From Spirochaetota bacterium (GTDB taxonomy: Bacteria > Spirochaetota > UBA4802 > UBA5550): a stretch of 64,000 bases of DNA. Of this stretch, positions 1-64,000 are shown piece after piece. Position 1 is the first letter of the stretch. Each line of letters opens with the position of its first letter. The DNA lies in the NCBI GenBank assembly GCA_050298055.1, contig JBNKTL010000015.1, positions 1 through 64,000 on the forward strand, given 5' to 3'. Both the position numbers and the translations under genes were made by a program. The notes under the pieces were generated by a model. The model was not told the origin of the DNA. It did no database searches and saw only the letters and a program-made list of their open reading frames with translations.

Positions 1-995
1 ACAGTAGTGAAAATATAGATCCCCCTGCCGGACCGTATTGCTTTTGAGGATGCGCCTTTTTTAAGCTTGAGGCAGGTATCCCTGAAAATCCTGGAGTTGC
101 TGATATCTGAAAGAACTTTCCCTTTCTTTCCCAGCTCCCTTACTCTTTCACCGATTTTAAAGATTTCACTGATACCGGTGTTCCCTTTCAGGATCCCTGC
201 GGCGCTGTCAAATGAACCCGGCTTTTCGGCAATTTTGTTTATCTTTTCTACCAGGGTATCGCTTATATCTTCCAGTTTCTTTTTTAAAAGTTTTTTCCTG
301 ACCCTCTCTCTGTCTGTTGCCGGGTCTTTTATCTCCTTGAGGTTACTGCTCATCTCTTTCTTAATCTCCGCGTCGGTAACCTGAAGAGTCGTGCCATATC
401 TCTTTTCTATCTCCTGTGTTGAAAGATGGGCATACCTGATCTTTATCCGGGAATTTTTCGTTATATACTCCTTTTTTATATCTTCCGAAGGGACGGCAAT
501 TCCCATCCGGATCAACCTGAAATAATCTCTTTTGAGAACATCATTTTTCAGGAGTTTGACCAGTTCATTGATGCTCATGTTGTTCTGACGCAGAATCAGC
601 TTGAGCCTCTCAGGATCATATTTACCCGTGGATGGGTTTTTAAATTCCGGCATCTCTTTGATTATTCTCATCATCCGGTCTTCTGATATTTCCAGCCCGG
701 TATTCTCAGCGTCCTGGACAAGGAGGATACCGCCGATAAAATTATTGAAAATAATGTTTTCAATCTCCTTGCTCTTGCCAAAATTCTGGCCCAGCTGATT
801 TTTATATCTCTCCCTGAATCTGTAATAATCGTAAGCATGTATCTTTTTTCCGTTGACCACCGCAGCTACGGATTTATCTGCTCCAATTCTGGAGAGGAAG
901 TCGGGCATTCCGAATGATATGACGATTATCAGGCCAAAAAAGCCGACTATGATATATCCCACAACTTTGACAAGTTTTGATTTTGCGTTAAACAT
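1..995 (-). CDS. SurA N-terminal domain / PpiD-like periplasmic chaperone (3' end lies outside the window)
   Basis: Not in ORF track. Manual translation from the ATG at 995 gives MFNAKSKLVKVVGYIIVGFFGLIIVISFGMPDF...VAAVVNGKKI...LLVQDAENTGLEISED...PEFKNPSTGKYD: an N-terminal membrane anchor plus SurA_N-type motifs. Confidence 0.75.
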   Translation of the reverse strand, partial: MFNAKSKLVKVVGYIIVGFFGLIIVISFGMPDFLSRIGADKSVAAVVNGKKIHAYDYYRFRERYKNQLGQNFGKSKEIENIIFNNFIGGILLVQDAENTGLEISEDRMMRIIKEMPEFKNPSTGKYDPERLKLILRQNNMSINELVKLLKNDVLKRDYFRLIRMGIAVPSEDIKKEYITKNSRIKIRYAHLSTQEIEKRYGTTLQVTDAEIKKEMSSNLKEIKDPATDRERVRKKLLKKKLEDISDTLVEKINKIAEKPGSFDSAAGILKGNTGISEIFKIGERVRELGKKGKVLSDISNSRIFRDTCLKLKKGASSKAIRSGRGIYIFTT

Positions 996-1077
996 GGCAT
1001 CTCTCTGTTAATATTTTTGTAAATATATACACCGGTATGACTATTTTTACCGGGGCACTATTTGTCAATGGATTAAT

Positions 1078-1248
1078 CTACTTCTTCGGGGCTTCGGATT
1101 CGTCTATAAGCATAACCGGGATTCCTTCCTTCACGGGATACTTTCTTCCGCATTCCGTACAGATGATCTTCTCATTCTTTGCGTCATATTCAACATCACC
1201 CTTGCATGCCGGGCAGGCGAGAATATCTAACAGTTTGGTATCTATCAT
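1078..1248 (-). CDS. Trm112/YcaR family protein (56 aa)
   Basis: Below the ORF-track cutoff. Manual translation: MIDTKLLDILACPACKGDVEYDAKNEKIICTECGRKYPVKEGIPVMLIDESEAPKK, with LACP..K and YPV.EGIPVML motifs. AGAGG RBS upstream. Confidence 0.9.
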   Translation of the reverse strand: MIDTKLLDILACPACKGDVEYDAKNEKIICTECGRKYPVKEGIPVMLIDESEAPKK

Positions 1249-1421
1249 TTTTTCCTCTTTACAATAGTATTGGGAATAAATCTCTATATAATAAGATAAT
1301 AGTCAATAAAATTAATTGAAAATGTTGCTCCACAGACCGGCCTTCAGGGGAAAAATTTAATTTTTTGAGATACCTATAAATTAATGCTTGAAATTATGTC
1401 CCATATGCTGATTATCTTGAT

Positions 1422-4400
1422 ATGAAATTTATCCACCTCCATAACCATTCCGACTACTCTGTTCTCGACGGGGGAATCACCGTTGACAGGCTTATTGCAA
1501 GGGCAAAAGAGCTCCGGATGCCCGGAATTGCCCTCACTGACCATGGGAACATGTTCGGCGCCATCGACTTTTACCAGAAGGCCAGAAAGGCTGAGATCAA
1601 ACCGATTATCGGCCAGGAGTTCTATGTGGCCCCGGGTTCCCGTTTTAAAAAGGAATCCGCAAGGGGAAGCGGCGGGGAGACAGCCTATCACCTGATACTT
1701 CTTGCCAGAAACGAAGAGGGGTACAGAAACCTCCTGAAGCTCTCCTCCCTGGGATATACCGAGGGGTTCTACTATAAACCGAGGATAGACATGGAGCTTA
1801 TCGAGAAACACTCCGGGGGGCTGATCTGCAGCTCTGCCTGTATCGCCGGGGAGATCCCTTCGGCCATACTCAGGGACGAGGGGAAGAGGGCCCGGGAACT
1901 CTCGGGCAGGTTCGCGGAGATCTTCGGAAAGGATCACTTTTACCTTGAGCTCCAGTATCACGGACTGGAGGAGCAGGTAAAGGCAAACCGTGAGCTCATA
2001 AAAATATCATCCGAGCTTGACATCCCCCTCATCGCCACCAATGACGCGCACTACGTGAACAGGGAAGACGCGTACTCCCATGAGGTCCTTCTCTGCATCC
2101 AGACCGGGAAAATCATGGAGGATGAGAACCGCATGCGTTTTTCATCGGACCAGTTCTATCTAAAAACCGCGGAGGAGATGAACTCCCTCTTTTCAAAGTA
2201 TCCCGGGTCCCTGAGCAACACATGGAAAATATATGAGATGATTGACCTGGAGCTTGAGCTGGGAAACCCGGTCCTTCCCCGGTTCGATGTGCCCGAGGGT
2301 TACAACCTGGATACATATCTCAACCATCTCGTTTACCAGGGGGCAGAGAAGAGATACGGGTCCCCTCTCCCCGACGATGTTGTCAAACGTATTGAATACG
2401 AGCTCTCGGTCATTAGAAGTATGCACTTTCCCGGATACTTCCTTATCGTCTGGGACTTTATCAACGAGGCCAGGAAGATGAATATTCCCGTGGGACCGGG
2501 ACGCGGTTCCGCCGCCGGTTCCATCATCGCCTACTGTCTCGATATAACGGCGCTGGACCCCCTGAAGTATGACCTCCTTTTCGAGAGGTTTCTCAATCCC
2601 GACAGGAATGAGATGCCCGACATGGACCTTGACTTCTGCGCGGAGAGGAGAGAGGAGATCATCGACTATATCAAGAGAAAGTATGGCGAAGACCACGTAA
2701 GCCAGATCATCACTTATAACAAGATGACATCAAAGGCTGTTGTCAAGGATGTTGCCCGGACACTGAACATCCCCTTCGCCACGGCAAATGATATCAGTAA
2801 ATATATCGACCAGGACACACTCCAGAAGAGCATAGATTCATCGAAGGAACTCCAGGCCCTCCGGAAGGACGAGGAGATGGGGAAGGAGCTCCTTGAGATA
2901 TCCCTCAGGCTTGAGGGGCTGATAAAGTCCGCGGGCAAGCATGCGGCGGGCGTGGTCATCTCAAAGGGGCCCCTGACCGACTATGTGCCCCTCTATAAAG
3001 ACAAAGACGGATACGTATCTTCCCAGTACGATATGAAGACCCTGGAAAGGGCCGGGCTTGTGAAAATGGATATCCTTGGCCTCAGGAACCTTACCATAAT
3101 CGATAAATGCCTGAAACTTATCGAGGAAACCGAGGGGAAGAAGATCGATATCAAATCAATCCCCCTTGATGACAAAAAGGTCTACGCCCTGCTCCAGCGC
3201 GCTGATACCAAGGGGATCTTCCAGCTGGAAAAAAGCGGCATGCAAAATCTCCTGAAAAAGCTGGAACCCACCTGTTTTGAGGACATTATCGCCATCGTGG
3301 CCCTCTACAGGCCGGGCCCCCTGGAATCGGGGATGACCGAGAACTTTATCGAGCGGAAGAGAACCCCCTCCCTGGTGTCATACCCGCACCCCTCCCTTGA
3401 ACCCGTTTTAAAAGATACCCTGGGAGTGGTCATCTACCAGGAACAGGTGATGCTCATCTCACAGGTCATGGGGGGATTTACTCTCCCCGAAGCGGACAGG
3501 CTCCGGAAGGCCATGGGTAAAAAGATCATGGCTATCGTCGATGAGCTTGAGCCGAAGTTTCTTGAGGGCGCCGCGGCAAAAAATATCGATAAAAACCTTG
3601 CCCAGAATGTCTACAACATGATGAAGGAGTTTGCAAAGTACGGCTTCAATAAGTCACACTCCGCTGCATACGCCCTGATCTCGTACCAGACGGCCTACCT
3701 GAAGGCCTACTTTCCCCTTCAGTTCATGACGGCCCTTCTCTCCGCGCAGCCGGATAAGCAGGATGACGTTATCCAGTATATTGCCGACTGCAAAGAGATG
3801 GGGATAGACGTCCTTCAACCGCTTATTAATAAGAGCGACTTTGACTTTGTCATTGAGGGGGGCTCCATCCGTTTCGGCCTGGGGGCAGTGAAGGGGCTGG
3901 GCGGCAAGGCCATTGAGGACATTGTTCAGGCCCGGGAGGAATCGGGAGGATTCGCCACACTGAAGGACTTCCTTGAGAATATCAGCACCGCGACCCTGAA
4001 CAAGGGTGTCTTCGAAGCGCTGATCAAGTCAGGGGCCCTGGATGAGCATTACCCCGAGAGGGGAAGGCTCTTTAATTCCATTGATATCCTTATGGATACG
4101 GCAAAGAGGTACCAGGAGGACAGGATATCGGGCCAGGGTGATCTCTTTGGAGGAGAGAGTTCCGGTTCCGGGCTTCCCCCGGAGATCTCAGCGGCGGCCG
4201 GCTGGGAGGAACGGGAAAGGCTGGACAATGAAAAAGAGGTCCTGGGGCTCTATATTTCGGGGCATCCGCTGGCGGAGTTTTCCGATGAGATCAGTGCCCT
4301 CTCATCGGTCTCGATTTCCGGGATCAGTGAAGAGCACAGGGGAAGGGACGTGACAATTATCGGGCTCATCAGGAACCTGGAGATCAAAAGGTCGCAGAAG

Positions 4401-4871
4401 AACAACAGGGAGTATGGAAGAGGAACACTGGAGGACCTTGACGGGACCATCGGCGTGCTCCTTTTCTCTTCAACGCTGAAAAAGTTCAGGGAGATCGTGA
4501 TGTCCAACCAGCCGGTTGCGGTGAAGGGGAGGGTTGAATCGGAAAGTGATTTTCCCAGCAGTCTCATCGTGAGCGAAGTGAAGACCCTGAACCGGTTCAG
4601 GCGCGAATCCATATCCGCCATCCATATAAAGCTTGATCCCGGTCAACTGGACAACTCTGTCCTGGAATCTCTCAAGTCGGCATTCATGAATAACAGGGGT
4701 GACTGTCCCATATACTTTCATGTTGACGGGGAGGATAATGAAAAGATCATAAAGGCGCACTCAACCTTTAACATAGAGCCGTCGGAAGACTTTGTAAAAG
4801 ACCTCGCCCGTATCCTGGGCAATAAATCCCTCAGGTACACAATCGGGCACAATGTTTTGGGAAGCGGCTGA
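1422..4871 (+). CDS. dnaE: DNA polymerase III subunit alpha
   Basis: PHP domain HLHNHSDYS..DG, GPGRGSAAGS, MPDMDLDF, KHAAGVVI, YGFNKSHSAAY, C-terminal OB fold; 1149 aa, no intein. Confidence 0.98.
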   Translation: MKFIHLHNHSDYSVLDGGITVDRLIARAKELRMPGIALTDHGNMFGAIDFYQKARKAEIKPIIGQEFYVAPGSRFKKESARGSGGETAYHLILLARNEEGYRNLLKLSSLGYTEGFYYKPRIDMELIEKHSGGLICSSACIAGEIPSAILRDEGKRARELSGRFAEIFGKDHFYLELQYHGLEEQVKANRELIKISSELDIPLIATNDAHYVNREDAYSHEVLLCIQTGKIMEDENRMRFSSDQFYLKTAEEMNSLFSKYPGSLSNTWKIYEMIDLELELGNPVLPRFDVPEGYNLDTYLNHLVYQGAEKRYGSPLPDDVVKRIEYELSVIRSMHFPGYFLIVWDFINEARKMNIPVGPGRGSAAGSIIAYCLDITALDPLKYDLLFERFLNPDRNEMPDMDLDFCAERREEIIDYIKRKYGEDHVSQIITYNKMTSKAVVKDVARTLNIPFATANDISKYIDQDTLQKSIDSSKELQALRKDEEMGKELLEISLRLEGLIKSAGKHAAGVVISKGPLTDYVPLYKDKDGYVSSQYDMKTLERAGLVKMDILGLRNLTIIDKCLKLIEETEGKKIDIKSIPLDDKKVYALLQRADTKGIFQLEKSGMQNLLKKLEPTCFEDIIAIVALYRPGPLESGMTENFIERKRTPSLVSYPHPSLEPVLKDTLGVVIYQEQVMLISQVMGGFTLPEADRLRKAMGKKIMAIVDELEPKFLEGAAAKNIDKNLAQNVYNMMKEFAKYGFNKSHSAAYALISYQTAYLKAYFPLQFMTALLSAQPDKQDDVIQYIADCKEMGIDVLQPLINKSDFDFVIEGGSIRFGLGAVKGLGGKAIEDIVQAREESGGFATLKDFLENISTATLNKGVFEALIKSGALDEHYPERGRLFNSIDILMDTAKRYQEDRISGQGDLFGGESSGSGLPPEISAAAGWEERERLDNEKEVLGLYISGHPLAEFSDEISALSSVSISGISEEHRGRDVTIIGLIRNLEIKRSQKNNREYGRGTLEDLDGTIGVLLFSSTLKKFREIVMSNQPVAVKGRVESESDFPSSLIVSEVKTLNRFRRESISAIHIKLDPGQLDNSVLESLKSAFMNNRGDCPIYFHVDGEDNEKIIKAHSTFNIEPSEDFVKDLARILGNKSLRYTIGHNVLGSG

Positions 4872-4901
4872 TAAATTTTTACACTATTTTCAGAGGAACA
4901 A

Positions 4902-6050
4902 ATGATTGTAAACACTCATCGATGGATTACCGCGGCAGAATATGTCGACTGGAGAGAAACAAATGAATATGGCTTGAGAATGCTTGAAATGGATGATCCT
5001 GATCAGGATCTGCCCGATGAAGCATTTGGCGTTTATATTGCTGAGTCTGCCGACGATATTTTGAAGTCCTTATCGGGAAATGAAAATATCATAGCTGTAA
5101 ATATTGATTTAACCGGTATTCATCAGGAAGGTATTGATGCCCTTTCCACTCTGCCCAATCTCTATGCGCTTTCACTTCTCAATGCCTTCGGCTTTAAGGG
5201 GAATGAACTCGCAGCATTAAGCAGGAATTCCAGTCTCCGTGAACTCAGTATTGGAGAGAGTTGTAAAGAATGGGACTTTTTATCTTCGCTGAAAAATCTT
5301 CAGGTTTTAATTACCGGCTCCGCGGGAGATGACATGGCTGAGCGCCTGCCTGCTCTTTCTCATCTTTGCGAACTCAAGGTCCACTTTGGCAATATGACTG
5401 AAGCAGGATTGAAAAATATCTCCCGTTGTCATTCTCTTGAGGGACTTTCATTACATAATATAAAAGCTGACAGTGAATCTTACGGAAAACTTTCGGCCCT
5501 TCAAAAACTCAGGTTTCTCGTGATACATGGCCATAGCAGCTGGCCGTCTGATACACCCGAGTCCGAGCAGTCCGTTTCAGTTGACGATAATTGCATTCAC
5601 GCATTTGAAAAATTGCCCCTTCAGGGCCTTTTCCTGGAAAAATGCCGTATTACAGATGTTAGCCTTAAATCCGTTCGAAAAATTGAGGCTCTCAATAAAC
5701 TGGTTTTAAATCAATGTCCGTTCCTTACGGAAAAATGTCTGGACTTTTTGCAAAATGTAAATTTTGCTTATAACATTGAGGTCCGGGAAGATAAGAGTGA
5801 GGATTCAGAGGATTGGTCTCTCTATGAACATCCCCGGGAGAATCGGCGCTTCCGGATAGATGATTTAAAACCCTTAATTGGAAAATCTGTAAAAGTTGAA
5901 TTAACTCATGGAATCATTGCAGAGGGTGTTCTTCGAGAGGTATTCGAAGATGACTACCTGGTTCTTTTAAAAGATGAAGGTTCTCAATTGGGAATGACAA
6001 TCTCAATTGAGAGTATTGTAAATATTAAAATTGATTTACAAAATAAGTAA
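4902..6050 (+). CDS. Leucine-rich repeat protein with a small C-terminal beta-barrel (Sm/SH3-like) domain
   Basis: Repeated LxxLxxLxL units and C.ITD.SL / CPFLTEKCL caps; C-terminus LIGKSVKVELTHG...EGVL...DYLVL. Confidence 0.55.
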   Translation: MIVNTHRWITAAEYVDWRETNEYGLRMLEMDDPDQDLPDEAFGVYIAESADDILKSLSGNENIIAVNIDLTGIHQEGIDALSTLPNLYALSLLNAFGFKGNELAALSRNSSLRELSIGESCKEWDFLSSLKNLQVLITGSAGDDMAERLPALSHLCELKVHFGNMTEAGLKNISRCHSLEGLSLHNIKADSESYGKLSALQKLRFLVIHGHSSWPSDTPESEQSVSVDDNCIHAFEKLPLQGLFLEKCRITDVSLKSVRKIEALNKLVLNQCPFLTEKCLDFLQNVNFAYNIEVREDKSEDSEDWSLYEHPRENRRFRIDDLKPLIGKSVKVELTHGIIAEGVLREVFEDDYLVLLKDEGSQLGMTISIESIVNIKIDLQNK

Positions 6051-6098
6051 AATCATATCCTTGATTACCCTGTTAAATGAGTTTCCTTAAATAAAAAA

Positions 6099-6761
6099 AT
6101 GAATTCCGAGTTTATTACAAAGACCCAGATGAACTTTTATTCAGACCTTCTGGAGAGGTATGATATCTACTCTCAGAGTGCCGTTGCCTGGTTTGACGGG
6201 GGGCAGGAAGCCAGGTTCAGGGAACTTGCCGGGATCATACCCGGAAAAACCGTACCCTGTACCCTGCTTGACGTGGGATGCGGTATGGGGGATATGCGGG
6301 ATTACCTTCTGAGGAACGGCTATACCGGTGTTGATTATACGGGCATTGACGCACTGGGGGAGATGGTGGAATCGGGAAAGAGAAAGTATCCCGGAATCAG
6401 GCTCTCTCAAATGGAGTTCATGTCCGGGGATTTCAGGAGTGAGTTTGATATCCTGGTCAGTTCCGGGGCCATGAACCTGAGGATGTTCCGGACCCGGGGA
6501 AAACAGGAAGAGTATATCGCGGGCTTTATTCATAAACTTTACCGGCTGTCCATACGGAGCTGCGCGTTCAACCTTCTCTGCACCGGGGAGAGCCGTCACT
6601 TTTGCAATGACCGGGGCATCTACTATGCTGACAGGAACGCGGTTTATAAACTCTGCAGGAATATCTGCAGGGACGTTGAGCTTAGCTACAAAAGTGAATT
6701 ATTCGGTTTTACCGTTACCATGAGAAAAGACCCGGAATGCAGCCTGTCTTCAAATAAATGA
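6099..6761 (+). CDS. Class I SAM-dependent methyltransferase
   Basis: LLDVGCGMG motif I, YTGID, FDILVSSGAMN. Confidence 0.85.
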   Translation: MNSEFITKTQMNFYSDLLERYDIYSQSAVAWFDGGQEARFRELAGIIPGKTVPCTLLDVGCGMGDMRDYLLRNGYTGVDYTGIDALGEMVESGKRKYPGIRLSQMEFMSGDFRSEFDILVSSGAMNLRMFRTRGKQEEYIAGFIHKLYRLSIRSCAFNLLCTGESRHFCNDRGIYYADRNAVYKLCRNICRDVELSYKSELFGFTVTMRKDPECSLSSNK

Positions 6762-6917
6762 CCTGACCTGTTATTAATTTATCTATTCAAAAATTATTAC
6801 CCGTTTTCTCTATCCCAAAATAAACTAAAAAGTACGCAAAAATAGGACACATTGCACTTTATCACAAAAAAAATTTTTTGTAATATAATGAGGAAAATTT
6901 TTTTGGGGGTGAATGAG

Positions 6918-7364
6918 ATGTCATACAGAGAATGGAGACCTGAATACAATGTATCGGTAAAGGCATTCAATGAAGACCACAGGAAGCTTTTCGGGTATCT
7001 GAACGAACTGCAACGGGGAGTAAGTTCCGGACTTGGAGTTTCCAGCATGGGGTATATCCTCAAGGGGCTTGTGGATTATACCATTGAGCACTTCAAAAGA
7101 GAAGAAGTCCTCATGAAAAGGTATCATTATCCTAATCCTGAGTATATTGCCCATAAAGGGGAACATGAGAAACTCCTTGAGGAAGTGGGAGAGTTTTATC
7201 ATGACTTCCTGGAGGGGAAGAGCCAGTTTTCCCTGGAACTTCTGTCCTTCCTGAGTGACTGGGTAACGAACCACATTCTGAATACAGATATGAAGTATAA
7301 ATCCTTCTTCAAAGATATTGCAGAAAAACAGAAAGTCGTGAGGGAAAAAGCCAAGATAGCTTAG
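6918..7364 (+). CDS. Bacteriohemerythrin
   Basis: W...Y.V...N.DHRKL, HFKREE.LM, HKGEH, W..NHI...D..Y iron-ligand pattern. Start placed at ATG 6918. Confidence 0.93.
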   Translation: MSYREWRPEYNVSVKAFNEDHRKLFGYLNELQRGVSSGLGVSSMGYILKGLVDYTIEHFKREEVLMKRYHYPNPEYIAHKGEHEKLLEEVGEFYHDFLEGKSQFSLELLSFLSDWVTNHILNTDMKYKSFFKDIAEKQKVVREKAKIA

Positions 7365-7646
7365 CCCTTCTTCTGCGGTAAAATCCCGGAATTTTTTTAA
7401 CGATGCCTCTGCCCCCTGGTTTTTCAAAGAGAGAAAAACTTTCAGGGTAGAGGTAGACCTTACTCCCGGGCCCTTTCACACGGGATAAACCGGAAAAATT
7501 TATTAATTTTTCAGATTATCGGGGTTCCCGAAGAAAAAAACCTGAAGAAACGTCAGTTCATAAAGAATTTATGAAGAATAATATTTGACTCAATAGAGTT
7601 TACTGAAAAATATTATCCTGGATTTTTCATTATTGGTTCTGTTTTC

Positions 7647-8501
7647 ATGGAAAGTATTGATTGTATTTTATGTACTGGAAGCTTAAAGCCTGTTTTTACC
7701 AAGGACTCGAGGTTTGGTGAGAGCTTCACCCTTGTCCGGTGCGGGAGCTGCGGTCTTGAGTTTGTTTCTCCGCGGCCGGAGAGTCACGAAATCGGCAGGT
7801 ACTATGAACCCGAATATTTTACCCGGAGGACTGAAAGGGGATACGATAATTATTTTTCAGATAAAATCAGAAATGAGGTTGAACGCGTTTTCAGGATGAA
7901 CCTTGAGGACCTCGGGTTCTTTGAATTTGAAAAAGATCTTGGAGGAAACAAATCATCACTGGACATAGGGTGCGCCGCCGGATACTTTGTGGCTTACATG
8001 AAAGAGAGGGGATGGGATTCTTCCGGGATAGATGTTTCAAAGGAGTGTACCGATTTTGCCGCGGGAAGAGGTCTCGCGGTAAAAAACGGGGATTACCTGA
8101 AAGAGGAATACAATCACGGTTTTGATCTCATAACTCTCTGGGCGTCAATTGAGCACCTTCATCATCCCGGACGTTTTCTGGAAAAGATCTCCAGCGATCT
8201 CAATGACAGGGGCAGGCTCTACATCTCAACCTGCAGGACAGGTGGTTTGAACTTCAAACGGCTTTTCGGGAAGAACTGGAGGTTCTACAACTTCCCCGAG
8301 CACCTCTATTTTTTTTCTCTGGGAACTATGAGAAAGTTACTGGAGAAGCACGGGTTCAGGATCATCAGAACGGTAACCTACGGGAGCGGAGTGGGAAAGA
8401 GCGGTTCGCCGGTGAAGACGGTTGCGGATTTTCTCGCAAAGAAATTAAATCTCGGTGATATGATGCTGGTCTCGGCAGAAAAAAATAGATTAGAAGATTG
8501 A
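7647..8501 (+). CDS. Class I SAM-dependent methyltransferase with N-terminal Zn ribbon
   Basis: CILC..C..CG N-terminus, LDIGCAAG, FDLITLWASIEH, PEHLYFFS. Confidence 0.85.
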   Translation: MESIDCILCTGSLKPVFTKDSRFGESFTLVRCGSCGLEFVSPRPESHEIGRYYEPEYFTRRTERGYDNYFSDKIRNEVERVFRMNLEDLGFFEFEKDLGGNKSSLDIGCAAGYFVAYMKERGWDSSGIDVSKECTDFAAGRGLAVKNGDYLKEEYNHGFDLITLWASIEHLHHPGRFLEKISSDLNDRGRLYISTCRTGGLNFKRLFGKNWRFYNFPEHLYFFSLGTMRKLLEKHGFRIIRTVTYGSGVGKSGSPVKTVADFLAKKLNLGDMMLVSAEKNRLED

Positions 8502-8576
8502 GAAAGAGTGTAAAAAAGGGGATAGGGAGATAGAAGAGATAGGTTAGAAGATTATGATAATTGTTTGGACAAAAGT

Positions 8577-9446
8577 ATGGAATGTATTAGTAAAATAGAG
8601 GATCTCAGAAGAATTATTAAGGATCAGAAAAAGAAGGGGCGCAAAATCGGTTTCGTCCCCACAATGGGTTTTCTCCACCGGGGGCATCTCAGCCTTGTTG
8701 AGGAATCCCAGAAGTATTCTGACTACCAGGTGATGAGTATTTTTGTGAATAAAATTCAGTTTAACGATAAAGGTGATTTCGATTCATACCCCAGAGACCT
8801 TGAGACCGATTCACAACTTGCCCGGGATGCCGGTGTGGACCTTCTCTTTGTTCCCGATGATTCAGAGGTCTACGAGGAGAGGCTCACAACCGTCCATATG
8901 GAGAAGCTTACGGATAACCTCTGCGGCGCGCACAGGCCCGGTCATTTTGACGGTGTTTTTACCGTGGTGAGCAAGCTCTTCAACATGGTACAGCCGGATA
9001 TATCCGTTTTCGGGCAAAAGGATATTCAGCAGGCAGTCTCCATAGAAAAGATGGTAAAGGACCTGAATTTTCCCGTTGAGATAATTATTGCGCCTATTGT
9101 CAGGGAGGATTCGGGGCTGGCAATGAGTTCACGGAACAAGCACCTCAGCCATGAGGAGAGGGAGAGGGCTCTTTCAATCTACAGAGGGCTTGGAAAAGCC
9201 GAAAAAATGCTGAAAGCGGGTGAAAGGGGGTCAGAGCCGTTAACAGATGCGATTGAAAAGATCGTGGCAGAGGGTAAACCAGATAAAATCGATTATATCT
9301 CTCTTGTTGATTACAATACCCTGGATTTTATCCGGAAAGTAGAAGGGAAATCAGTCATTGCCGTGGCGGCATTTTACGGAAGTACACGGCTCATTGACAA
9401 CATGATTGTTGAAGTGAAAGGTGATGAGATAAGATGTATTTATTAA
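8577..9446 (+). CDS. panC: Pantoate--beta-alanine ligase
   Basis: GFVPTMGFLHRGH, SIFVN..QF, RPGHFDGV, FGQKD.QQ, GLAMSSRN, RLIDN. Confidence 0.97.
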   Translation: MECISKIEDLRRIIKDQKKKGRKIGFVPTMGFLHRGHLSLVEESQKYSDYQVMSIFVNKIQFNDKGDFDSYPRDLETDSQLARDAGVDLLFVPDDSEVYEERLTTVHMEKLTDNLCGAHRPGHFDGVFTVVSKLFNMVQPDISVFGQKDIQQAVSIEKMVKDLNFPVEIIIAPIVREDSGLAMSSRNKHLSHEERERALSIYRGLGKAEKMLKAGERGSEPLTDAIEKIVAEGKPDKIDYISLVDYNTLDFIRKVEGKSVIAVAAFYGSTRLIDNMIVEVKGDEIRCIY

Positions 9447-9892
9447 GGTCCAAACTTTTCATTCCGATACTCCTGGTTTTACCCCTGTCATGCAAGCCCA
9501 TGGGCCCCCTCACACCCGTTGAGTCATTCACTCTGTTGAAAAAGGCGGCCCCCGCAGGTGAAGCGGGACAGGTTGTAAAACTCCTTTCCCGTGAAAGTCT
9601 CCTGAAGATAAAGGTAACCCTGGACCATTTGAAGTCACTGGAGGATAAACAGGCTGTTCATCTCTCCGGGATTTACGGTATAGATGCCGCTGATATCAGG
9701 AAACTCAGTGTGGAGGATTTTATAAAGATCTATCTCAAAAAGAAAGGAAATATCCTGCTGCAAATACTGGATTATAATCCCGCGGCAATAGAACTTAAAG
9801 GAAAAGAAGCGGTGATTCGTGTTGAAAACGGCATGAAGATATATTTTGTCAAGGAAGGACCTTACTGGAAGCTGGACTTTACCCGGCTTTGA
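9434..9892 (+). CDS. Hypothetical lipoprotein
   Basis: Signal peptide with LPLSC lipobox; C-terminal FVKEG..WKLD; overlaps the panC stop. Confidence 0.6.
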   Translation: MYLLRSKLFIPILLVLPLSCKPMGPLTPVESFTLLKKAAPAGEAGQVVKLLSRESLLKIKVTLDHLKSLEDKQAVHLSGIYGIDAADIRKLSVEDFIKIYLKKKGNILLQILDYNPAAIELKGKEAVIRVENGMKIYFVKEGPYWKLDFTRL

Positions 9893-9911
9893 ACTGACAG
9901 CACCGGTTTGT

Positions 9912-10766
9912 CTATGAAGCCAGTTTCTCCCGGGCTTTAAGGAGGAGTTTTTCAGCCTTGTTGTTGTTCCCCTTGAAGATATACAGCATACTGAGCTTGG
10001 TGAATTCCCTGATATTTGATTTTTCAAATTTAATCATCTTTTCAAGGTCTTCGATCTCCCTGTCAATGTCATCGATCTCTTTCATCTTGTTTTCATATGT
10101 GAGACTGTTAAGAAACTTCCTGTACTTTTTATAATTTGGCTGGTTTTTCAGGGCTTCTGTGAGATACTTTACAGATTCCTCATACCTTCCCAGGAAGTAG
10201 CAGCAGAAACCGTAATATTTGTTTATAAAGATTCTGTCTTCATAGCTGTCCATGATATTTTCAAGGCAGAGAGCCGCGTTCCGGTAATCCTTCCAGTCGT
10301 AGTAGATTGTTGAAAGCAGGTAGTTGGCTTTCACATGCTTTTTATCTATTTTAATGACGTTCTTAAAGTATTTTTCAGATTTTTTCAGGTTCTCGAGATT
10401 ATAATATGTGAGCGCAGTATAGAAATTCCCTTCAGGAAATTTCCTGTTGATATTTACGGAATCGAGGAAATATTCCAGCGCTTCTTTATAATCCCTGCTG
10501 TTATAGTACTCAACCCCTATGTTGAGAAGGACTTTTTGGTCTTTCCTTATATTCAGGGCCTCCCTGTATGTTTCCATTGCAGTTTCAGTCTTGCCCAGCT
10601 GTGAGTATATTTCACCGATGTTGTTGTATGCCTCAACAAATTCCGGATGGATTTCAATGGCTCTCCTGTATTCGATTATTGCAGATTCAAGGTCCCCTCT
10701 GCTGGACATCTCCAGGGCCCTGTTATATATCCTGACAGCTTCCTGCGGTACTGAATTACTGTTCAT
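9912..10766 (-). CDS. Tetratricopeptide repeat protein
   Basis: Multiple TPRs (AYNNIGEIY, LLNIGVEYY, NFYTALTYY). Confidence 0.85.
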   Translation of the reverse strand: MNSNSVPQEAVRIYNRALEMSSRGDLESAIIEYRRAIEIHPEFVEAYNNIGEIYSQLGKTETAMETYREALNIRKDQKVLLNIGVEYYNSRDYKEALEYFLDSVNINRKFPEGNFYTALTYYNLENLKKSEKYFKNVIKIDKKHVKANYLLSTIYYDWKDYRNAALCLENIMDSYEDRIFINKYYGFCCYFLGRYEESVKYLTEALKNQPNYKKYRKFLNSLTYENKMKEIDDIDREIEDLEKMIKFEKSNIREFTKLSMLYIFKGNNNKAEKLLLKAREKLAS

Positions 10767-11018
10767 TGCAACACCTGTTTTCTCTCATTAGATTTCAGCG
10801 ATTATATGCCAGATAGTGTTCTTCTCCCGCATGTGAAAGGGAAAGAGTACCTGGTTTAAATCCTTTACCGGGACTTCTCTCCAGTGATATTATGTCACAA
10901 AGGTAACACGGTAAAAATTTTTGTCACTAAAATTATCGGTTATATCCGCATTTTCTTATAGTATAAAAGCAGGGCCAGGAATATTAAAAAAAAATTATAA
11001 AAAATTTATACTATTGTC

Positions 11019-11046
11019 TTGACTTTCCTTTATATTTAGTTATCTT
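11019..11046 (+). promoter_or_regulatory. Possible sigma70-type promoter for the cyclase operon
   Basis: TTGACT-16 nt-TATCTT in AT-rich intergenic DNA upstream of 11182. Confidence 0.3.
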
Positions 11047-11181
11047 ATTTGAAAGAGATTTTTCGTATCCTCCTATGTAGGTGAACCTGTATTTAGAGGG
11101 AAAGAGATTTACCTTCATTTATAATAGACACAATTATGTTACTTTCTCGAGATTTTTATAAATTTTTTATGAGAGCTGTTT

Positions 11182-12870
11182 ATGGTTGATAAAAAAGTCA
11201 ATAATACCCGCGTTATCTCAGTCAAATTTAAGATAGTACTGGTCTTCTCAATCCTGATCCTGCTGTCAAATCTTTCATCAAACTATACAAACCTGATCTT
11301 CAACAGGTCAGAGCTTCTGAAACTGATGAACCAGCTCCTTACAAAGGACCTCAAGAGTATCTATACATTCAGCAACAACCAGTTTCATATCTATGAGTTT
11401 GATAAAAAGCTTGAGACTGCCCTGGAGAGCATTGAGAGAAAGGGCCTCCATGAAATGAAAAACAAAAAGGCGGTTGTTCTCGGTGTTAAACCTGACGGTG
11501 AGATTCTCTTTCAGGCTTCGCAGATCAAAAAACATAAGAGGTTTGAAGATACGGACAGTCTCAAGGAGATGAAGACAAAGCTGAAGGAGGCGGATAAGGG
11601 GAACGAGGGGCACCTCTATTTTGATTTTAACGATGAGAGTTATTTTGGCATATACAAGTATAATGCAAACTGGGATGTGTTTATTGTAAGGGCGGAAGAA
11701 GTTAACGACTTTTACAGGAAATCCAGGACCATTTTCCGGAATATCAGCATAATGATCATCGGTTTTACCATCATTATTGCTGCAATCGGTGTATTTTTAC
11801 TCAGGTTTATCCTCAGGTATATAGACATTATGACTAAGTCTATCATGCGAATGGTAAGGAGCCAGGAGCTTGAACTTATCAACATGGACGGGGCCACAAA
11901 CGATGATATCACATACCTGGGGATAGCATTCAACTCTCTCTCAAGTACTATCGATAATCTCATCGGTATCTTCCGAAAATTTGCCAACAAGGATGTTGTT
12001 GTTAAGGCCTACAGGGAGAGAGAAGTAAAGCTGGAAGGGACAAAGAAAGAGCTCACGATTCTCTTTACGGATATTAAGAGCTTTACCTTTATTACAGAGA
12101 CCCTTGGAAACGATATCATCAAACTCCTGAACATGCACTACGACAGGGCGATCAGGGAGATAGATAATCTTGACGGTGTTATCGGGGCGATCATAGGGGA
12201 TGCCCTGCTGGCTGTTTTCGGTGCAGTTGAGGATTCTCCCGGTAATAAATCGTACCAGTCGGTTATGGCTGCTTACAAAGTTCACGAGGTCACTGAGTCG
12301 TTGAAAAACAGGATGACGCGTATCAAGGAGAAGATTGAGAAGGAAAAAGGTAAGTTTACCAAGGAAGAGAATGATGTCTTCAAAGCAGTGCTCCTGGAAA
12401 TTGGCGTTGGTATTGACGGAGGTGAGGTCTTCTACGGGACCCTTGGTTCATATGTGAGGATGACCAGTACCGTAATAGGCGATACGGTGAATGCAGCCTC
12501 CCGTCTTGAAGGGCTCACACGTTTTTATAAAGTTCCCGTAATTTGTTCGGAATATATTAAGAATGATATTGAGGACAACATTGATGATCACGGTATCTAT
12601 TTTCTTGAAATAGATACCGTTCTGGTCAAGGGTAAAACAAAGGGAAAGAAGATATACTGGGCAATGAAGGAAGATGATATTGATGATAAGATGAAGAAAA
12701 ATATCTCTGCTTTCAAATCAGGACTCGCACTCTATTACGAAGGTGACTGGAAAGCGGCAAACAGTAAGTTTAAACGCTGCAGCCTGACGGTTGCAAAGAT
12801 ATTCAAAGAAAGGACCAGCGGCAGCTGTCCGAGAAACTGGAATGGCGTATGGCAAATGGAAACAAAATAG
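11182..12870 (+). CDS. Membrane-bound class III adenylate/guanylate cyclase
   Basis: Two TM segments, HAMP-like linker, TILFTDIKSFT, IGDALLAVFG, IGVGI, TVIGDTVNAASRLEGL. Confidence 0.92.
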   Translation: MVDKKVNNTRVISVKFKIVLVFSILILLSNLSSNYTNLIFNRSELLKLMNQLLTKDLKSIYTFSNNQFHIYEFDKKLETALESIERKGLHEMKNKKAVVLGVKPDGEILFQASQIKKHKRFEDTDSLKEMKTKLKEADKGNEGHLYFDFNDESYFGIYKYNANWDVFIVRAEEVNDFYRKSRTIFRNISIMIIGFTIIIAAIGVFLLRFILRYIDIMTKSIMRMVRSQELELINMDGATNDDITYLGIAFNSLSSTIDNLIGIFRKFANKDVVVKAYREREVKLEGTKKELTILFTDIKSFTFITETLGNDIIKLLNMHYDRAIREIDNLDGVIGAIIGDALLAVFGAVEDSPGNKSYQSVMAAYKVHEVTESLKNRMTRIKEKIEKEKGKFTKEENDVFKAVLLEIGVGIDGGEVFYGTLGSYVRMTSTVIGDTVNAASRLEGLTRFYKVPVICSEYIKNDIEDNIDDHGIYFLEIDTVLVKGKTKGKKIYWAMKEDDIDDKMKKNISAFKSGLALYYEGDWKAANSKFKRCSLTVAKIFKERTSGSCPRNWNGVWQMETK

Positions 12871-14171
12871 GAAAGGACCTTATTGAACAGACCAAAGCGA
12901 AATTTCTTCCCGAGGAGATCCTTGACGAGGAGAAACAGGTTTCGCTCTACTCCCTGGATGAAGAATTTGCGAAAACAAGGAAAAACAGGAACATCACGCT
13001 GTGGCTTACCATTCTTGTTTTTATTGGTGTAATATTTGCAGGAACGTATTTTCTTACCATGTACCTTGAGGAGCGGGATAAAAAAATTGAGGTCAATATC
13101 AGTGAATTTGATGATCTGAGGCTCAAGGATGTCCTGGATTCCGCCCGGAAAAAAAGTGATAACGCGGATATTGTGGCTATCCAACTTGATATTCTCGAAA
13201 TTGCAATGCTGGATGAGATCCTGGCATCACGAAACAGGCACTATAGAAGAGAACTTGAAATACTTGCCAGGGACCTTCCGGATAATGAAACGGACAGCAA
13301 TCTTGCCAGGATCCGCGGTGAAGAGAAGAAGGACGTCATAAGGATCAGGAGAAAGTACGGAAGGTTTATCAGGAATAAACAGAGAGAACTGAATGCTCTG
13401 CTGAAAAAACAGAGGGAGGAACAGGCCAGGATTGAGAAAGAGAATGCCCTGTCTAACGAGGACAGGCTCTATGCCATGCGGACCAAACATCTTAAAAATC
13501 AGCAGAAAAAAGGGACCAGGCTCTTAAAGGGGTATCTTCGCAGGTACACCCTCTATGTAAAGCGGAAGTATGACCCGGTTTTCAGTTCCGGAAGGATAAA
13601 CAGCATTATAAAATCAAGTACCAATAAAAGCCGGAGAGAAGACCCGGCCTTTTACGAGAACTACAATAAGCTCCTCTCCAGTAACCGGCCGCTGAGCCAG
13701 AAGTCTTTCAGGGGACTTCAAAAGAAGGTAAAGGAATATGACCTGGTCATAAAGAGGCTCAGGAGAATTCCTTATGACAACTCAGTGAATCCTTCACTTG
13801 ACCAGGTGGATTATCTTACCAAGTCGATCATCTATGACTATGAACGCCAGATAAGACAGAGAGACCAGGAACTCAGCAACTTCAGGTATGCTATGAACTA
13901 CATACTCAACCTGAGGCCTGAAAACGGTTATATCATCGACGCGAGAAATCCTGAATTAATTAAATTTCACATGTTCAGGGCCCTCAGGGTCGCGGACGGT
14001 GAAACAGCCATGGTCTTCAGGAATGAAGATGAGTACATAGGAAAGATCCAGTTTGTGAAGAAACCTTACGGTATACGGGCCAGGGTCATTGCCGCTGAAG
14101 GCAATAAGAAGATACAGCCTTTTGATAAAATACTACTTGAACTCAAAGAAATGAAGAAGGAGAAACCATGA
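12849..14171 (+). CDS. Hypothetical single-pass membrane coiled-coil protein
   Basis: 440-aa ORF overlapping the cyclase stop; one TM helix, long charged helical region, beta-rich C-terminus. Confidence 0.7.
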   Translation: MANGNKIGKDLIEQTKAKFLPEEILDEEKQVSLYSLDEEFAKTRKNRNITLWLTILVFIGVIFAGTYFLTMYLEERDKKIEVNISEFDDLRLKDVLDSARKKSDNADIVAIQLDILEIAMLDEILASRNRHYRRELEILARDLPDNETDSNLARIRGEEKKDVIRIRRKYGRFIRNKQRELNALLKKQREEQARIEKENALSNEDRLYAMRTKHLKNQQKKGTRLLKGYLRRYTLYVKRKYDPVFSSGRINSIIKSSTNKSRREDPAFYENYNKLLSSNRPLSQKSFRGLQKKVKEYDLVIKRLRRIPYDNSVNPSLDQVDYLTKSIIYDYERQIRQRDQELSNFRYAMNYILNLRPENGYIIDARNPELIKFHMFRALRVADGETAMVFRNEDEYIGKIQFVKKPYGIRARVIAAEGNKKIQPFDKILLELKEMKKEKP

Positions 14172-14971
14172 AAAGAGCAGCAGCAATATTTATCATTCTC
14201 TTTACAACATCTGCCCTGTATGCTTACGACTGGGAATCAAAGGGAATTAAAGTCATCAGTTCTGAGACCAGGAACGGTGAGACCGTACAGAAGCTGAGCA
14301 CGCAGGAAGGTGCAGAGTTCACTCTCAGGTTTAAAACAGAGATCGATGACGTCATGGCTGATCTTATTATCAAACTCAATACCGAGTTCCGCAAGTGGGA
14401 GAACATGAAGGTCAAAAGCCTTGAGTTTGTAAAGGCAGAGGGCAAGCTTGATATTATCGTAATCCCCGAATCATATACCTATAATAACACAGACTTTATC
14501 CCTAACATGCCCGCGGGGATGCTCTTCACATACGATGAGATGCTCTCCTATAATTTCAGGATCACCGTTGAAAACATGTTTATCAGGATAAGCGGAAAGT
14601 TCTTTAACGAGAAGATGTTCTCTGATAAGATGACAAAGGCCATAAAGGACCCCATCTCCTATCTCACAATGTACAATCCGAAATATATGCTGAAGCAGAT
14701 TTTCGAACATCAGAAGAAGATCGATGAACTCACTGAAAAATATAATAAGCTGATTAACGCGGTCATGACCCTCCATAATACCGGTTTTCTCGGGTTTGGC
14801 GTAAACGAGATCAATAAGGACCTGGTGAAACGGGTTATTGAACTCAAAATAGACAATCCCACAATGACAAAGGAACAGATAGAAAAGAAGCTCAAGGAAG
14901 AGAAGATTGAGGCGAAAAGCTACGAGGTCTTTCTTATCCTCAGTGTCTATTTTAATGAATTTAAAAAATAG
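14168..14971 (+). CDS. Hypothetical exported protein
   Basis: Signal peptide MKRAAAIFIILFTTSALYA; ATGA overlap with the upstream gene; AGGAG RBS. Confidence 0.75.
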   Translation: MKRAAAIFIILFTTSALYAYDWESKGIKVISSETRNGETVQKLSTQEGAEFTLRFKTEIDDVMADLIIKLNTEFRKWENMKVKSLEFVKAEGKLDIIVIPESYTYNNTDFIPNMPAGMLFTYDEMLSYNFRITVENMFIRISGKFFNEKMFSDKMTKAIKDPISYLTMYNPKYMLKQIFEHQKKIDELTEKYNKLINAVMTLHNTGFLGFGVNEINKDLVKRVIELKIDNPTMTKEQIEKKLKEEKIEAKSYEVFLILSVYFNEFKK

Positions 14972-15005
14972 GGAAGCCCATATTAATTAATATAGCGGTT
15001 CCCTT

Positions 15006-15048
15006 TTGGGTACATATTAAGGTAAAACCGATTTATTGATGTACCCAA
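15006..15048. terminator. Stem-loop downstream of the cyclase operon
   Basis: TTGGGTACAT...ATGTACCCAA 10-bp inverted repeat 35 nt after the stop. Confidence 0.3.
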
Positions 15049-15258
15049 TAGTAATGTTACGGAGGGGTGTAAGAGGGATACCCCCTTTTAATTTTTTTAT
15101 AGTTTCTATGAATTAAAGTATTCTTGTCAATGACCGGAACAGTGGCTATGGCAGGGAACCTGTCATGGTTTCTTGCGGCAATTTCTTCCCATTGATATAC
15201 AGGAAGTTTTTCCTGCTGTGAGAAAACCGCGAAGTATGTTTCCTGAAATTTTAAATAT

Positions 15259-15972
15259 ATGTTTTTTTATATGAGAGATTTTTTTACATTTCTTTTGATT
15301 TCATTTCTCATTGTATTCCCCAATTATATTTTATATGCTGAGGAAGATATTAAAATTGAGAAAAGAAAAGAGAGCAGCTCCACTGAAAAACCTGATCATA
15401 ATAAATGGGACCTCTATACTGGAATAATCCTCGGAACAAACTATACGGCGAATTCCCAGTATAATGCAAAGGGTGGATTTTCACCCCATGTGTTATTACT
15501 TGTCGAATATCCTTTCTTTAAAATGAGTTCTGTTGCTCTGGAATTTGGCTATTTACAGAGGAGATGGGAAATTACCGGCCGGAACAATGAATCCATCGAT
15601 GTGACTACTGACTTTTTTAACATGCAGGTGAATTTGCGTCATCGATTTGAAATTGATCCTGTCCGGCCCTATCTAATTTTTGGTCTTTTTCTGGATACCT
15701 GTTTGAGCGGCAACTTTAACTCAGGAGGTCATGAGTATGATTATGCAGGCGATGAATATATTGACAGGGTGATTTTCGGTATGGTCTGGGGTATAGGCAG
15801 TGAGTACAGTTTTGATAAACGGGGCGATATATTTTTTGAAATCGGATTGTTAATGCCTTTCGGTGATCCGCTTTTGAAAAAAAGCAATGCTGTTTTTGAA
15901 CAGAAAAGGGGTTATTATAAGGATTTTCTTTTTAAAGTTGGGTATAAGTATAATATTGGCGGCCTTTTCTAA
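15259..15972 (+). CDS. Outer-membrane beta-barrel (porin-family-like) protein
   Basis: Signal peptide, alternating amphipathic strands, C-terminal FLFKVGYKY. Confidence 0.7.
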   Translation: MFFYMRDFFTFLLISFLIVFPNYILYAEEDIKIEKRKESSSTEKPDHNKWDLYTGIILGTNYTANSQYNAKGGFSPHVLLLVEYPFFKMSSVALEFGYLQRRWEITGRNNESIDVTTDFFNMQVNLRHRFEIDPVRPYLIFGLFLDTCLSGNFNSGGHEYDYAGDEYIDRVIFGMVWGIGSEYSFDKRGDIFFEIGLLMPFGDPLLKKSNAVFEQKRGYYKDFLFKVGYKYNIGGLF

Positions 15973-16046
15973 AGTTTTTTTCAAATTATTCCGAAGTATT
16001 AATGGGGATATTTGCATTTTTGTGAATTTCCGGAGGTAGGAGTAAT

Positions 16047-18824
16047 ATGTGCAGGCTGTACAGTAAATTGATAATTATCATTATTGTCGTAAAAGGTATT
16101 TTTCTTTTAACCGGATGCGCAGGCGGTTCCGGTGAACCATCAGATAAAACTCCCCCTACACCGGGTAATAACGGTTTAATTAATACAGGAAATGTATCAA
16201 AAACAGCTCTCACATTGAAATGGGAAAAAGCTGTAGATGATCTGAGTTCACAGGATGCTTTAGAGTATTGTATCTATCAATCGGAAAACGAAAATATCGA
16301 TACATTGTCCAACGCTGAATCCAATGGGACAAAGCTTGTAGACTGGACAACCGATATCAGTTCTTATGATGTTCTCGGTCTGGCAGACAACACAGATTAC
16401 TATTACAATATTGTTGTAAGAGATGAAGGAGGGACAAAAGCAATCTACTCCATGGTTTCCGCAAAAACCGTAGAAGATCTTTCCCTGCCTTTAGATAACG
16501 GCATTTTAACTCTGCACCAGGGGACAACCCGGAAATATAACATACAATTTGGAAGAGGGATCACATCCCTTGACGTTAACGGTGACGGGTACAGCGACTT
16601 TCTCGTAGGTGCTCCCAACAGTGATCAAATAAATGGAAATTTAGGTGCAGTCTATGTTTATTATGGAAACTCTTCCGGTACATTTTCCCCTGAACCTGAC
16701 AGGCTTATTGAGCCTCCCGTGACAACAGGTTCAATTCTCTTTGGATACAGCCTTGCGGTTATGGATTTTAACGATGATGGAAATCCGGACCTGCTCATTG
16801 GCGCTCCCGGTGATGACAGCGGGGGAACAGATGGCGGAGCAGTCTATCTCTATTACGGTTCAGGATCCGGCGGGATCGGTTCAAGTCCCGGTTTGAAAAT
16901 TGCCGATCAGGGTGACGGCATTGCGAATTATTTCGGGACGTCCCTTGCAGTTGGAGATGTTGACGGGAACGGCAGAAAGGACCTTCTTGTGGGGGCCGGT
17001 TATGATGACGCGTCGGCAACGAATGGCGGGGCTGTCTATTTATTCCTGAACGGCACAACCACCGCGAATTACACATTTACACTGGCAGGCGCGGCTAACA
17101 ATGATTACCTTGGATTTGGCTGCGCAATTGTTGATATTAATGGAGATGGCGAGAACGATGTGGTTGTGGGAATTCCCTATAGAAATATTGGTATGACCGA
17201 TAATGGCGCGGTCTATGCCTATTACAATGACGGTGGGGGCACTTTTCTGAATCCCGATACCCCTGATTATACCCTTGCCGGGCCCTGGAACAGCGCGTAT
17301 GATTATTTCGGATATACCGTTACAAACCTGGATGTTAATAATGACGGTAAAGATGACCTGGTTGTGGGCATCTATTCTGAAGATGTTACTGCTGTAAATG
17401 CGGGAATGATTGTAATTTATTCTGATTTTGACGATAACCCGGGTCACACAACGGCGGATGTTGTCATAGAGCATCCCGATTACTTAACCGGGTCCGTTGC
17501 GTATACTTACTTTGGTTCCGGAATAGGCGTCGGTGATTATAACAATGATGGCAGAAATGATCTCCTGGCAGGGGCCATCTATAACAACACCAGCGGCAGT
17601 TACGCGGGAAGCGCTTATGGATTTACCACAGAGGGTTCATGGATCAACACGACTCCCACAACAACCATAGATAACACTCTTTCCACACAGGCCGCGGAAT
17701 CTTACTTCGGATCGTCGGTCGCGTGCGGTGATCTCAATGATGATGGAGTGGATGATCTTGTTGTGGGTGTTCCCTATTCCGACGCGCTTTATGGAAATGA
17801 TGAGGGTGCCGTCATGATCTACTGGGGACTTTCATCGGGAACGATTATGCCTGAACCGGACCTGGTGATCTTTCCCCTGGGGACCGAAGCGGACCGTCTC
17901 TTTGGCTGGTCTGTACATATAATGGACATTAATAATGACGGTGAAAATGATCTGCTTGTTGGTGCCCCCGGTGATAATTTAAGCGGCACCGATAAAGGGG
18001 CTGTCTATGTCTATTACGGCACAGCGGGGGCGAAAATTGATACATCACTGGACAGGATAATATCAGACCCGGGGGATGCTTCGGCGAATTATTTTGGTAC
18101 GGCGATCACCTCAGGTGATTTAAACGGGGATAGTTATCCGGACCTGGTAATATCCGCCGCATATGACGACGACAATGGTACCAACAGCGGTACTGTTTAT
18201 ATCTGGAGATCAAATACTTCAAACGGTGATATCGACCTGTCATCGGGGCCGTCACAGGAGATCAACGATCTGAACCCGGGGGCAAATCACTATTTCGGGA
18301 CATCGCTGGCGGTCTATAACGTCAACCCGGATGTTGATTCATTTAAGGATCTTCTTGTGGGTTCTATTGGTGATGATACAACCGGAACAGACGCGGGGAT
18401 TGTTCACGTTGTCTATGGAGACGGGACCGATACGGACATGAATACGGGAGCAACCGGCAGTATTGGCGATAAAGGTGATAACGCCTATAATTATTTCGGT
18501 TCGGCCATGGTTGTTGCAAATTTTAACAACGACTCGGTCCCTGATCTGGCCATCGGCGGAGAGAGAAATGATGATCCGGTAACCGATACAGGTATTGTTT
18601 ACTTATGGTATGGGTCTGCCAGTACAGATATAACAGGGGTCTTTCCCGATTTAACCATCAGGAGTTACTCATCCGATTACTATAACTACTTCGGTTCCGC
18701 GCTGGGCGCCGTTGATATTAATCATGATGGAGTCACGGACCTCGTTATCGGGGCACGGGGATCATACGACCCCTATTACAGGGCGGGTATTGTTTATATA
18801 GAAACGGATCTTTCCCGGTACTGA
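16047..18824 (+). CDS. Lipoprotein with an FN3 domain and 12 FG-GAP (integrin-alpha-like) repeats
   Basis: LLTGC lipobox; FN3 (LTLKWEKA.D...Y...GL..NT.YYY.I.VRD); 12 FG.S....D.N.DG..DL.VGAP repeats. Confidence 0.9.
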   Translation: MCRLYSKLIIIIIVVKGIFLLTGCAGGSGEPSDKTPPTPGNNGLINTGNVSKTALTLKWEKAVDDLSSQDALEYCIYQSENENIDTLSNAESNGTKLVDWTTDISSYDVLGLADNTDYYYNIVVRDEGGTKAIYSMVSAKTVEDLSLPLDNGILTLHQGTTRKYNIQFGRGITSLDVNGDGYSDFLVGAPNSDQINGNLGAVYVYYGNSSGTFSPEPDRLIEPPVTTGSILFGYSLAVMDFNDDGNPDLLIGAPGDDSGGTDGGAVYLYYGSGSGGIGSSPGLKIADQGDGIANYFGTSLAVGDVDGNGRKDLLVGAGYDDASATNGGAVYLFLNGTTTANYTFTLAGAANNDYLGFGCAIVDINGDGENDVVVGIPYRNIGMTDNGAVYAYYNDGGGTFLNPDTPDYTLAGPWNSAYDYFGYTVTNLDVNNDGKDDLVVGIYSEDVTAVNAGMIVIYSDFDDNPGHTTADVVIEHPDYLTGSVAYTYFGSGIGVGDYNNDGRNDLLAGAIYNNTSGSYAGSAYGFTTEGSWINTTPTTTIDNTLSTQAAESYFGSSVACGDLNDDGVDDLVVGVPYSDALYGNDEGAVMIYWGLSSGTIMPEPDLVIFPLGTEADRLFGWSVHIMDINNDGENDLLVGAPGDNLSGTDKGAVYVYYGTAGAKIDTSLDRIISDPGDASANYFGTAITSGDLNGDSYPDLVISAAYDDDNGTNSGTVYIWRSNTSNGDIDLSSGPSQEINDLNPGANHYFGTSLAVYNVNPDVDSFKDLLVGSIGDDTTGTDAGIVHVVYGDGTDTDMNTGATGSIGDKGDNAYNYFGSAMVVANFNNDSVPDLAIGGERNDDPVTDTGIVYLWYGSASTDITGVFPDLTIRSYSSDYYNYFGSALGAVDINHDGVTDLVIGARGSYDPYYRAGIVYIETDLSRY

Positions 18825-19019
18825 TTTTTTATCCATCCTCATCCTGCCAAAACTCTTTCCCGGGATTCCGGGAAATCAACTTCTTCTGGGTATTATAACC
18901 TGAAAAACAGGCAAATTATTGCATTTCAGTAATTTTATTAGTTGCCAGCCCGCGAGAGATTCTGTAGAGAACAGATATACAGGTTATCTCTGATATTATT
19001 TTAATTATACGAGGAATAT

Positions 19020-21236
19020 ATGGATATTGAGAAAATGCAGGTTCATGAACTTATCGACCGGGCGCTTTATGCGTCACTGCGTAAGAGATGGGACGAAGCA
19101 CTGGAGTTTGCCCGGGCCGCCCTGGAGAAGGAACCGGAAAATTATCTCGCCCACAAACGCCTGGGGATCGCCCTCTGGTACCTCGAGAGACAGGAGGAAG
19201 CAATTACCTCCCTGAATAGATCCGTTGAGCTGAACCCGGAATTTGCCAGTGCCTACTACAACCTTGCCTGCTTTTACGCTCAAAGCGGTGAGAAAAAGGA
19301 TATGCTGGAGAACCTGAGTAAGGCCATTGAACTGGACAGGTATACCGATTACCGGGAGATGGCCGATGAGGACGGGGATTTCGATCCCTTCCGGGATGAT
19401 GAGGACTTTACTGCTCTTGTGGAATCGGAGAGAAAACAGGGCACTGCCCTTCAGGAGATCTTTGATACCGGTGACTTTGAAGCAATATCCTCCGCTCTCC
19501 TGAAGGTGGGGAATGAGATACCCCTGGAAGCCGTTGACTGGAAAGAGAGGAGGAAAGGGGCCAATATCGTTAAGCTTCTTGAAAATGAAGCTGAAAAGAT
19601 AAGCAGAGAAGCCCTGGAGCATCTCTTTAAAACTGTTTTAAACAATCCTCTGATTAATGATCTCTACGGCTTCTGGGAATTACTAAAGGCCCTCCAGGGA
19701 AAGATGGGGAAAGAATTTGACGTTTTCCTCATTGAGGAATGGAAGAACCGGTACGCCTATACGGACCCGGGGCACCTTACGAGAATTGACCAGGCACTGC
19801 TTCAAAAGATGGGTGAACTTCCGGCGGAAACCAGCGTGAAGGCAGTGATCCGGGGATTGAAATCCCACGGGAAGGACGCCGTGAAGGATTTTCAGTACCT
19901 CTCTTCATCGCTTTTTGAAAAACTGCCTGAAGCCAGTAGTGAACGCACAGAACTTACAGATATCATTGACACCTGTCTCCATGGAGATCTCTATAAGGAT
20001 GAGGCTCCTGACACCAGGGAGAGGAGGGTGCGGCTGGCCCTGCCGGCGCCAAACCTTGATGTTTCCGGAGACCCCGATGATGACTGGGCCCGGGAGAAGG
20101 CGGCACTGGCGCATTTTCATCCCGACCTTGTTATCAACGCGGCATCACAGATGGCCATACAGAGTAATCATCCTGAGATCGTTGAGTTGGCCAGGGAGAG
20201 TGTTCCGAAACTCTGCGGGTTTGCCGTTGATGAGGGCCTGCCGGTGAACACACGGATCGATGCCATCAAGCTCATAGAGAGTCTTGGGGACGATAGTGTT
20301 GCCCCTCTCCTGGCACCGGCCCTCCGGGACAGGTCATTCCGGCTTCTTGAAGCCCTGGGGGAACTCCTCCACCGGTTCAACAGGGCCCCCGTAGAAGCTA
20401 AAGCCGCCGTTGATTATTTAATTGCCGCTGCTGAAGAACATAAGGACAATTCCGATGAGCTCTATCACATTGTCAGCGCCATCAGGTGGTTCCCGGATGA
20501 GCGGGCAGCAGGGGTCCTGGTATCGCAGTTAAGTAATAGCCGGGAAGCAGTCCGCCGGGAAGCCCTTAAGGGCCTGGGGATACAGAAGGCGGTAAGCGCG
20601 ATACCTGATATGGTAAAACAGCTCCAGGAGGGTGAGGAACAGTGTGTAACCGCCGCTGCCAGGGCCCTTGCTGCCATGGGGGGTGAAGCGGGGAAAGAAC
20701 TGGAGGATGAAGATAACTACAACTCTGTCCTCAAGGAAGCGGAAAGATCTCCCCGGTGGGCCATTGAAGCCCTGAATTACTTTGCTCTGGAAAGGGTGAA
20801 TGACGATCTCCTGAGGCTCTTCAAAACAACAGATGAGTTCGAGGCCTTTGAGCACCTGGCCCGGGGGCTGGCTGAGCGGGCCAGGGAAGAGATCATTCCG
20901 GAACTTGTGGGGCTGGGGCTGGACCGCTACAAGGGAGGAGACCGGGCGGGACGGGATTATCTTACAATTTTACGTTCTATTGCCAGGGCCCATCCTTTGG
21001 GGCCTGATGAAGGTATGATGAAAAAGGTGAAGGAGATACTCTCCCGGGGGAATAAAGAGGATATTCTTGAGTTTGCCGAGAGCATGAAGGATGACGCCAG
21101 GTACGCGGACATGAAAGATCCTTCAAAAGAAGAAGAGGAAGCGGAGAGGAAATACCGGGAGGCGTTTATCGGCTTTATGAAACCGGCTGGCTCAGAAGCA
21201 GAAGCCCTGGCAGAGGCCATGTTCACTGTGGAGTAA
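19020..21236 (+). CDS. TPR plus HEAT-repeat protein
   Basis: N-terminal TPRs ending AYYNLACFYA; C-terminal HEAT/PBS-like repeats (VRREALKGLG, AAARALAAMG); GAGGA RBS. Confidence 0.8.
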   Translation: MDIEKMQVHELIDRALYASLRKRWDEALEFARAALEKEPENYLAHKRLGIALWYLERQEEAITSLNRSVELNPEFASAYYNLACFYAQSGEKKDMLENLSKAIELDRYTDYREMADEDGDFDPFRDDEDFTALVESERKQGTALQEIFDTGDFEAISSALLKVGNEIPLEAVDWKERRKGANIVKLLENEAEKISREALEHLFKTVLNNPLINDLYGFWELLKALQGKMGKEFDVFLIEEWKNRYAYTDPGHLTRIDQALLQKMGELPAETSVKAVIRGLKSHGKDAVKDFQYLSSSLFEKLPEASSERTELTDIIDTCLHGDLYKDEAPDTRERRVRLALPAPNLDVSGDPDDDWAREKAALAHFHPDLVINAASQMAIQSNHPEIVELARESVPKLCGFAVDEGLPVNTRIDAIKLIESLGDDSVAPLLAPALRDRSFRLLEALGELLHRFNRAPVEAKAAVDYLIAAAEEHKDNSDELYHIVSAIRWFPDERAAGVLVSQLSNSREAVRREALKGLGIQKAVSAIPDMVKQLQEGEEQCVTAAARALAAMGGEAGKELEDEDNYNSVLKEAERSPRWAIEALNYFALERVNDDLLRLFKTTDEFEAFEHLARGLAERAREEIIPELVGLGLDRYKGGDRAGRDYLTILRSIARAHPLGPDEGMMKKVKEILSRGNKEDILEFAESMKDDARYADMKDPSKEEEEAERKYREAFIGFMKPAGSEAEALAEAMFTVE

Positions 21237-21249
21237 AAAGTCAGCCGGC
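21178..21249. repeat. Left island-boundary direct repeat (HEAT gene 3' end plus a tRNA-3'-like fragment)
   Basis: tgaaaccgg...ccctggcagaggccatgtt..tgtggagtaaaaagtcagccggc matches 32290-32356 imperfectly. Confidence 0.8.
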
Positions 21250-21253
21250 TGGA

Positions 21254-21335
21254 GCTCTTTAAGGAAAACAGCTTTTCCGGTGTGAAGCTCATTGAACCCG
21301 GAAAATGGGATGGCTTTGCCGGGGAGAAAGAATAG
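21254..21335 (+). pseudogene. 3' remnant of an Imm11-like gene (copy 1)
   Basis: Translates LFKENSFSGVKLIEPGKWDGFAGEKE*, similar to array C-termini (e.g. LTGVRLVPAEGW, LEGIRLRNTRDYDGF); imperfectly repeated at 22006. Confidence 0.6.
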
Positions 21336-21441
21336 TTGTGTCATGTACCTGTATGATAGATGTTGCACAAATATTTTATTTGAAGAGTTAACAGATACAG
21401 CGGAATTTTTAAACTATAGGAATCTTAAACAGGAGATAACA

Positions 21442-22014
21442 ATGTACTATTTACTGGATATCACAAGCCGCCCGCGGCGCATAATTGGCGACACACCATT
21501 TATCGATGAGGTATGCTGGTGGGAGGGAGCGGTCATTACCGAGTCCATACCCGATCCGCTCCCTTTTGAGCTTGACCCATACGAGCCTGATTCTCCCGAT
21601 GAAGACCAGTACATGGCTGTATTCATTGAGACTGATCCTCCTCTCTGGCGGGATGACTTCATCCAGGCCCTTCGGGACTGCGGGGTCAAGAATTTTGACG
21701 TCTACAATGCGGCCGTCACCGATCCCGACGACGGCACCATTCATACTAACTACAAGGCGGTGAATATCCTGGGACTTGTTGACGAGGCTGATATGGAGAA
21801 ATCTATCGCAGCGGCCAATGACGGGATACCCCTGACCGATGTGGATTTTAACGGGCCGGTGGTGGATGAGAAAAAAACTGAAAAGATCCGGATGTTCCGG
21901 CTGGCGGAATCCACCGACTCCATCCTGGTGCATGAAAAATTACGCGACGCTTTGGTGGAAAAGGGTTTCGGCACCGACCTGGCTTTTTATGACCTGGATG
22001 ATGCGGCTCTTTAA
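21442..22014 (+). CDS. Imm11/DUF1629-like immunity protein (paralogue 1)
   Basis: MYY start after AGGAG; ALRDCGVKNF, YKAVNILGLV, MFRLAES..ILVHEKL. Confidence 0.8.
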   Translation: MYYLLDITSRPRRIIGDTPFIDEVCWWEGAVITESIPDPLPFELDPYEPDSPDEDQYMAVFIETDPPLWRDDFIQALRDCGVKNFDVYNAAVTDPDDGTIHTNYKAVNILGLVDEADMEKSIAAANDGIPLTDVDFNGPVVDEKKTEKIRMFRLAESTDSILVHEKLRDALVEKGFGTDLAFYDLDDAAL

Positions 22015-22087
22015 CGAAAAATCCTTTACCGGCGTGAAGCTTATTGAAGCCGGTAAATGGGACAGCTTTGCCGGGCGGAAAAAGAGT
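22006..22087 (+). pseudogene. 3' remnant of an Imm11-like gene (copy 2)
   Basis: Translates LFNEKSFTGVKLIEAGKWDSFAGRKK; imperfect direct repeat of 21254-21335. Confidence 0.55.
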
Positions 22088-22182
22088 GATCACCGGTTGT
22101 GCGAAGGGTTTTTCTGTTGACAGAAAGCCCTTTACCGGTGCCGGTAATTTAAATCTATTTCTGATAATCGGAGGATCAGGCA

Positions 22183-22746
22183 ATGTTCTACATACTTGAG
22201 CCTGAAAAGGTGCCGGGAAAAACCCCGCATGCATCACTTACCCGGGAACGGGGAGTTCTTGCTTCTTTTTGGGTCCGGGGCCGTCAGGTTGACCCGTCGG
22301 AGCTGAAGTTGCCCCTGGAGATATCGTGTGAGAAGTACTGTGTAAATTATCCGGATCTCATGGACGTGGGGCTGGCTGCAGCCTGTTCTCCCCGCTTCAA
22401 AAAAGTCATAGAGGAGTCGGTTGCGGATAATATACAATTTTTCCCCGTGCTGATCCAAGATGGATCGGGAAATGTCCGGGACGATTATTTTCTTTTTAAC
22501 GTCATCGGGCGGGTAAGTGTAGTGGATATGGATGCCTCCGACTACACTGACTTTGAGGGAGAAATCTTTCGCCTGAACTCCCTGGCTCTTCGCATAGACA
22601 TTCCCCATCTGGATATGTTAAGAGTTGACGAATACGACGAACTCATCATTGTTTCGGAGCGGATTCGCCATCACCTGGAGGCGGCAGCTTTGACCGGTGT
22701 GCGTTTGGTCCCGGCTGAGGGATGGAACGATCATCACCGGTTTTAG
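22183..22746 (+). CDS. Imm11/DUF1629-like immunity protein (paralogue 2)
   Basis: YPDLM, DNIQFFPV, YFLFNVIG, MLRVDE...IIVSERI; GGAGG RBS. Confidence 0.8.
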   Translation: MFYILEPEKVPGKTPHASLTRERGVLASFWVRGRQVDPSELKLPLEISCEKYCVNYPDLMDVGLAAACSPRFKKVIEESVADNIQFFPVLIQDGSGNVRDDYFLFNVIGRVSVVDMDASDYTDFEGEIFRLNSLALRIDIPHLDMLRVDEYDELIIVSERIRHHLEAAALTGVRLVPAEGWNDHHRF

Positions 22747-23086
22747 CCAACACGTCTCAGTTGCCAGGACTTTACTGCAGCCTGAAGAAGGCGATGCGGT
22801 GTTGTCTATTAACAAAAGTTGTCCCGGTGCAAATCGAATCACTGTTGACAGAAATAATCTGGAATATAATGATTAATGAAAATTTTTCTTGAAAATACCT
22901 GGCTTTAAAATTACGGTATTTTGATGAGGCATCTAAGATGCTTTTATGAGCATCAGATTTAAGCGCCGTATGGCAGCTTCAGGGAAAATTACAGGTGTCA
23001 CTATTCAACACTGAAAATCCGGGATAGTTTGGGTTTTATTCCACAGGCAAAGCCGGATCTTCGTATGCACAAAAGGAGAAAATAAA

Positions 23087-23386
23087 ATGAAAATATTGGA
23101 ATCCTGGGAGTTTGCTGAAATCCACAACGCCTTCAGAGCTAAGCTGAGAAAATTAACCGATGATTTCGAAGAGGCGATAGACGAAAGCGACAGAGACGCA
23201 CTGCCGGACTTCATTACCCGGGCAAATGAGCTGATCGAGGAATACCACAGAACAGCTGAAGATTTAGCGCAATATGGCACCGGCATTAAAAAGACGCAGT
23301 TTCTGGAAAACCATGAAGAAGATATTGATTATCTCAAAGATCAGATTGGGCAGGCAAAAGAAAAGCTGGAGCAAGCTGCCGGGTAA
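23087..23386 (+). CDS. Hypothetical acidic helical protein (99 aa) inside the island
   Basis: AAGGAG RBS; clean ORF; no recognisable family. Confidence 0.65.
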   Translation: MKILESWEFAEIHNAFRAKLRKLTDDFEEAIDESDRDALPDFITRANELIEEYHRTAEDLAQYGTGIKKTQFLENHEEDIDYLKDQIGQAKEKLEQAAG

Positions 23387-23531
23387 CGGACATATACAAT
23401 GACCCGGCAGTGAGGTGTGTTAACTCTCCTCGCTGCTTATGACAAAGAGATATCCTGATTGTCAGAAGAGACGCATGCAGCTCCTGAAAACAGGATCTGT
23501 TTTGAAGCTGAGCAAATCATATGGGGACGCA

Positions 23532-24089
23532 ATGTACTATTTTCTTAACTGCTTTGGACCGCGCGATCGTGATCGTGCCAGCCTCACCAATATTCCGCAG
23601 TTTGACGGCGTATACTGGAATATGGGCGAGAGGATCACTCAGGAGTTACCTTGCCCGATTCATATTGACCTTTATACCGATGAAGGTGATGCAATGGTGC
23701 CGATGTTTCACGCCGGTATTCTGCTGATGGAAAAGAAGATGGTGGAAGCGATCGTGGGTGCCGGGGTGGATAACTTGCAGCTATTCACTGCAATTCTGCA
23801 TGACAGGGAAAACGGCATAGATTACGATCATTATTACGCAGTCAATATTGTTGGCCTGGTTGCCTGTGTCGATTTTGATCAATCCGATTACACTGCTCAC
23901 GGTGAACCGCTGATCGATGTGGATTTCGATGGATTGACCATTGACGAATCCAGAACTCATGAAAAGTATATATTTCGTCTGGCGGAAAGTGTCTCCGGTA
24001 TAGTGGTGCATGAAAAGATAAAATCTGCCCTTGAATCAGCCAGGATTCCATATTTAGATTTTATTCTACCGGAAGATTGGATTGGATGA
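23532..24089 (+). CDS. Imm11/DUF1629-like immunity protein (paralogue 3)
   Basis: MYY start; AGVDNLQLF, YYAVNIVGLV, IFRLAES..IVVHEKIK. Confidence 0.82.
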   Translation: MYYFLNCFGPRDRDRASLTNIPQFDGVYWNMGERITQELPCPIHIDLYTDEGDAMVPMFHAGILLMEKKMVEAIVGAGVDNLQLFTAILHDRENGIDYDHYYAVNIVGLVACVDFDQSDYTAHGEPLIDVDFDGLTIDESRTHEKYIFRLAESVSGIVVHEKIKSALESARIPYLDFILPEDWIG

Positions 24090-24205
24090 GATCATTCAGG
24101 CTATGACGAATCCGATCCGGATTTGGTTGATTGGTGATAAGAGAATGCACTTGCCCGGGCTCATGCTGGGGGAGTGTCCGATCTGTTGTTTTCACCAGGT
24201 ATTGT

Positions 24206-24802
24206 TTAAATCCTCTGGTTTTTACCGAAATTGTCGCTATTTTTATCTCTAACGCTTAACAATATCCCCCACCCCTTTGATGGGGCCGTTGAGATCAAAT
24301 GGTCTATAATCCTTTGATGCGCAATCAACTCTAAAGGATTTTCAGCTAACCTGAAGAGGAGGAAACCTCTGGCTTTTTCCGGGTCAATAACTATATTTTG
24401 AAACCCGGCGAATGGAAGACCGCCGGGCCGTTCTCCAATTTCAATATACTCGGATTCTGAAAGGTCAGCTGCAGATACCTTACCTATAACATTGATAGCA
24501 AAGTAGTCCTTCCACTTTATGTTGCCATCAATGTCTTCCACTACGGCAGGAAAGGCTTGTATATTATCGACTCCCGCCAATCGGAACTCATTCAAAAGCG
24601 CCTTCGACCAGACAGGTAGAGATGCTCTACCCATATATTCGCGGGGTAGATTATCATCGTCACAGTTGCTCCGAAAAAGCAAGGGGGCATCCGGTTGCCA
24701 GTTGATGAAAGCACCTCGCATGAAAGAGATGTCGTTAGGGAATTTTGGATCACCAATGATTCCCCTTTCGTTAAATGGATCGGCTTCAATTGAGTAGTAC
24801 AT
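24206..24802 (-). CDS. Imm11/DUF1629-like immunity protein (paralogue 4)
   Basis: AGVDNIQAFPA, YFAINVIG, LFRLAENP, GWGI. Confidence 0.82.
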   Translation of the reverse strand: MYYSIEADPFNERGIIGDPKFPNDISFMRGAFINWQPDAPLLFRSNCDDDNLPREYMGRASLPVWSKALLNEFRLAGVDNIQAFPAVVEDIDGNIKWKDYFAINVIGKVSAADLSESEYIEIGERPGGLPFAGFQNIVIDPEKARGFLLFRLAENPLELIAHQRIIDHLISTAPSKGWGILLSVRDKNSDNFGKNQRI

Positions 24803-24918
24803 TGCACACCCTGTTATTTATACTGGAAAAGATCTCTTGCCTTGTTATGATTATCCTATTCCAGTATTGCATACTGATCTGCTTCATAATCGGATCCACT
24901 CAGGATGATCATTAAACT

Positions 24919-25476
24919 TTATTCGGACAATGAGCGAAAGCTCAGGTATTTGAAATCCCTGCTGTCCAGATGTTCCTTTATTTTTTCATGAACAATAATT
25001 GAGGATACGGATTCGGCAAGCCGGAAGATGTATAATCCCTGAGTTTTGGAAGCATCAATGACAAGCTTTCGAAAAGCAACGGCAAATGTTCCCGTTCCGG
25101 TCATATCGGTGTATTCGGATTTATCCATGTCTGCACATTTTACCAGTCCGATAATATTTACCGCAAAATATTCCCTGTCGACGGGGTTTCCGTCTCTCTC
25201 AGTAATTTCAGCGGGAAAAACCTGCAGATTATCCACCCCGGTTTCCTTCAACGCCTCCACCAGTTCTTTGCTGAAAAGCGGAATTGAGTCCAGCAGTATT
25301 TCTGCCAGGCCCCGTCCGCCATTCTGCCAGAATTCAACAGTGATTGGCTCCTCATTTTTTCCCATTTCCTGACCTGTTATCCAGCGGGATGCTTTAAACA
25401 TAAACTCGCTTACAAGAGAACTCGTTCTGTATGCGATTGGCTTAACAGAATAATCTGTTTCTAATAAATAATACAT
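24919..25476 (-). CDS. Imm11/DUF1629-like immunity protein (paralogue 5)
   Basis: MYY start after AAGGAG; PLFSK.L, GVDNLQVFPA, YFAVNIIGLV, IFRLAES..IIVHEKIK. Confidence 0.82.
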   Translation of the reverse strand: MYYLLETDYSVKPIAYRTSSLVSEFMFKASRWITGQEMGKNEEPITVEFWQNGGRGLAEILLDSIPLFSKELVEALKETGVDNLQVFPAEITERDGNPVDREYFAVNIIGLVKCADMDKSEYTDMTGTGTFAVAFRKLVIDASKTQGLYIFRLAESVSSIIVHEKIKEHLDSRDFKYLSFRSLSE

Positions 25477-25538
25477 GTGGCCGACTCCTTTACTATTATA
25501 TTTTGCTCTTCCGCCATTCAAAAGATTGCCATACCATT

Positions 25539-26102
25539 TCAAAAACCATCATAGTCACGGGTATTGCGAAGGCGTATCCCTTCAAGACCGGCAGACTCTA
25601 TGGCTTCCTTAATGGTTTCATCAATGATGATTAACATCTGTTCCCCATGTGGGCGGAAAATCTTTGCTCCATCCGTTTTTTTCGGGTCAATTACCAGTGA
25701 TTCCCAATCATACTCCTCCAGGTAGTCATCATATTCTCCGATACTCTCTTCCTCATCGATGCAGTCCATCAAACCGATTATGTTGGCCAGCCAGTACTTC
25801 ATGCCGGCTCTGCTTCCTGTTTCCTGATCGATCATGTCCACCTCATAGTACTGGATGTTGTCAACCCCAAGTTGATCAAGTAAGGTTTTGAGCCTGTCTG
25901 AAAACAGCGGAAGCAGGAAAGTGACGGCATCGGGGAAAACGATGCCCTTAACCGTCTTGATCTCTATTGTTACGGGGATGTGGGAAATTTCTTTCTCACT
26001 TCCCGTGAGGAATTCCAGGGCATCCAGGTTTCCGGGCACTTTCTTGATCACAGGCATATCTGTGCGCTGTGTGTCCTGTTCTAAAATATAGTATTCCGGC
26101 AT
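25539..26102 (-). CDS. Imm11/DUF1629-like immunity protein (paralogue 6)
   Basis: FPD...PLFSDRLK, GVDNIQYY, YWLANIIG, IFR...IIIDE.IK. Confidence 0.82.
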   Translation of the reverse strand: MPEYYILEQDTQRTDMPVIKKVPGNLDALEFLTGSEKEISHIPVTIEIKTVKGIVFPDAVTFLLPLFSDRLKTLLDQLGVDNIQYYEVDMIDQETGSRAGMKYWLANIIGLMDCIDEEESIGEYDDYLEEYDWESLVIDPKKTDGAKIFRPHGEQMLIIIDETIKEAIESAGLEGIRLRNTRDYDGF

Positions 26103-26185
26103 TATGCTGTTCTCCTTGAAAATTTTTAAGGCGGCAGCGGATACTTAAAACGGTACGCCTGCCGCCTTACTCCCCGCACTCCCTT

Positions 26186-26770
26186 TTAAACAACATCCAC
26201 TTCTTCTACGACTATTCCCCATCCGCCTTCTGGTCTGTATTTTATCAGGGCATTGTCGATGCGCTCGCTGATAATGATGCGCATGGGTTGTTCGGCGAGC
26301 CGGAACATGTCTATATCACCCACCTGATCGCCATTGATGGCCAGCGACTTAAAAGCGAGCAGCGGCAGCGGTGCATGAATCCCCTCCGGGTCGCCGCCCA
26401 TCAATGTATCGTACTTCGATGCCTCCAGATTGGCGACCTTCATCAACCCAAGAACATTGAACAGAAAATAGTCATCCCGTTTTTCACCGGTTTCCGGATT
26501 GATTAATTGCGCGGGAAATGCCTGAAAGTTATCGACTCCAATCTTTTTAAGCAGGTCGATGAGTGATTTGCTGGCAAGCACCGTACCCCCGGTGAGGAAA
26601 TGCGGCATTGGTTCGCCCACGGGAAAGTCGTGCTCGAAAACCAGCGGTGGTAACTTGGTGGGGTCTATCATGCTGCCCGACGTTACGCTCTGCTCATATC
26701 CCAGCTTTGGCGCCTTTCTGAGGCCGTAATTCACGTAATTACTGGATCTCATTTTGAAATATTTCTTCAT
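26186..26770 (-). CDS. Imm11/DUF1629-like immunity protein (paralogue 7)
   Basis: GVDNFQAFPA, YFLFNVLG, MFRLAEQP..IIISERI, GGWGI. Confidence 0.82.
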   Translation of the reverse strand: MKKYFKMRSSNYVNYGLRKAPKLGYEQSVTSGSMIDPTKLPPLVFEHDFPVGEPMPHFLTGGTVLASKSLIDLLKKIGVDNFQAFPAQLINPETGEKRDDYFLFNVLGLMKVANLEASKYDTLMGGDPEGIHAPLPLLAFKSLAINGDQVGDIDMFRLAEQPMRIIISERIDNALIKYRPEGGWGIVVEEVDVV

Positions 26771-26858
26771 CGTTCAGTTCTCTTGTGGTTGTACACCGGT
26801 TTGTGATAGTTCATCGTCTCTGCGGAAAGAAAGATCCTCCATTTGTTTACCGCAATCG

Positions 26859-27449
26859 CTAAATCATCACCCAATCTTCCGGAGCGGTAAATCCAAAGGT
26901 ATTAATACCGGCAGCCTCAATTGTGTTTTTCAATTCCTCACTCACAAGCGTTGTCATCACATTTTCCGCCAGGCGAAACAACTTGACACCATGAGTTTTA
27001 CTCTTATCAACGGTAAAACCGTTAATGCCGCTATTAATCAAAAGCGCACCATCATTGTTTTTAATCTTTGATTGACTAAAGTCAACAGCACTTATTAAAC
27101 CAAGAATATTAAAGGCAAACCAATCGTACTTCTCCTCGGTGCCTCTGTAGCTAATCACAGCCGGATAGTAGTGAATATTATCAACACCTGAACTTTCAAG
27201 CAATTTTTTCAGACGGGGCGACATCAATGAAATTGCATCGTCGTAATAATCCGGCGGAGGCCCGGAATATCCAAAATGCGGCGTTGCTTCGATTAAAATC
27301 GTTTTTGCCGGCGGGTCCTCCAGTGCAGCTCCCGTATGCCAGCCGCAGCGGGGGTTGGTGATTAATTCCTCATGTATTTCTAAAAACGGGGCATCATCTT
27401 CATCTTCATCAATGCCGGGATTATCCAAATCATTGATCACATAATACAT
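26859..27449 (-). CDS. Imm11/DUF1629-like immunity protein (paralogue 8)
   Basis: PPDYY, LMSPRLK, GVDNIHYYPA, FAFNILGLI, LFRLAEN...LVSEELK. Confidence 0.82.
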   Translation of the reverse strand: MYYVINDLDNPGIDEDEDDAPFLEIHEELITNPRCGWHTGAALEDPPAKTILIEATPHFGYSGPPPDYYDDAISLMSPRLKKLLESSGVDNIHYYPAVISYRGTEEKYDWFAFNILGLISAVDFSQSKIKNNDGALLINSGINGFTVDKSKTHGVKLFRLAENVMTTLVSEELKNTIEAAGINTFGFTAPEDWVMI

Positions 27450-27592
27450 ATAAAAACTCCTGGGGAGATAATTCTCATATTCGGCTGGAAGTATAAAAAC
27501 CGAGGATGAATCGTTTTTCTTGAGGGTGAAGCCGTCATGCTTTTTATTCTTGAGATATTTTTGAACAGGAAACGTCTCTCAGTTGAGCCGTT

Positions 27593-28168
27593 CTAAATAC
27601 CATATCCATCGTAGTTCCTTGTGTTTTCCAAAACCACACCCTTTAATCCGGCATCAGCCAGGGCTGTGTAAACCCTTTCGCTGAGAATGATTAGACTTCC
27701 ATCCTCATGGAGACGGAAAATCTCGGCGCCCATGGTACGTTGTTCGTCTATGGTGAAAGACTTAAAATCGAAACCATCACCGAACACGTCTTCCTCGACG
27801 TCAGAATGTTCTACATCCAGGCAGCTTATGCGGCCGATGATATTGGCCAACCAGTAGTCTGTATTGATGGTTTCTGATTTGGCATCCATTAACGCAACCG
27901 GGAAGTATTGAATATTCTGGATACCGCAGGCATCCAGGCATTTTTTCACTTTGTTGGAAAACAGAGTGAACAGACTGTTAAATACATCCGGGTAAAAATC
28001 CCCGCCGGTTGGAGTCAGTGCGATATTAATAGAACCGGGAGCTGGCGAGAGAATCTCGCCGCTGAGCAGTGTGACTGGATCCAATTCAATATCAGAATTA
28101 ACCTTGCCCAGGACCGCCGAATTTTCGAGAGTAACTATTCTCTGGTTTATAAAGTAATATTCAGTCAT
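27593..28168 (-). CDS. Imm11/DUF1629-like immunity protein (paralogue 9)
   Basis: YPDVF, GIQNIQYFPV, YWLANIIG, IFRLHE...IILSERV. Confidence 0.82.
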   Translation of the reverse strand: MTEYYFINQRIVTLENSAVLGKVNSDIELDPVTLLSGEILSPAPGSINIALTPTGGDFYPDVFNSLFTLFSNKVKKCLDACGIQNIQYFPVALMDAKSETINTDYWLANIIGRISCLDVEHSDVEEDVFGDGFDFKSFTIDEQRTMGAEIFRLHEDGSLIILSERVYTALADAGLKGVVLENTRNYDGYGI

Positions 28169-28213
28169 ATCAATTAGCCTTTTTTGATTTTTTTCTGCAT
28201 AATCCAGAGCGCT

Positions 28214-28775
28214 TCAAAAGCCGTCATAATCACGTGTGTTACGAAGGCGTAAGCCTTCAAGATTGGCGGACTCGATGGCGTTCTTAATGGTTTCATCAAT
28301 AATGATGAGCATCTGCTCGTCAGTGAGCCGGAATATCTTTACTCCATCCGTTTTCTGCGGGTCAATTACGAATGATTTCCAATCATACGTTTCAAGTATT
28401 TTGTTATATTTACCGTCACTCTGCTCCTTATCGATGCAATCGATCAAACCGATTATGTTGGCCAGCCAGTACTTAATGCCGACTTTGCTTTTTGTTTCAT
28501 GATTGATCATATCGACTTCATAGTATTGGATGTTTTCTACTCCCTGTTGATCAAGGATCGCTTTGAGTTTGTCTGAAAACAACGGAAGCATGAAAGTGAT
28601 GGCATCAGGAAAAACGACTCCGTTAACCGTCTTGATTTCTATTGGTACGGGGGTGTGGGCAATTTCTTTCTCACTTCCAGTGAGGAATTCCAGGGCATCC
28701 AGGTCCCCGGGAACTTTTCTGACCACAGGCATATCCGTGCGGGGTATCCTGCTCCAGGATAAAATATTCCGCCAC
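28214..28775 (-). pseudogene. Imm11/DUF1629-like immunity protein (paralogue 10), frameshifted near codon 12
   Basis: The GTG at 28775 follows AAGGAG and reads VAEYFILEQDT, like paralogue 6 (MPEYYILEQDT), but lies 43 nt rather than 45 nt before the shared ATG at 28732. A net 2-nt loss falls at a C-run. The rest (28214-28732) is an intact ORF. Confidence 0.7.
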
Positions 28776-28852
28776 TATCTGTTCTCCTTGTATATTTTCA
28801 GGGGGCGGGTATGTAAAACGCTACGTTTCCGGATTACTCCCCGCGCTCTCTT

Positions 28853-29434
28853 TTAGACAACATCAACTTCTTCCACGATGATTCCCCATCCACCCTCCGG
28901 CCGGTATTTCACCAGGGCATCGTCAATGCGCTCGCTGATTATGATAGTAATGGGCTCCTCGGCGAGCCGGAACATGTCAGCATCACCCACCTGATTTCTA
29001 TTGATGGTAAGTTTTTTGAAAGCAACCAGGGGCGCATCAATGCCCTCCGGGTTGCCGTCCATCAATCCATCGTACTCTGATTTCTCCAGGTTGGCAACCT
29101 TCATAAGTCCAATTACATTGAACAGAAAATAGTCATCCCGCTTTTCACCGGTTTCCGGGTTGACTAATTGCGCCGGAAAGGCCTGGAAGTTATTGACGCC
29201 AATCCTGGTGAGCAGGTCAATGAGCGTTTTGCTGGCGAGTACCGTGCCCCCCGTCAGGAAATGCGGCATTGGTTCACCCCGGGGAAAGTCGTGCTCGAAA
29301 ATGAGCGGCGGCAATTTTGTGGGGTCTATCATGCTGCCCGACATTTCGCTCTGCTCATCGTCTATTTCCGGCACCTTTGTAAGGCCGTAATCTACGTAGT
29401 TATCGTCTTCCAGTTTAAAATATTTTTTCATCAT
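28853..29434 (-). CDS. Imm11/DUF1629-like immunity protein (paralogue 11)
   Basis: Close paralogue of 26186-26770 (shared GSMIDPTKLPPL.FEHDFP.GEPMPHFLTGGTVLASK, KYRPEGGWGI.VEEVDVV). Confidence 0.82.
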   Translation of the reverse strand: MMKKYFKLEDDNYVDYGLTKVPEIDDEQSEMSGSMIDPTKLPPLIFEHDFPRGEPMPHFLTGGTVLASKTLIDLLTRIGVNNFQAFPAQLVNPETGEKRDDYFLFNVIGLMKVANLEKSEYDGLMDGNPEGIDAPLVAFKKLTINRNQVGDADMFRLAEEPITIIISERIDDALVKYRPEGGWGIIVEEVDVV

Positions 29435-29505
29435 TCTCTTACCTCGCAGGTTTCACCGTTTTTTGATAGTTCCTTGCGTATTTCGAAAGAAAGATCTTTC
29501 ATGAT

Positions 29506-30408
29506 TCATTTATCCCGGTTAAAGAGATCCCATCTCTGTGCGATCTCCTCTTTAATTGTCTCTCTTTCATCATCTGTTAAAACAGACTCAAAATGATCCA
29601 GTTCTTCGGTTCTCCATTTCATATAATATTCTTTCGAATCATTGAGCAGTTCTTTCCCATGAGCAGTTGATTCATAATCAAGAAACTCCCGGGTAATGTC
29701 TTTCAGAAAAACCGTTCTGTTTTCCTTCAGTTTTATATATCTGTCAAGACCGTTATCAAGAAATTCTTTAAACTGTTGAGTCCCTCCCTGTCCGCAGCAA
29801 CTTACATTTCTCGCAATTGCAAGACGGGAAGTTTCTTTACACCAGCCATATTTATCAATGATCTCCTTAATGTGCCATTGTTGCTCGACTTCATGATCCA
29901 GGTCGTTTGTTCTTAAGAAATTTATATAATCAGGGATCCACTTTTTATCTCGATGAACAAGACTCAGGATAGCGTATGTTCCCGCAGGAGGACCTTCGCC
30001 GTACTCATCAGCTATCCAGATTCGTGTTCCTTCTTCCCCATCATCTGTTACCCTGCAATAATCCAGGACTTTAGAGGCCAGGAAATCATGCTTTGATACA
30101 TTTTCAAAAAATTCTTTTTCCTCGAGGTTTTGAATATTTCCCTTTTCATCGCTGAATTCTATTACAAACTTCATGCTTTCCAGCCTGTTATTGTGATGAT
30201 ATATCACATCAGTTTGTTCATCAGGATAGAGTGCTTTTATTTCCTTTACAGAAGAAATCATGGCTTCAAGGATCCGTTCCAGATCACCCCCTGTTAACCA
30301 TTCATCTGATGCATCTTTATCTAAGATTTTCTTCCGGTTGATTTCTTTGCTGTCATAATCATCACCGGTGCAACCGTAGGCATTTATTAATATTTTTATT
30401 TTATTCAT
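29506..30408 (-). CDS. Hypothetical protein inside the island (possibly a second immunity family; weak resemblance to DUF6138)
   Basis: ~300-aa acidic ORF; GTYAILSL...YINFL...DLDHEV.Q...I..II.KYGW motif. Family guess is from memory only. Confidence 0.55.
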   Translation of the reverse strand: MNKIKILINAYGCTGDDYDSKEINRKKILDKDASDEWLTGGDLERILEAMISSVKEIKALYPDEQTDVIYHHNNRLESMKFVIEFSDEKGNIQNLEEKEFFENVSKHDFLASKVLDYCRVTDDGEEGTRIWIADEYGEGPPAGTYAILSLVHRDKKWIPDYINFLRTNDLDHEVEQQWHIKEIIDKYGWCKETSRLAIARNVSCCGQGGTQQFKEFLDNGLDRYIKLKENRTVFLKDITREFLDYESTAHGKELLNDSKEYYMKWRTEELDHFESVLTDDERETIKEEIAQRWDLFNRDK

Positions 30409-30493
30409 AGCAATACTATCCAATATTTGTTTTTAATAAATTCCGCTGAGTATCAACTACATAAAGCCCGCTCTGCTTTTAACATTAATGATA

Positions 30494-31048
30494 TTAAAAT
30501 CTATGGGCATCATTCCATCCATCTGCCTGTCTCATTTCACATCCGGTTATCAGATGATTTGACAGTGTGTTTTTCAATCTCTCAGATATAAAGATTATAT
30601 CCTGGTACTCATCTGCGCGGAACATATCAGGCGCGCCATCAGGCAAATTTAACTTTAAACTGAAAACTCTTGCGATCACCGGGCCAAATGTAGAGCAATC
30701 AGTATTCTCCCTATCGAAACATTGCATACGGCCAACTACATTAAGTAAAAAACGGTCTTTAATGACAGAATCTTCAAAGCGGACTTCCACGGGAAAACTC
30801 TGATAGTTCTCCACACCAGACTCATTAAGTGCGTCTAAAAACCTCCGGTTTACCAGGGGAGCGCCGCCGACTTCCAGGTAGTCGGGCAATTCAATTGCGG
30901 CAGACTCCACCTCTATGAATAACTCCCCGCCGGTGAGGCCGGAAGGAAGAAGATCACCTTTCAGGAAATCCAGCCCAAATCCGCCATCTCCTTCATAAAC
31001 AAGGTGGGAAACTAATTCTACCGGCTTTGATTCCAATACATAGTACAT
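30494..31048 (-). CDS. Imm11/DUF1629-like immunity protein (paralogue 12)
   Basis: MYY start after AGGAG; LPDYL, GVENYQSFPV, LLNVVG, MFRADE..IIFISERLK; ends GWNDAHRF like paralogue 2 (GWNDHHRF). Confidence 0.82.
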   Translation of the reverse strand: MYYVLESKPVELVSHLVYEGDGGFGLDFLKGDLLPSGLTGGELFIEVESAAIELPDYLEVGGAPLVNRRFLDALNESGVENYQSFPVEVRFEDSVIKDRFLLNVVGRMQCFDRENTDCSTFGPVIARVFSLKLNLPDGAPDMFRADEYQDIIFISERLKNTLSNHLITGCEMRQADGWNDAHRF

Positions 31049-31061
31049 AATTCGCTCCTGT

Positions 31062-31634
31062 TTATATCTCATCAATGGGAAAACATGAAATTTGCCACTT
31101 GTCTCCTTTGGGGTTCGGATTATTATCGAGAGCATATAAAAGTTTTTCATGAACGATTATTATACCGGGTTGTTCTGCAGGTCGAAAAATCAGTTTATCC
31201 TGCGTCTTGCCTGGATCAATAACAAGCTTTTGAAATTTATAAAGGGGTGTTGCATCGCCGGGACGTTTTGCAATTTCAGTTACTGAGGAGGCATCAATAT
31301 CAGCACAGGCTATTTTACCGATAATATTTACTGCGAAATAATAATCCCAGACCTGTTTTGCTTTTTCATTGATCAAAACAGCGTCAAACAGCTGCAAATT
31401 ATCAACCCCGCATTTTTCAAAGACATTTACCAAACCCTCAGAGAATGCGGGTACGCTGATCCCCATCACAGCCCCCGGCGGGTCATCGGAAGGGTTATCA
31501 ACCAAAAACCTCATTGGTTCTTGGAATTTTTGAGTTAATTGATCCCCCGATGTGAAAAATACCCCAACCGGAACTTCAGGATCTTTTACTGTCCCAAAAT
31601 CAGAATAAATATATTCTTTTATACGATAATACAT
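31062..31634 (-). CDS. Imm11/DUF1629-like immunity protein (paralogue 13)
   Basis: CGVDNLQLF, YFAVNIIG, IFRPAEQP.IIIVHEKL. Confidence 0.82.
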   Translation of the reverse strand: MYYRIKEYIYSDFGTVKDPEVPVGVFFTSGDQLTQKFQEPMRFLVDNPSDDPPGAVMGISVPAFSEGLVNVFEKCGVDNLQLFDAVLINEKAKQVWDYYFAVNIIGKIACADIDASSVTEIAKRPGDATPLYKFQKLVIDPGKTQDKLIFRPAEQPGIIIVHEKLLYALDNNPNPKGDKWQISCFPIDEI

Positions 31635-31646
31635 ACAATCAGGTTC

Positions 31647-32195
31647 TCAAATGCCGTCGTATTCCTCAGTCGGTTGCAAAAGTACCGCCGACCATTCATG
31701 TTTCATAAGCTCTTCCGCAATCTCCCGGGACACAACAATGAAGCCGGGTCCGTTTTGCAACCTGAAAAAACGGGCGCCATTTACTTTGTTCTCATCAATC
31801 ACAATCGTGCCGGTAAAATAAGGTCTCTTTAACCTGAGGCGATATTCGGAATTCTCCAGGTCAACCGCGTCAATAGAGCCGATGACATTCACCGCAAAGA
31901 AGCCCTGGTACTTTTTGCCCTTATCGTTGAGGGTCACGGGATAGCGGTCAATGTTATTTATCCCCAGGCTCTCCAGGAAAGTCAAAAGTTTTTCCGACAT
32001 CACGGGGATGGTAGTGTCAAAGAAATCGGGGAAAACCGTGCCGTAGCTTGAGTCCAGGATCAGCTCCTGGGGAGCGAGTGGTTTTTCAAAAGCCTGTCCG
32101 GCAATCCAGTTCAGCTCACCGGTTTCCTTCATATGCCCGGCTATCTCGATTATGTTTTGCGCTTTAAACAGGTCCTGCCTGAGAAAATAGTACAT
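31647..32195 (-). CDS. Imm11/DUF1629-like immunity protein (paralogue 14)
   Basis: FPDFF...PVMSEKL, GINNIDRYPV, FFAVNVIG, FFRL...IVVSREI. Confidence 0.82.
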   Translation of the reverse strand: MYYFLRQDLFKAQNIIEIAGHMKETGELNWIAGQAFEKPLAPQELILDSSYGTVFPDFFDTTIPVMSEKLLTFLESLGINNIDRYPVTLNDKGKKYQGFFAVNVIGSIDAVDLENSEYRLRLKRPYFTGTIVIDENKVNGARFFRLQNGPGFIVVSREIAEELMKHEWSAVLLQPTEEYDGI

Positions 32196-32289
32196 GTTAT
32201 CCTTCCTCGAATGTTATTGGTATTTTTCTGCGAATCTCATTCTTTCTTCGCACTTATTTGTCTTTTTCAGGGGGATTATATGATCTCCT

Positions 32290-32356
32290 TGAAACCGGTA
32301 TGCTCCGAATGCCCCTGGCAGAGGCTATGTTTTGTGGAGTAAAAAAATCAGCCAGC
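32290..32356. repeat. Right island-boundary direct repeat overlapping the tRNA-Thr 3' end
   Basis: tgaaaccgg...ccctggcagaggctatgttttgtggagtaaaaaaatcagccagc; degenerate copy of 21178-21249. Confidence 0.8.
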
Positions 32357-32422
32357 AAGCGGAATCGAACCGCTGACCTGCTCATTACGAGTGAGCTGCT
32401 CTACCATCTGAGCTATGCTGGC
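32350..32422 (-). tRNA. tRNA-Thr (anticodon CGT)
   Basis: GCCAGCATAGCTCAGATGGTAGAGCAGCTCACT-CGT-AATGAGCAGGTCAGCGGTTCGATTCCGCTTGCTGGCT: 73-nt cloverleaf, CCA not encoded. Confidence 0.97.
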
Positions 32423-32476
32423 GATGGGTAAAGATAGTAATTGGTAAATTATTCGTCAAGTCTTCCTTCATTTTTT

Positions 32477-32544
32477 CCCCATCCCCCTGAGGGGGCGTAA
32501 GATTTTATATCATAACTTTCTTATGCTCCCCTGGGGGGTAGGGG
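32477..32544. repeat. Imperfect GC-rich inverted repeat (REP-like)
   Basis: ccccatccccctgagggggcgtaaga ... tcttatgctcccctggggggtagggg. Confidence 0.45.
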
Positions 32545-32634
32545 CCTCCTTCGTGAGCTTTGTTTAGACCTCTTCAGCTCAAAAGAAAATTAATACTTGA
32601 AGAAAAAAAAGCTCTCTGCTCTATTGTGAATATA

Positions 32635-35145
32635 ATGAGTGCAAGAGTTATCATAAAAAACATTTTATTTTTCATAATCATAATCCTTCTCCTCGCCGGT
32701 TCGCTCTCCGCGGCTTCTCCTGTGATTATCAACGAACGGGTAGACGAACTTCCTCTTAACCCTTACCTTGAAATTATGAAGGAGGGAAAAAAGAAGTATT
32801 CCCTGGAGGATTTTAAAAAGAAGGAAATTTCGGATATGTTCGTTTCTTCCCGGAACCGGAACCCGCTTTTTACATTTTCTTCCGCCGTGTACTGGTTCAG
32901 GTTCCGTGTGAAAAACGGGATGGGAAGTGATTTTAACTGGTTTCTAGAGATATCAAATCCCATGCTTAAAAATATCCATATCTATCTTCTGGACGACCGT
33001 GGGAGAATTACCCGGAGGGAAATAAGCGGCGGGGACTACCCTTTTTCGCATAAAAAGATCAGACACAGAAATTTTGTCTTTAATTTTACCGAAAAAACTG
33101 GCAAAGAGCAGGTATACTATATCCGGATCCAGACCGAGTATTTCACAAACCCCTCTTTCACCATGTATTCAGCCGGGACCTTCCATAAAGTTAATGACAG
33201 GGAGCAGGTTGCTCTGGGGATCTACTTTGGCGCCCTGCTGGTGATGGTTATCTATAACCTCTTTATCTTTTTCAGCCTGCGGGACAAAAGTTATCTCTAT
33301 TATGTTCTCTACTATTCTGTCTCCCTGCTTTTCAATCTCAGTCTCACCGGTCTTGCTTTCCGGTATCTCTGGCCAGAGTCAACATGGTGGGTGACAAAAA
33401 GTTTTCCTGTCTATATCTTTGTGCTGACGATTCTCGGTATACAATTTTCACGGTCTTTCCTGGAACTGCCGCGTTTGATCCCGGAACATGATAATATCTT
33501 TAAAGGAATAGCCGTTATCAGCGGGATACTCATATTTGTATCCTTTTTCTTTGATTTTCCATTCATACTGAGAACAGGGATCTCCATAATGGTGATCTCA
33601 ATTGCCCTGGTTTTCGTTGCAATCTACAGGATAATGAACAGGAAGTTCAGGCCCGCGCGTTTTTTATTTTTTTCCCTGGGATTTTTCTGTATCGGTACTC
33701 TTATCTATGGTTTGATCACAATTACTGTCATTCCCGATAATTTCTTTTCCCGGGCGGCATACCAGGCTGCTTCACTTCTCGAGGTTGTAACAATAACCCT
33801 CGGTCTTGCCGACAGGATAAACTTCAAGAAGAAAGAATCAGAGAATATGAGGTTGATCCTGGAAAACCTCGTAAACCGGCGGACAGATGAGCTGAACTCC
33901 GCCCTGAAAGAGATGAAGAAGAAAGACCGGGAACTGCAGATAGAGCTTGGCCTGGCTGCAAATATCCAGGATGGTATACTCCCCCGGATGCCTTATTCCG
34001 CAAGGGGGATTAATATCGATGCGTTTCTCAGCCCCATGGGAAAAGTCAGCGGTGATTTTTATGATATTTTTCAGATGAGCGGAGGCTATCTCGGTGTTGT
34101 AGCAGCAGATGTTTCCGGGCACGGGATGCCGGCGGCATTTATTACGGCCATGGCCAAGATCAATTTTTCCGAGGCTATTCAGAACAACCTCTTTCCCGCG
34201 GATATCTTCAGGGAAGTCAACAGTGCTCTTGTTGATGTCATAAAAACAGATGACTTTCTCACCGCTTTTTTTCTTGTTATCAGTCCCACCTATGAAATTT
34301 TCTACTGTAATGGATCTTTCCTGCACCCAATGCTCTTTCGAAAAAAAGATTTTACCATAAAAAAGCTTGATACAAACGGTCTCTTCCTGGGTTCGCTTTT
34401 AACAGCAAACGAGATGTATGAAGACGGACGGGACCAGCTTAACTACGGGGACAGAATCCTTCTTTTCAGTGACGGGATCATTGAATCCAGGAACAGAAAT
34501 AATGAAATATTCGGTGAAAAGAGACTGCGGCTTCTCTTTCTCCAGACCAGTCACATGTCTGTGAGTGACGCCAGGAATAGATTAGTTTCTGAATGGAAAA
34601 ATTTTGCAGAAAACCGGGAACAGGCAGATGATGTTTCTTTTGTGATTATTGAAATTGACCCTGCATATGAAAACCTGATTAAATACAGGGATGAAGGATT
34701 CAGATTTCTTACCCTGGGGAAAATCAAGGAAGCCATAGATATTTTAAAGCTTGCTGTTGATATTGACAGTAATGACGAAAAAAGTCATCTCTATCTCGGT
34801 GAGTCCTACCTGAAGGACAGGAACTATCTGAAGGCAGTGGAGCACCTGAACAGGTACCTGAAAAATAATGAAATTGATGCCAATGTCTGGTACCACCTGG
34901 CACAGGCCTATTTTAACCTGGGCAACTACACCATGGCCAATGAGACAGCCCTTAAGGCCGCGAAACTCAGGTCGGATTCGGCGGATGTCCTGGTACTCTC
35001 CGGTCTCTCCCTGAGGGACCTGGGGCAGAACCGGGAAGCCAGGAAAGTCTGGGAAAGGCTTCTCAGTATAGAACCGAACAACCAGCTTGCCCTCATGGAG
35101 CTTAAAATGATTAATGATGTTGATAAAAAGGATGAACATCACTAG
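32635..35145 (+). CDS. 7TM-DISM sensor with SpoIIE/PP2C phosphatase domain and C-terminal TPRs
   Basis: 7TMR-DISM extracellular and TM domains (YNLFIF...DKSYLYY); A.NIQ..ILP, VSGDFYD, ADVSGHG.PAA, LLFSDGI.E, DDVS; TPR tail. Confidence 0.92.
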   Translation: MSARVIIKNILFFIIIILLLAGSLSAASPVIINERVDELPLNPYLEIMKEGKKKYSLEDFKKKEISDMFVSSRNRNPLFTFSSAVYWFRFRVKNGMGSDFNWFLEISNPMLKNIHIYLLDDRGRITRREISGGDYPFSHKKIRHRNFVFNFTEKTGKEQVYYIRIQTEYFTNPSFTMYSAGTFHKVNDREQVALGIYFGALLVMVIYNLFIFFSLRDKSYLYYVLYYSVSLLFNLSLTGLAFRYLWPESTWWVTKSFPVYIFVLTILGIQFSRSFLELPRLIPEHDNIFKGIAVISGILIFVSFFFDFPFILRTGISIMVISIALVFVAIYRIMNRKFRPARFLFFSLGFFCIGTLIYGLITITVIPDNFFSRAAYQAASLLEVVTITLGLADRINFKKKESENMRLILENLVNRRTDELNSALKEMKKKDRELQIELGLAANIQDGILPRMPYSARGINIDAFLSPMGKVSGDFYDIFQMSGGYLGVVAADVSGHGMPAAFITAMAKINFSEAIQNNLFPADIFREVNSALVDVIKTDDFLTAFFLVISPTYEIFYCNGSFLHPMLFRKKDFTIKKLDTNGLFLGSLLTANEMYEDGRDQLNYGDRILLFSDGIIESRNRNNEIFGEKRLRLLFLQTSHMSVSDARNRLVSEWKNFAENREQADDVSFVIIEIDPAYENLIKYRDEGFRFLTLGKIKEAIDILKLAVDIDSNDEKSHLYLGESYLKDRNYLKAVEHLNRYLKNNEIDANVWYHLAQAYFNLGNYTMANETALKAAKLRSDSADVLVLSGLSLRDLGQNREARKVWERLLSIEPNNQLALMELKMINDVDKKDEHH

Positions 35146-35749
35146 GTTCCTTCCTGTTATATCAATGATCTTTCTCCTGTGGGAGCATCCTGTTTTCCCG
35201 CAGATAAAAAAACCGGTTGATCCCCATACTCCTTCCGTTGATTTAAAAAAGAGGAAGAGCGTACAGTTCTACCCGGTGTTTATCGATTTTCCCCGGGATA
35301 AGAAGATCAGGGGAAATGTCATTTTTAATTTCATGAAGATAAGAGTTCCCGGAAAAGAGAATGGAGGCACCCGGTATATAAAAATATCAGATATCAAATC
35401 CATAGATTTTCTGAAATGGAGTGGAAAGGAATACCGTAAAAATTCATACCTCTTTAAGCCGTCAACCATAAAGATCACCCTTAACGACGGATCTTCTTTG
35501 ACAATAGAGGGGAACATTCCCCGCCTGAACAGGATCAGCTTTTTGTCGAATGGGAGGAGCGGAAAGAGAAGAATATACTCGCTGTTTTACGATTACTTTA
35601 CGAAGGGGAAATGGGTAAATTCCGGCAGGAGTGAAAAGAGCTACCCTGAAGAAAATCCCCACAGGGAGACCCTGGTAAGGATTCAATTCCTCGAAACAGA
35701 AAAAAAAGATATATTAACCGAGGAGATATTGAAGTTTATCAAAAAATAA
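35132..35749 (+). CDS. Hypothetical exported protein
   Basis: Signal-peptide-like N-terminus; overlaps the upstream stop. Confidence 0.6.
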   Translation: MNITRFLPVISMIFLLWEHPVFPQIKKPVDPHTPSVDLKKRKSVQFYPVFIDFPRDKKIRGNVIFNFMKIRVPGKENGGTRYIKISDIKSIDFLKWSGKEYRKNSYLFKPSTIKITLNDGSSLTIEGNIPRLNRISFLSNGRSGKRRIYSLFYDYFTKGKWVNSGRSEKSYPEENPHRETLVRIQFLETEKKDILTEEILKFIKK

Positions 35750-35801
35750 ACCCCGGTCCCCGTAGAGGCGTTGCATGCAACGCCTCTACGGGGACCGGGG
35801 T
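35750..35801. repeat. Perfect 52-bp palindrome with a GTAG-type REP core
   Basis: accccggtccccGTAGAGGCGTTGCATGCAACGCCTCTACggggaccggggt. Confidence 0.85.
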
Positions 35802-35866
35802 AAAAAAAACCTTGACAAATCTCTCTATTAGAAATCTATGCATATTTGTCAGCTAATGAGTATACA

Positions 35867-36103
35867 ATGACTTTTGAAAGAGGAAATCTCGGCTATTTCA
35901 TAGCATTTATTCTGATTGGAGCAATTCTTGGATCATCAGTAGGTACTCTTCTCGCCAGGATTTTCCCTGCCCTGTCGCTTATCAAAGAGAGTCTCACAGG
36001 GCCTGTGGGTTTTAACTTGGAAATCGTTAGCTTCAGTATAAAGTTAAACCTTTCGGCGATTATCGGGCTGGTTCTCGGTTTTATTCTTTTCTGGAAGGTT
36101 TAG
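35867..36103 (+). CDS. Small membrane protein, DUF4321-like
   Basis: FILIGAILGS..G.LL...P.L....GFNL.IVSFSIKLNLSAIIGL.LGF. Confidence 0.65.
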   Translation: MTFERGNLGYFIAFILIGAILGSSVGTLLARIFPALSLIKESLTGPVGFNLEIVSFSIKLNLSAIIGLVLGFILFWKV

Positions 36104-36370
36104 GCCGTGCTCACGGCTATCAATTGTGCCGGTTGTAATACCGGTCCATAGTTTAAACCGGTGGGAAAACCGGTTGCCGCCATCCATAGTGTTGAGGCAT
36201 TTTTTTAAATGAGTGTTTAAATGATGCAATATGCATCTTATTCGGTGATAGAGCTTATTGACAGTCAAGCTGTCCTTGATATGCAGGGGGTTTTCTCAGT
36301 CAACTCTGCTCTCAGCCGGAAATATACCAGTGAATACAGGGTAATTTCACAATACCAGGGGGTAATATAA

Positions 36371-37258
36371 TTGTCAGTAGTATCAATGAAAGCTTTATTG
36401 GAATCAGGGGTTCACTTTGGTCACCAGACCAGGAGATGGAATCCCAAGATGTCAAAGTTTATTTTCACTGCAAGGAATGGTATTCACATCATCGATTTGC
36501 AGAAGACAATGCAGAGGATCAAACTCGCTTACAGCTCAATGAAAGAAGTGGCAGAGAATGGCGGCAAAATCCTTTTTGTGGGTACAAAAAAACAGGCGCA
36601 ATCAGCTATTGTTGAATATGCTGAAAAATGTGAGATGTTTTATGTTTCAGAGAGATGGCTGGGCGGACTGCTCACTAACTTTAAGACCGTGAGTAATTCT
36701 ATTCAGCGGCTTAAAGAACTGGAAGCCATGCAGCAGAATGATAACTGGGATGCCGAAACAAAAAAGGAGAAACTCGATCTTCAGCGGGAACTGGAAAAGA
36801 AAGACAAGGTCTTTTCCGGAATAAAAAATATGAGCAAACTTCCCGATGCCCTTTTTGTCATTGATCCGAAAAGGGAAGCTATTGCGGTCAATGAAGCGAA
36901 AAAGCTCGGTATTCCTATTTTTGCAGTTGTGGATACAAACTGTAATCCTGATGAAATAGATTTTCCCATACCCGGAAACGACGATGCCATACGGGCTATT
37001 GCACTTTTTCTGGACACAATGGCGCGGGCAATCAATGAGGGTAAATCCGGCGGACAAACTGAAATTTCTGAAGAGGATGCAGAAGAAACAGACGAAGCTG
37101 CAGATGAAGAAGATGAAGGTTCTTTTAGTGAAGAGGCCGAGGTAAAGGCTGAAGCGGAATTGACCGAAGAGGTTTCTGAAAGCGGTGATGAAGCGGCGGT
37201 AGATAAAACTGCCGGGGACGGGACATCTTCCGAAGAGGGAAAAAGTGATAACTGGTAG
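36371..37258 (+). CDS. rpsB: 30S ribosomal protein S2
   Basis: [30 protein letters not shown]; acidic C-terminal tail; TTG start. Confidence 0.98.
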
Positions 37259-37313
37259 GATTCTCTCTTGAGAACAAAATCGTAAATATTATGAATAATG
37301 GAGTTTGAGAAAA

Positions 37314-37910
37314 GTGGCGGAAATAACATCGGATATGATTAAAGAGTTAAGGCATAAGACGCAGGCCGGTATGCTTGATTGTAAAAAAGCCCTTGGTGAG
37401 ACTGATGGCGATATGGAGAAGGCTGTTGATCTTCTCAGAAAAAAAGGGCTGGCTTCGGCTGCCAAGAAGATGGGTCGTGAAGCAACAGAGGGTATCATTG
37501 CATCGTATATCCACTCAAACCAGAAGGTGGGGGTACTCCTGGAACTCAATACCGTGACAGACTTTGTGGCGCGAAATGAAGATTTTCAGGGACTGGCAAA
37601 AGAACTCTGTATGCAGGTAGCTGCGGCAAGTCCTCTCTATATAAATATTGAGGATGTCCCTGAGGAAGATCTCGCCAGGGAAAGGGAAATCTATAAAGAG
37701 CAGATGAAAGATTCGGGTAAACCCGAAAATGTTGTCGACAAGATCGTTGACGGAAAACTGAACAAGTTCTATTCGGAAGTCTGTCTCATGGAACAGGAGT
37801 ATATTAAGGACCCGAAGGTGAAGATCAAGGACCTTATCAAGGAAAAAGTAGCTTCGTATGGCGAAAACATTGCCGTTGGCAAGTTCAGCAGGTTCCAGAT
37901 AGGATCATAA
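37314..37910 (+). CDS. tsf: Elongation factor Ts (short form)
   Basis: [42 protein letters not shown] start assumed. Confidence 0.97.
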
Positions 37911-37911
37911 A

Positions 37912-38658
37912 ATGGGTACTGCTTCCAGCCATTCATCAGGGGAAAAGAGGGCTTCGGGCTATAACAGGATCCTCCTTAAACTGAGCGGGGAAGCCCTCGC
38001 CGGTGATAAAAAACAGGGTATTGACCCGGTCATCATCAAGAGTATAGCTTCAGATATTAAAGAAGTCCGCACCCTGGGGATTCAGGTCGCTGTTGTTGTC
38101 GGTGCCGGAAATATTTTCAGAGGGTCCCTTGGAGTTGAACTGGGACTGGGAAGAGTGACCGGGGACTACATGGGAATGCTGGCCACAGTGATGAATTCCC
38201 TGGCTTTCAGAGATATCCTGAACGGTATTGGTGTTGATACCAGGGTCATGACCTCGGTAGGAATGAACGAAGTGGCTGAAAAATATACAATAGACAGGGC
38301 CCTGCGCCACCTTGATGAAGGCAAGGTCGTAATAGCCGCAGGGGGTACGGGGCATCCCTATTTTACCACAGATACCGCGGCAGGTCTGCGGGCGGTTGAA
38401 CTCAGGGCGGATGTGTTATTAAAGGCTACGAGGGTTGACGGTGTTTATACGTCTGACCCGGAAAAGGACACGGATGCGGAGAAGATACCTGATATGTCGT
38501 ACATTGAATATATCAGCAGGAAATTAAGAGTCATGGACCTGACTGCTGTTTCTCTCTGCATGGATAACGGGTTGCCCATAGTGATATTTGATCTTTTTCG
38601 AAAAAATTCATTAAATGACATAGTCCTCGGCAAGGATATCGGGACAAAAATTTCATAG
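37912..38658 (+). CDS. pyrH: UMP kinase
   Basis: RILLKLSGEAL, GNIFRG, DYMGMLATVMN, PYFTTDTAA. Confidence 0.98.
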   Translation: MGTASSHSSGEKRASGYNRILLKLSGEALAGDKKQGIDPVIIKSIASDIKEVRTLGIQVAVVVGAGNIFRGSLGVELGLGRVTGDYMGMLATVMNSLAFRDILNGIGVDTRVMTSVGMNEVAEKYTIDRALRHLDEGKVVIAAGGTGHPYFTTDTAAGLRAVELRADVLLKATRVDGVYTSDPEKDTDAEKIPDMSYIEYISRKLRVMDLTAVSLCMDNGLPIVIFDLFRKNSLNDIVLGKDIGTKIS

Positions 38659-38677
38659 ATGAACTTGAGGTGTATTT

Positions 38678-39235
38678 ATGGTTGATGAGATTCTTAGGGA
38701 AACAGAAGAGAGAATGAAAAAAAGCATTACAAATCTGCAGAAAGAGTTTGCCGCTATCAGGACCGGGAGGGCCAATCCGGCAATGTTTGACGGGATTAAC
38801 GTTGAAGCCTATGATTCTCAGATGCCCCTCAACCAGGTTTCAACCATATCGATTCCTGAACCGAGACTTGTCGTGATCCAGCCGTGGGACGCGTCAAACC
38901 TCGGAGCAATTGAAAAGGCCATCCTGAAATCGGACCTTTCACTCAATCCCACAAATGACGGCAATCTTATCCGTATCCAGATACCCGATCTCACGGAAGA
39001 GAGAAGAAAGGAATATGTGAAAATGGCCAAACAAAAATCTGAAGATTGCAAGGTGGCAATCAGGAACATCAGAAGAGACGGAAATGACCTTGTGAAGGGT
39101 CTCGAAAAGGAGAAGGATATCTCCGAGGATGAATCGAAGGCCGGACTCAGCGATGTACAGGACCTTACAGACAGGTATGTTGAAGAGGTGAACAAGCTCA
39201 CCGAAAACAAGGAGAAGGAAATACTGAGTCTTTAA
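38678..39235 (+). CDS. frr: Ribosome recycling factor
   Basis: IRTGRANP, LTEERRKE, KVAIRNIRRD. Confidence 0.98.
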   Translation: MVDEILRETEERMKKSITNLQKEFAAIRTGRANPAMFDGINVEAYDSQMPLNQVSTISIPEPRLVVIQPWDASNLGAIEKAILKSDLSLNPTNDGNLIRIQIPDLTEERRKEYVKMAKQKSEDCKVAIRNIRRDGNDLVKGLEKEKDISEDESKAGLSDVQDLTDRYVEEVNKLTENKEKEILSL

Positions 39236-39245
39236 TTCTGTTTAT

Positions 39246-39962
39246 ATGGAAAACTATCAGAATCTTATAACACCGGATTCTGTTCCCGGACATATTGCCA
39301 TAATAATGGACGGAAACGGGAGATGGGCAAAAATGAGATCCCTCCCCAGATCAGAAGGGCATAAAAAGGGAGCAGAAGTTATTGAACCTCTTGTTGATGC
39401 CGCTCTTGATATTGGTGTAAAAGCCATATCGCTTTACGCCTTTTCGGTTGAAAACTGGCTGAGACCAAAATTTGAAGTTGTTAAGCTCTGGTCGCTGCTG
39501 GAATACTTTTTTAAAAACAACATCGAGAAAATAAAAGATAAAAATATTAAGGTAAAACATACGGGGACATTGAAGAGACTTCCTCCGTCAACGAAGAAAA
39601 CCATAAAGAATGCTATTGAAGAGACTTCGGGAAACAGTAAAATGGTCCTTAATTTCTGTATTAATTACGGAAGCAGGCAGGAAATCGTACAGGCGGTTAA
39701 TGACTGGCTCGATAATCGGAAGGGGAGTGAAAAACTTACCGCAAAAAAGATGGAAAAATTTCTCTCCACTGCGGATCTTCCTGAGATAGATCTCATGATC
39801 AGGACCAGTGGTGAGTACAGGATCAGCAATTTCCTTCTTTGGCAGCTGGCTTATGCGGAACTCTACTTCACAGACGTGCTCTGGCCCGATTTTACCCCTG
39901 AACATTTATTTAAAGCAGTCTATGAATATCAAAACAGAGAGAGGAGATTCGGAGGAATATGA
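39246..39962 (+). CDS. uppS: Undecaprenyl diphosphate synthase
   Basis: HIAIIMDGNGRWA, YAFSVENW.RP, IRTSGE.RISNFLLWQ, RERRFGG. Confidence 0.97.
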   Translation: MENYQNLITPDSVPGHIAIIMDGNGRWAKMRSLPRSEGHKKGAEVIEPLVDAALDIGVKAISLYAFSVENWLRPKFEVVKLWSLLEYFFKNNIEKIKDKNIKVKHTGTLKRLPPSTKKTIKNAIEETSGNSKMVLNFCINYGSRQEIVQAVNDWLDNRKGSEKLTAKKMEKFLSTADLPEIDLMIRTSGEYRISNFLLWQLAYAELYFTDVLWPDFTPEHLFKAVYEYQNRERRFGGI

Positions 39963-40846
39963 GTAAAGCAGGCCATTCCACGTTAAAGAGGATTTTGAGT
40001 GCCCTGGTTGCGCTCCCCGTATATATATTTTTTATTATATCAGATAGTTTTAATTCAATTACCATTATGTTGATCTCACTCCTGGTGTCCCTTATTTGTC
40101 TCTATGAGTTTTATCTGATAACTGACAGGGGTGATGAGGGGAGGTCTTTTACCAAAACGGGTATGGCAGCTGGGGCAGCAATAAATATTGCTTTTTACCT
40201 GTTTGCCTTCGGGAAGGTCTATGGGTATGGAAGGTATATGGGAATTTTTGATGCCAGGGTGATCACTGCCCTTATCTTTCTTTTTCTGGCTGTCATTCTT
40301 GTTCTCCAGGTCTTTACCCGTTCAATACGCGGTGGGATCTATTCCGTATCCATAACTTTCTTCGGTGTGCTCTATATTGTCCTTTCATTTTCTCATATAA
40401 TACTTGTCAAGGCCCTGGCAAACGGCGTCTTTTACCTTTTGTTTCATAATTTAATAATAATGTTCAATGATATCGGGGCATATTTCGGCGGGATTTTTCT
40501 GGGGAAGCACAAGACGGGTTTCCCCGTATCACCAAATAAATCGTGGGAAGGGTACTTTTCCGGTCTTCTCTTTAGCATTGTTTTTTCACTGGTTATAAAT
40601 GAATTTTATATATCCTTTTTCAGCAGGGAGCTTTTCACTACCCTGGAAGCAGCGGTAATCGGCATAGTTCTGAGCGTACTTGGAAATATCGGAGACCTGG
40701 TTGAGTCTGCCATAAAGAGGGACAGCTCCATAAAGGATTCAGGATCGATCATTCCCGGTCACGGTGGCATGTGGGATGTTTTTGATGCCATTATCTTTTC
40801 AATCCCGGCTTTTTATTACTATCTGCTTTTAATAGGTGTTCCGTAA
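39959..40846 (+). CDS. cdsA: Phosphatidate cytidylyltransferase
   Basis: SPNKSWEG, GDLVESAIKR...IKDSG.IIPGHGG.WD.FD. Confidence 0.96.
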   Translation: MSKAGHSTLKRILSALVALPVYIFFIISDSFNSITIMLISLLVSLICLYEFYLITDRGDEGRSFTKTGMAAGAAINIAFYLFAFGKVYGYGRYMGIFDARVITALIFLFLAVILVLQVFTRSIRGGIYSVSITFFGVLYIVLSFSHIILVKALANGVFYLLFHNLIIMFNDIGAYFGGIFLGKHKTGFPVSPNKSWEGYFSGLLFSIVFSLVINEFYISFFSRELFTTLEAAVIGIVLSVLGNIGDLVESAIKRDSSIKDSGSIIPGHGGMWDVFDAIIFSIPAFYYYLLLIGVP

Positions 40847-40849
40847 AAT

Positions 40850-42016
40850 ATGTTGAAAACCGTAACAATTCTCGGATCTACCGGCTCTATCGGTGTATCG
40901 ACCCTGAGAGTGGTAAAATTCCTGAATGATGAGTACACAGTTTACGGTCTCACTTGCCAGAAGAATATTACTCTCCTGGAAGCCCAGATCAGGGAATTTC
41001 ATCCGAAGGCGGTGGCTGTTGAGTCAACTGAAATTGTAACATCGGATGAGTATGGGAAACTAAAGAAGAAGTATACGGAAGTAGAATTTCTTGACGGTGA
41101 AGATGGAGTGATGGAACTTGCCGGCAGGCAGGTTGATCTTCTTGTTTCCGCAATTGTGGGAGCTGCCGGGTTAAAGCCCACCCTGAATGCGGTTGGAAGG
41201 TGTAAAAGAATAGCCCTGGCAAATAAGGAAACCCTTGTAATGGCGGGGGATATTTTTACGGGAAGAATAAGCAGTGAAAAAAAAGAACTTATACCTGTAG
41301 ACAGCGAACACAGTGCTATATTTTCACTTCTTGACAATGTTAAGAACAGCTATGTTGAAAGGATTATACTTACAGCATCAGGGGGAAGTTTAAGAAATCT
41401 TCCGATTGAGAAGATGGATGAGGTAACACCTGAAATGGCCCTGGACCACCCAACCTGGAATATGGGGAACAAGATAACCATCGATTCCGCGACGCTGATG
41501 AATAAGGGGCTTGAAGTCATTGAAGCTCACTACTTATTTGGCTTTGAATACGAAAAGATCGATGTGCTGATCCACCCTGAAAGTATTGTTCATTCGATGA
41601 TTGAACTTGTCGATGGAGCGCTCCATGCGCATATGGGGGTGGCTGATATGGCCCTTCCCATACTCAACGCCATGAAGTATCCTGAGAAAGTCAGGAATGA
41701 ATTTGGAAGGCTGAAGCTTGAGGAGATTGGGAGTCTGCACTTTGCTGTATACGACAGGAAACGATATCCTTCACTGGAACTCTGCTACAATGCGGGGAAA
41801 GAGGGAGGGACCATGCCTGCGGTGCTGAATGCCGCCAACGAGGTTGCCGTAGATGCGTTTTTAAGTAAGAAGATAAGATTTACTGACATAGTCAGGGTTG
41901 TTGACAGGACCATGGAGAAACTGTCAAACATAAATGATCCGGATATAGATGATATTATTACTCGTGATTCTGAATCCAGAGAAATATCTAATAGTATAAT
42001 TGAAGAGGTAATGTAA
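40850..42016 (+). CDS. dxr: 1-deoxy-D-xylulose-5-phosphate reductoisomerase
   Basis: ILGSTGSIG, LANKETLV, PVDSEHSA, HPTWNMG.KITIDSATLMNKGLE. Confidence 0.98.
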   Translation: MLKTVTILGSTGSIGVSTLRVVKFLNDEYTVYGLTCQKNITLLEAQIREFHPKAVAVESTEIVTSDEYGKLKKKYTEVEFLDGEDGVMELAGRQVDLLVSAIVGAAGLKPTLNAVGRCKRIALANKETLVMAGDIFTGRISSEKKELIPVDSEHSAIFSLLDNVKNSYVERIILTASGGSLRNLPIEKMDEVTPEMALDHPTWNMGNKITIDSATLMNKGLEVIEAHYLFGFEYEKIDVLIHPESIVHSMIELVDGALHAHMGVADMALPILNAMKYPEKVRNEFGRLKLEEIGSLHFAVYDRKRYPSLELCYNAGKEGGTMPAVLNAANEVAVDAFLSKKIRFTDIVRVVDRTMEKLSNINDPDIDDIITRDSESREISNSIIEEVM

Positions 42017-43549
42017 ATGATGCCATTGACTTATATTTTTGCGGCCCTTATCCTTCTCGGGCTCTGTATTTTTGTTCATGAACTGGGGCACCTCCTGGGG
42101 GGTATGCTTGTAGGGATAAAGGCCAGGGTCTTTTCCATGGGATACGGGAAAGGATTTATCAAGAAAAAGATAGGGGATACAACCTACCAGGTAACACTCA
42201 TTCCCATTGGCGGATACTGCCAGTTTTACGGTGATGAGCCGGGCGAAGAGAGAGAGGGGAAAGAGTATGAATTCCTCAGTGCCGCCCCCTGGAAAAGAAT
42301 TGTTACCGTGGCAATGGGGCCCATTTTCAACCTTATTTTTGGAATACTTCTTTTCTTTATGATGAATCTTATCGGTTACAAGACAGAAACCAACAGGATC
42401 ATCATCCCCGAGGAACTGAAATCGGGAGAGTCTGTTTCTGCCGCGCATAAAGCTAAAATGAAAAGCGGTGACAGGATAGTCCGGATTAATCACAAGAAGA
42501 TAGTCAGCTTCAGCGATATCCAGAGCAAGGTGATCTTTTCCGAGGGGAAGACACTCTCTGTAACAGTAGAGAGGGCCGGGAAAAAAATTGATCTAAACGT
42601 TACACCTCAGACTTCGGGGAAATCCACCAGGTATTCCATCGGAGTTATTCCTTATGGAGATAAAGTCATGCTGGGCGGCGTTGTCGAAGGCGACGTGGCA
42701 GAGAAAGCCGGTTTGAGGCAGCTTGATGAAGTCATCAGCATTGACGGGAAAAAAATCAGCAGTGGAGCGGAATTCACGGATTATATTAAGAAGAAGGCGA
42801 ACAGGGAAGTAACATTAAAAATCGTACGTAAAGATAAAGAGAGTGACATAAAACTCATTCCGAGAAGTAACGAAGTGATTACAATGGACGGGAAGGTCAT
42901 GTTTGACATGGCCATGGTCAAAAAAGGCATCGCAAAGAAAACCCTTAAACTCAATGGTGTGCCTGTTATTGATGCCGATGTATTCAAGAAGGCTCTTTCT
43001 GACAGCAGGAGGAAGAGTGTGGAAATAGAATACAGTGACAGTAAAATAAAGGGCATTCCGGGAATAGAGAGCAGGGGATTTATGGGAGTCTACCCTGTTG
43101 TTTCACCGGAAATGGTTGACGTCAGGTATGGGCCGGGTGAAGGACTTGTTCAGGCCTTTGTTGAGCCCTATGAGTTTATTGTTCTCAACCTCAAGGGAAT
43201 CGGGATGCTCTTTTCCGGCAAAGTAAATGTCAGGGAAAATCTCTCAGGTCCCATCAGGATCGCGAAGATTGCGGGAGACGTCGCGTACTACAAGGGTGTT
43301 TCTGCCTTCATAATCCTCATGGCAAAGATATCAATTATCCTCATGGTAATGAATTTTCTTCCCATCCCGGTTGTTGACGGCGGACACCTCGTATTCTATA
43401 CGATTGAAGCCCTGAGAGGAAAACCGTTAAATGAAAAACTCATGGAGCGAATTCAGACAGTGGGAGTCATTGTCCTCATAATGCTCGGAGTGTTTGTCAT
43501 AATAAATGATATAATAATGCTTCCCATATTTCAGAAGCTCTTTAACTGA
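42017..43549 (+). CDS. rseP: RIP metalloprotease RseP
   Basis: HELGH, two PDZ domains, NFLPIPVVDGGH. Confidence 0.95.
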   Translation: MMPLTYIFAALILLGLCIFVHELGHLLGGMLVGIKARVFSMGYGKGFIKKKIGDTTYQVTLIPIGGYCQFYGDEPGEEREGKEYEFLSAAPWKRIVTVAMGPIFNLIFGILLFFMMNLIGYKTETNRIIIPEELKSGESVSAAHKAKMKSGDRIVRINHKKIVSFSDIQSKVIFSEGKTLSVTVERAGKKIDLNVTPQTSGKSTRYSIGVIPYGDKVMLGGVVEGDVAEKAGLRQLDEVISIDGKKISSGAEFTDYIKKKANREVTLKIVRKDKESDIKLIPRSNEVITMDGKVMFDMAMVKKGIAKKTLKLNGVPVIDADVFKKALSDSRRKSVEIEYSDSKIKGIPGIESRGFMGVYPVVSPEMVDVRYGPGEGLVQAFVEPYEFIVLNLKGIGMLFSGKVNVRENLSGPIRIAKIAGDVAYYKGVSAFIILMAKISIILMVMNFLPIPVVDGGHLVFYTIEALRGKPLNEKLMERIQTVGVIVLIMLGVFVIINDIIMLPIFQKLFN

Positions 43550-43574
43550 CAGAAGCGCTCTCTGAAAAAGATTA

Positions 43575-44744
43575 TTAATTGCAGTGAGGGTGGTTGAGGG
43601 GCAGTGTAACAGAAAAGGTTGTGCCGAAATTTTCATCTGAAGAGAACGTGATCTCTCCTTCAAGATATTTTTCTGTTAAGAGCTTCATGCTGTAGGTCCC
43701 CAGACCCCGTCCGGCTCCCTTGGTGGAAAAGGATCTCTGAAAAATCTGTGATTTTGCTTCTTCAGACATATGTCCGGGATTGTGGACATGAAACTCTATG
43801 TCAGTTTCAGTGAACATGTATCCAATTGTTACGGTGTCGCCTTTCCTGCTTGCTTCAAGTGCGTTTTTGAGAATATTTATCAGCACTCTCATTAAAAGCC
43901 TTTTATCGGTAGAGAGAATACAGGTCTCTTCCGGGTTTTTCAGTTGGATGGTTTTTCCCAGGGCGGAATAATGCTTTTCAAGATTGTGGATGGCATCTTC
44001 AACAAGATCGGAAACCATGAATTTTTTGCATTCCAGTCTCAGATCATTACTTTCGGCGGAAGTAAGTATTCTCTGTGCATTGATCTCTTCCAGAAGCGAA
44101 TCGCTGCAGGTTTTAAGAAGCGGCAGGGAACTGTGGGTAATTTCCGGATTGTCACTATCAAGAAGAAAGTCAACATGGCCCTTTAGCCCGAAGGCTGTGT
44201 TTGTCACGTCATGGAAGAATATTCTTTCAAGAGCACGGCGGCGTTTCCGGTCGCTGATATCCTGAATGGTAAGCATATAATACCAGTTTTCCTGATGCCT
44301 GAAAGGTTTGGATGTAACCTGGATATCAAAGTGAACGGTCTCTCCGTTTAATTCGGAAGTGATTCGTGACTCACCGGTTACCTCTTCTTTTGTTCTCTGG
44401 CTTTTCAATATTATGTTTACCGTGCCGCAAAAACTGCATTCATGTGAAGTTCCGCATCCGGCCTCCATTACTTCAGAATGGATACAATGCAAAACCTCGC
44501 CGGGGCGCATACCAATTATGTCGTTTAATCTTTTAATTCCAAGTTGATGTATCAGCGTTTTGTTTGAATAGACAATCTGTCTTTCCTCGTTCAGAATCAT
44601 GATAATTACAGGAACGGAATTAAAGACCTCTTTTAAAAGGGCCGCATGTGTAAAACTCTGATATTGTCCATTAATTTCCCTTGATTGCAGCCTTTCCGGA
44701 GGGGCAAATTCAGTTATGAGCATTGTGTTCTTTTCCATTTTCAT
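43575..44744 (-). CDS. PAS-domain sensor histidine kinase
   Basis: RPGE.L.C.H..GCG...C..C PAS-like region; FFHDV.N H-box; N..KNALEAS, FSTKG.GRGLGTY. Confidence 0.9.
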   Translation of the reverse strand: MKMEKNTMLITEFAPPERLQSREINGQYQSFTHAALLKEVFNSVPVIIMILNEERQIVYSNKTLIHQLGIKRLNDIIGMRPGEVLHCIHSEVMEAGCGTSHECSFCGTVNIILKSQRTKEEVTGESRITSELNGETVHFDIQVTSKPFRHQENWYYMLTIQDISDRKRRRALERIFFHDVTNTAFGLKGHVDFLLDSDNPEITHSSLPLLKTCSDSLLEEINAQRILTSAESNDLRLECKKFMVSDLVEDAIHNLEKHYSALGKTIQLKNPEETCILSTDKRLLMRVLINILKNALEASRKGDTVTIGYMFTETDIEFHVHNPGHMSEEAKSQIFQRSFSTKGAGRGLGTYSMKLLTEKYLEGEITFSSDENFGTTFSVTLPLNHPHCN

Positions 44745-45016
44745 ATAAAGAAACAGGGTGTTGACATCACATCATTGTAATTAATAAAATAATAAAAATT
44801 TTCAAAGAGTCAACAATTTTAAGGAATCTCATAAAATATTTTATTTTTATGTTTCACCGGGTCACATGAGTAAAAAAGGTGTTACTACTCGGTGGGGAAA
44901 GAACAATTCATAGAGTTTATTATCTGCCTGTCCATTCTTCGCTTTAATAGTTGACTTTTTTGTATTAATATATACCAATGTTAATATTCAATACATCATT
45001 CAGAAGGAGATTATTT

Positions 45017-45517
45017 ATGTTACGAAAGATATTGGTTGTCCTTGTTTTTATTGTGTTCCTGGCTGCTGATATGACTTATGGTCATCCCGGAAGACTTGAC
45101 AGCAAGGGGGGGCACTGGGACCATAAAACAAAAACCTACCACTATCACAGGAATGGCAAGATTGTTGTTGATAGATCAAAAAAGTATCCATCTTCAATGA
45201 AATCGTCCGGAAAGACGTCAGGAAAGCAACAACAAAAGAGAGGCCAAACAGCATCAAAAAAGAAATCAAACAGGATGGGCAAAAAGGCGTCGGGAAAGCA
45301 ACAACAAAAGAGAGGCCAAACAGCATCGAAAAAGAAATCAAACAGGATGGGCAAAACGACGTCGGGAAAGCAACAACAAAAGAGAAACAAAAAGTCATCT
45401 AAAAAGAAATCAACAGAGATGAGCAAAAAGTCATCTAAGAAGAAATCAACAAAGAAGAGCAAGAAATCATCGAAAAAGAAATCATCAAAGACAAGCAAAA
45501 AAAATAATAAGAAGTAA
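45017..45517 (+). CDS. YHYH-domain exported protein with a Lys/Ser-rich repetitive tail
   Basis: Signal peptide; HPGRLD.KGGH....TYHYH; AAGGAG RBS. Confidence 0.8.
   Translation: MLRKILVVLVFIVFLAADMTYGHPGRLDSKGGHWDHKTKTYHYHRNGKIVVDRSKKYPSSMKSSGKTSGKQQQKRGQTASKKKSNRMGKKASGKQQQKRGQTASKKKSNRMGKTTSGKQQQKRNKKSSKKKSTEMSKKSSKKKSTKKSKKSSKKKSSKTSKKNNKK
45215..45385 (+). repeat. 72-bp coding tandem repeat (~2.4 copies)
   Basis: cgtc(a/g)ggaaagcaacaacaaaagag at 45216, 45288 and 45360; the 24-aa unit contains SGKQQQKRGQTASKKKSNRMGK. Confidence 0.9.
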
Positions 45518-45528
45518 AATCCAGGCAA

Positions 45529-46968
45529 TCAGTTTATGCTGCTCAGTGCAGCATAAACTGTATCATACCTGTTTTGTGCATTCCAGAAGAGATATCCTTT
45601 CCCTCCTGCATCATCGGACGCTTTAATCTGTTTAATAATATATTTACTGTTATAGTTTGAAACCTTCAGGTTAAAAGCCTGGAGCCAGGGCCTTACTGTA
45701 ATGCTGTTATTTGTAAGTTCCATGACTTTTTTGCATCCCTCGTAGATATAGTAGTAGGGGTGGTCAGCGGGATTTTCCCACTGGTCAAAATTTTCGTTAA
45801 AGTGAGAAGGATAGAGCATTGGCGATATAATATCACAGTATTTATAAAGCATGCTGATATTCTGCCCGGTTTTCACAATATCAACTTTTTTGCCCCAGGC
45901 AACAACCCCGAAGATATCTATGGAGAGCAGCGTATTTCTGGCGGATATCTCTTTATAGGCTCTTTTGAGAAAGCCTGTTATGACCCCGGTATTGCTCATC
46001 CTTCCTGCTGTGTAGCTGAAGAGGGCGTCACGGAGATTTCCCGAAGTGGGAAACCTGATGTAATCAAACTGTATTTCATCAATGCCCATTTCTGCAAGTT
46101 CAATGGCAATCTGGATATTATAGTCCTGGACCATTGTGCTTGTAGGATCACACCAGAGTTCTCGTCCGGCTTTCCACTTTCTTCCTGTTCTTTTCGATTT
46201 TATCGCAAACTCCGGATGAGACCGGTACATATGCTGATCATGGAAGACCGCCAATCTTGCAATTGTATGGATCTTCATATCTTTAAGCTTTCTGATCAGC
46301 AGCCTGATATTCCGGATGGGCCGCTTTGAATGGGACCTGTATTTCTTTACCATCTCTCCGCTGCTTCGGTAATTGACTATGCCTGTAATATCCTTTGCAT
46401 CAAAGACCACGGAGTTGATACCGAGTTTTTTAAGTTGAGAGAGTCTTTCAATTGAGTTCAGGTTCCCGGCTGTAGACCCGGTATAGTAGAGGCCCTTTAT
46501 ATGTATTATCGCAGGTTTTTCCCGGTTCCGTAAATCGAGAGTCTGGGCGGTGAGAGAATTTGGTATAATAAGTATCTTTCCTTTTTCGGCATACTTTCCC
46601 TCCAGCATATTTAATCTCTTTATGTCTCTGAGCAGCCCTGAAAGGGTATAGGAGGATGTATATTCAATAATAGCATCTGCAATAGCAGAGAGTCGGGTTT
46701 TTCCCTTTGCCCTGTAGTAGAGGAGAAAACCGGTTTGTGTAAATCCTTCGGGAATTTTCCCGTATGTGGCGGTATAGTCTCTGTACTTGCCATGGACTAT
46801 TACCGAGAGATTCCTGCCCAGGCTTTTTTCTCTTCCTGAAATTGATATTATCCTGCTGCGCAGTTTGTCACTGAAATATCGTATACTGTTTATATTATTA
46901 TAAATAATGAAGAGTAAGATAAGAATTACTGCAGCAAAGAGGGTTAACTTTCTTGTTGTAAATATCAT
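45529..46968 (-). CDS. Putative glycoside hydrolase (DUF4015-like TIM barrel)
   Basis: KGLY.T, NSVVFDAKD..G, IARLAVFHD, GIDEIQFDYIRFP, ISPMLYPSHF, VRPWLQAF, GYLFWNA.N.Y. Confidence 0.85.
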   Translation of the reverse strand: MIFTTRKLTLFAAVILILLFIIYNNINSIRYFSDKLRSRIISISGREKSLGRNLSVIVHGKYRDYTATYGKIPEGFTQTGFLLYYRAKGKTRLSAIADAIIEYTSSYTLSGLLRDIKRLNMLEGKYAEKGKILIIPNSLTAQTLDLRNREKPAIIHIKGLYYTGSTAGNLNSIERLSQLKKLGINSVVFDAKDITGIVNYRSSGEMVKKYRSHSKRPIRNIRLLIRKLKDMKIHTIARLAVFHDQHMYRSHPEFAIKSKRTGRKWKAGRELWCDPTSTMVQDYNIQIAIELAEMGIDEIQFDYIRFPTSGNLRDALFSYTAGRMSNTGVITGFLKRAYKEISARNTLLSIDIFGVVAWGKKVDIVKTGQNISMLYKYCDIISPMLYPSHFNENFDQWENPADHPYYYIYEGCKKVMELTNNSITVRPWLQAFNLKVSNYNSKYIIKQIKASDDAGGKGYLFWNAQNRYDTVYAALSSIN

Positions 46969-47042
46969 TTTAATCTGGTTTTTATTTTTAATAATTTGAA
47001 TGACATATATTCAAATAGGGGTTTTCAGTAAATAAAATTTTT

Positions 47043-47182
47043 TAACTACTCAACTGTATGGATAAAAAATATACTTAGTCATGAAAATATTATCAGATAT
47101 GTCCCCGCCGCGGTCGGCAGCGGAGACTTATCTGTTATGTTTTTTCATTAAAATTTATTTTATATATAATGCTGAGTAGCTG
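47043..47182. repeat. MITE/REPIN-like element copy 1
   Basis: taactactca...ctgagtagct ends; degenerate central hairpin at 47094-47134. Confidence 0.7.
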
Positions 47183-47259
47183 CAAATTTTTATTGATAAT
47201 ATTAAATGTTATAATATTATCGGTGTTTCCAAAGAGAGATCCAGAGAAAGATTTATTGT

Positions 47260-48057
47260 ATGAATTTAGAGCAGGTAAATATAGCAGGGAAGGTTGGCCG
47301 GGGAGCGATCAACTACTGGAATGGAGTGATAAACTTCAGGGATTTTGTTATTTCAATTATTGTTTCCTTTAAATCCTTACGGTATCTCAGGTTCAGATCA
47401 ATATATGACATCATAATCAACCAGACCCGTTTTACCGGTATCCATGCACTCCCCTTTGTTGTTTTCATTGCGCTTCTTATCGGGGGTACTGTCATCATTC
47501 AATCCATGACACAGTTTCCAAAGTTCGGTATTGAAGGATTTATCGGTAATCTTCTTGTTATTATTATCGTGAGGGAAATGGGACCGCTTGCCACCGCATT
47601 AATAGTTATCAGCAGATCAGGTTCTGCAATTACCGCAGAGATTGCCACTCAGAAGCAGAACAGGGAGATCCTTTCACTGGAAATCATGGGTATTGACACC
47701 AAGCTCTATATTGTCTTTCCGAGGATTGTTGCTTCAATTATCTCGATTTTTTCATTGATGGTAATATTCGATATTGTCGCATTTTTAGGCGGATATATTA
47801 TCTCGCTTTTGACGATTTTCATTCCGGTTGATATATTTGCCCAGACGATCCTGGATGCTTTCAGTGCCGTGGACCTGATATCAACACTTCTGAAAAGCCT
47901 TATCTATGGAACCCTTATCCCTCTGATATGCTGTTATTACGGCTTTAAACCTAAATCAAAATTTGAGGTCCCAATATATGTTTCCCGGGCTGTTATCAGG
48001 ACCCTGTCGATCATCTTTATCACAAATGCGTTGATTTCTGTGGTATTTTACCTCTAG
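47260..48057 (+). CDS. mlaE: MlaE family ABC transporter permease
   Basis: REMGPL.TALIV..RSGSAITAEI, L..MGID...Y.V.PRI. Confidence 0.9.
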   Translation: MNLEQVNIAGKVGRGAINYWNGVINFRDFVISIIVSFKSLRYLRFRSIYDIIINQTRFTGIHALPFVVFIALLIGGTVIIQSMTQFPKFGIEGFIGNLLVIIIVREMGPLATALIVISRSGSAITAEIATQKQNREILSLEIMGIDTKLYIVFPRIVASIISIFSLMVIFDIVAFLGGYIISLLTIFIPVDIFAQTILDAFSAVDLISTLLKSLIYGTLIPLICCYYGFKPKSKFEVPIYVSRAVIRTLSIIFITNALISVVFYL

Positions 48058-48078
48058 ATAAAGAATAGATGTTTAATA

Positions 48079-48837
48079 ATGAATGAACACCTTTTAGAGA
48101 TTGAAAACCTTACCTATCATTCACCTGATGGAGATTCGCTTTTTAATATATCCTTTGTGGTTGAAAAGGGTGAGAATATTGTTTTCTTCGGGCCTGAAAA
48201 ATCGGGTCTGGATCTCATATGTACTCTCATCATAGGTTTTGAAACCGGTTATGAAGGTGATATCCTTTACAGGGGCAGGTCAGTTAAGGAGCTTGATTAC
48301 ATCGAAAGCATGAACTACAGGAAGGATATGGGGTTTCTTCATCCTGACCATGGATTAATAGCGAATATGTCAGTAGAACAGAATATATCTCTGCCGCTGG
48401 AATATCATTCAAAATTAAACAGGGATGAAATCAAGAAATATGTTGATTTTCTTATCGATGAACTCAATCTTGATCACTGTAAAAAATTTCGTCCTGTTGA
48501 TCTGTCAAATTCAGAGATCCTCAGAACATCATACGGAAGGGCAATTGCCCTGGACCCTGATATGCTGATCCTTGAACATGCTTTCGAAAACCAGTCACCA
48601 TTGAATATCCAGTCATTCATAAAAAATTTGAAAAAGAGGATTGATTCCAGAGAAAAATCTGTAATTTTTGTCACTTATGAACCTGAAAAATTTGTTGATT
48701 ATGCGGAAAAGTTTGTTATGTTCTTTAACGGGAGGATAGTTTTCCGGGGAAGCAGTTACGATTTTCTCCATTCCGATAACAGTTATTTGAAACAGTATAT
48801 AGAAATGAGCAATTGCGGCCCAATGACTATTCTTTAA
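48079..48837 (+). CDS. MlaF-like ABC ATP-binding protein with degenerate motifs
   Basis: ABC fold and position between mlaE and mlaD; Walker A GPEKSGLD, signature LSNSE, Walker B MLILEH. Confidence 0.8.
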   Translation: MNEHLLEIENLTYHSPDGDSLFNISFVVEKGENIVFFGPEKSGLDLICTLIIGFETGYEGDILYRGRSVKELDYIESMNYRKDMGFLHPDHGLIANMSVEQNISLPLEYHSKLNRDEIKKYVDFLIDELNLDHCKKFRPVDLSNSEILRTSYGRAIALDPDMLILEHAFENQSPLNIQSFIKNLKKRIDSREKSVIFVTYEPEKFVDYAEKFVMFFNGRIVFRGSSYDFLHSDNSYLKQYIEMSNCGPMTIL

Positions 48838-48858
48838 AACCGGTTGATTGAGGATATT

Positions 48859-49545
48859 ATGGCAAAATTCAAAAAAAATGAAATCAGAGTCGGTTTATTT
48901 CTGCTTGTTCCCATTGTCATACTCATGATTGTCATATCATTGAAGCTGGGTTATTCAGTGGCAAGTTCGACTATTGATGTATATCTGAAAATTGACAGCC
49001 TGACTTCAGTAAAGAAGGGAACGCTGGTTAAACTGAAGGGCTATACAATCGGAAGAGTTGTGGAACTCACCCCTGTTTATACTCCCGCCCTGCACTTTCT
49101 GGCCACAATGAGAATTGAAAGAAGTATCAGGCTTTCTGAAAATTGCTCAGCTGTGATTCAGAACCAGAATGTTATCGGAGACCCTTCCATTGATATGAAA
49201 AATCCGGAAGTGGAAGGCGGGCCCTTGCAGAATGGTGATGTTATCGAGGGTATTGAATATGTTAACCTGGAGGCAATTCTTCAGGATGCGCATATACTCC
49301 TGACCACTCTTTCAAATACGGTAAATATCGTGAAACAGATTTCACTGGACAGCCGGCACAATCTCCGTGTCATGCTTTCTAATCTTTCATCAAGTATAAG
49401 CAGTATTAACAAGATCCTTGACAATTCACAGAAGGATATTGTTGAATTTATGTCCGCTTTCAGGGAAACAGCTATTACCATGAAGGAAATTTCAAAAGAA
49501 CTTAAGAAGAGCCCTATGAAATTCCTGCTGAAGGGCAGGGATTAA
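48859..49545 (+). CDS. mlaD: MlaD/MCE family protein
   Basis: E.RVGLF TM segment, GT.VKLKG..IG.V MCE core, helical tail ending L...P..FL. Confidence 0.85.
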   Translation: MAKFKKNEIRVGLFLLVPIVILMIVISLKLGYSVASSTIDVYLKIDSLTSVKKGTLVKLKGYTIGRVVELTPVYTPALHFLATMRIERSIRLSENCSAVIQNQNVIGDPSIDMKNPEVEGGPLQNGDVIEGIEYVNLEAILQDAHILLTTLSNTVNIVKQISLDSRHNLRVMLSNLSSSISSINKILDNSQKDIVEFMSAFRETAITMKEISKELKKSPMKFLLKGRD

Positions 49546-49575
49546 ACGAGGGAAAGGGGGTTATTGAAGGTCCTC

Positions 49576-49923
49576 TTATTTAGCAGCTGCCTGATACTGT
49601 TTGTCCCATTTCCAGTAGACCTTGTCACATTCAGGCATTATCTTGTCTGCGAACTCCACGAGCTTGGCCCTTTTAATAGTATTGATAACGACTTCCTTTA
49701 CGAATTTGTTTCTCTCATCCCTTGAATTGCTCATGACTTTGCTGAAGACCGTGTTTCTCTTTTCAAGAGCATCAATAAGTGCCTGTGTTGTGAAGACCCT
49801 GATTGAACCACGGGGATTTTTTATAACATCCTCTATCATTGATGTGAGCATGGACATAAGGATTTCCTGGTCATCACTTCCCTTGAGCATTTTTTTGTTT
49901 TGGAGAGCCTGGCTGTTTTTCAT
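49576..49923 (-). CDS. Hypothetical protein (115 aa)
   Basis: Clean ORF convergent with mlaD. Confidence 0.6.
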   Translation of the reverse strand: MKNSQALQNKKMLKGSDDQEILMSMLTSMIEDVIKNPRGSIRVFTTQALIDALEKRNTVFSKVMSNSRDERNKFVKEVVINTIKRAKLVEFADKIMPECDKVYWKWDKQYQAAAK

Positions 49924-50112
49924 CTTTTTTACCTTTACGATAATTCCTTAATTTTATTCCTCTCAGGGAATGTGAAATAAGATCCTTGAGATTATAATAA
50001 TTAAAGATAATGACTTCGTTCCGGTCTGTCAAAATAAAGTTGAATATATTGTTTGAAGAAAAACCTGTATAAACAAAAGTACTCTTGGCATGTTAATTAA
50101 TACATAAAAGTT

Positions 50113-50249
50113 TATTACTCAGTTATGTATAAGAATAATAATATTTAACAAAAAATATAACTGGTATGTCCCCGCCGCCGAAGGCGGCGGGGACATACTG
50201 TTGATGTTATTAGCAACTATGAGATTTTATTCATATAGCTGAGTAGTTA
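50113..50249. repeat. MITE/REPIN-like element copy 2
   Basis: ttactcagttatg...catatagctgagtagtta; perfect hairpin gtatgtccccgccgcc-gaa-ggcggcggggacatac at 50164-50198. Confidence 0.8.
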
Positions 50250-50267
50250 GCATTAAAGTTAAATTTA

Positions 50268-51257
50268 TTATTTGCTCATATTGATGGTTTCTTTTATCCA
50301 GTAGGGGTGTTTATCCTGTGCCTCATGGTAAATCCTTATTAATATTTCAGCCAGGATGCCCATCTGAACAAAAAGAAGGCTGAGTATTACAAGCATAACG
50401 GTCAGCATGAGAAAGGGGTTTCCGGTCATATCCTGGTTGTAGAGAATTTTAACAATTATAACTTCTGTGAGACTCAGTATCGCAAAGGCAAGCATAATAA
50501 AACCGGTCCCACCGAATATATAGATAGGTTTTGTGGAATATGTCCCCATGAACTTAACCGTGATAAGATCCAGGATGACCTTAAAAGTTCTCTTTATCCC
50601 ATATTTTGACCGGCCAAACTGTCTGGAGAAGTGGTTGACCGGTATCTCGGTAATTTTTGCTCCTATCCATGATGCGTGAACAGGAATAAATCTGTGCATT
50701 TCCCCATAGAGGTTTACCTGTCTGAGCAGACTGCCCCTGTATGCTTTCAATGAACATCCGAGGTCGTGGAGTTTAACACCCGTTACTTTGGATATCAGCT
50801 TATTGGCAATCATAGAGGGGAGTCTTCTTGACAACATTTTGTCCTTTCTCTTTTTTCTCCAGCCGCTTACCACATCGTAACCTTCATCAATTTTTTCAAG
50901 GAGCTTTTTTATATCTTCCGGATCATTCTGCAAATCTGAATCCATAAAGACAATAATCTCACCACTTGAAAAATCGATTCCCGCTGACATTGCGGCTGTT
51001 TGCCCAAAATTCCTTCTGAATATAACAAGCTTTATCCTCTTATCTTTTTGAGCAATTTCTGTAAGCTTTTCCGTGGAGGTATCGGTGCTTCCGTCATCGA
51101 CGAATATAACTTCAAATTTTTTCTTGAGGAATGAGAGCGCATTAATAATTTTCTCATACTGGAGATTAATGTTCTCCTCTTCATTATACACCGGTAAAAC
51201 AATAGAGAGGTATATACCGCCTTTGATGTTCTGCTTTTTCTTTACGGCACTGCTCAT
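50268..51257 (-). CDS. Family 2 glycosyltransferase (ArnC/GtrB-like)
   Basis: LSIVLPVYNEEEN, VDDGSTD, RNFGQTAA, MDSDLQNDP, GEMHRFIP, two C-terminal TM segments. Confidence 0.93.
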   Translation of the reverse strand: MSSAVKKKQNIKGGIYLSIVLPVYNEEENINLQYEKIINALSFLKKKFEVIFVDDGSTDTSTEKLTEIAQKDKRIKLVIFRRNFGQTAAMSAGIDFSSGEIIVFMDSDLQNDPEDIKKLLEKIDEGYDVVSGWRKKRKDKMLSRRLPSMIANKLISKVTGVKLHDLGCSLKAYRGSLLRQVNLYGEMHRFIPVHASWIGAKITEIPVNHFSRQFGRSKYGIKRTFKVILDLITVKFMGTYSTKPIYIFGGTGFIMLAFAILSLTEVIIVKILYNQDMTGNPFLMLTVMLVILSLLFVQMGILAEILIRIYHEAQDKHPYWIKETINMSK

Positions 51258-51282
51258 TATTCATATCTCCTGGAGCTGAATT

Positions 51283-51470
51283 TATTACTCAAAACTATAT
51301 ATCAGTATAATATATACAAATCATTTTTACCGGTAAAGAAAGATTTTATTTTTGCGAATTTGTCATTGTTAAAAATATAACTGATATGTCCCCGCCGCCA
51401 AGGCGGCGGGGACATATTACTGATTTTTCTTCAAAATACAAAAATTTTAGACATATGACCGAGTAGTTAC
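51283..51470. repeat. MITE/REPIN-like element copy 3
   Basis: ttactca...catatgaccgagtagttac; perfect hairpin at 51384-51417. Confidence 0.75.
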
Positions 51471-51543
51471 AAAACTTGAAATTATTTTTATCTCCAGTTA
51501 AATTAACCATAAGAAAATTCCTCTTGAAAAAATATATTATAAT

Positions 51544-51683
51544 TTACTATTCAGCTATGTATACAAATAGACATGTTTATGAACAAAAGATATCTGATAT
51601 GTCCCCGCCGCCCAAGGCGGCGGGGACATATTGTTGGCATTTTGTTGAATATGTTTATTTTAAGCCATACAGCTGAGTAGGTA
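51544..51683. repeat. MITE/REPIN-like element copy 4
   Basis: ttactattcagctatgtat...catacagctgagtaggta; perfect hairpin at 51597-51631. Confidence 0.8.
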
Positions 51684-51774
51684 CTCTTATCATTATAAAC
51701 ACTCAGTGTCATGAACGTATGATAAAAAATACTGCATGAATAAATTCAAATAATGTATTTGGAGCAGAATAATA

Positions 51775-52830
51775 ATGAATAAATCGGAACTCAGCATAAA
51801 GATTGATCCATTAAGGGAACTCATGGGAGATTATGCAACAGTCATGAATGGATACAGGGAGAGGACAGGTAAAAAAATTGCCGGTTTTAGCTGTGAGATT
51901 TTACCCTTTGAGATTATCCATTCCTTTGGAATACAGCCTCTCACAATTCCTCTTGCATATTCACAAAAATGCTGTTCCGGAGGCGGTGAATATGCAGATA
52001 TGTTTGATGTTTTAATCTATCCCCGCAGGTGCAGCTGTTTAAGTGGTCCGGATAAAGAGACTCGTAACGAAAAGGGCGTTCCCCTTTATCTTTATGATAC
52101 ATTTTCAGGATATGGCAGGGACGCATCAATTGCCCTCCATGAATCAACCGGTAAAATGCTGAAATCCCTGTTCAATTTTGACATTAAGGATATTGATATC
52201 AAAAACCTGGCCGGCTCTGTTACAATTTACAATGAGTTAAAAAGTCTTGTCAGAGGAATTCTTGAACTCAGAAAGAAAAACCCTGCGGCAATTTCAAACA
52301 ACGATTTGTATGCGGTTCTTGATGCGGCATTTTCACTGCCGCCTGAAATCGTTAAGGAATACCTTTTGAATATATTTAAAACACTGAAGGCATCAGGTGA
52401 AAGTGGAACGGGTTTTCGGGTAAACGTTCTGGTCTATTCATCCCGGTATGGCGCGGGAAAGCTCCTTGATGAGATTGAAGATGCAGGCTGCCATGTGTAT
52501 GAAGATGACCTGTGCGGAGGAAGAAGGAGATTTGATCTTTCCTATAATGCATCATCGGAGTATCTCTACTACGAGATACTTGATTCATTTTCCTATGGGC
52601 CGCTCTGTCCTTCAATACGGGATGTAAATGAAAGGTCCGAGCTGTTATATAAAATGATTAAAAAACATGGGATTGACGCTGTCATCTTTATCAAAGATAG
52701 TTGCTGCCCTGCCAGGGAAGAGCAGATTGAAGATCTGCGTATTATGCTCATGAGGTCCTGTGTTGATGCGGTTGTTGTAACAGCGGAGAACTGCCTGGAT
52801 TGTGTGAAAGATTATGCAGAGAACCTGTAA
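51775..52830 (+). CDS. 2-hydroxyacyl-CoA dehydratase family subunit (HgdB/FldC-like)
   Basis: K.IAG..C...P.EIIH..G..P, EDDLC.G.R, R...L..M.K...IDAVIF....CC. Confidence 0.75.
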   Translation: MNKSELSIKIDPLRELMGDYATVMNGYRERTGKKIAGFSCEILPFEIIHSFGIQPLTIPLAYSQKCCSGGGEYADMFDVLIYPRRCSCLSGPDKETRNEKGVPLYLYDTFSGYGRDASIALHESTGKMLKSLFNFDIKDIDIKNLAGSVTIYNELKSLVRGILELRKKNPAAISNNDLYAVLDAAFSLPPEIVKEYLLNIFKTLKASGESGTGFRVNVLVYSSRYGAGKLLDEIEDAGCHVYEDDLCGGRRRFDLSYNASSEYLYYEILDSFSYGPLCPSIRDVNERSELLYKMIKKHGIDAVIFIKDSCCPAREEQIEDLRIMLMRSCVDAVVVTAENCLDCVKDYAENL

Positions 52831-52837
52831 TGACTTG

Positions 52838-52893
52838 ATAGTCTCAACCGTATAGTCTCAACAACGTTGTTGAGACTATACGGTTGAGACTAT
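52838..52893. repeat. Perfect 56-bp palindrome built from 14-bp tandem units, between convergent genes
   Basis: atagtctcaaccgtatagtctcaacaac|gttgttgagactatacggttgagactat. Confidence 0.85.
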
Positions 52894-52905
52894 ACGGTTT
52901 AAAAT

Positions 52906-54888
52906 TTATTTTGCCGTTTTTAATATTTTGTAATAGTCACCTGTTACATTTATGGCTTCCTTAAGGAAAAGGTCATTTTTCAGATCAATGAGATTTTTCC
53001 CGTCTTTGCTGTGGATACCTTTTTTCATGACATCTTCTTTCTGTTGCGAGAGTTTCGACTCTTCCTTGAGGCTTATTGTCTTATTGTTCAGCTGTTTTTT
53101 GAATGTTTTAATTTTTTTTAACAGTTCAATATAGTCACTGTCTCCATTGATTCTCTTTTCTGATTTTTTCTTAAGTGCGGAAACAAGCTTGTTGTTAACA
53201 AATCCGTACCTGGTGAACCGGGTGCTCTTGATCTTTTTCCATTTCAGGGGGTATTTCGTCTTTTGTTCCCCTATGTCCCATATGGAACTGAGAGAAGGGA
53301 TTATTATATCGGGCTTTATTCCGTAGAGCTGGTTCGAGGTCCCCGAGGGCTGATAGAATATATGAGTTGTGACCTTAATCGCTCCAAGATTTCCCGGAAG
53401 AACATTATATGACTGGACCGTCCCCTTCCCGAAAGTATTTGTGGGTCCCAGCACAAGTCCCCTGCCGTAGTCCTTTATCGCACCGGCGAGAATTTCCGAA
53501 GCGCTGGCGCTGAACTTATTAATAAGGAGAACTAATGGCCCTCTGTAGATTGTTCCCCCGTCATTGTCATATATAACCTGGGGCGGAATGCTTGATTCGT
53601 CTCCGGGACTGCTTCCTCCCTTTAGCTGAAGGATCGGACCGTTCCTGTTGTCAATGAAGAGCCCGGCAATTTCAATTGCATCGTTTAGTCCGCCGCCCGG
53701 GTTCCCTCTCAGATCGAGTACGATGATATCAGATTTCTGTTTAACCATCTTTTCCACATGGTACTTCGTATCTCCCGAAGAACTCTTGCCGCTTCTCATG
53801 TCCCTGTAGAATGACGGCAGCTTAATATATCCGATTCTGATTTTCTGTCCGTTTGTTTTATATGTATAAAGTTCAGATTCTGCATCGGAATCCTGGAGCT
53901 TTATCTCTTCCCTGATAATAGGAACAACCATCCTTTCCGGCTTATTGTCTTTCCCCACATCCCTGATAATCGTAAGCCGTACTTCCGTCCCTTTTGGGCC
54001 CCTGATCTTTTTGACCACATCCCGCAGTGCCATATCAATAACATCAACAGGCTCGCCATCTTTCTGCGCCACAGCGACAATTTTGTCGTTAGGTTTAAGT
54101 CGTATTTCCTCCGGAAGTTTGTCGGTGGCACCGCCCGGGATGATCGATTCGACGATGACAAAACCGTCCTCGGAACTGAGCCTGACCCCGATCCCTTCAA
54201 GTTTAAGTTCCATGGAAATCTTGAAGTCTTCGTTTTCAGACTGCGAAAGGTAGTTTGAATGGGGATCAAGAGCCGTTGAGTATGCATTAACAAAACGTGT
54301 CAGGAGCATTGACTTGTCAATCTCTTCGGTTCTTTTTTCCATGAGATCAAATTTTTTCCTGAGCTTTTCTTTTGCCTTCTTTATGTCCTTGTCCGCGGAG
54401 AGATAGTTAAGAAGCTGAAGTTTGATGTTTTTTCTCCACCTCTCTCTCATTTCATTTTTATCTGCGGCATAGTCGACTTTGTCCCTGTCGACAATTATTG
54501 TTTCATCCCTGTTGAAGTCATATTTTCTTTTTATCAGCTCCTGGAAAAGATTCATGTTTTCTTTGAAGCGTATTTTATAGACTTCAAAGACCTTATAAAC
54601 AAAATCATATCTTTCATTTGCAATATCATCATCAATAAGTTTTTTACGTTTCTGGAATTCATCAATGTCCTTTTTATAGAAATAGTATTTACTATAGTCA
54701 AGAGAACTGATATAGTTATTAAGTATCTTTTCTGATATTTCATCATTAAGCCTGTGATACTCTGCATGCATTGTGAGGAACTTTCTTACAAGGGCCGGGA
54801 TATTTGATTCCTCGAGGCCGGATGTTCTCCCTTTGCATGAAAAAACCAGTATCATCATTATCATTAACAGTAATCGTTTCTTCAACAT
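52906..54888 (-). CDS. prc: Carboxy-terminal processing protease (S41, Prc/Tsp type), lipoprotein
   Basis: LDPHSNY, LEGIG, PDZ, LDLRGNPGG, SASASEILAGA.KDYGR, FGKGTVQ; VFSC lipobox. Confidence 0.92.
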   Translation of the reverse strand: MLKKRLLLMIMMILVFSCKGRTSGLEESNIPALVRKFLTMHAEYHRLNDEISEKILNNYISSLDYSKYYFYKKDIDEFQKRKKLIDDDIANERYDFVYKVFEVYKIRFKENMNLFQELIKRKYDFNRDETIIVDRDKVDYAADKNEMRERWRKNIKLQLLNYLSADKDIKKAKEKLRKKFDLMEKRTEEIDKSMLLTRFVNAYSTALDPHSNYLSQSENEDFKISMELKLEGIGVRLSSEDGFVIVESIIPGGATDKLPEEIRLKPNDKIVAVAQKDGEPVDVIDMALRDVVKKIRGPKGTEVRLTIIRDVGKDNKPERMVVPIIREEIKLQDSDAESELYTYKTNGQKIRIGYIKLPSFYRDMRSGKSSSGDTKYHVEKMVKQKSDIIVLDLRGNPGGGLNDAIEIAGLFIDNRNGPILQLKGGSSPGDESSIPPQVIYDNDGGTIYRGPLVLLINKFSASASEILAGAIKDYGRGLVLGPTNTFGKGTVQSYNVLPGNLGAIKVTTHIFYQPSGTSNQLYGIKPDIIIPSLSSIWDIGEQKTKYPLKWKKIKSTRFTRYGFVNNKLVSALKKKSEKRINGDSDYIELLKKIKTFKKQLNNKTISLKEESKLSQQKEDVMKKGIHSKDGKNLIDLKNDLFLKEAINVTGDYYKILKTAK

Positions 54889-54987
54889 GTATGTTCTCCG
54901 GAAAATAATTTTGATGATGTTCTCTTCAGCCTGAAAATTAGTCAATAAGATTTTAGATGAATAAATGAGATAATTTATTCATAATGA

Positions 54988-55070
54988 TTCAATTCTGTAT
55001 AAGAATAATCATTTTCATGAAAACATTAAAGATATGTTCCTGCTGCCTTGGGCGGAGGGAAGATACCAGT
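54988..55070. repeat. MITE/REPIN-like element, degenerate copy 6
   Basis: tgtataagaataatc flank plus decayed hairpin gatatgttcctgctgccttgggcggagggaagatacc at 55031-55067. Confidence 0.55.
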
Positions 55071-55124
55071 TTATATTTTATTAAACTTTGCATATTGTAT
55101 TGTAATAAAACGGGCATGATATAT

Positions 55125-56198
55125 TCATCCCTGCATTGTATTAATAAAACCGATAATTTCTTTTATATTCATCTGAAATTCCGCTCCTCCATTCAGTACC
55201 GCTTCTCCGGGCATTCCGAATACGACACAGGAGGCTTTGTCCTGGGCAATAGTCTTTGCACCGTTCTGTCTCATCTCCAGGAGCCCGTCCGCGCCGTCCC
55301 GTCCCATACCGGTACAGAGGATCCCTGCGGCAGAGTTTCCCGCCGCCTTACTGACTGACCTGAACATGACATCAACGGAAGGCTTAAACCTGTTAACGGG
55401 GGGACCGTCATTAACTTCAACCATGTACTTTGTCCCCCTGTTTCTAACAACCAGGTGCTTTCCACCGGGCGCGACAAGTGCCATCCCCCTGTAAACAATG
55501 TCATCCTGTTCCGCTTCCTTTACATACAGCGGGGTCATGCGGTTTATCCTGTTGGCGAATTCATAAGTAAATTTTACCGGCATATGCTGAGTAATCACAA
55601 TGCCGGGAGAGTTCTCGTCGATGTTTAAGAGGATATCTTCAATGACAACTGTCCCTCCAGTAGATGCTCCGATGGCAATAATCTCTTTACTGTTCTGTTT
55701 CTTCATGAAAGTGTCTTTTCGGGGGAGTGTTTCATCTGCAGTCAGTTTCTTTTCAATCTCCTTCATCCCGGACGCTGTCTGTTTCTTTATTCGGGAATTG
55801 GCGGCATTGATGACTTTTTCACGGAGTGAGATTTCAAACTCTTCCCTGCTGAGGTTATTTTCCGCGGAGGGTTTGCAGATAAAATCGAGAGCTCCCCGTT
55901 CAAGGGCTTTCAGGGTTTCCTTCGCACTGCCTGATGTCAGTGAACTTACCATTATCACAGGCATCGGATTGGATGTCATCAGCCGGGAAAGGAATGTCAG
56001 CCCGTCCATTCTTGGCATTTCAATATCGAGAGTCAGCACGTCGGGACTGAATCTTTTTATTTTATTAATTGCTATGTAGGGGTCCGGGGCGGATGCAACC
56101 ACTTCGATTTTCGGGGAACAGGACAACAGATTGGTGAGGTACTGCCTCATGACTGCAGAGTCATCGATTATAAGGACTTTAACTTTTTCCATTGTCAT
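55125..56198 (-). CDS. cheB: Chemotaxis response regulator protein-glutamate methylesterase
   Basis: REC domain (LTLDIEMPRMDG) plus IGASTGG, TQHMP, KPSVDV.F.S, TGMGRDGA. Confidence 0.97.
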   Translation of the reverse strand: MTMEKVKVLIIDDSAVMRQYLTNLLSCSPKIEVVASAPDPYIAINKIKRFSPDVLTLDIEMPRMDGLTFLSRLMTSNPMPVIMVSSLTSGSAKETLKALERGALDFICKPSAENNLSREEFEISLREKVINAANSRIKKQTASGMKEIEKKLTADETLPRKDTFMKKQNSKEIIAIGASTGGTVVIEDILLNIDENSPGIVITQHMPVKFTYEFANRINRMTPLYVKEAEQDDIVYRGMALVAPGGKHLVVRNRGTKYMVEVNDGPPVNRFKPSVDVMFRSVSKAAGNSAAGILCTGMGRDGADGLLEMRQNGAKTIAQDKASCVVFGMPGEAVLNGGAEFQMNIKEIIGFINTMQG

Positions 56199-56280
56199 TT
56201 CATGCAGTTTAATAATATTAAAAAGTATCTACTCAGCTATAAGGTAAAATATAGTTATTTCGAAAAATTATTTTTAATAA

Positions 56281-56409
56281 TGTCATTCCCACGGAAGCGG
56301 GAATCTATCATTTTCAATAAAATGGATCCCGGAAAAAGCAGGACGCTTTGCATGTCGGATTTGACATGGAAGTCAAAAATCCGACCTCTATGCTTCGGCC
56401 GGGATGACA
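56281..56409. repeat. dRS3/RPE-like palindromic element with a nested hairpin
   Basis: tgtcattcccacggaagcgggaatc...tggatccc...cgggatgaca; inner gtcggatttgac...gtcaaaaatccgac at 56354-56385. Confidence 0.6.
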
Positions 56410-56560
56410 GACTTATTTGTTACAAAAGTATAACATTAATTTTTCCTTATTGTCAAGACAAATGAACCGGTCAATTCTCCTGTTCATTCAATTATTGAGC
56501 GGGGTCCCCTCTTTTTTTATTGACACTGCCTGTGATATTTGTTTTCTGATCAATGGAATA

Positions 56561-56680
56561 ACTGAATCAGCTATGCATAAGAATAATCATATTTGAAAAA
56601 AAGATAACTGATATATCCCCGCCGCCTTGGGCGGCGGGGATATATTGTTGATGTTTTATATAAGTATTTTAAAAGCACAG
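56561..56680. repeat. MITE/REPIN-like element copy 5 (right end decayed)
   Basis: tcagctatgcataagaataat flank; hairpin atatatccccgccgcc-ttg-ggcggcggggatatat at 56611-56645. Confidence 0.7.
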
Positions 56681-56688
56681 GAAACATA

Positions 56689-58137
56689 ATGTTGACAGAT
56701 AAAAGTGTTACAGAATTGAAAGAACTCCTGGGAAGAGGCGAAGTCAGTGCGTCTGATATTGCCGGTTCATTCCTCGGGAGAATAAAATCCCTGAACGGTG
56801 ACCTCAATTCATTCATAACGGTGGATGAAGAAAGACTCATGGATGCCGCGGTTGAATCTGATAAAAGAAGGAAGAGCGGGAACACTCTTTCAGAGTATGA
56901 CGGAATCCCCGTAGCAGTGAAGGACAATATCTGTACGGAGGGGATGAAAACCACCTGCGGTTCAAAGATCCTTGAGAGTTTCGTGTCACCTTATAACGCT
57001 ACTTCATACAGCAGGCTTTCTGAAAAGGGGTTCATACTGCTGGGTAAAACAAACATGGATGAATTTGCCATGGGGTCCACAAATGAAACATCATATTTCG
57101 GACCGGCGAAAAATCCCTATAACCTGTCTCATGTTACCGGGGGAAGTTCAGGGGGATCGGCAGCGTCAGTGGCCGCACGGATGGCCCCTCTTGCCCTGGG
57201 TTCCGATACAGGGGGTTCCATACGTCAGCCTGCGGCTTTCTGCGGTGTTGTGGGAATAAAGCCTACATATGGAAGGGTCTCCCGGTACGGGCTGGTTGCA
57301 TTCGCGTCCTCCCTGGACCAGATTGGGGCATTCGGCAACACTGTGGATGATGCGGGAATACTTCTTTCCGCTGTTTGCGGATATGACAGCAGGGACACAA
57401 CATCGGTTGATGCTGAGATTGATTTTCCTGTTGATGCCATCACCGGTGATATCAGCGGCATGGTTGTGGGTGTGCCCGAGGAGTACTTCCAGGGTATTGC
57501 TCCTGAAATCAGTGATGCAATTAATAAAAAGCTGGGTGAGCTTGAAGAATCGGGCGTGCGGGTGGAAAAAATTTCACTCAAGTATACCGAGTACGCCATT
57601 CCTGTCTATTACCTCATCGCAACAGCCGAGGCGTCATCAAACCTTGCCCGCTTTGACGGAATAAAATACGGCTACAGGACGCCCGGTTCATCGGACCTCA
57701 GTTCTCTTTATAACCGGACAAGGAGTGAGGGTTTCGGGAAAGAGGTCAAGCGAAGGATAATCCTGGGGACTTTCTCTCTCAGTTCCGGGTATTACGATGC
57801 CTATTACCTCAAGGCCCTGAAAGGACGCAAACTGATCATAAACGACTTTAAAAAGACTTTTGAAAAAGTCGATGTCATTATCACCCCCACAACAACTACA
57901 ACTGCCCCGGTGTTCGGAGAACTTGTGAGCGATCCTCTCCAGATGTATATGTCTGATATTCTTACAATATCCGCGAATCTTGCGGGCATTCCCGGTCTCT
58001 CCCTCCCCGTGGGACGTGACAGCAGCGGGATGCCTATCGGGCTCCAGATAATGGGAAACCATTTTCAGGAAAAGAAGATACTCAACATGGCAAAGAAGAT
58101 TGAGAGTACCTGTGAATCGTTCAAACCTGATATATAA
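56689..58137 (+). CDS. gatA: Asp-tRNA(Asn)/Glu-tRNA(Gln) amidotransferase subunit A
   Basis: KTNMDEFAMGS, GGSSGGSAA, LGSDTGGSIRQPA, EASSNLARFDG, EVKRRIILGT..LSSGYYDAYY. Confidence 0.97.
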   Translation: MLTDKSVTELKELLGRGEVSASDIAGSFLGRIKSLNGDLNSFITVDEERLMDAAVESDKRRKSGNTLSEYDGIPVAVKDNICTEGMKTTCGSKILESFVSPYNATSYSRLSEKGFILLGKTNMDEFAMGSTNETSYFGPAKNPYNLSHVTGGSSGGSAASVAARMAPLALGSDTGGSIRQPAAFCGVVGIKPTYGRVSRYGLVAFASSLDQIGAFGNTVDDAGILLSAVCGYDSRDTTSVDAEIDFPVDAITGDISGMVVGVPEEYFQGIAPEISDAINKKLGELEESGVRVEKISLKYTEYAIPVYYLIATAEASSNLARFDGIKYGYRTPGSSDLSSLYNRTRSEGFGKEVKRRIILGTFSLSSGYYDAYYLKALKGRKLIINDFKKTFEKVDVIITPTTTTTAPVFGELVSDPLQMYMSDILTISANLAGIPGLSLPVGRDSSGMPIGLQIMGNHFQEKKILNMAKKIESTCESFKPDI

Positions 58138-58567
58138 ACCTCTTCTCCTGGCGCTTCTGCTGACCGGCTGTTATTCATACAGGCCCTTTGTCATTAAAAC
58201 AAAAATCACTGTTAAGGATATTGTTCCCTCTGAGAAAAACAGCAAAAAGTATTTTATAAAAAAAAATCTCAAGTATTTTGTCTATATAAGATCATCGTCA
58301 CCCATTGCCGGAATAAACAACAGGGGTGTTGATCTCGCGTTGGAGGGAAGGTTCCATGATGCAGAGTCCCTGTTCAGAGAGTCAATCCGGGAGGAGAGTG
58401 ACCAGGCGGCGGTATACAACAATCTGGGGATTATCTATGAAATATTCCGGTTAAGAAAAAAAGCGTTTGATATGTACTCACAGGCATGTATAAAGGAACC
58501 GGATAACAGTTATTTCAGAAATAATTTTTTATCCTTTGTAAATCCTCAGAAAGATCAGAGCAGGTAG
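58100..58567 (+). CDS. TPR-containing lipoprotein
   Basis: LLTGC lipobox; NNRGV..., VYNNLGIIYE TPRs; start uncertain. Confidence 0.7.
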   Translation: MRVPVNRSNLIYKPLLLALLLTGCYSYRPFVIKTKITVKDIVPSEKNSKKYFIKKNLKYFVYIRSSSPIAGINNRGVDLALEGRFHDAESLFRESIREESDQAAVYNNLGIIYEIFRLRKKAFDMYSQACIKEPDNSYFRNNFLSFVNPQKDQSR

Positions 58568-58570
58568 TCA

Positions 58571-59164
58571 ATGGTTTTTTATGAAACAAAAATATTCAGG
58601 TACTCCCTTATTGTAATACTCTGTGTTGCGGGGATTTTTCGTCCCGGCCGCTGTGATGCCGGTGTTTCCGAACAGGCGGGTCCTGTTATCATTGCTTCTG
58701 AAAAGAGAACGGTTGAAAATCTCTTTGTTGAAAAAAAAGAGGAGGTGTCGCTGACAACCACGCTCCTCCTCGATTTTACACTTCCCGGAGGGGGCCATTT
58801 TTACAGGGGTGATTACCTTACGGGGAGCGCTTTTCTGGCTCTTAAGATTACCGGTGGCCTCATGACCTGGTATTTTGTCACAAACTGGAAAGAAGCCGAA
58901 GAGAGTTATAATAACAGTAAAAGCGCAGGAGTTTCCGCTGATGAATTAGAGAATGAAAGGCGCCGTTATGACAAGTCGGCGCAGTATGTAACATTTACTG
59001 TTGCGCTGAATATCCTGGTTTACGGTGTGTCTGCCCTGATAAACTATAACAGTGTCACGAAGACAAATGAGAGAGCATTTCCCGCGTTAAACATTTCTCT
59101 GTCGGGGGGGAATGAGTACTCTGATGAATATATACTTAATTTCGGAGTGAGAATGAGGATCTAA
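58571..59164 (+). CDS. Hypothetical membrane protein
   Basis: Signal peptide; LPGGGHFY.G motif followed by TM helices. Confidence 0.65.
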   Translation: MVFYETKIFRYSLIVILCVAGIFRPGRCDAGVSEQAGPVIIASEKRTVENLFVEKKEEVSLTTTLLLDFTLPGGGHFYRGDYLTGSAFLALKITGGLMTWYFVTNWKEAEESYNNSKSAGVSADELENERRRYDKSAQYVTFTVALNILVYGVSALINYNSVTKTNERAFPALNISLSGGNEYSDEYILNFGVRMRI

Positions 59165-59166
59165 GA

Positions 59167-60165
59167 ATGCTTGTTGACAGTTTTTCAAGGAAACATAACT
59201 ACCTGCGGATATCCGTTACTGATAAGTGTAACCTGAGATGCAGTTACTGTATGCCTGCTGAAGGTGTAAAACTCCTGGAGCATGACCAGGTCCTCAGAAA
59301 CGAGGAATTCCTGAGAATAATCGGGATCTTTTCCCGGATGGGCATTAACAAGATAAGGTTTACCGGGGGAGAGCCTTTTGTCAGGAAGGGGTTTATGGAC
59401 CTGCTCGGGAGTGTCAGGAAGGAATTCAGCGAGATGGAGCTGTGTTTGACAACCAACGGCATTCTCCTCGGCAGGCATCTGGACGAACTGGTGGATTTAA
59501 ATATCAGGAAAATCAATATAAGTCTCGATACACTCTCCCGGGAGAGGTACAGGGAGATTACGGGGTCCCATATGATAGAGACTGTCATATCCGCCATTGA
59601 AGACGCCCACCGCAGGGACTTTTTTGATCTCAAGATCAACTCTGTTCTCTTCAGGGAGACACTGGATGAACTGGACAGCTACCTGGAATTTTTCAGGGAG
59701 AAGAACATTCTCATCAGGTTTATTGAAAGGATGCCTTTTCCCCGGGTGGACGTTACGCAGTCTTTTGTCTCATCAGATCGGCTGGTTGAGGCACTTGAAT
59801 CGCGAGGCGTTCTCATAAGAAATACGGAGTCGGATACGAAGGTGGCATCCATGTATGACTTTACCCACAAAAGCGGTTATAAAATCCAGCTTGGCATGAT
59901 ACCGCCAATTACACACAAGTTCTGTTCTCAGTGTAACAGGTTGAGGCTTACTGCGGACGGGATGCTGAAAACATGTCTTCATTCGGCAGATGAGATAAAC
60001 CTGCAAGACAGGTTGAGAAGTAAGGAGAGTGATGATGCGATTATGGAAATCATAGCTGAAGGCGTTAACAATAAAAAAAAGGAACATGGAATTACCTGTG
60101 ATCCGCTCAATGGCGGATGTTCCGCATTGACCGGTTCCCGGACAATGTCAAAAATCGGAGGATAA
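59167..60165 (+). CDS. moaA: GTP 3',8-cyclase
   Basis: YLRISVTDKCNLRCSYCMP, FC..CNRLRLTADG.LK.CL, C-terminal MSKIGG. Confidence 0.97.
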   Translation: MLVDSFSRKHNYLRISVTDKCNLRCSYCMPAEGVKLLEHDQVLRNEEFLRIIGIFSRMGINKIRFTGGEPFVRKGFMDLLGSVRKEFSEMELCLTTNGILLGRHLDELVDLNIRKINISLDTLSRERYREITGSHMIETVISAIEDAHRRDFFDLKINSVLFRETLDELDSYLEFFREKNILIRFIERMPFPRVDVTQSFVSSDRLVEALESRGVLIRNTESDTKVASMYDFTHKSGYKIQLGMIPPITHKFCSQCNRLRLTADGMLKTCLHSADEINLQDRLRSKESDDAIMEIIAEGVNNKKKEHGITCDPLNGGCSALTGSRTMSKIGG

Positions 60166-60172
60166 TCATTTT

Positions 60173-60997
60173 ATGGCTGTAACGGTAATGGATATATATA
60201 CAAATCTCCTGCCTAAAACAAACTGCGGCGAGTGCGGTCATCCAACATGCTTCGCGTTTGCCAGCATGGTTGTGGTTGAAAAATATGACCTGAACAGGTG
60301 CCCCTACCTGGAGAGCAGTAAAAAGGAAGAGTTCCGGGAGGAACTTGACCGGCAGCATGCCCAGGGAAAGTGGGTCAAAAAGGACATAGCGGCCGATGCC
60401 CTTGAATGGGCCCGGGAGAGGTCGGCGTCCATGGATATTGAAAACCTTCCCGGGAGGATCGGCGGTGATCTTACGGATGTTGACGGTGAAAAAGCACTGG
60501 AGATGCCCTACTTTAACCGGAAGATTCTCATAAGAAAAAACATTATTACAACACTTGAGGGAAAGGAACTCAATCCCTGGGAGCAGGTCTTTATTTTTAA
60601 CCATATGGCACAGGGGGGAAGTTCTCTGCCTGCCGGAAAATGGATATCTTTCCAGGAAATTCCCAATACAATCCCGAAGATGGTATCCATGAAGTCCGAG
60701 GTGGAAGAGCCTCTTGTGAAAAGGTTCGGCGGAAGGCTGGGTGAGCTGAAAGAAGCGGCTGAATCACTGGGCGGTGCAGAGACCGGCGAGACCGGGGGGT
60801 CAGCGGACGCGGTTTTTCTTTTCAGGGCATTCCCCAGGATCCCGGTTCTCCTGAACTTCTGGGATGAGGACAAATCGGAGGGTTTTGGCGCTGAGGCAAA
60901 GCTTCACTTTGATGAAACAATTACCGAACACCTGGATATTGAATCCATTGTTTTTCTCAGTGAAAGGTTAAGGCAGCTGCTCTGCGGTGAGGAGTAG
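60173..60997 (+). CDS. Fe-S-binding domain plus DUF3786 protein
   Basis: LPKTNCGECG.PTC.AFA...CPY N-terminus; FPRIP....W..D..F.AEA...FD.....HLD.E C-terminus. Confidence 0.85.
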   Translation: MAVTVMDIYTNLLPKTNCGECGHPTCFAFASMVVVEKYDLNRCPYLESSKKEEFREELDRQHAQGKWVKKDIAADALEWARERSASMDIENLPGRIGGDLTDVDGEKALEMPYFNRKILIRKNIITTLEGKELNPWEQVFIFNHMAQGGSSLPAGKWISFQEIPNTIPKMVSMKSEVEEPLVKRFGGRLGELKEAAESLGGAETGETGGSADAVFLFRAFPRIPVLLNFWDEDKSEGFGAEAKLHFDETITEHLDIESIVFLSERLRQLLCGEE

Positions 60998-61152
60998 ACA
61001 GCCACTGCGTGTCCCGGTGACTTTTCGTCCCCTGATCAGAATGTTTTTGTTTTTTGGGCAAAACCATTAAAGATGAGACAGGATAACAGGAAAAACCCTC
61101 CGGGCCGGAAAAAAGTACTTGAAATATTGGGACATGATATCTGTCATAAAGC

Positions 61153-61326
61153 ATGAGAAAGAAAATAATCAAACTCACCCTCCTCGTTATTGCGATTTCT
61201 GCCGCTTTATTTTATCTCAACAGCAGGAGAATAACTCCGGAAGAGCAGCTGATGAAAGAGATGGGTAACATCCTGAAGGATGCCTACGGCCGGGATACGC
61301 GGCAGAACTTTGAAAAACTGAAATAG
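61153..61326 (+). CDS. Small hypothetical membrane-anchored protein (57 aa)
   Basis: Manual translation MRKKIIKLTLLVIAISAALFYLNSRRITPEEQLMKEMGNILKDAYGRDTRQNFEKLK; ends just before the thioesterase gene. Confidence 0.5.
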   Translation: MRKKIIKLTLLVIAISAALFYLNSRRITPEEQLMKEMGNILKDAYGRDTRQNFEKLK

Positions 61327-61338
61327 GACCTGCCCGCT

Positions 61339-61791
61339 TTGTCTGAGAGAAGAATACAGCCAGAAGAAATAAACGACTACCCGGTGAGAGTGGAGATCCC
61401 CGTAGCATGGGGTGAGATGGATTCCTTCGGCCATGTGAATAATACTTACTTTTTCCGGTATTTTGAAACCGCGCGGATAAAATACTTTGAAAGCATCGAT
61501 GTCACCCGGGCCATGAAAGAAAGCGGTGTGGGGCCCATCCTTGCGGAGACCCGGTGCAGGTTCCTGAAACCTGTCTATTACCCGGACAGGCTGACTGTGG
61601 GGGTCCGGATAAAATCCATGGGAAGGACAAGCGCGGTAATGGAGTACCTTATCGTTGCCGAAAAGGCCGGTGTTGCCGCCACGGGGAATTCGGTCATTGT
61701 CATGTTAAATTACAAAACATCTGAGAAATGTGAGATCCCGGGAGAAGTCAGGGAGAAAATAAACAGGATTGAAACCGGTTCTCCTGCGTGA
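61339..61791 (+). CDS. Acyl-CoA thioesterase (4HBT/YbgC family)
   Basis: V.WGEMDSFGHVNN..FFRYFE.AR, C.FLKPV.YPD. Confidence 0.92.
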   Translation: MSERRIQPEEINDYPVRVEIPVAWGEMDSFGHVNNTYFFRYFETARIKYFESIDVTRAMKESGVGPILAETRCRFLKPVYYPDRLTVGVRIKSMGRTSAVMEYLIVAEKAGVAATGNSVIVMLNYKTSEKCEIPGEVREKINRIETGSPA

Positions 61792-61800
61792 GATCGATCT

Positions 61801-62127
61801 CTATCCGGGTGGCCGCCGTTCCGGGATCTGTGCGGGTATCTTTCCTTCCGCAAGGAAACCGGGAAGAATATAGAGGCCGCAGAAGCAGTGCCCGTACTCC
61901 TCCTGGTCTTTTTTACAATACTCACAGGGACAGATGATGTCTTTGTCCTTCTCTCTCTCTCCGTCGGCGTCCCTGCAGGGACATGAATAGTATCCATACC
62001 TGTTATAGTTCTTTGTGAGACCCGTTACAATGTTCTCAAAGAATTCTCCGTGGGGATGGAGCTCCCAGTTGTTTTTCCGGGAAACCATGGTCACGAATTT
62101 CAGTGTGTGGCTGTACTCCTTTTTCAT
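61801..62127 (-). CDS. Ferredoxin-thioredoxin reductase catalytic subunit
   Basis: YG..SCPCR, DIICPC.Y, GHCFCGLY. Confidence 0.92.
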   Translation of the reverse strand: MKKEYSHTLKFVTMVSRKNNWELHPHGEFFENIVTGLTKNYNRYGYYSCPCRDADGEREKDKDIICPCEYCKKDQEEYGHCFCGLYILPGFLAEGKIPAQIPERRPPG

Positions 62128-62148
62128 CTGTTGTCTGCCCTGTTTTTC

Positions 62149-62448
62149 CTAAGAGGAGAATTTTTTTTCCCAGTCCGGCCTGTAGAAACCCACAAGGGAT
62201 TTTTCATCATCAATGGTCAGGAAAGGGAAGGAGACAGAGAGCCGGTATTTATTTTTCAGCTCTCCTTTCAGTCTCTGTTTTATGTCATGATCAAGTTCAT
62301 CCACAAAAACATATTTAAACCTGATTGAGTTGTCTTTCAGGAACGCCAGTGCCTGTTTGCAGAAACCGCAGGTCGAGAGGGCGTAGAGGGTGAGGTCTCC
62401 GAAGTCTTTACTTCCCTCTTCAAAGGTAAATGTTATCCCGCTGATCAT
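62149..62448 (-). CDS. Glutaredoxin family protein
   Basis: LYALSTCGFC, SFP.L.I, VGF; adjacent to the FTR gene. Confidence 0.9.
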   Translation of the reverse strand: MISGITFTFEEGSKDFGDLTLYALSTCGFCKQALAFLKDNSIRFKYVFVDELDHDIKQRLKGELKNKYRLSVSFPFLTIDDEKSLVGFYRPDWEKKFSS

Positions 62449-62533
62449 AATTTTTTAATTTACTTTTTTTTTATGTTAATTTATTCTTTCCAATAAGTCA
62501 AGTGATATATGTATCCTTCAACAGGGACAGGCT

Positions 62534-63022
62534 ATGAAGATAGGTATTGCGGGAAGCATAAACGGGATAACGGAGAAGCAGGGAGAAGCCTTTGTGAAAC
62601 TCATGGCACGGTACAGGCATAAATACGGCGACCTCTCCTTTCATCACGGGGGATGCCGCGGGGCCGATGAAACGGTGCAGAGGCTCATTCTTGAAAACAC
62701 CCTGGCAAAGAGTGTTGATATCCATCCTCCCACAGATAAGGGTCTCCTCTGGACATTGGAAAGGGCGGACAGGGCCTCCGACGGCGGGAGGATAAAGCTG
62801 AACCGCCACAAAGAGAGGCCCCACCTGGGACGGTTTTATGACATCATTGACATCTGCCAGCTCCTGGTAACATTTCCCGAGGAGGAGAAGGAGATAAAGG
62901 ATTCCGATGTCTGGGCCTCGGTGAGATATGCCAAGACAAAGAAGAAGAACATCATAACCTTTTTCAGGGACGGCAGGGCAACCAAGTGGCCCGCGGTGAA
63001 GGCCGCGGGGAAGGGTTTTTGA
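62534..63022 (+). CDS. Hypothetical protein, SLOG-like Rossmannoid fold
   Basis: MKIGIAGS..G.T..Q, HHGGC.GAD, IHPP, R..DII..C.LLV.FP, W..VRYA. Confidence 0.55.
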   Translation: MKIGIAGSINGITEKQGEAFVKLMARYRHKYGDLSFHHGGCRGADETVQRLILENTLAKSVDIHPPTDKGLLWTLERADRASDGGRIKLNRHKERPHLGRFYDIIDICQLLVTFPEEEKEIKDSDVWASVRYAKTKKKNIITFFRDGRATKWPAVKAAGKGF

Positions 63023-63085
63023 TTTTTTTACCCTGATAAAGCCTTCTTTATCTTATTGAAATAATGACAATCTTTATCCCCTGTT

Positions 63086-63676
63086 CTAAGGGAAAATATT
63101 CTTCACGATCTCCTCTACTTCCTTCAGCCATCTCCTTCTCTGTTCCATTGTACTGTTAACGACAATGCCGAACACCTTGCGGTATGACCTTTCTATCCCG
63201 CAGAAGTGAAAGATGCATTTCTTCCAGATATTTTCCAGGGGGTCTCCGAATACCTCCTTTTCCCTCTCATGGGGAGTGTCCGAGGTGTTGAATACCAGGG
63301 CCCTCTTCCCCCTGAGAAGACCGGCCGGTATCCCTTCACCGCTGTCTCCCTCCCTGAACTCGTATGCCGTACCGGGCCGTATGACCCTGTCTATCCATCC
63401 CTTGAGGATTGCGGGGGGCTGTCCCCACCAGTTGGGGTGAACAAAGATCATCCCGTCACATTCCGTGAGCTCCCTGCACTGTTCCTCTATAAGTGGATCA
63501 ACGGCACCCTTTTCCCGGATTTCCCTGAAGGGGAGGAGAGGATCGAACTTTTCATGGTAGAGATCGTGGAACACCACATCATGTCCCGAATTGCCCAGGG
63601 TGACCAGGACCTGGTTCGCGATGGAGTGATTAAAACTCTTCCTGTTGGGGTGCGCAAGTATGACCAGTATTTTCAT
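63086..63676 (-). CDS. NAD(P)H-dependent oxidoreductase (flavodoxin-2 family)
   Basis: LVILAHP...SFN, HDLY.E.FDP, HPNWWGQPPAILKGWIDRV. Confidence 0.92.
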   Translation of the reverse strand: MKILVILAHPNRKSFNHSIANQVLVTLGNSGHDVVFHDLYHEKFDPLLPFREIREKGAVDPLIEEQCRELTECDGMIFVHPNWWGQPPAILKGWIDRVIRPGTAYEFREGDSGEGIPAGLLRGKRALVFNTSDTPHEREKEVFGDPLENIWKKCIFHFCGIERSYRKVFGIVVNSTMEQRRRWLKEVEEIVKNIFP

Positions 63677-63754
63677 GAATTATCTTTCCTTTGTGTGAAA
63701 CCTTTTCCTGTTGTCCCGGAACCGGTAATTTGAAACTCGGAATCCGGAAGTAAA

Positions 63755-63922
63755 TTAAGCCGGACGTTTGCGGTAAACAGCGCCTTTATTGTAAAGCCTT
63801 CTCTCCAACCAGGACCTTCTTTCATTGATCCTTCTGTCAATACCGGTATATCCGTATGATGGGAAAGACCGTCTTTCGAAAACTCTCCGTGAAAAGCATC
63901 TTTTATCGGTATAGAAGTACAT
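63755..63922 (-). CDS. Possible small Arg-rich protein (55 aa)
   Basis: Manual translation MYFYTDKRCFSRRVFERRSFPSYGYTGIDRRINERRSWLERRLYNKGAVYRKRPA, with repeated (D/E)RR motifs. Confidence 0.35.
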   Translation of the reverse strand: MYFYTDKRCFSRRVFERRSFPSYGYTGIDRRINERRSWLERRLYNKGAVYRKRPA

Positions 63923-64000
63923 GATTATACGCCTTTTTTTATGATAGTTGTCCGTATCATTTATATCGGTCTTTTGCGGGGTACAATTAAGTGCCTCTGT

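What the first reader, a model, noticed from the sequence alone, without database searches (positions are those of the whole stretch)
21442..32195. Toxin-free array of 14 diverged Imm11/DUF1629-like immunity genes at tRNA-Thr: candidate acquired poly-immunity bank
Seen: 14 ORFs of ~182-198 aa (3 on +, 11 on -, convergent) share an M-x-Y/YY/YF start, PD/P.hS, G(V/I)xN(I/L/F)xxFP, Y(F/W)xxN(I/V)(I/L)G and FRLxE...hhh(S/H)E. Otherwise they are highly diverged. They fall into about four subgroups: GWND.HRF ends (2, 12), YDG ends (6, 9, 10, 14), GWGI/W-type ends (4, 7, 11, 13) and the rest (1, 3, 5, 8). I saw no intact toxin, Rhs/PAAR/T6SS or integrase gene in the 64 kb. Established: Imm11 (PF07791, formerly DUF1629) genes normally sit singly just downstream of HNH-fold (e.g. 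AHH) nuclease effectors. Inference: this is a nearly single-family library of orphan antidotes collected against many competitors' nuclease toxins. It parallels poly-immunity loci and Bacteroidales acquired-defence arrays, but in a probable spirochaete.
Basis: partly seen in the sequence, partly recalled or inferred. Interest (0 to 1): 0.88.

Follow-up and report, generated by a model that had tools for sequence, protein, structure and literature searches.

The report
Toxin-free antidote gene bank in spirochaete
This spirochaete keeps 14 different versions of one antidote gene side by side, with no matching toxin found in its genome, most likely to survive DNA-cutting toxins injected by unrelated bacteria; such banks are a known kind, but here two genes still carry the cut-off end of the toxin gene they once followed.

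Summary
Confirmed: 14 Imm11 (PF07791) genes lie beside tRNA-Thr; 13 pass Pfam's cut-off, one (g10) is frameshifted, and two unrelated ORFs sit inside. They form 12 lineages interleaved with genes of other phyla (single clade rejected, p 1e-32). Homologues sit behind AHH nucleases in 39 of 58 named loci. No AHH toxin, VgrG, DUF2169 or PAAR-like gene was found in this 98%-complete Spirochaetota genome, which holds 14 more full-length Imm11 genes. New evidence: spacers before g7 and g11 retain the last 19-24 codons of an AHH toxin of the clade their tree position predicts; a predicted complex of g9 with a foreign AHH toxin scores 0.92 (best control 0.24); paralogue pairs are under purifying selection; a decayed 74-column repeat bounds the array; related strains differ in content. 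Best reading: an acquired, maintained orphan-immunity bank, grown partly by local duplication. The kind is known: Zhang et al. 2012 already list homogeneous Imm11 polyimmunity loci. It is not rAID and not an integron. Function and capture mechanism are untested. The scan's notes showed no earlier record of this array.

The parts
19020..21236 (+). TPR + HEAT-repeat protein (738 aa), left flank; its 3' end forms the left copy of the boundary repeat
   Evidence: Pfam; no full-length homologue in 120 genomes of the class, only weak HEAT hits
21178..21249 (.). Left boundary repeat: end of the TPR/HEAT gene plus a short stretch like the tRNA 3' end (att-like, inferred)
   Evidence: 77% over 74 columns with 32290-32356, E 3.4e-6 against the genome
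21246..21335 (+). 3' tail (29 codons) of a lost Imm11 gene
   Evidence: score 81 against Imm11 C-termini, shuffles 31.0 +/- 4.5; 76-nt repeat with 22006-22081
21442..22014 (+). g1, Imm11 (190 aa)
   Evidence: Pfam 13.5 bits, below cut-off; homologues to 75%
22004..22090 (+). second 3' tail of the same lost Imm11 type
   Evidence: score 54, shuffles 29.9 +/- 3.3
22183..22746 (+). g2, Imm11 (187 aa)
   Evidence: Pfam 45.5 bits
23087..23386 (+). 99-aa helical ORF, no family; travels with g3 (77% copy on contig C4)
23532..24089 (+). g3, Imm11 (185 aa); 83% copy on C4; 50% to a toxin-linked gene
24206..24802 (-). g4, Imm11 (198 aa)
   Evidence: Pfam 34.1 bits
24919..25476 (-). g5, Imm11 (185 aa)
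   Evidence: Pfam 47.2 bits
25539..26102 (-). g6, Imm11 (187 aa); duplicate of g10
   Evidence: Pfam 74.8 bits; 76%
26186..26770 (-). g7, Imm11 (194 aa); duplicate of g11
   Evidence: Pfam 46.2 bits; 79%
26767..26841 (-). last 24 codons of an AHH nuclease gene; its stop overlaps the g7 start
   Evidence: best genome-wide hit of the AHH profile, E 0.52; z 15 against the toxins of the three nearest toxin-linked relatives
26859..27449 (-). g8, Imm11 (196 aa)
   Evidence: Pfam 52.6 bits
27593..28168 (-). g9, Imm11 (191 aa); 66% to a gene directly behind an AHH toxin
28214..28775 (-). g10, Imm11, frameshifted near 28741 in this strain
28853..29434 (-). g11, Imm11 (193 aa)
   Evidence: Pfam 46.9 bits
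29439..29498 (-). last 19 codons of an AHH nuclease gene
   Evidence: z 9.4 against the toxins of the three nearest toxin-linked relatives
29506..30408 (-). 300-aa ORF, no family; 80% copy on C24; homologues in marine Flavobacteria and Psychromonas, one fused to WGR
30494..31048 (-). g12, Imm11 (184 aa)
   Evidence: Pfam 33.5 bits
31062..31634 (-). g13, Imm11 (190 aa)
   Evidence: Pfam 36.5 bits
31647..32195 (-). g14, Imm11 (182 aa), first gene of the minus arm
   Evidence: Pfam 45.3 bits
32290..32356 (.). Right boundary repeat: decayed copy of the TPR/HEAT gene end abutting the tRNA 3' end
32350..32422 (-). tRNA-Thr(CGT)

Best explanation
A homogeneous Imm11 polyimmunity locus: a bank of orphan antidotes against AHH-family (HNH-fold) DNases that other bacteria inject with T6SS-type systems. 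Each protein would bind the nuclease of one toxin lineage in the cytoplasm. Shown: family identity; many separate lineages; toxin linkage of homologues; no toxin or delivery genes found here; toxin 3' ends before g7 and g11; purifying selection; local duplication. Inferred: the genes came from toxin-immunity pairs or from orphan arrays of other bacteria, cut just inside the toxin end (which holds the start signal of the immunity gene); they accumulated beside the tRNA by illegitimate or short-homology recombination, perhaps helped by an integrase acting from elsewhere; they are expressed and protective.
For: Pfam 13 of 14; MXAN_0049 structure E 6e-19. 32 of 49 co-oriented upstream genes of homologues hit AHH and 7 more toxins were found in 26 held-out loci; those toxins follow VgrG, DUF2169 or Tox-PAAR-like genes in the loci scanned. 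One-clade hypothesis rejected. g7/g11 nest among toxin-linked genes (99/95) and g9 is sister to two toxin-linked genes (100/99). Toxin ends before g7 and g11 match the toxins of that same clade. No AHH by three profiles, no PF13665, PF05954 or PF09937 with ringing controls. dN/dS 0.18, 0.25, 0.22 for g7/g11, g6/g10, g3/C4 copy. Predicted complex g9 + L186 toxin: 0.92 against best control 0.24; the mark was reached by 116 of 157 solved and 2 of 215 mismatched pairs; runs share at least 72% of contacts, partner pLDDT at least 89. Predicted interface is 19 of 32 identical to the toxin's own antidote but 5 of 32 to g6 and 2 of 32 to g14. The region is absent at this place in 8 of 10 relatives examined.
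Against: No bench test and no expression data. Significant toxin ends in only 2 of 12 Imm11 spacers tested in the array, both from one duplicated unit; g6 and g9 are borderline (p 0.06, 0.055). Best identity to a toxin-linked gene is only 33-50% for 13 of 14. GC and GC3 are like the rest of the genome and no more varied than ordinary blocks, so there is no compositional sign of recent transfer. Close cousins of a true partner also pass the complex test (10 of 12 colicin pairs) and my own alignments were used. g8 and g14 are closest to orphan genes of another spirochaete family, so part of the set may be old within the phylum. Zhang 2012 marks spirochaete Imm11 as AHH-associated, so some spirochaetes do carry such toxins. 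The assembly has 199 contigs. g10 is broken here.
Confidence: 0.75

Rival explanations
1. Graveyard of the lineage's own weapons: an ancestor carried an AHH toxin at the head of the array, new toxin-immunity pairs displaced old toxins one after another (the Vibrio displacement model), and the last toxin and its secretion system were later lost.
For: Displacement leaves an effector 3' end before an orphan immunity gene (Kirchberger 2017, passages). The same ends occur before orphans in toxin-headed arrays of gammaproteobacteria (L075 twice, L103). 11 genes run head to tail.
Against: No toxin of this AHH type in 401 genomes of the phylum (the sister profile A3 rang in a Myxococcus genome) while 23 of 401 have Imm11. 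No VgrG, DUF2169 or PAAR-like gene here. Nearest toxin-linked relatives lie in several phyla. Duplicates stayed under purifying selection.
Confidence: 0.1
2. One or a few block transfers of ready-made orphan arrays from a T6SS-bearing donor, followed by local duplication and deletion, rather than gene-by-gene collection. Function would be the same; only the history differs.
For: One decayed repeat bounds the whole array. Orphans with toxin ends already exist in other taxa (4 of 30 spacers). Uniform GC3. A 2.67-kb duplicated unit.
Against: No donor array with this gene set was found; the largest foreign arrays seen hold 4-5 similar genes. The 8-gene array of a relative has different members (24-43% identity). 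Related strains differ by single genes.
Confidence: 0.3
3. The family has been put to another use in this lineage (for example a general inhibitor of phage or mobile-element HNH nucleases), and toxin defence is no longer the job.
For: 28 full-length copies in a genome without cognate toxin; orphan copies in other spirochaetes with no toxin end (0 of 17 spirochaete spacers).
Against: Neighbours in the other islands are also immunity-type genes (SUKH+ankyrin, WGR-LRR, ankyrin). The predicted toxin-binding face of g9 is kept. A search of viral contigs with g7 found no relative.
Confidence: 0.07
4. Cognate toxins exist in an unassembled part of the genome or belong to a nuclease family my profiles miss.
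For: 199 contigs, 1869 withheld bases; the PF14412 genome search had no ringing control; two Rhs proteins are present.
Against: 98.3% complete; neither Rhs protein has an AHH/HNH match or an Imm11 neighbour; one or two toxins could not explain 12 lineages.
Confidence: 0.05

Closest known systems
Homogeneous polyimmunity loci, Imm11 type (Zhang et al. 2012, PMC3482391; section 39 read whole, other passages)
   Same: Tandem, distantly related paralogues of one immunity family with no toxin gene; Imm11 is named there as forming such loci; content varies between strains.
   Different: Two convergent arms, not one orientation; several loci in one genome; extended loci were then reported only from proteobacteria, bacteroidetes, firmicutes and actinobacteria; toxin 3' ends and a tRNA-side boundary repeat are not described in what I read. 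Its Additional File 1 was not visible and may list spirochaete cases.
AHH-Imm11 pairs of Myxococcus xanthus, MXAN_0050/MXAN_0049 (PMC12077181 commentary text read; PMC12077131 passages; PDB 6A4C)
   Same: Same immunity family; one strain holds 20 imm11 genes; cross-protection reported at 46% identity.
   Different: There the genes sit at 14 toxin loci, at most 1-2 extra per locus; here 14 in a row and no toxin.
AID and rAID-1 of Bacteroidales (bioRxiv 10.1101/471110 passages; 10.1101/2025.05.03.651265 abstract)
   Same: Orphan immunity arrays with genes from diverse organisms, shown there to protect.
   Different: rAID needs a 5' XerD-like recombinase, low GC and repeated intergenic motifs; none is present here. 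rAID arrays are mixed-family.
Immunity arrays by effector displacement in Vibrio cholerae T6SS clusters (PMC5361080 passages)
   Same: Orphan immunity genes in tandem with an effector 3' end left behind.
   Different: Those arrays are headed by an intact effector in a T6SS cluster.

Membership tests
Imm11 (PF07791) | Score above the Pfam gathering cut-off | tested here: met
   13 of 14; g1 below cut-off at E 0.044
Imm11 (PF07791) | Homologues directly downstream of AHH/HNH nuclease toxins | tested here: met
   39 of 58 named loci; loci were found with patterns from g3, g4, g5, g7, g13 only
Imm11 (PF07791) | Binds and neutralises an AHH nuclease | not testable with these tools
   Only a predicted complex for g9 (0.92 vs control 0.24)
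Homogeneous polyimmunity locus (Zhang 2012) | [quoted passage not shown] | tested here: met
   14 of 16 ORFs
Homogeneous polyimmunity locus (Zhang 2012) | [quoted passage not shown] | tested here: met
   No toxin ORF; only 19-24-codon ends without the catalytic region
Homogeneous polyimmunity locus (Zhang 2012) | Short spacers, same orientation | tested here: inconclusive
   Spacers 12-340 nt; each arm is co-oriented but the two arms converge
Homogeneous polyimmunity locus (Zhang 2012) | Content differs between strains | tested here: met
   Contig joints skipping g1 in two studies and g2-g3 in one contig, laid at 85% likeness
rAID-1 | 5' XerD-like tyrosine recombinase | tested here: not met
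   7 PF00589 matches in the genome, none on this contig
rAID-1 | Repeated intergenic motif and low GC | tested here: not met
   Spacers share sequence only within duplicated units; GC like the genome
Integron / CALIN cassette array | attC sites between genes | tested here: not met
   Loose pattern in 1 of 17 spacers against 3 of 6 in the genome's own integron-like locus on C43; Rfam found only the tRNA
Polymorphic toxin locus with orphan CT-immunity modules | Intact toxin at the head and whole toxin domains before each immunity gene | tested here: not met
tRNA-targeted genomic island | Direct repeat of the tRNA 3' end at both ends, integrase, empty site in relatives | tested here: inconclusive
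   Decayed repeat present; no integrase; relatives lack the region but also have the tRNA elsewhere

The most novel reading that the evidence does not exclude
A spirochaete lineage that does not make these toxins keeps collecting antidote genes one at a time from the injecting bacteria of several other phyla and stores them at a tRNA hot spot with no recombinase of its own, so that the array is a running record of the toxins met in its habitat and a natural library of AHH-inhibitor specificities.
Probability: 0.25. Interest if true: 0.75.

Novelty: new variant of a known kind. Interest (0 to 1): 0.52.

Why it matters
Orphan-immunity defence has been shown by experiment mainly in gut Bacteroidales, among kin that use the same weapons. 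This case points to cross-phylum defence in a free-living spirochaete, against one toxin family, with a sequence scar that ties two genes to a specific donor clade. It gives named toxin-antidote pairs (g9 with the L186 toxin; g7/g11 with the L063, L097, L101 toxins; g3 with the L156 toxin) for the open question, raised in the 2025 mBio commentary, of what extra imm11 genes do and how far Imm11 cross-protection reaches.

Tried and rejected
Integron or repeat-punctuated cassette array: rejected. Compositional sign of foreign origin: none. Toxin ends before the other genes: 10 of 12 Imm11 spacers in the array and 10 of 11 elsewhere in the genome were not significant; C4a reached p 0.016 in the all-toxin test only, with a non-matching toxin; a by-eye likeness before g8 did not hold. 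Promoter/terminator scan: 24 and 15 sites, as in shuffles. No RNA holder listed. The X3 joint 22004 to 21248 is read as repeat ambiguity, not a tandem copy. Viral contigs with g7: nothing. Atlas searches for the 300-aa and 99-aa ORFs: no usable hit. Single-sequence fold of the 300-aa ORF: pLDDT 42, unusable. RpsB against the PDB did not place the organism. Cluster membership and source names of the ten closest representatives could not be looked up, so the owners of the 46-87% homologues are unknown. The PF14412 genome search had no positive control. Earlier scan notes: nothing on this array by words, place or sequence.
Full report
Observation. The 14 ORFs are present as described, g1-g3 on the plus strand and g4-g14 on the minus strand. 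Thirteen pass the Pfam Imm11 cut-off; g1 scores 13.5 bits. A profile of the 14 finds one solved structure, MXAN_0049 (6A4C, E 6e-19), which the 2025 commentary describes as the immunity protein of the AHH nuclease MXAN_0050 (PMC12077181). Median pairwise identity is 28%; the only pairs above 40% are g6/g10 (76%), g7/g11 (79%) and g3/g5 (41%). g6-g7 and g10-g11 form a unit repeated at 2.67 kb. g10 is two bases short near 28741 relative to g6; contigs of two other studies (X3, X6) carry two more bases there, while X2 of the source study agrees with the window. A 99-aa and a 300-aa ORF of no known family sit inside the array; each has a 77-80% copy elsewhere in the genome.

Organism. Related strains were laid from sediment metagenomes of two studies.

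The rest of the genome. It holds 32 matches: the 14, 14 further full-length genes (12 over the Pfam cut-off) and 4 partial matches from 3 genes. Clusters on C4 and C49 mix Imm11 with WGR, WGR-LRR and ankyrin genes; C30 has a SUKH-ankyrin gene nearby. Three solitary copies lie 0.7-1.4 kb from other tRNAs. So the window holds the largest of several banks.

Is there a cognate toxin? PF14412 found none, without a ringing control. I therefore built a profile from 32 AHH toxins found upstream of homologues. It recovered 7 more toxins in 26 held-out loci and no toxin among 171,797 frames of this genome. A second profile from 16 other upstream genes, mostly toxins of Myxococcota, also found nothing. 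Tox-PAAR-like, VgrG-type and DUF2169 genes are not found, with controls ringing. Two Rhs proteins exist but show no AHH/HNH match and have no Imm11 neighbour. In one sample of 401 genomes of the phylum, 23 have Imm11 matches and 0 have this AHH type (profile A3 rang in a Myxococcus genome). This covers one AHH subfamily only: Zhang 2012 marks spirochaete Imm11 as AHH-associated.

Origin. A scan of GTDB with patterns from 5 of the 14 genes gave 58 named loci. Of 49 co-oriented upstream genes, 32 hit AHH; with the 7 above, 39 of 58 loci have the toxin. In the loci scanned these toxins follow VgrG, DUF2169 or Tox-PAAR-like genes. A 60-row tree (the 14 window genes and 46 rows chosen as near relatives from a larger set) splits the window genes into 12 lineages, and holding them together is rejected (AU p 1.5e-32; with 8 other genes of the genome 2e-77). 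g9 is sister to two toxin-linked metagenome genes at 65-66% identity (100/99); g3 to a toxin-linked Myxococcota gene (100/90); g12 to a Cellvibrio one (99/80); g7/g11 nest among toxin-linked genes (99/95). g8 and g14 are closest to orphan genes of another spirochaete family; g1, g4, g5 and g13 are weakly placed. Best identity to any of 54 toxin-linked genes is 33-50% apart from g9. I did not test a root or a donor for any single gene.

Toxin scars. The best genome-wide hit of the AHH profile (E 0.52) is the spacer before g7, at the profile's C-terminal end. Against the last 60 residues of 38 toxins this spacer scores 79 (shuffles 29.9 +/- 3.7) and its four best matches are the toxins of the clade in which g7 sits; the g11 spacer scores 53 (28.9 +/- 3.4). 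With 49 pairs and 23 spacers, only these two are clear; g6 and g9 are borderline. The toxin frame stops on the g7 start codon, as in the intact pair L063. Such ends also precede 4 of 30 orphan genes in other genomes, three of them in toxin-headed arrays. So the scar shows descent from a toxin-immunity pair but not whether this lineage did the cutting. Retention because the end holds the start signal is my inference.

Selection and predicted binding. dN/dS is 0.18 (g7/g11), 0.25 (g6/g10) and 0.22 (g3/C4 copy). Of 26 listed strain differences inside genes, 18 fall on third positions (only 40 of 1071 differences were shown). The predicted complex of g9 with the L186 toxin scores 0.92 against a best control of 0.24; the mark was reached by 116 of 157 solved and 2 of 215 mismatched pairs; runs share at least 72% of contacts and partner pLDDT is at least 89. 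No AHH toxin structure was found by sequence, so memory of a like complex is less likely, but close cousins of a true partner also pass, and the result supports binding without showing it. The predicted interface is identical at 19 of 32 positions to the toxin's own antidote, 5 of 32 to g6 and 2 of 32 to g14, against 28-40% elsewhere in those proteins, as expected if paralogues differ in specificity.

Boundaries and mobility. 21178-21249 and 32290-32356 match at 77% over 74 columns (E 3.4e-6): the end of the TPR/HEAT gene plus a tRNA-like tip on the left, a decayed copy against the tRNA 3' end on the right. This looks like a duplicated target site (inference; tRNA 3'-end integration is recalled knowledge). 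No tyrosine recombinase lies on the contig and attC-like sites are not a feature. In 8 of 10 relatives the orthologue of 32560-35145 lies within about 1.3 kb of an orthologue of a gene left of 14971; the tRNA lies elsewhere in 4 of 5, so no clean empty site was seen. Two tails of a lost Imm11 gene flank g1. Contigs of related strains skip g1 (X3, X6) or g1 to g3 (X3 record 8); they were laid at 85% likeness and could come from a sister species. One genome of the same family has its own 8-gene Imm11 array about 9 kb before rpsB, with different members and no tRNA; 34 of 40 relatives have no match. GC3 varies no more than in ordinary blocks of 14 genes.

Comparison. Zhang et al. 2012 defined homogeneous polyimmunity loci and named Imm11 among them; they also noted an excess of immunity genes in Treponema denticola. 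This locus meets that definition except for its two convergent arms. It works like AID/rAID but fails rAID's recombinase and repeat tests. It shares the scar of the Vibrio displacement model but lacks the head toxin. Full-text searches for Imm11 + immunity (8 papers), DUF1629 (4), orphan immunity + Leptospira (0), polyimmunity + spirochaet (1) and orphan immunity + tRNA + genomic island + AHH (0) showed no description of such a bank in a spirochaete; Zhang's Additional File 1 was not visible.

Verdict. A new variant of a known kind; interest 0.52. Its value lies in its size, its host, the traceable scars and the testable toxin-antidote pairs.

Noticed in passing
G000:C4:44606-58178 (L043) and C49:13039-20137 (L044): Two further mixed banks: Imm11 with WGR, WGR-LRR and ankyrin genes; C4 repeats the 99-aa ORF + g3 pair, C49 has a duplicated Imm11 + 115-aa pair (dN/dS 0.15).
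   Followed up: partly
G002:C1:22329-30446 (L052): Independent 8-gene Imm11 array in another genus of the family, in the same chromosomal neighbourhood before rpsB, no tRNA, no toxin ends detected.
   Followed up: partly
G000:C43:957-7681 (L148 in part): Integron-like locus: interrupted integrase-like gene followed by oppositely oriented genes with attC-like sites in 3 of 6 spacers; a second integron-integrase-like gene on C63.
   Followed up: partly
G000:C8:14987-20866 and C72:298-5598: Two Rhs proteins with C-termini of no Pfam family; the C72 one is followed by an SH3 protein and two tyrosine recombinase genes.
   Followed up: partly
window 26774-26842 and 29433-29504, minus strand: In a shifted frame both toxin ends form short open frames of about 23 codons from an ATG at the same position, ending at or just before the Imm11 start; could couple translation or be chance.
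   Followed up: no
window 14972-21236: Outer-membrane beta-barrel, FG-GAP repeat protein and TPR/HEAT protein are also missing at this place in relatives, so the variable region is about 17.5 kb, wider than the array.
   Followed up: partly
L075:2380-7039, L103:1324-2583, L098:1-697: Orphan Imm11 genes with AHH toxin 3' ends in Kangiellaceae, another gammaproteobacterium and Marinomonas; L090 (Nonlabens) has 4 tandem Imm11 without toxin.
   Followed up: partly
window 21978, run X2: A contig of depth about 98, far above the local 5-10, matches the 3' end of g1 and runs on into other sequence; unexplained.
   Followed up: no
L130, L132, L175-L179: Imm11-like domains within 417-442-aa proteins in a spirochaete genus and in Myxococcota; not examined.
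   Followed up: no
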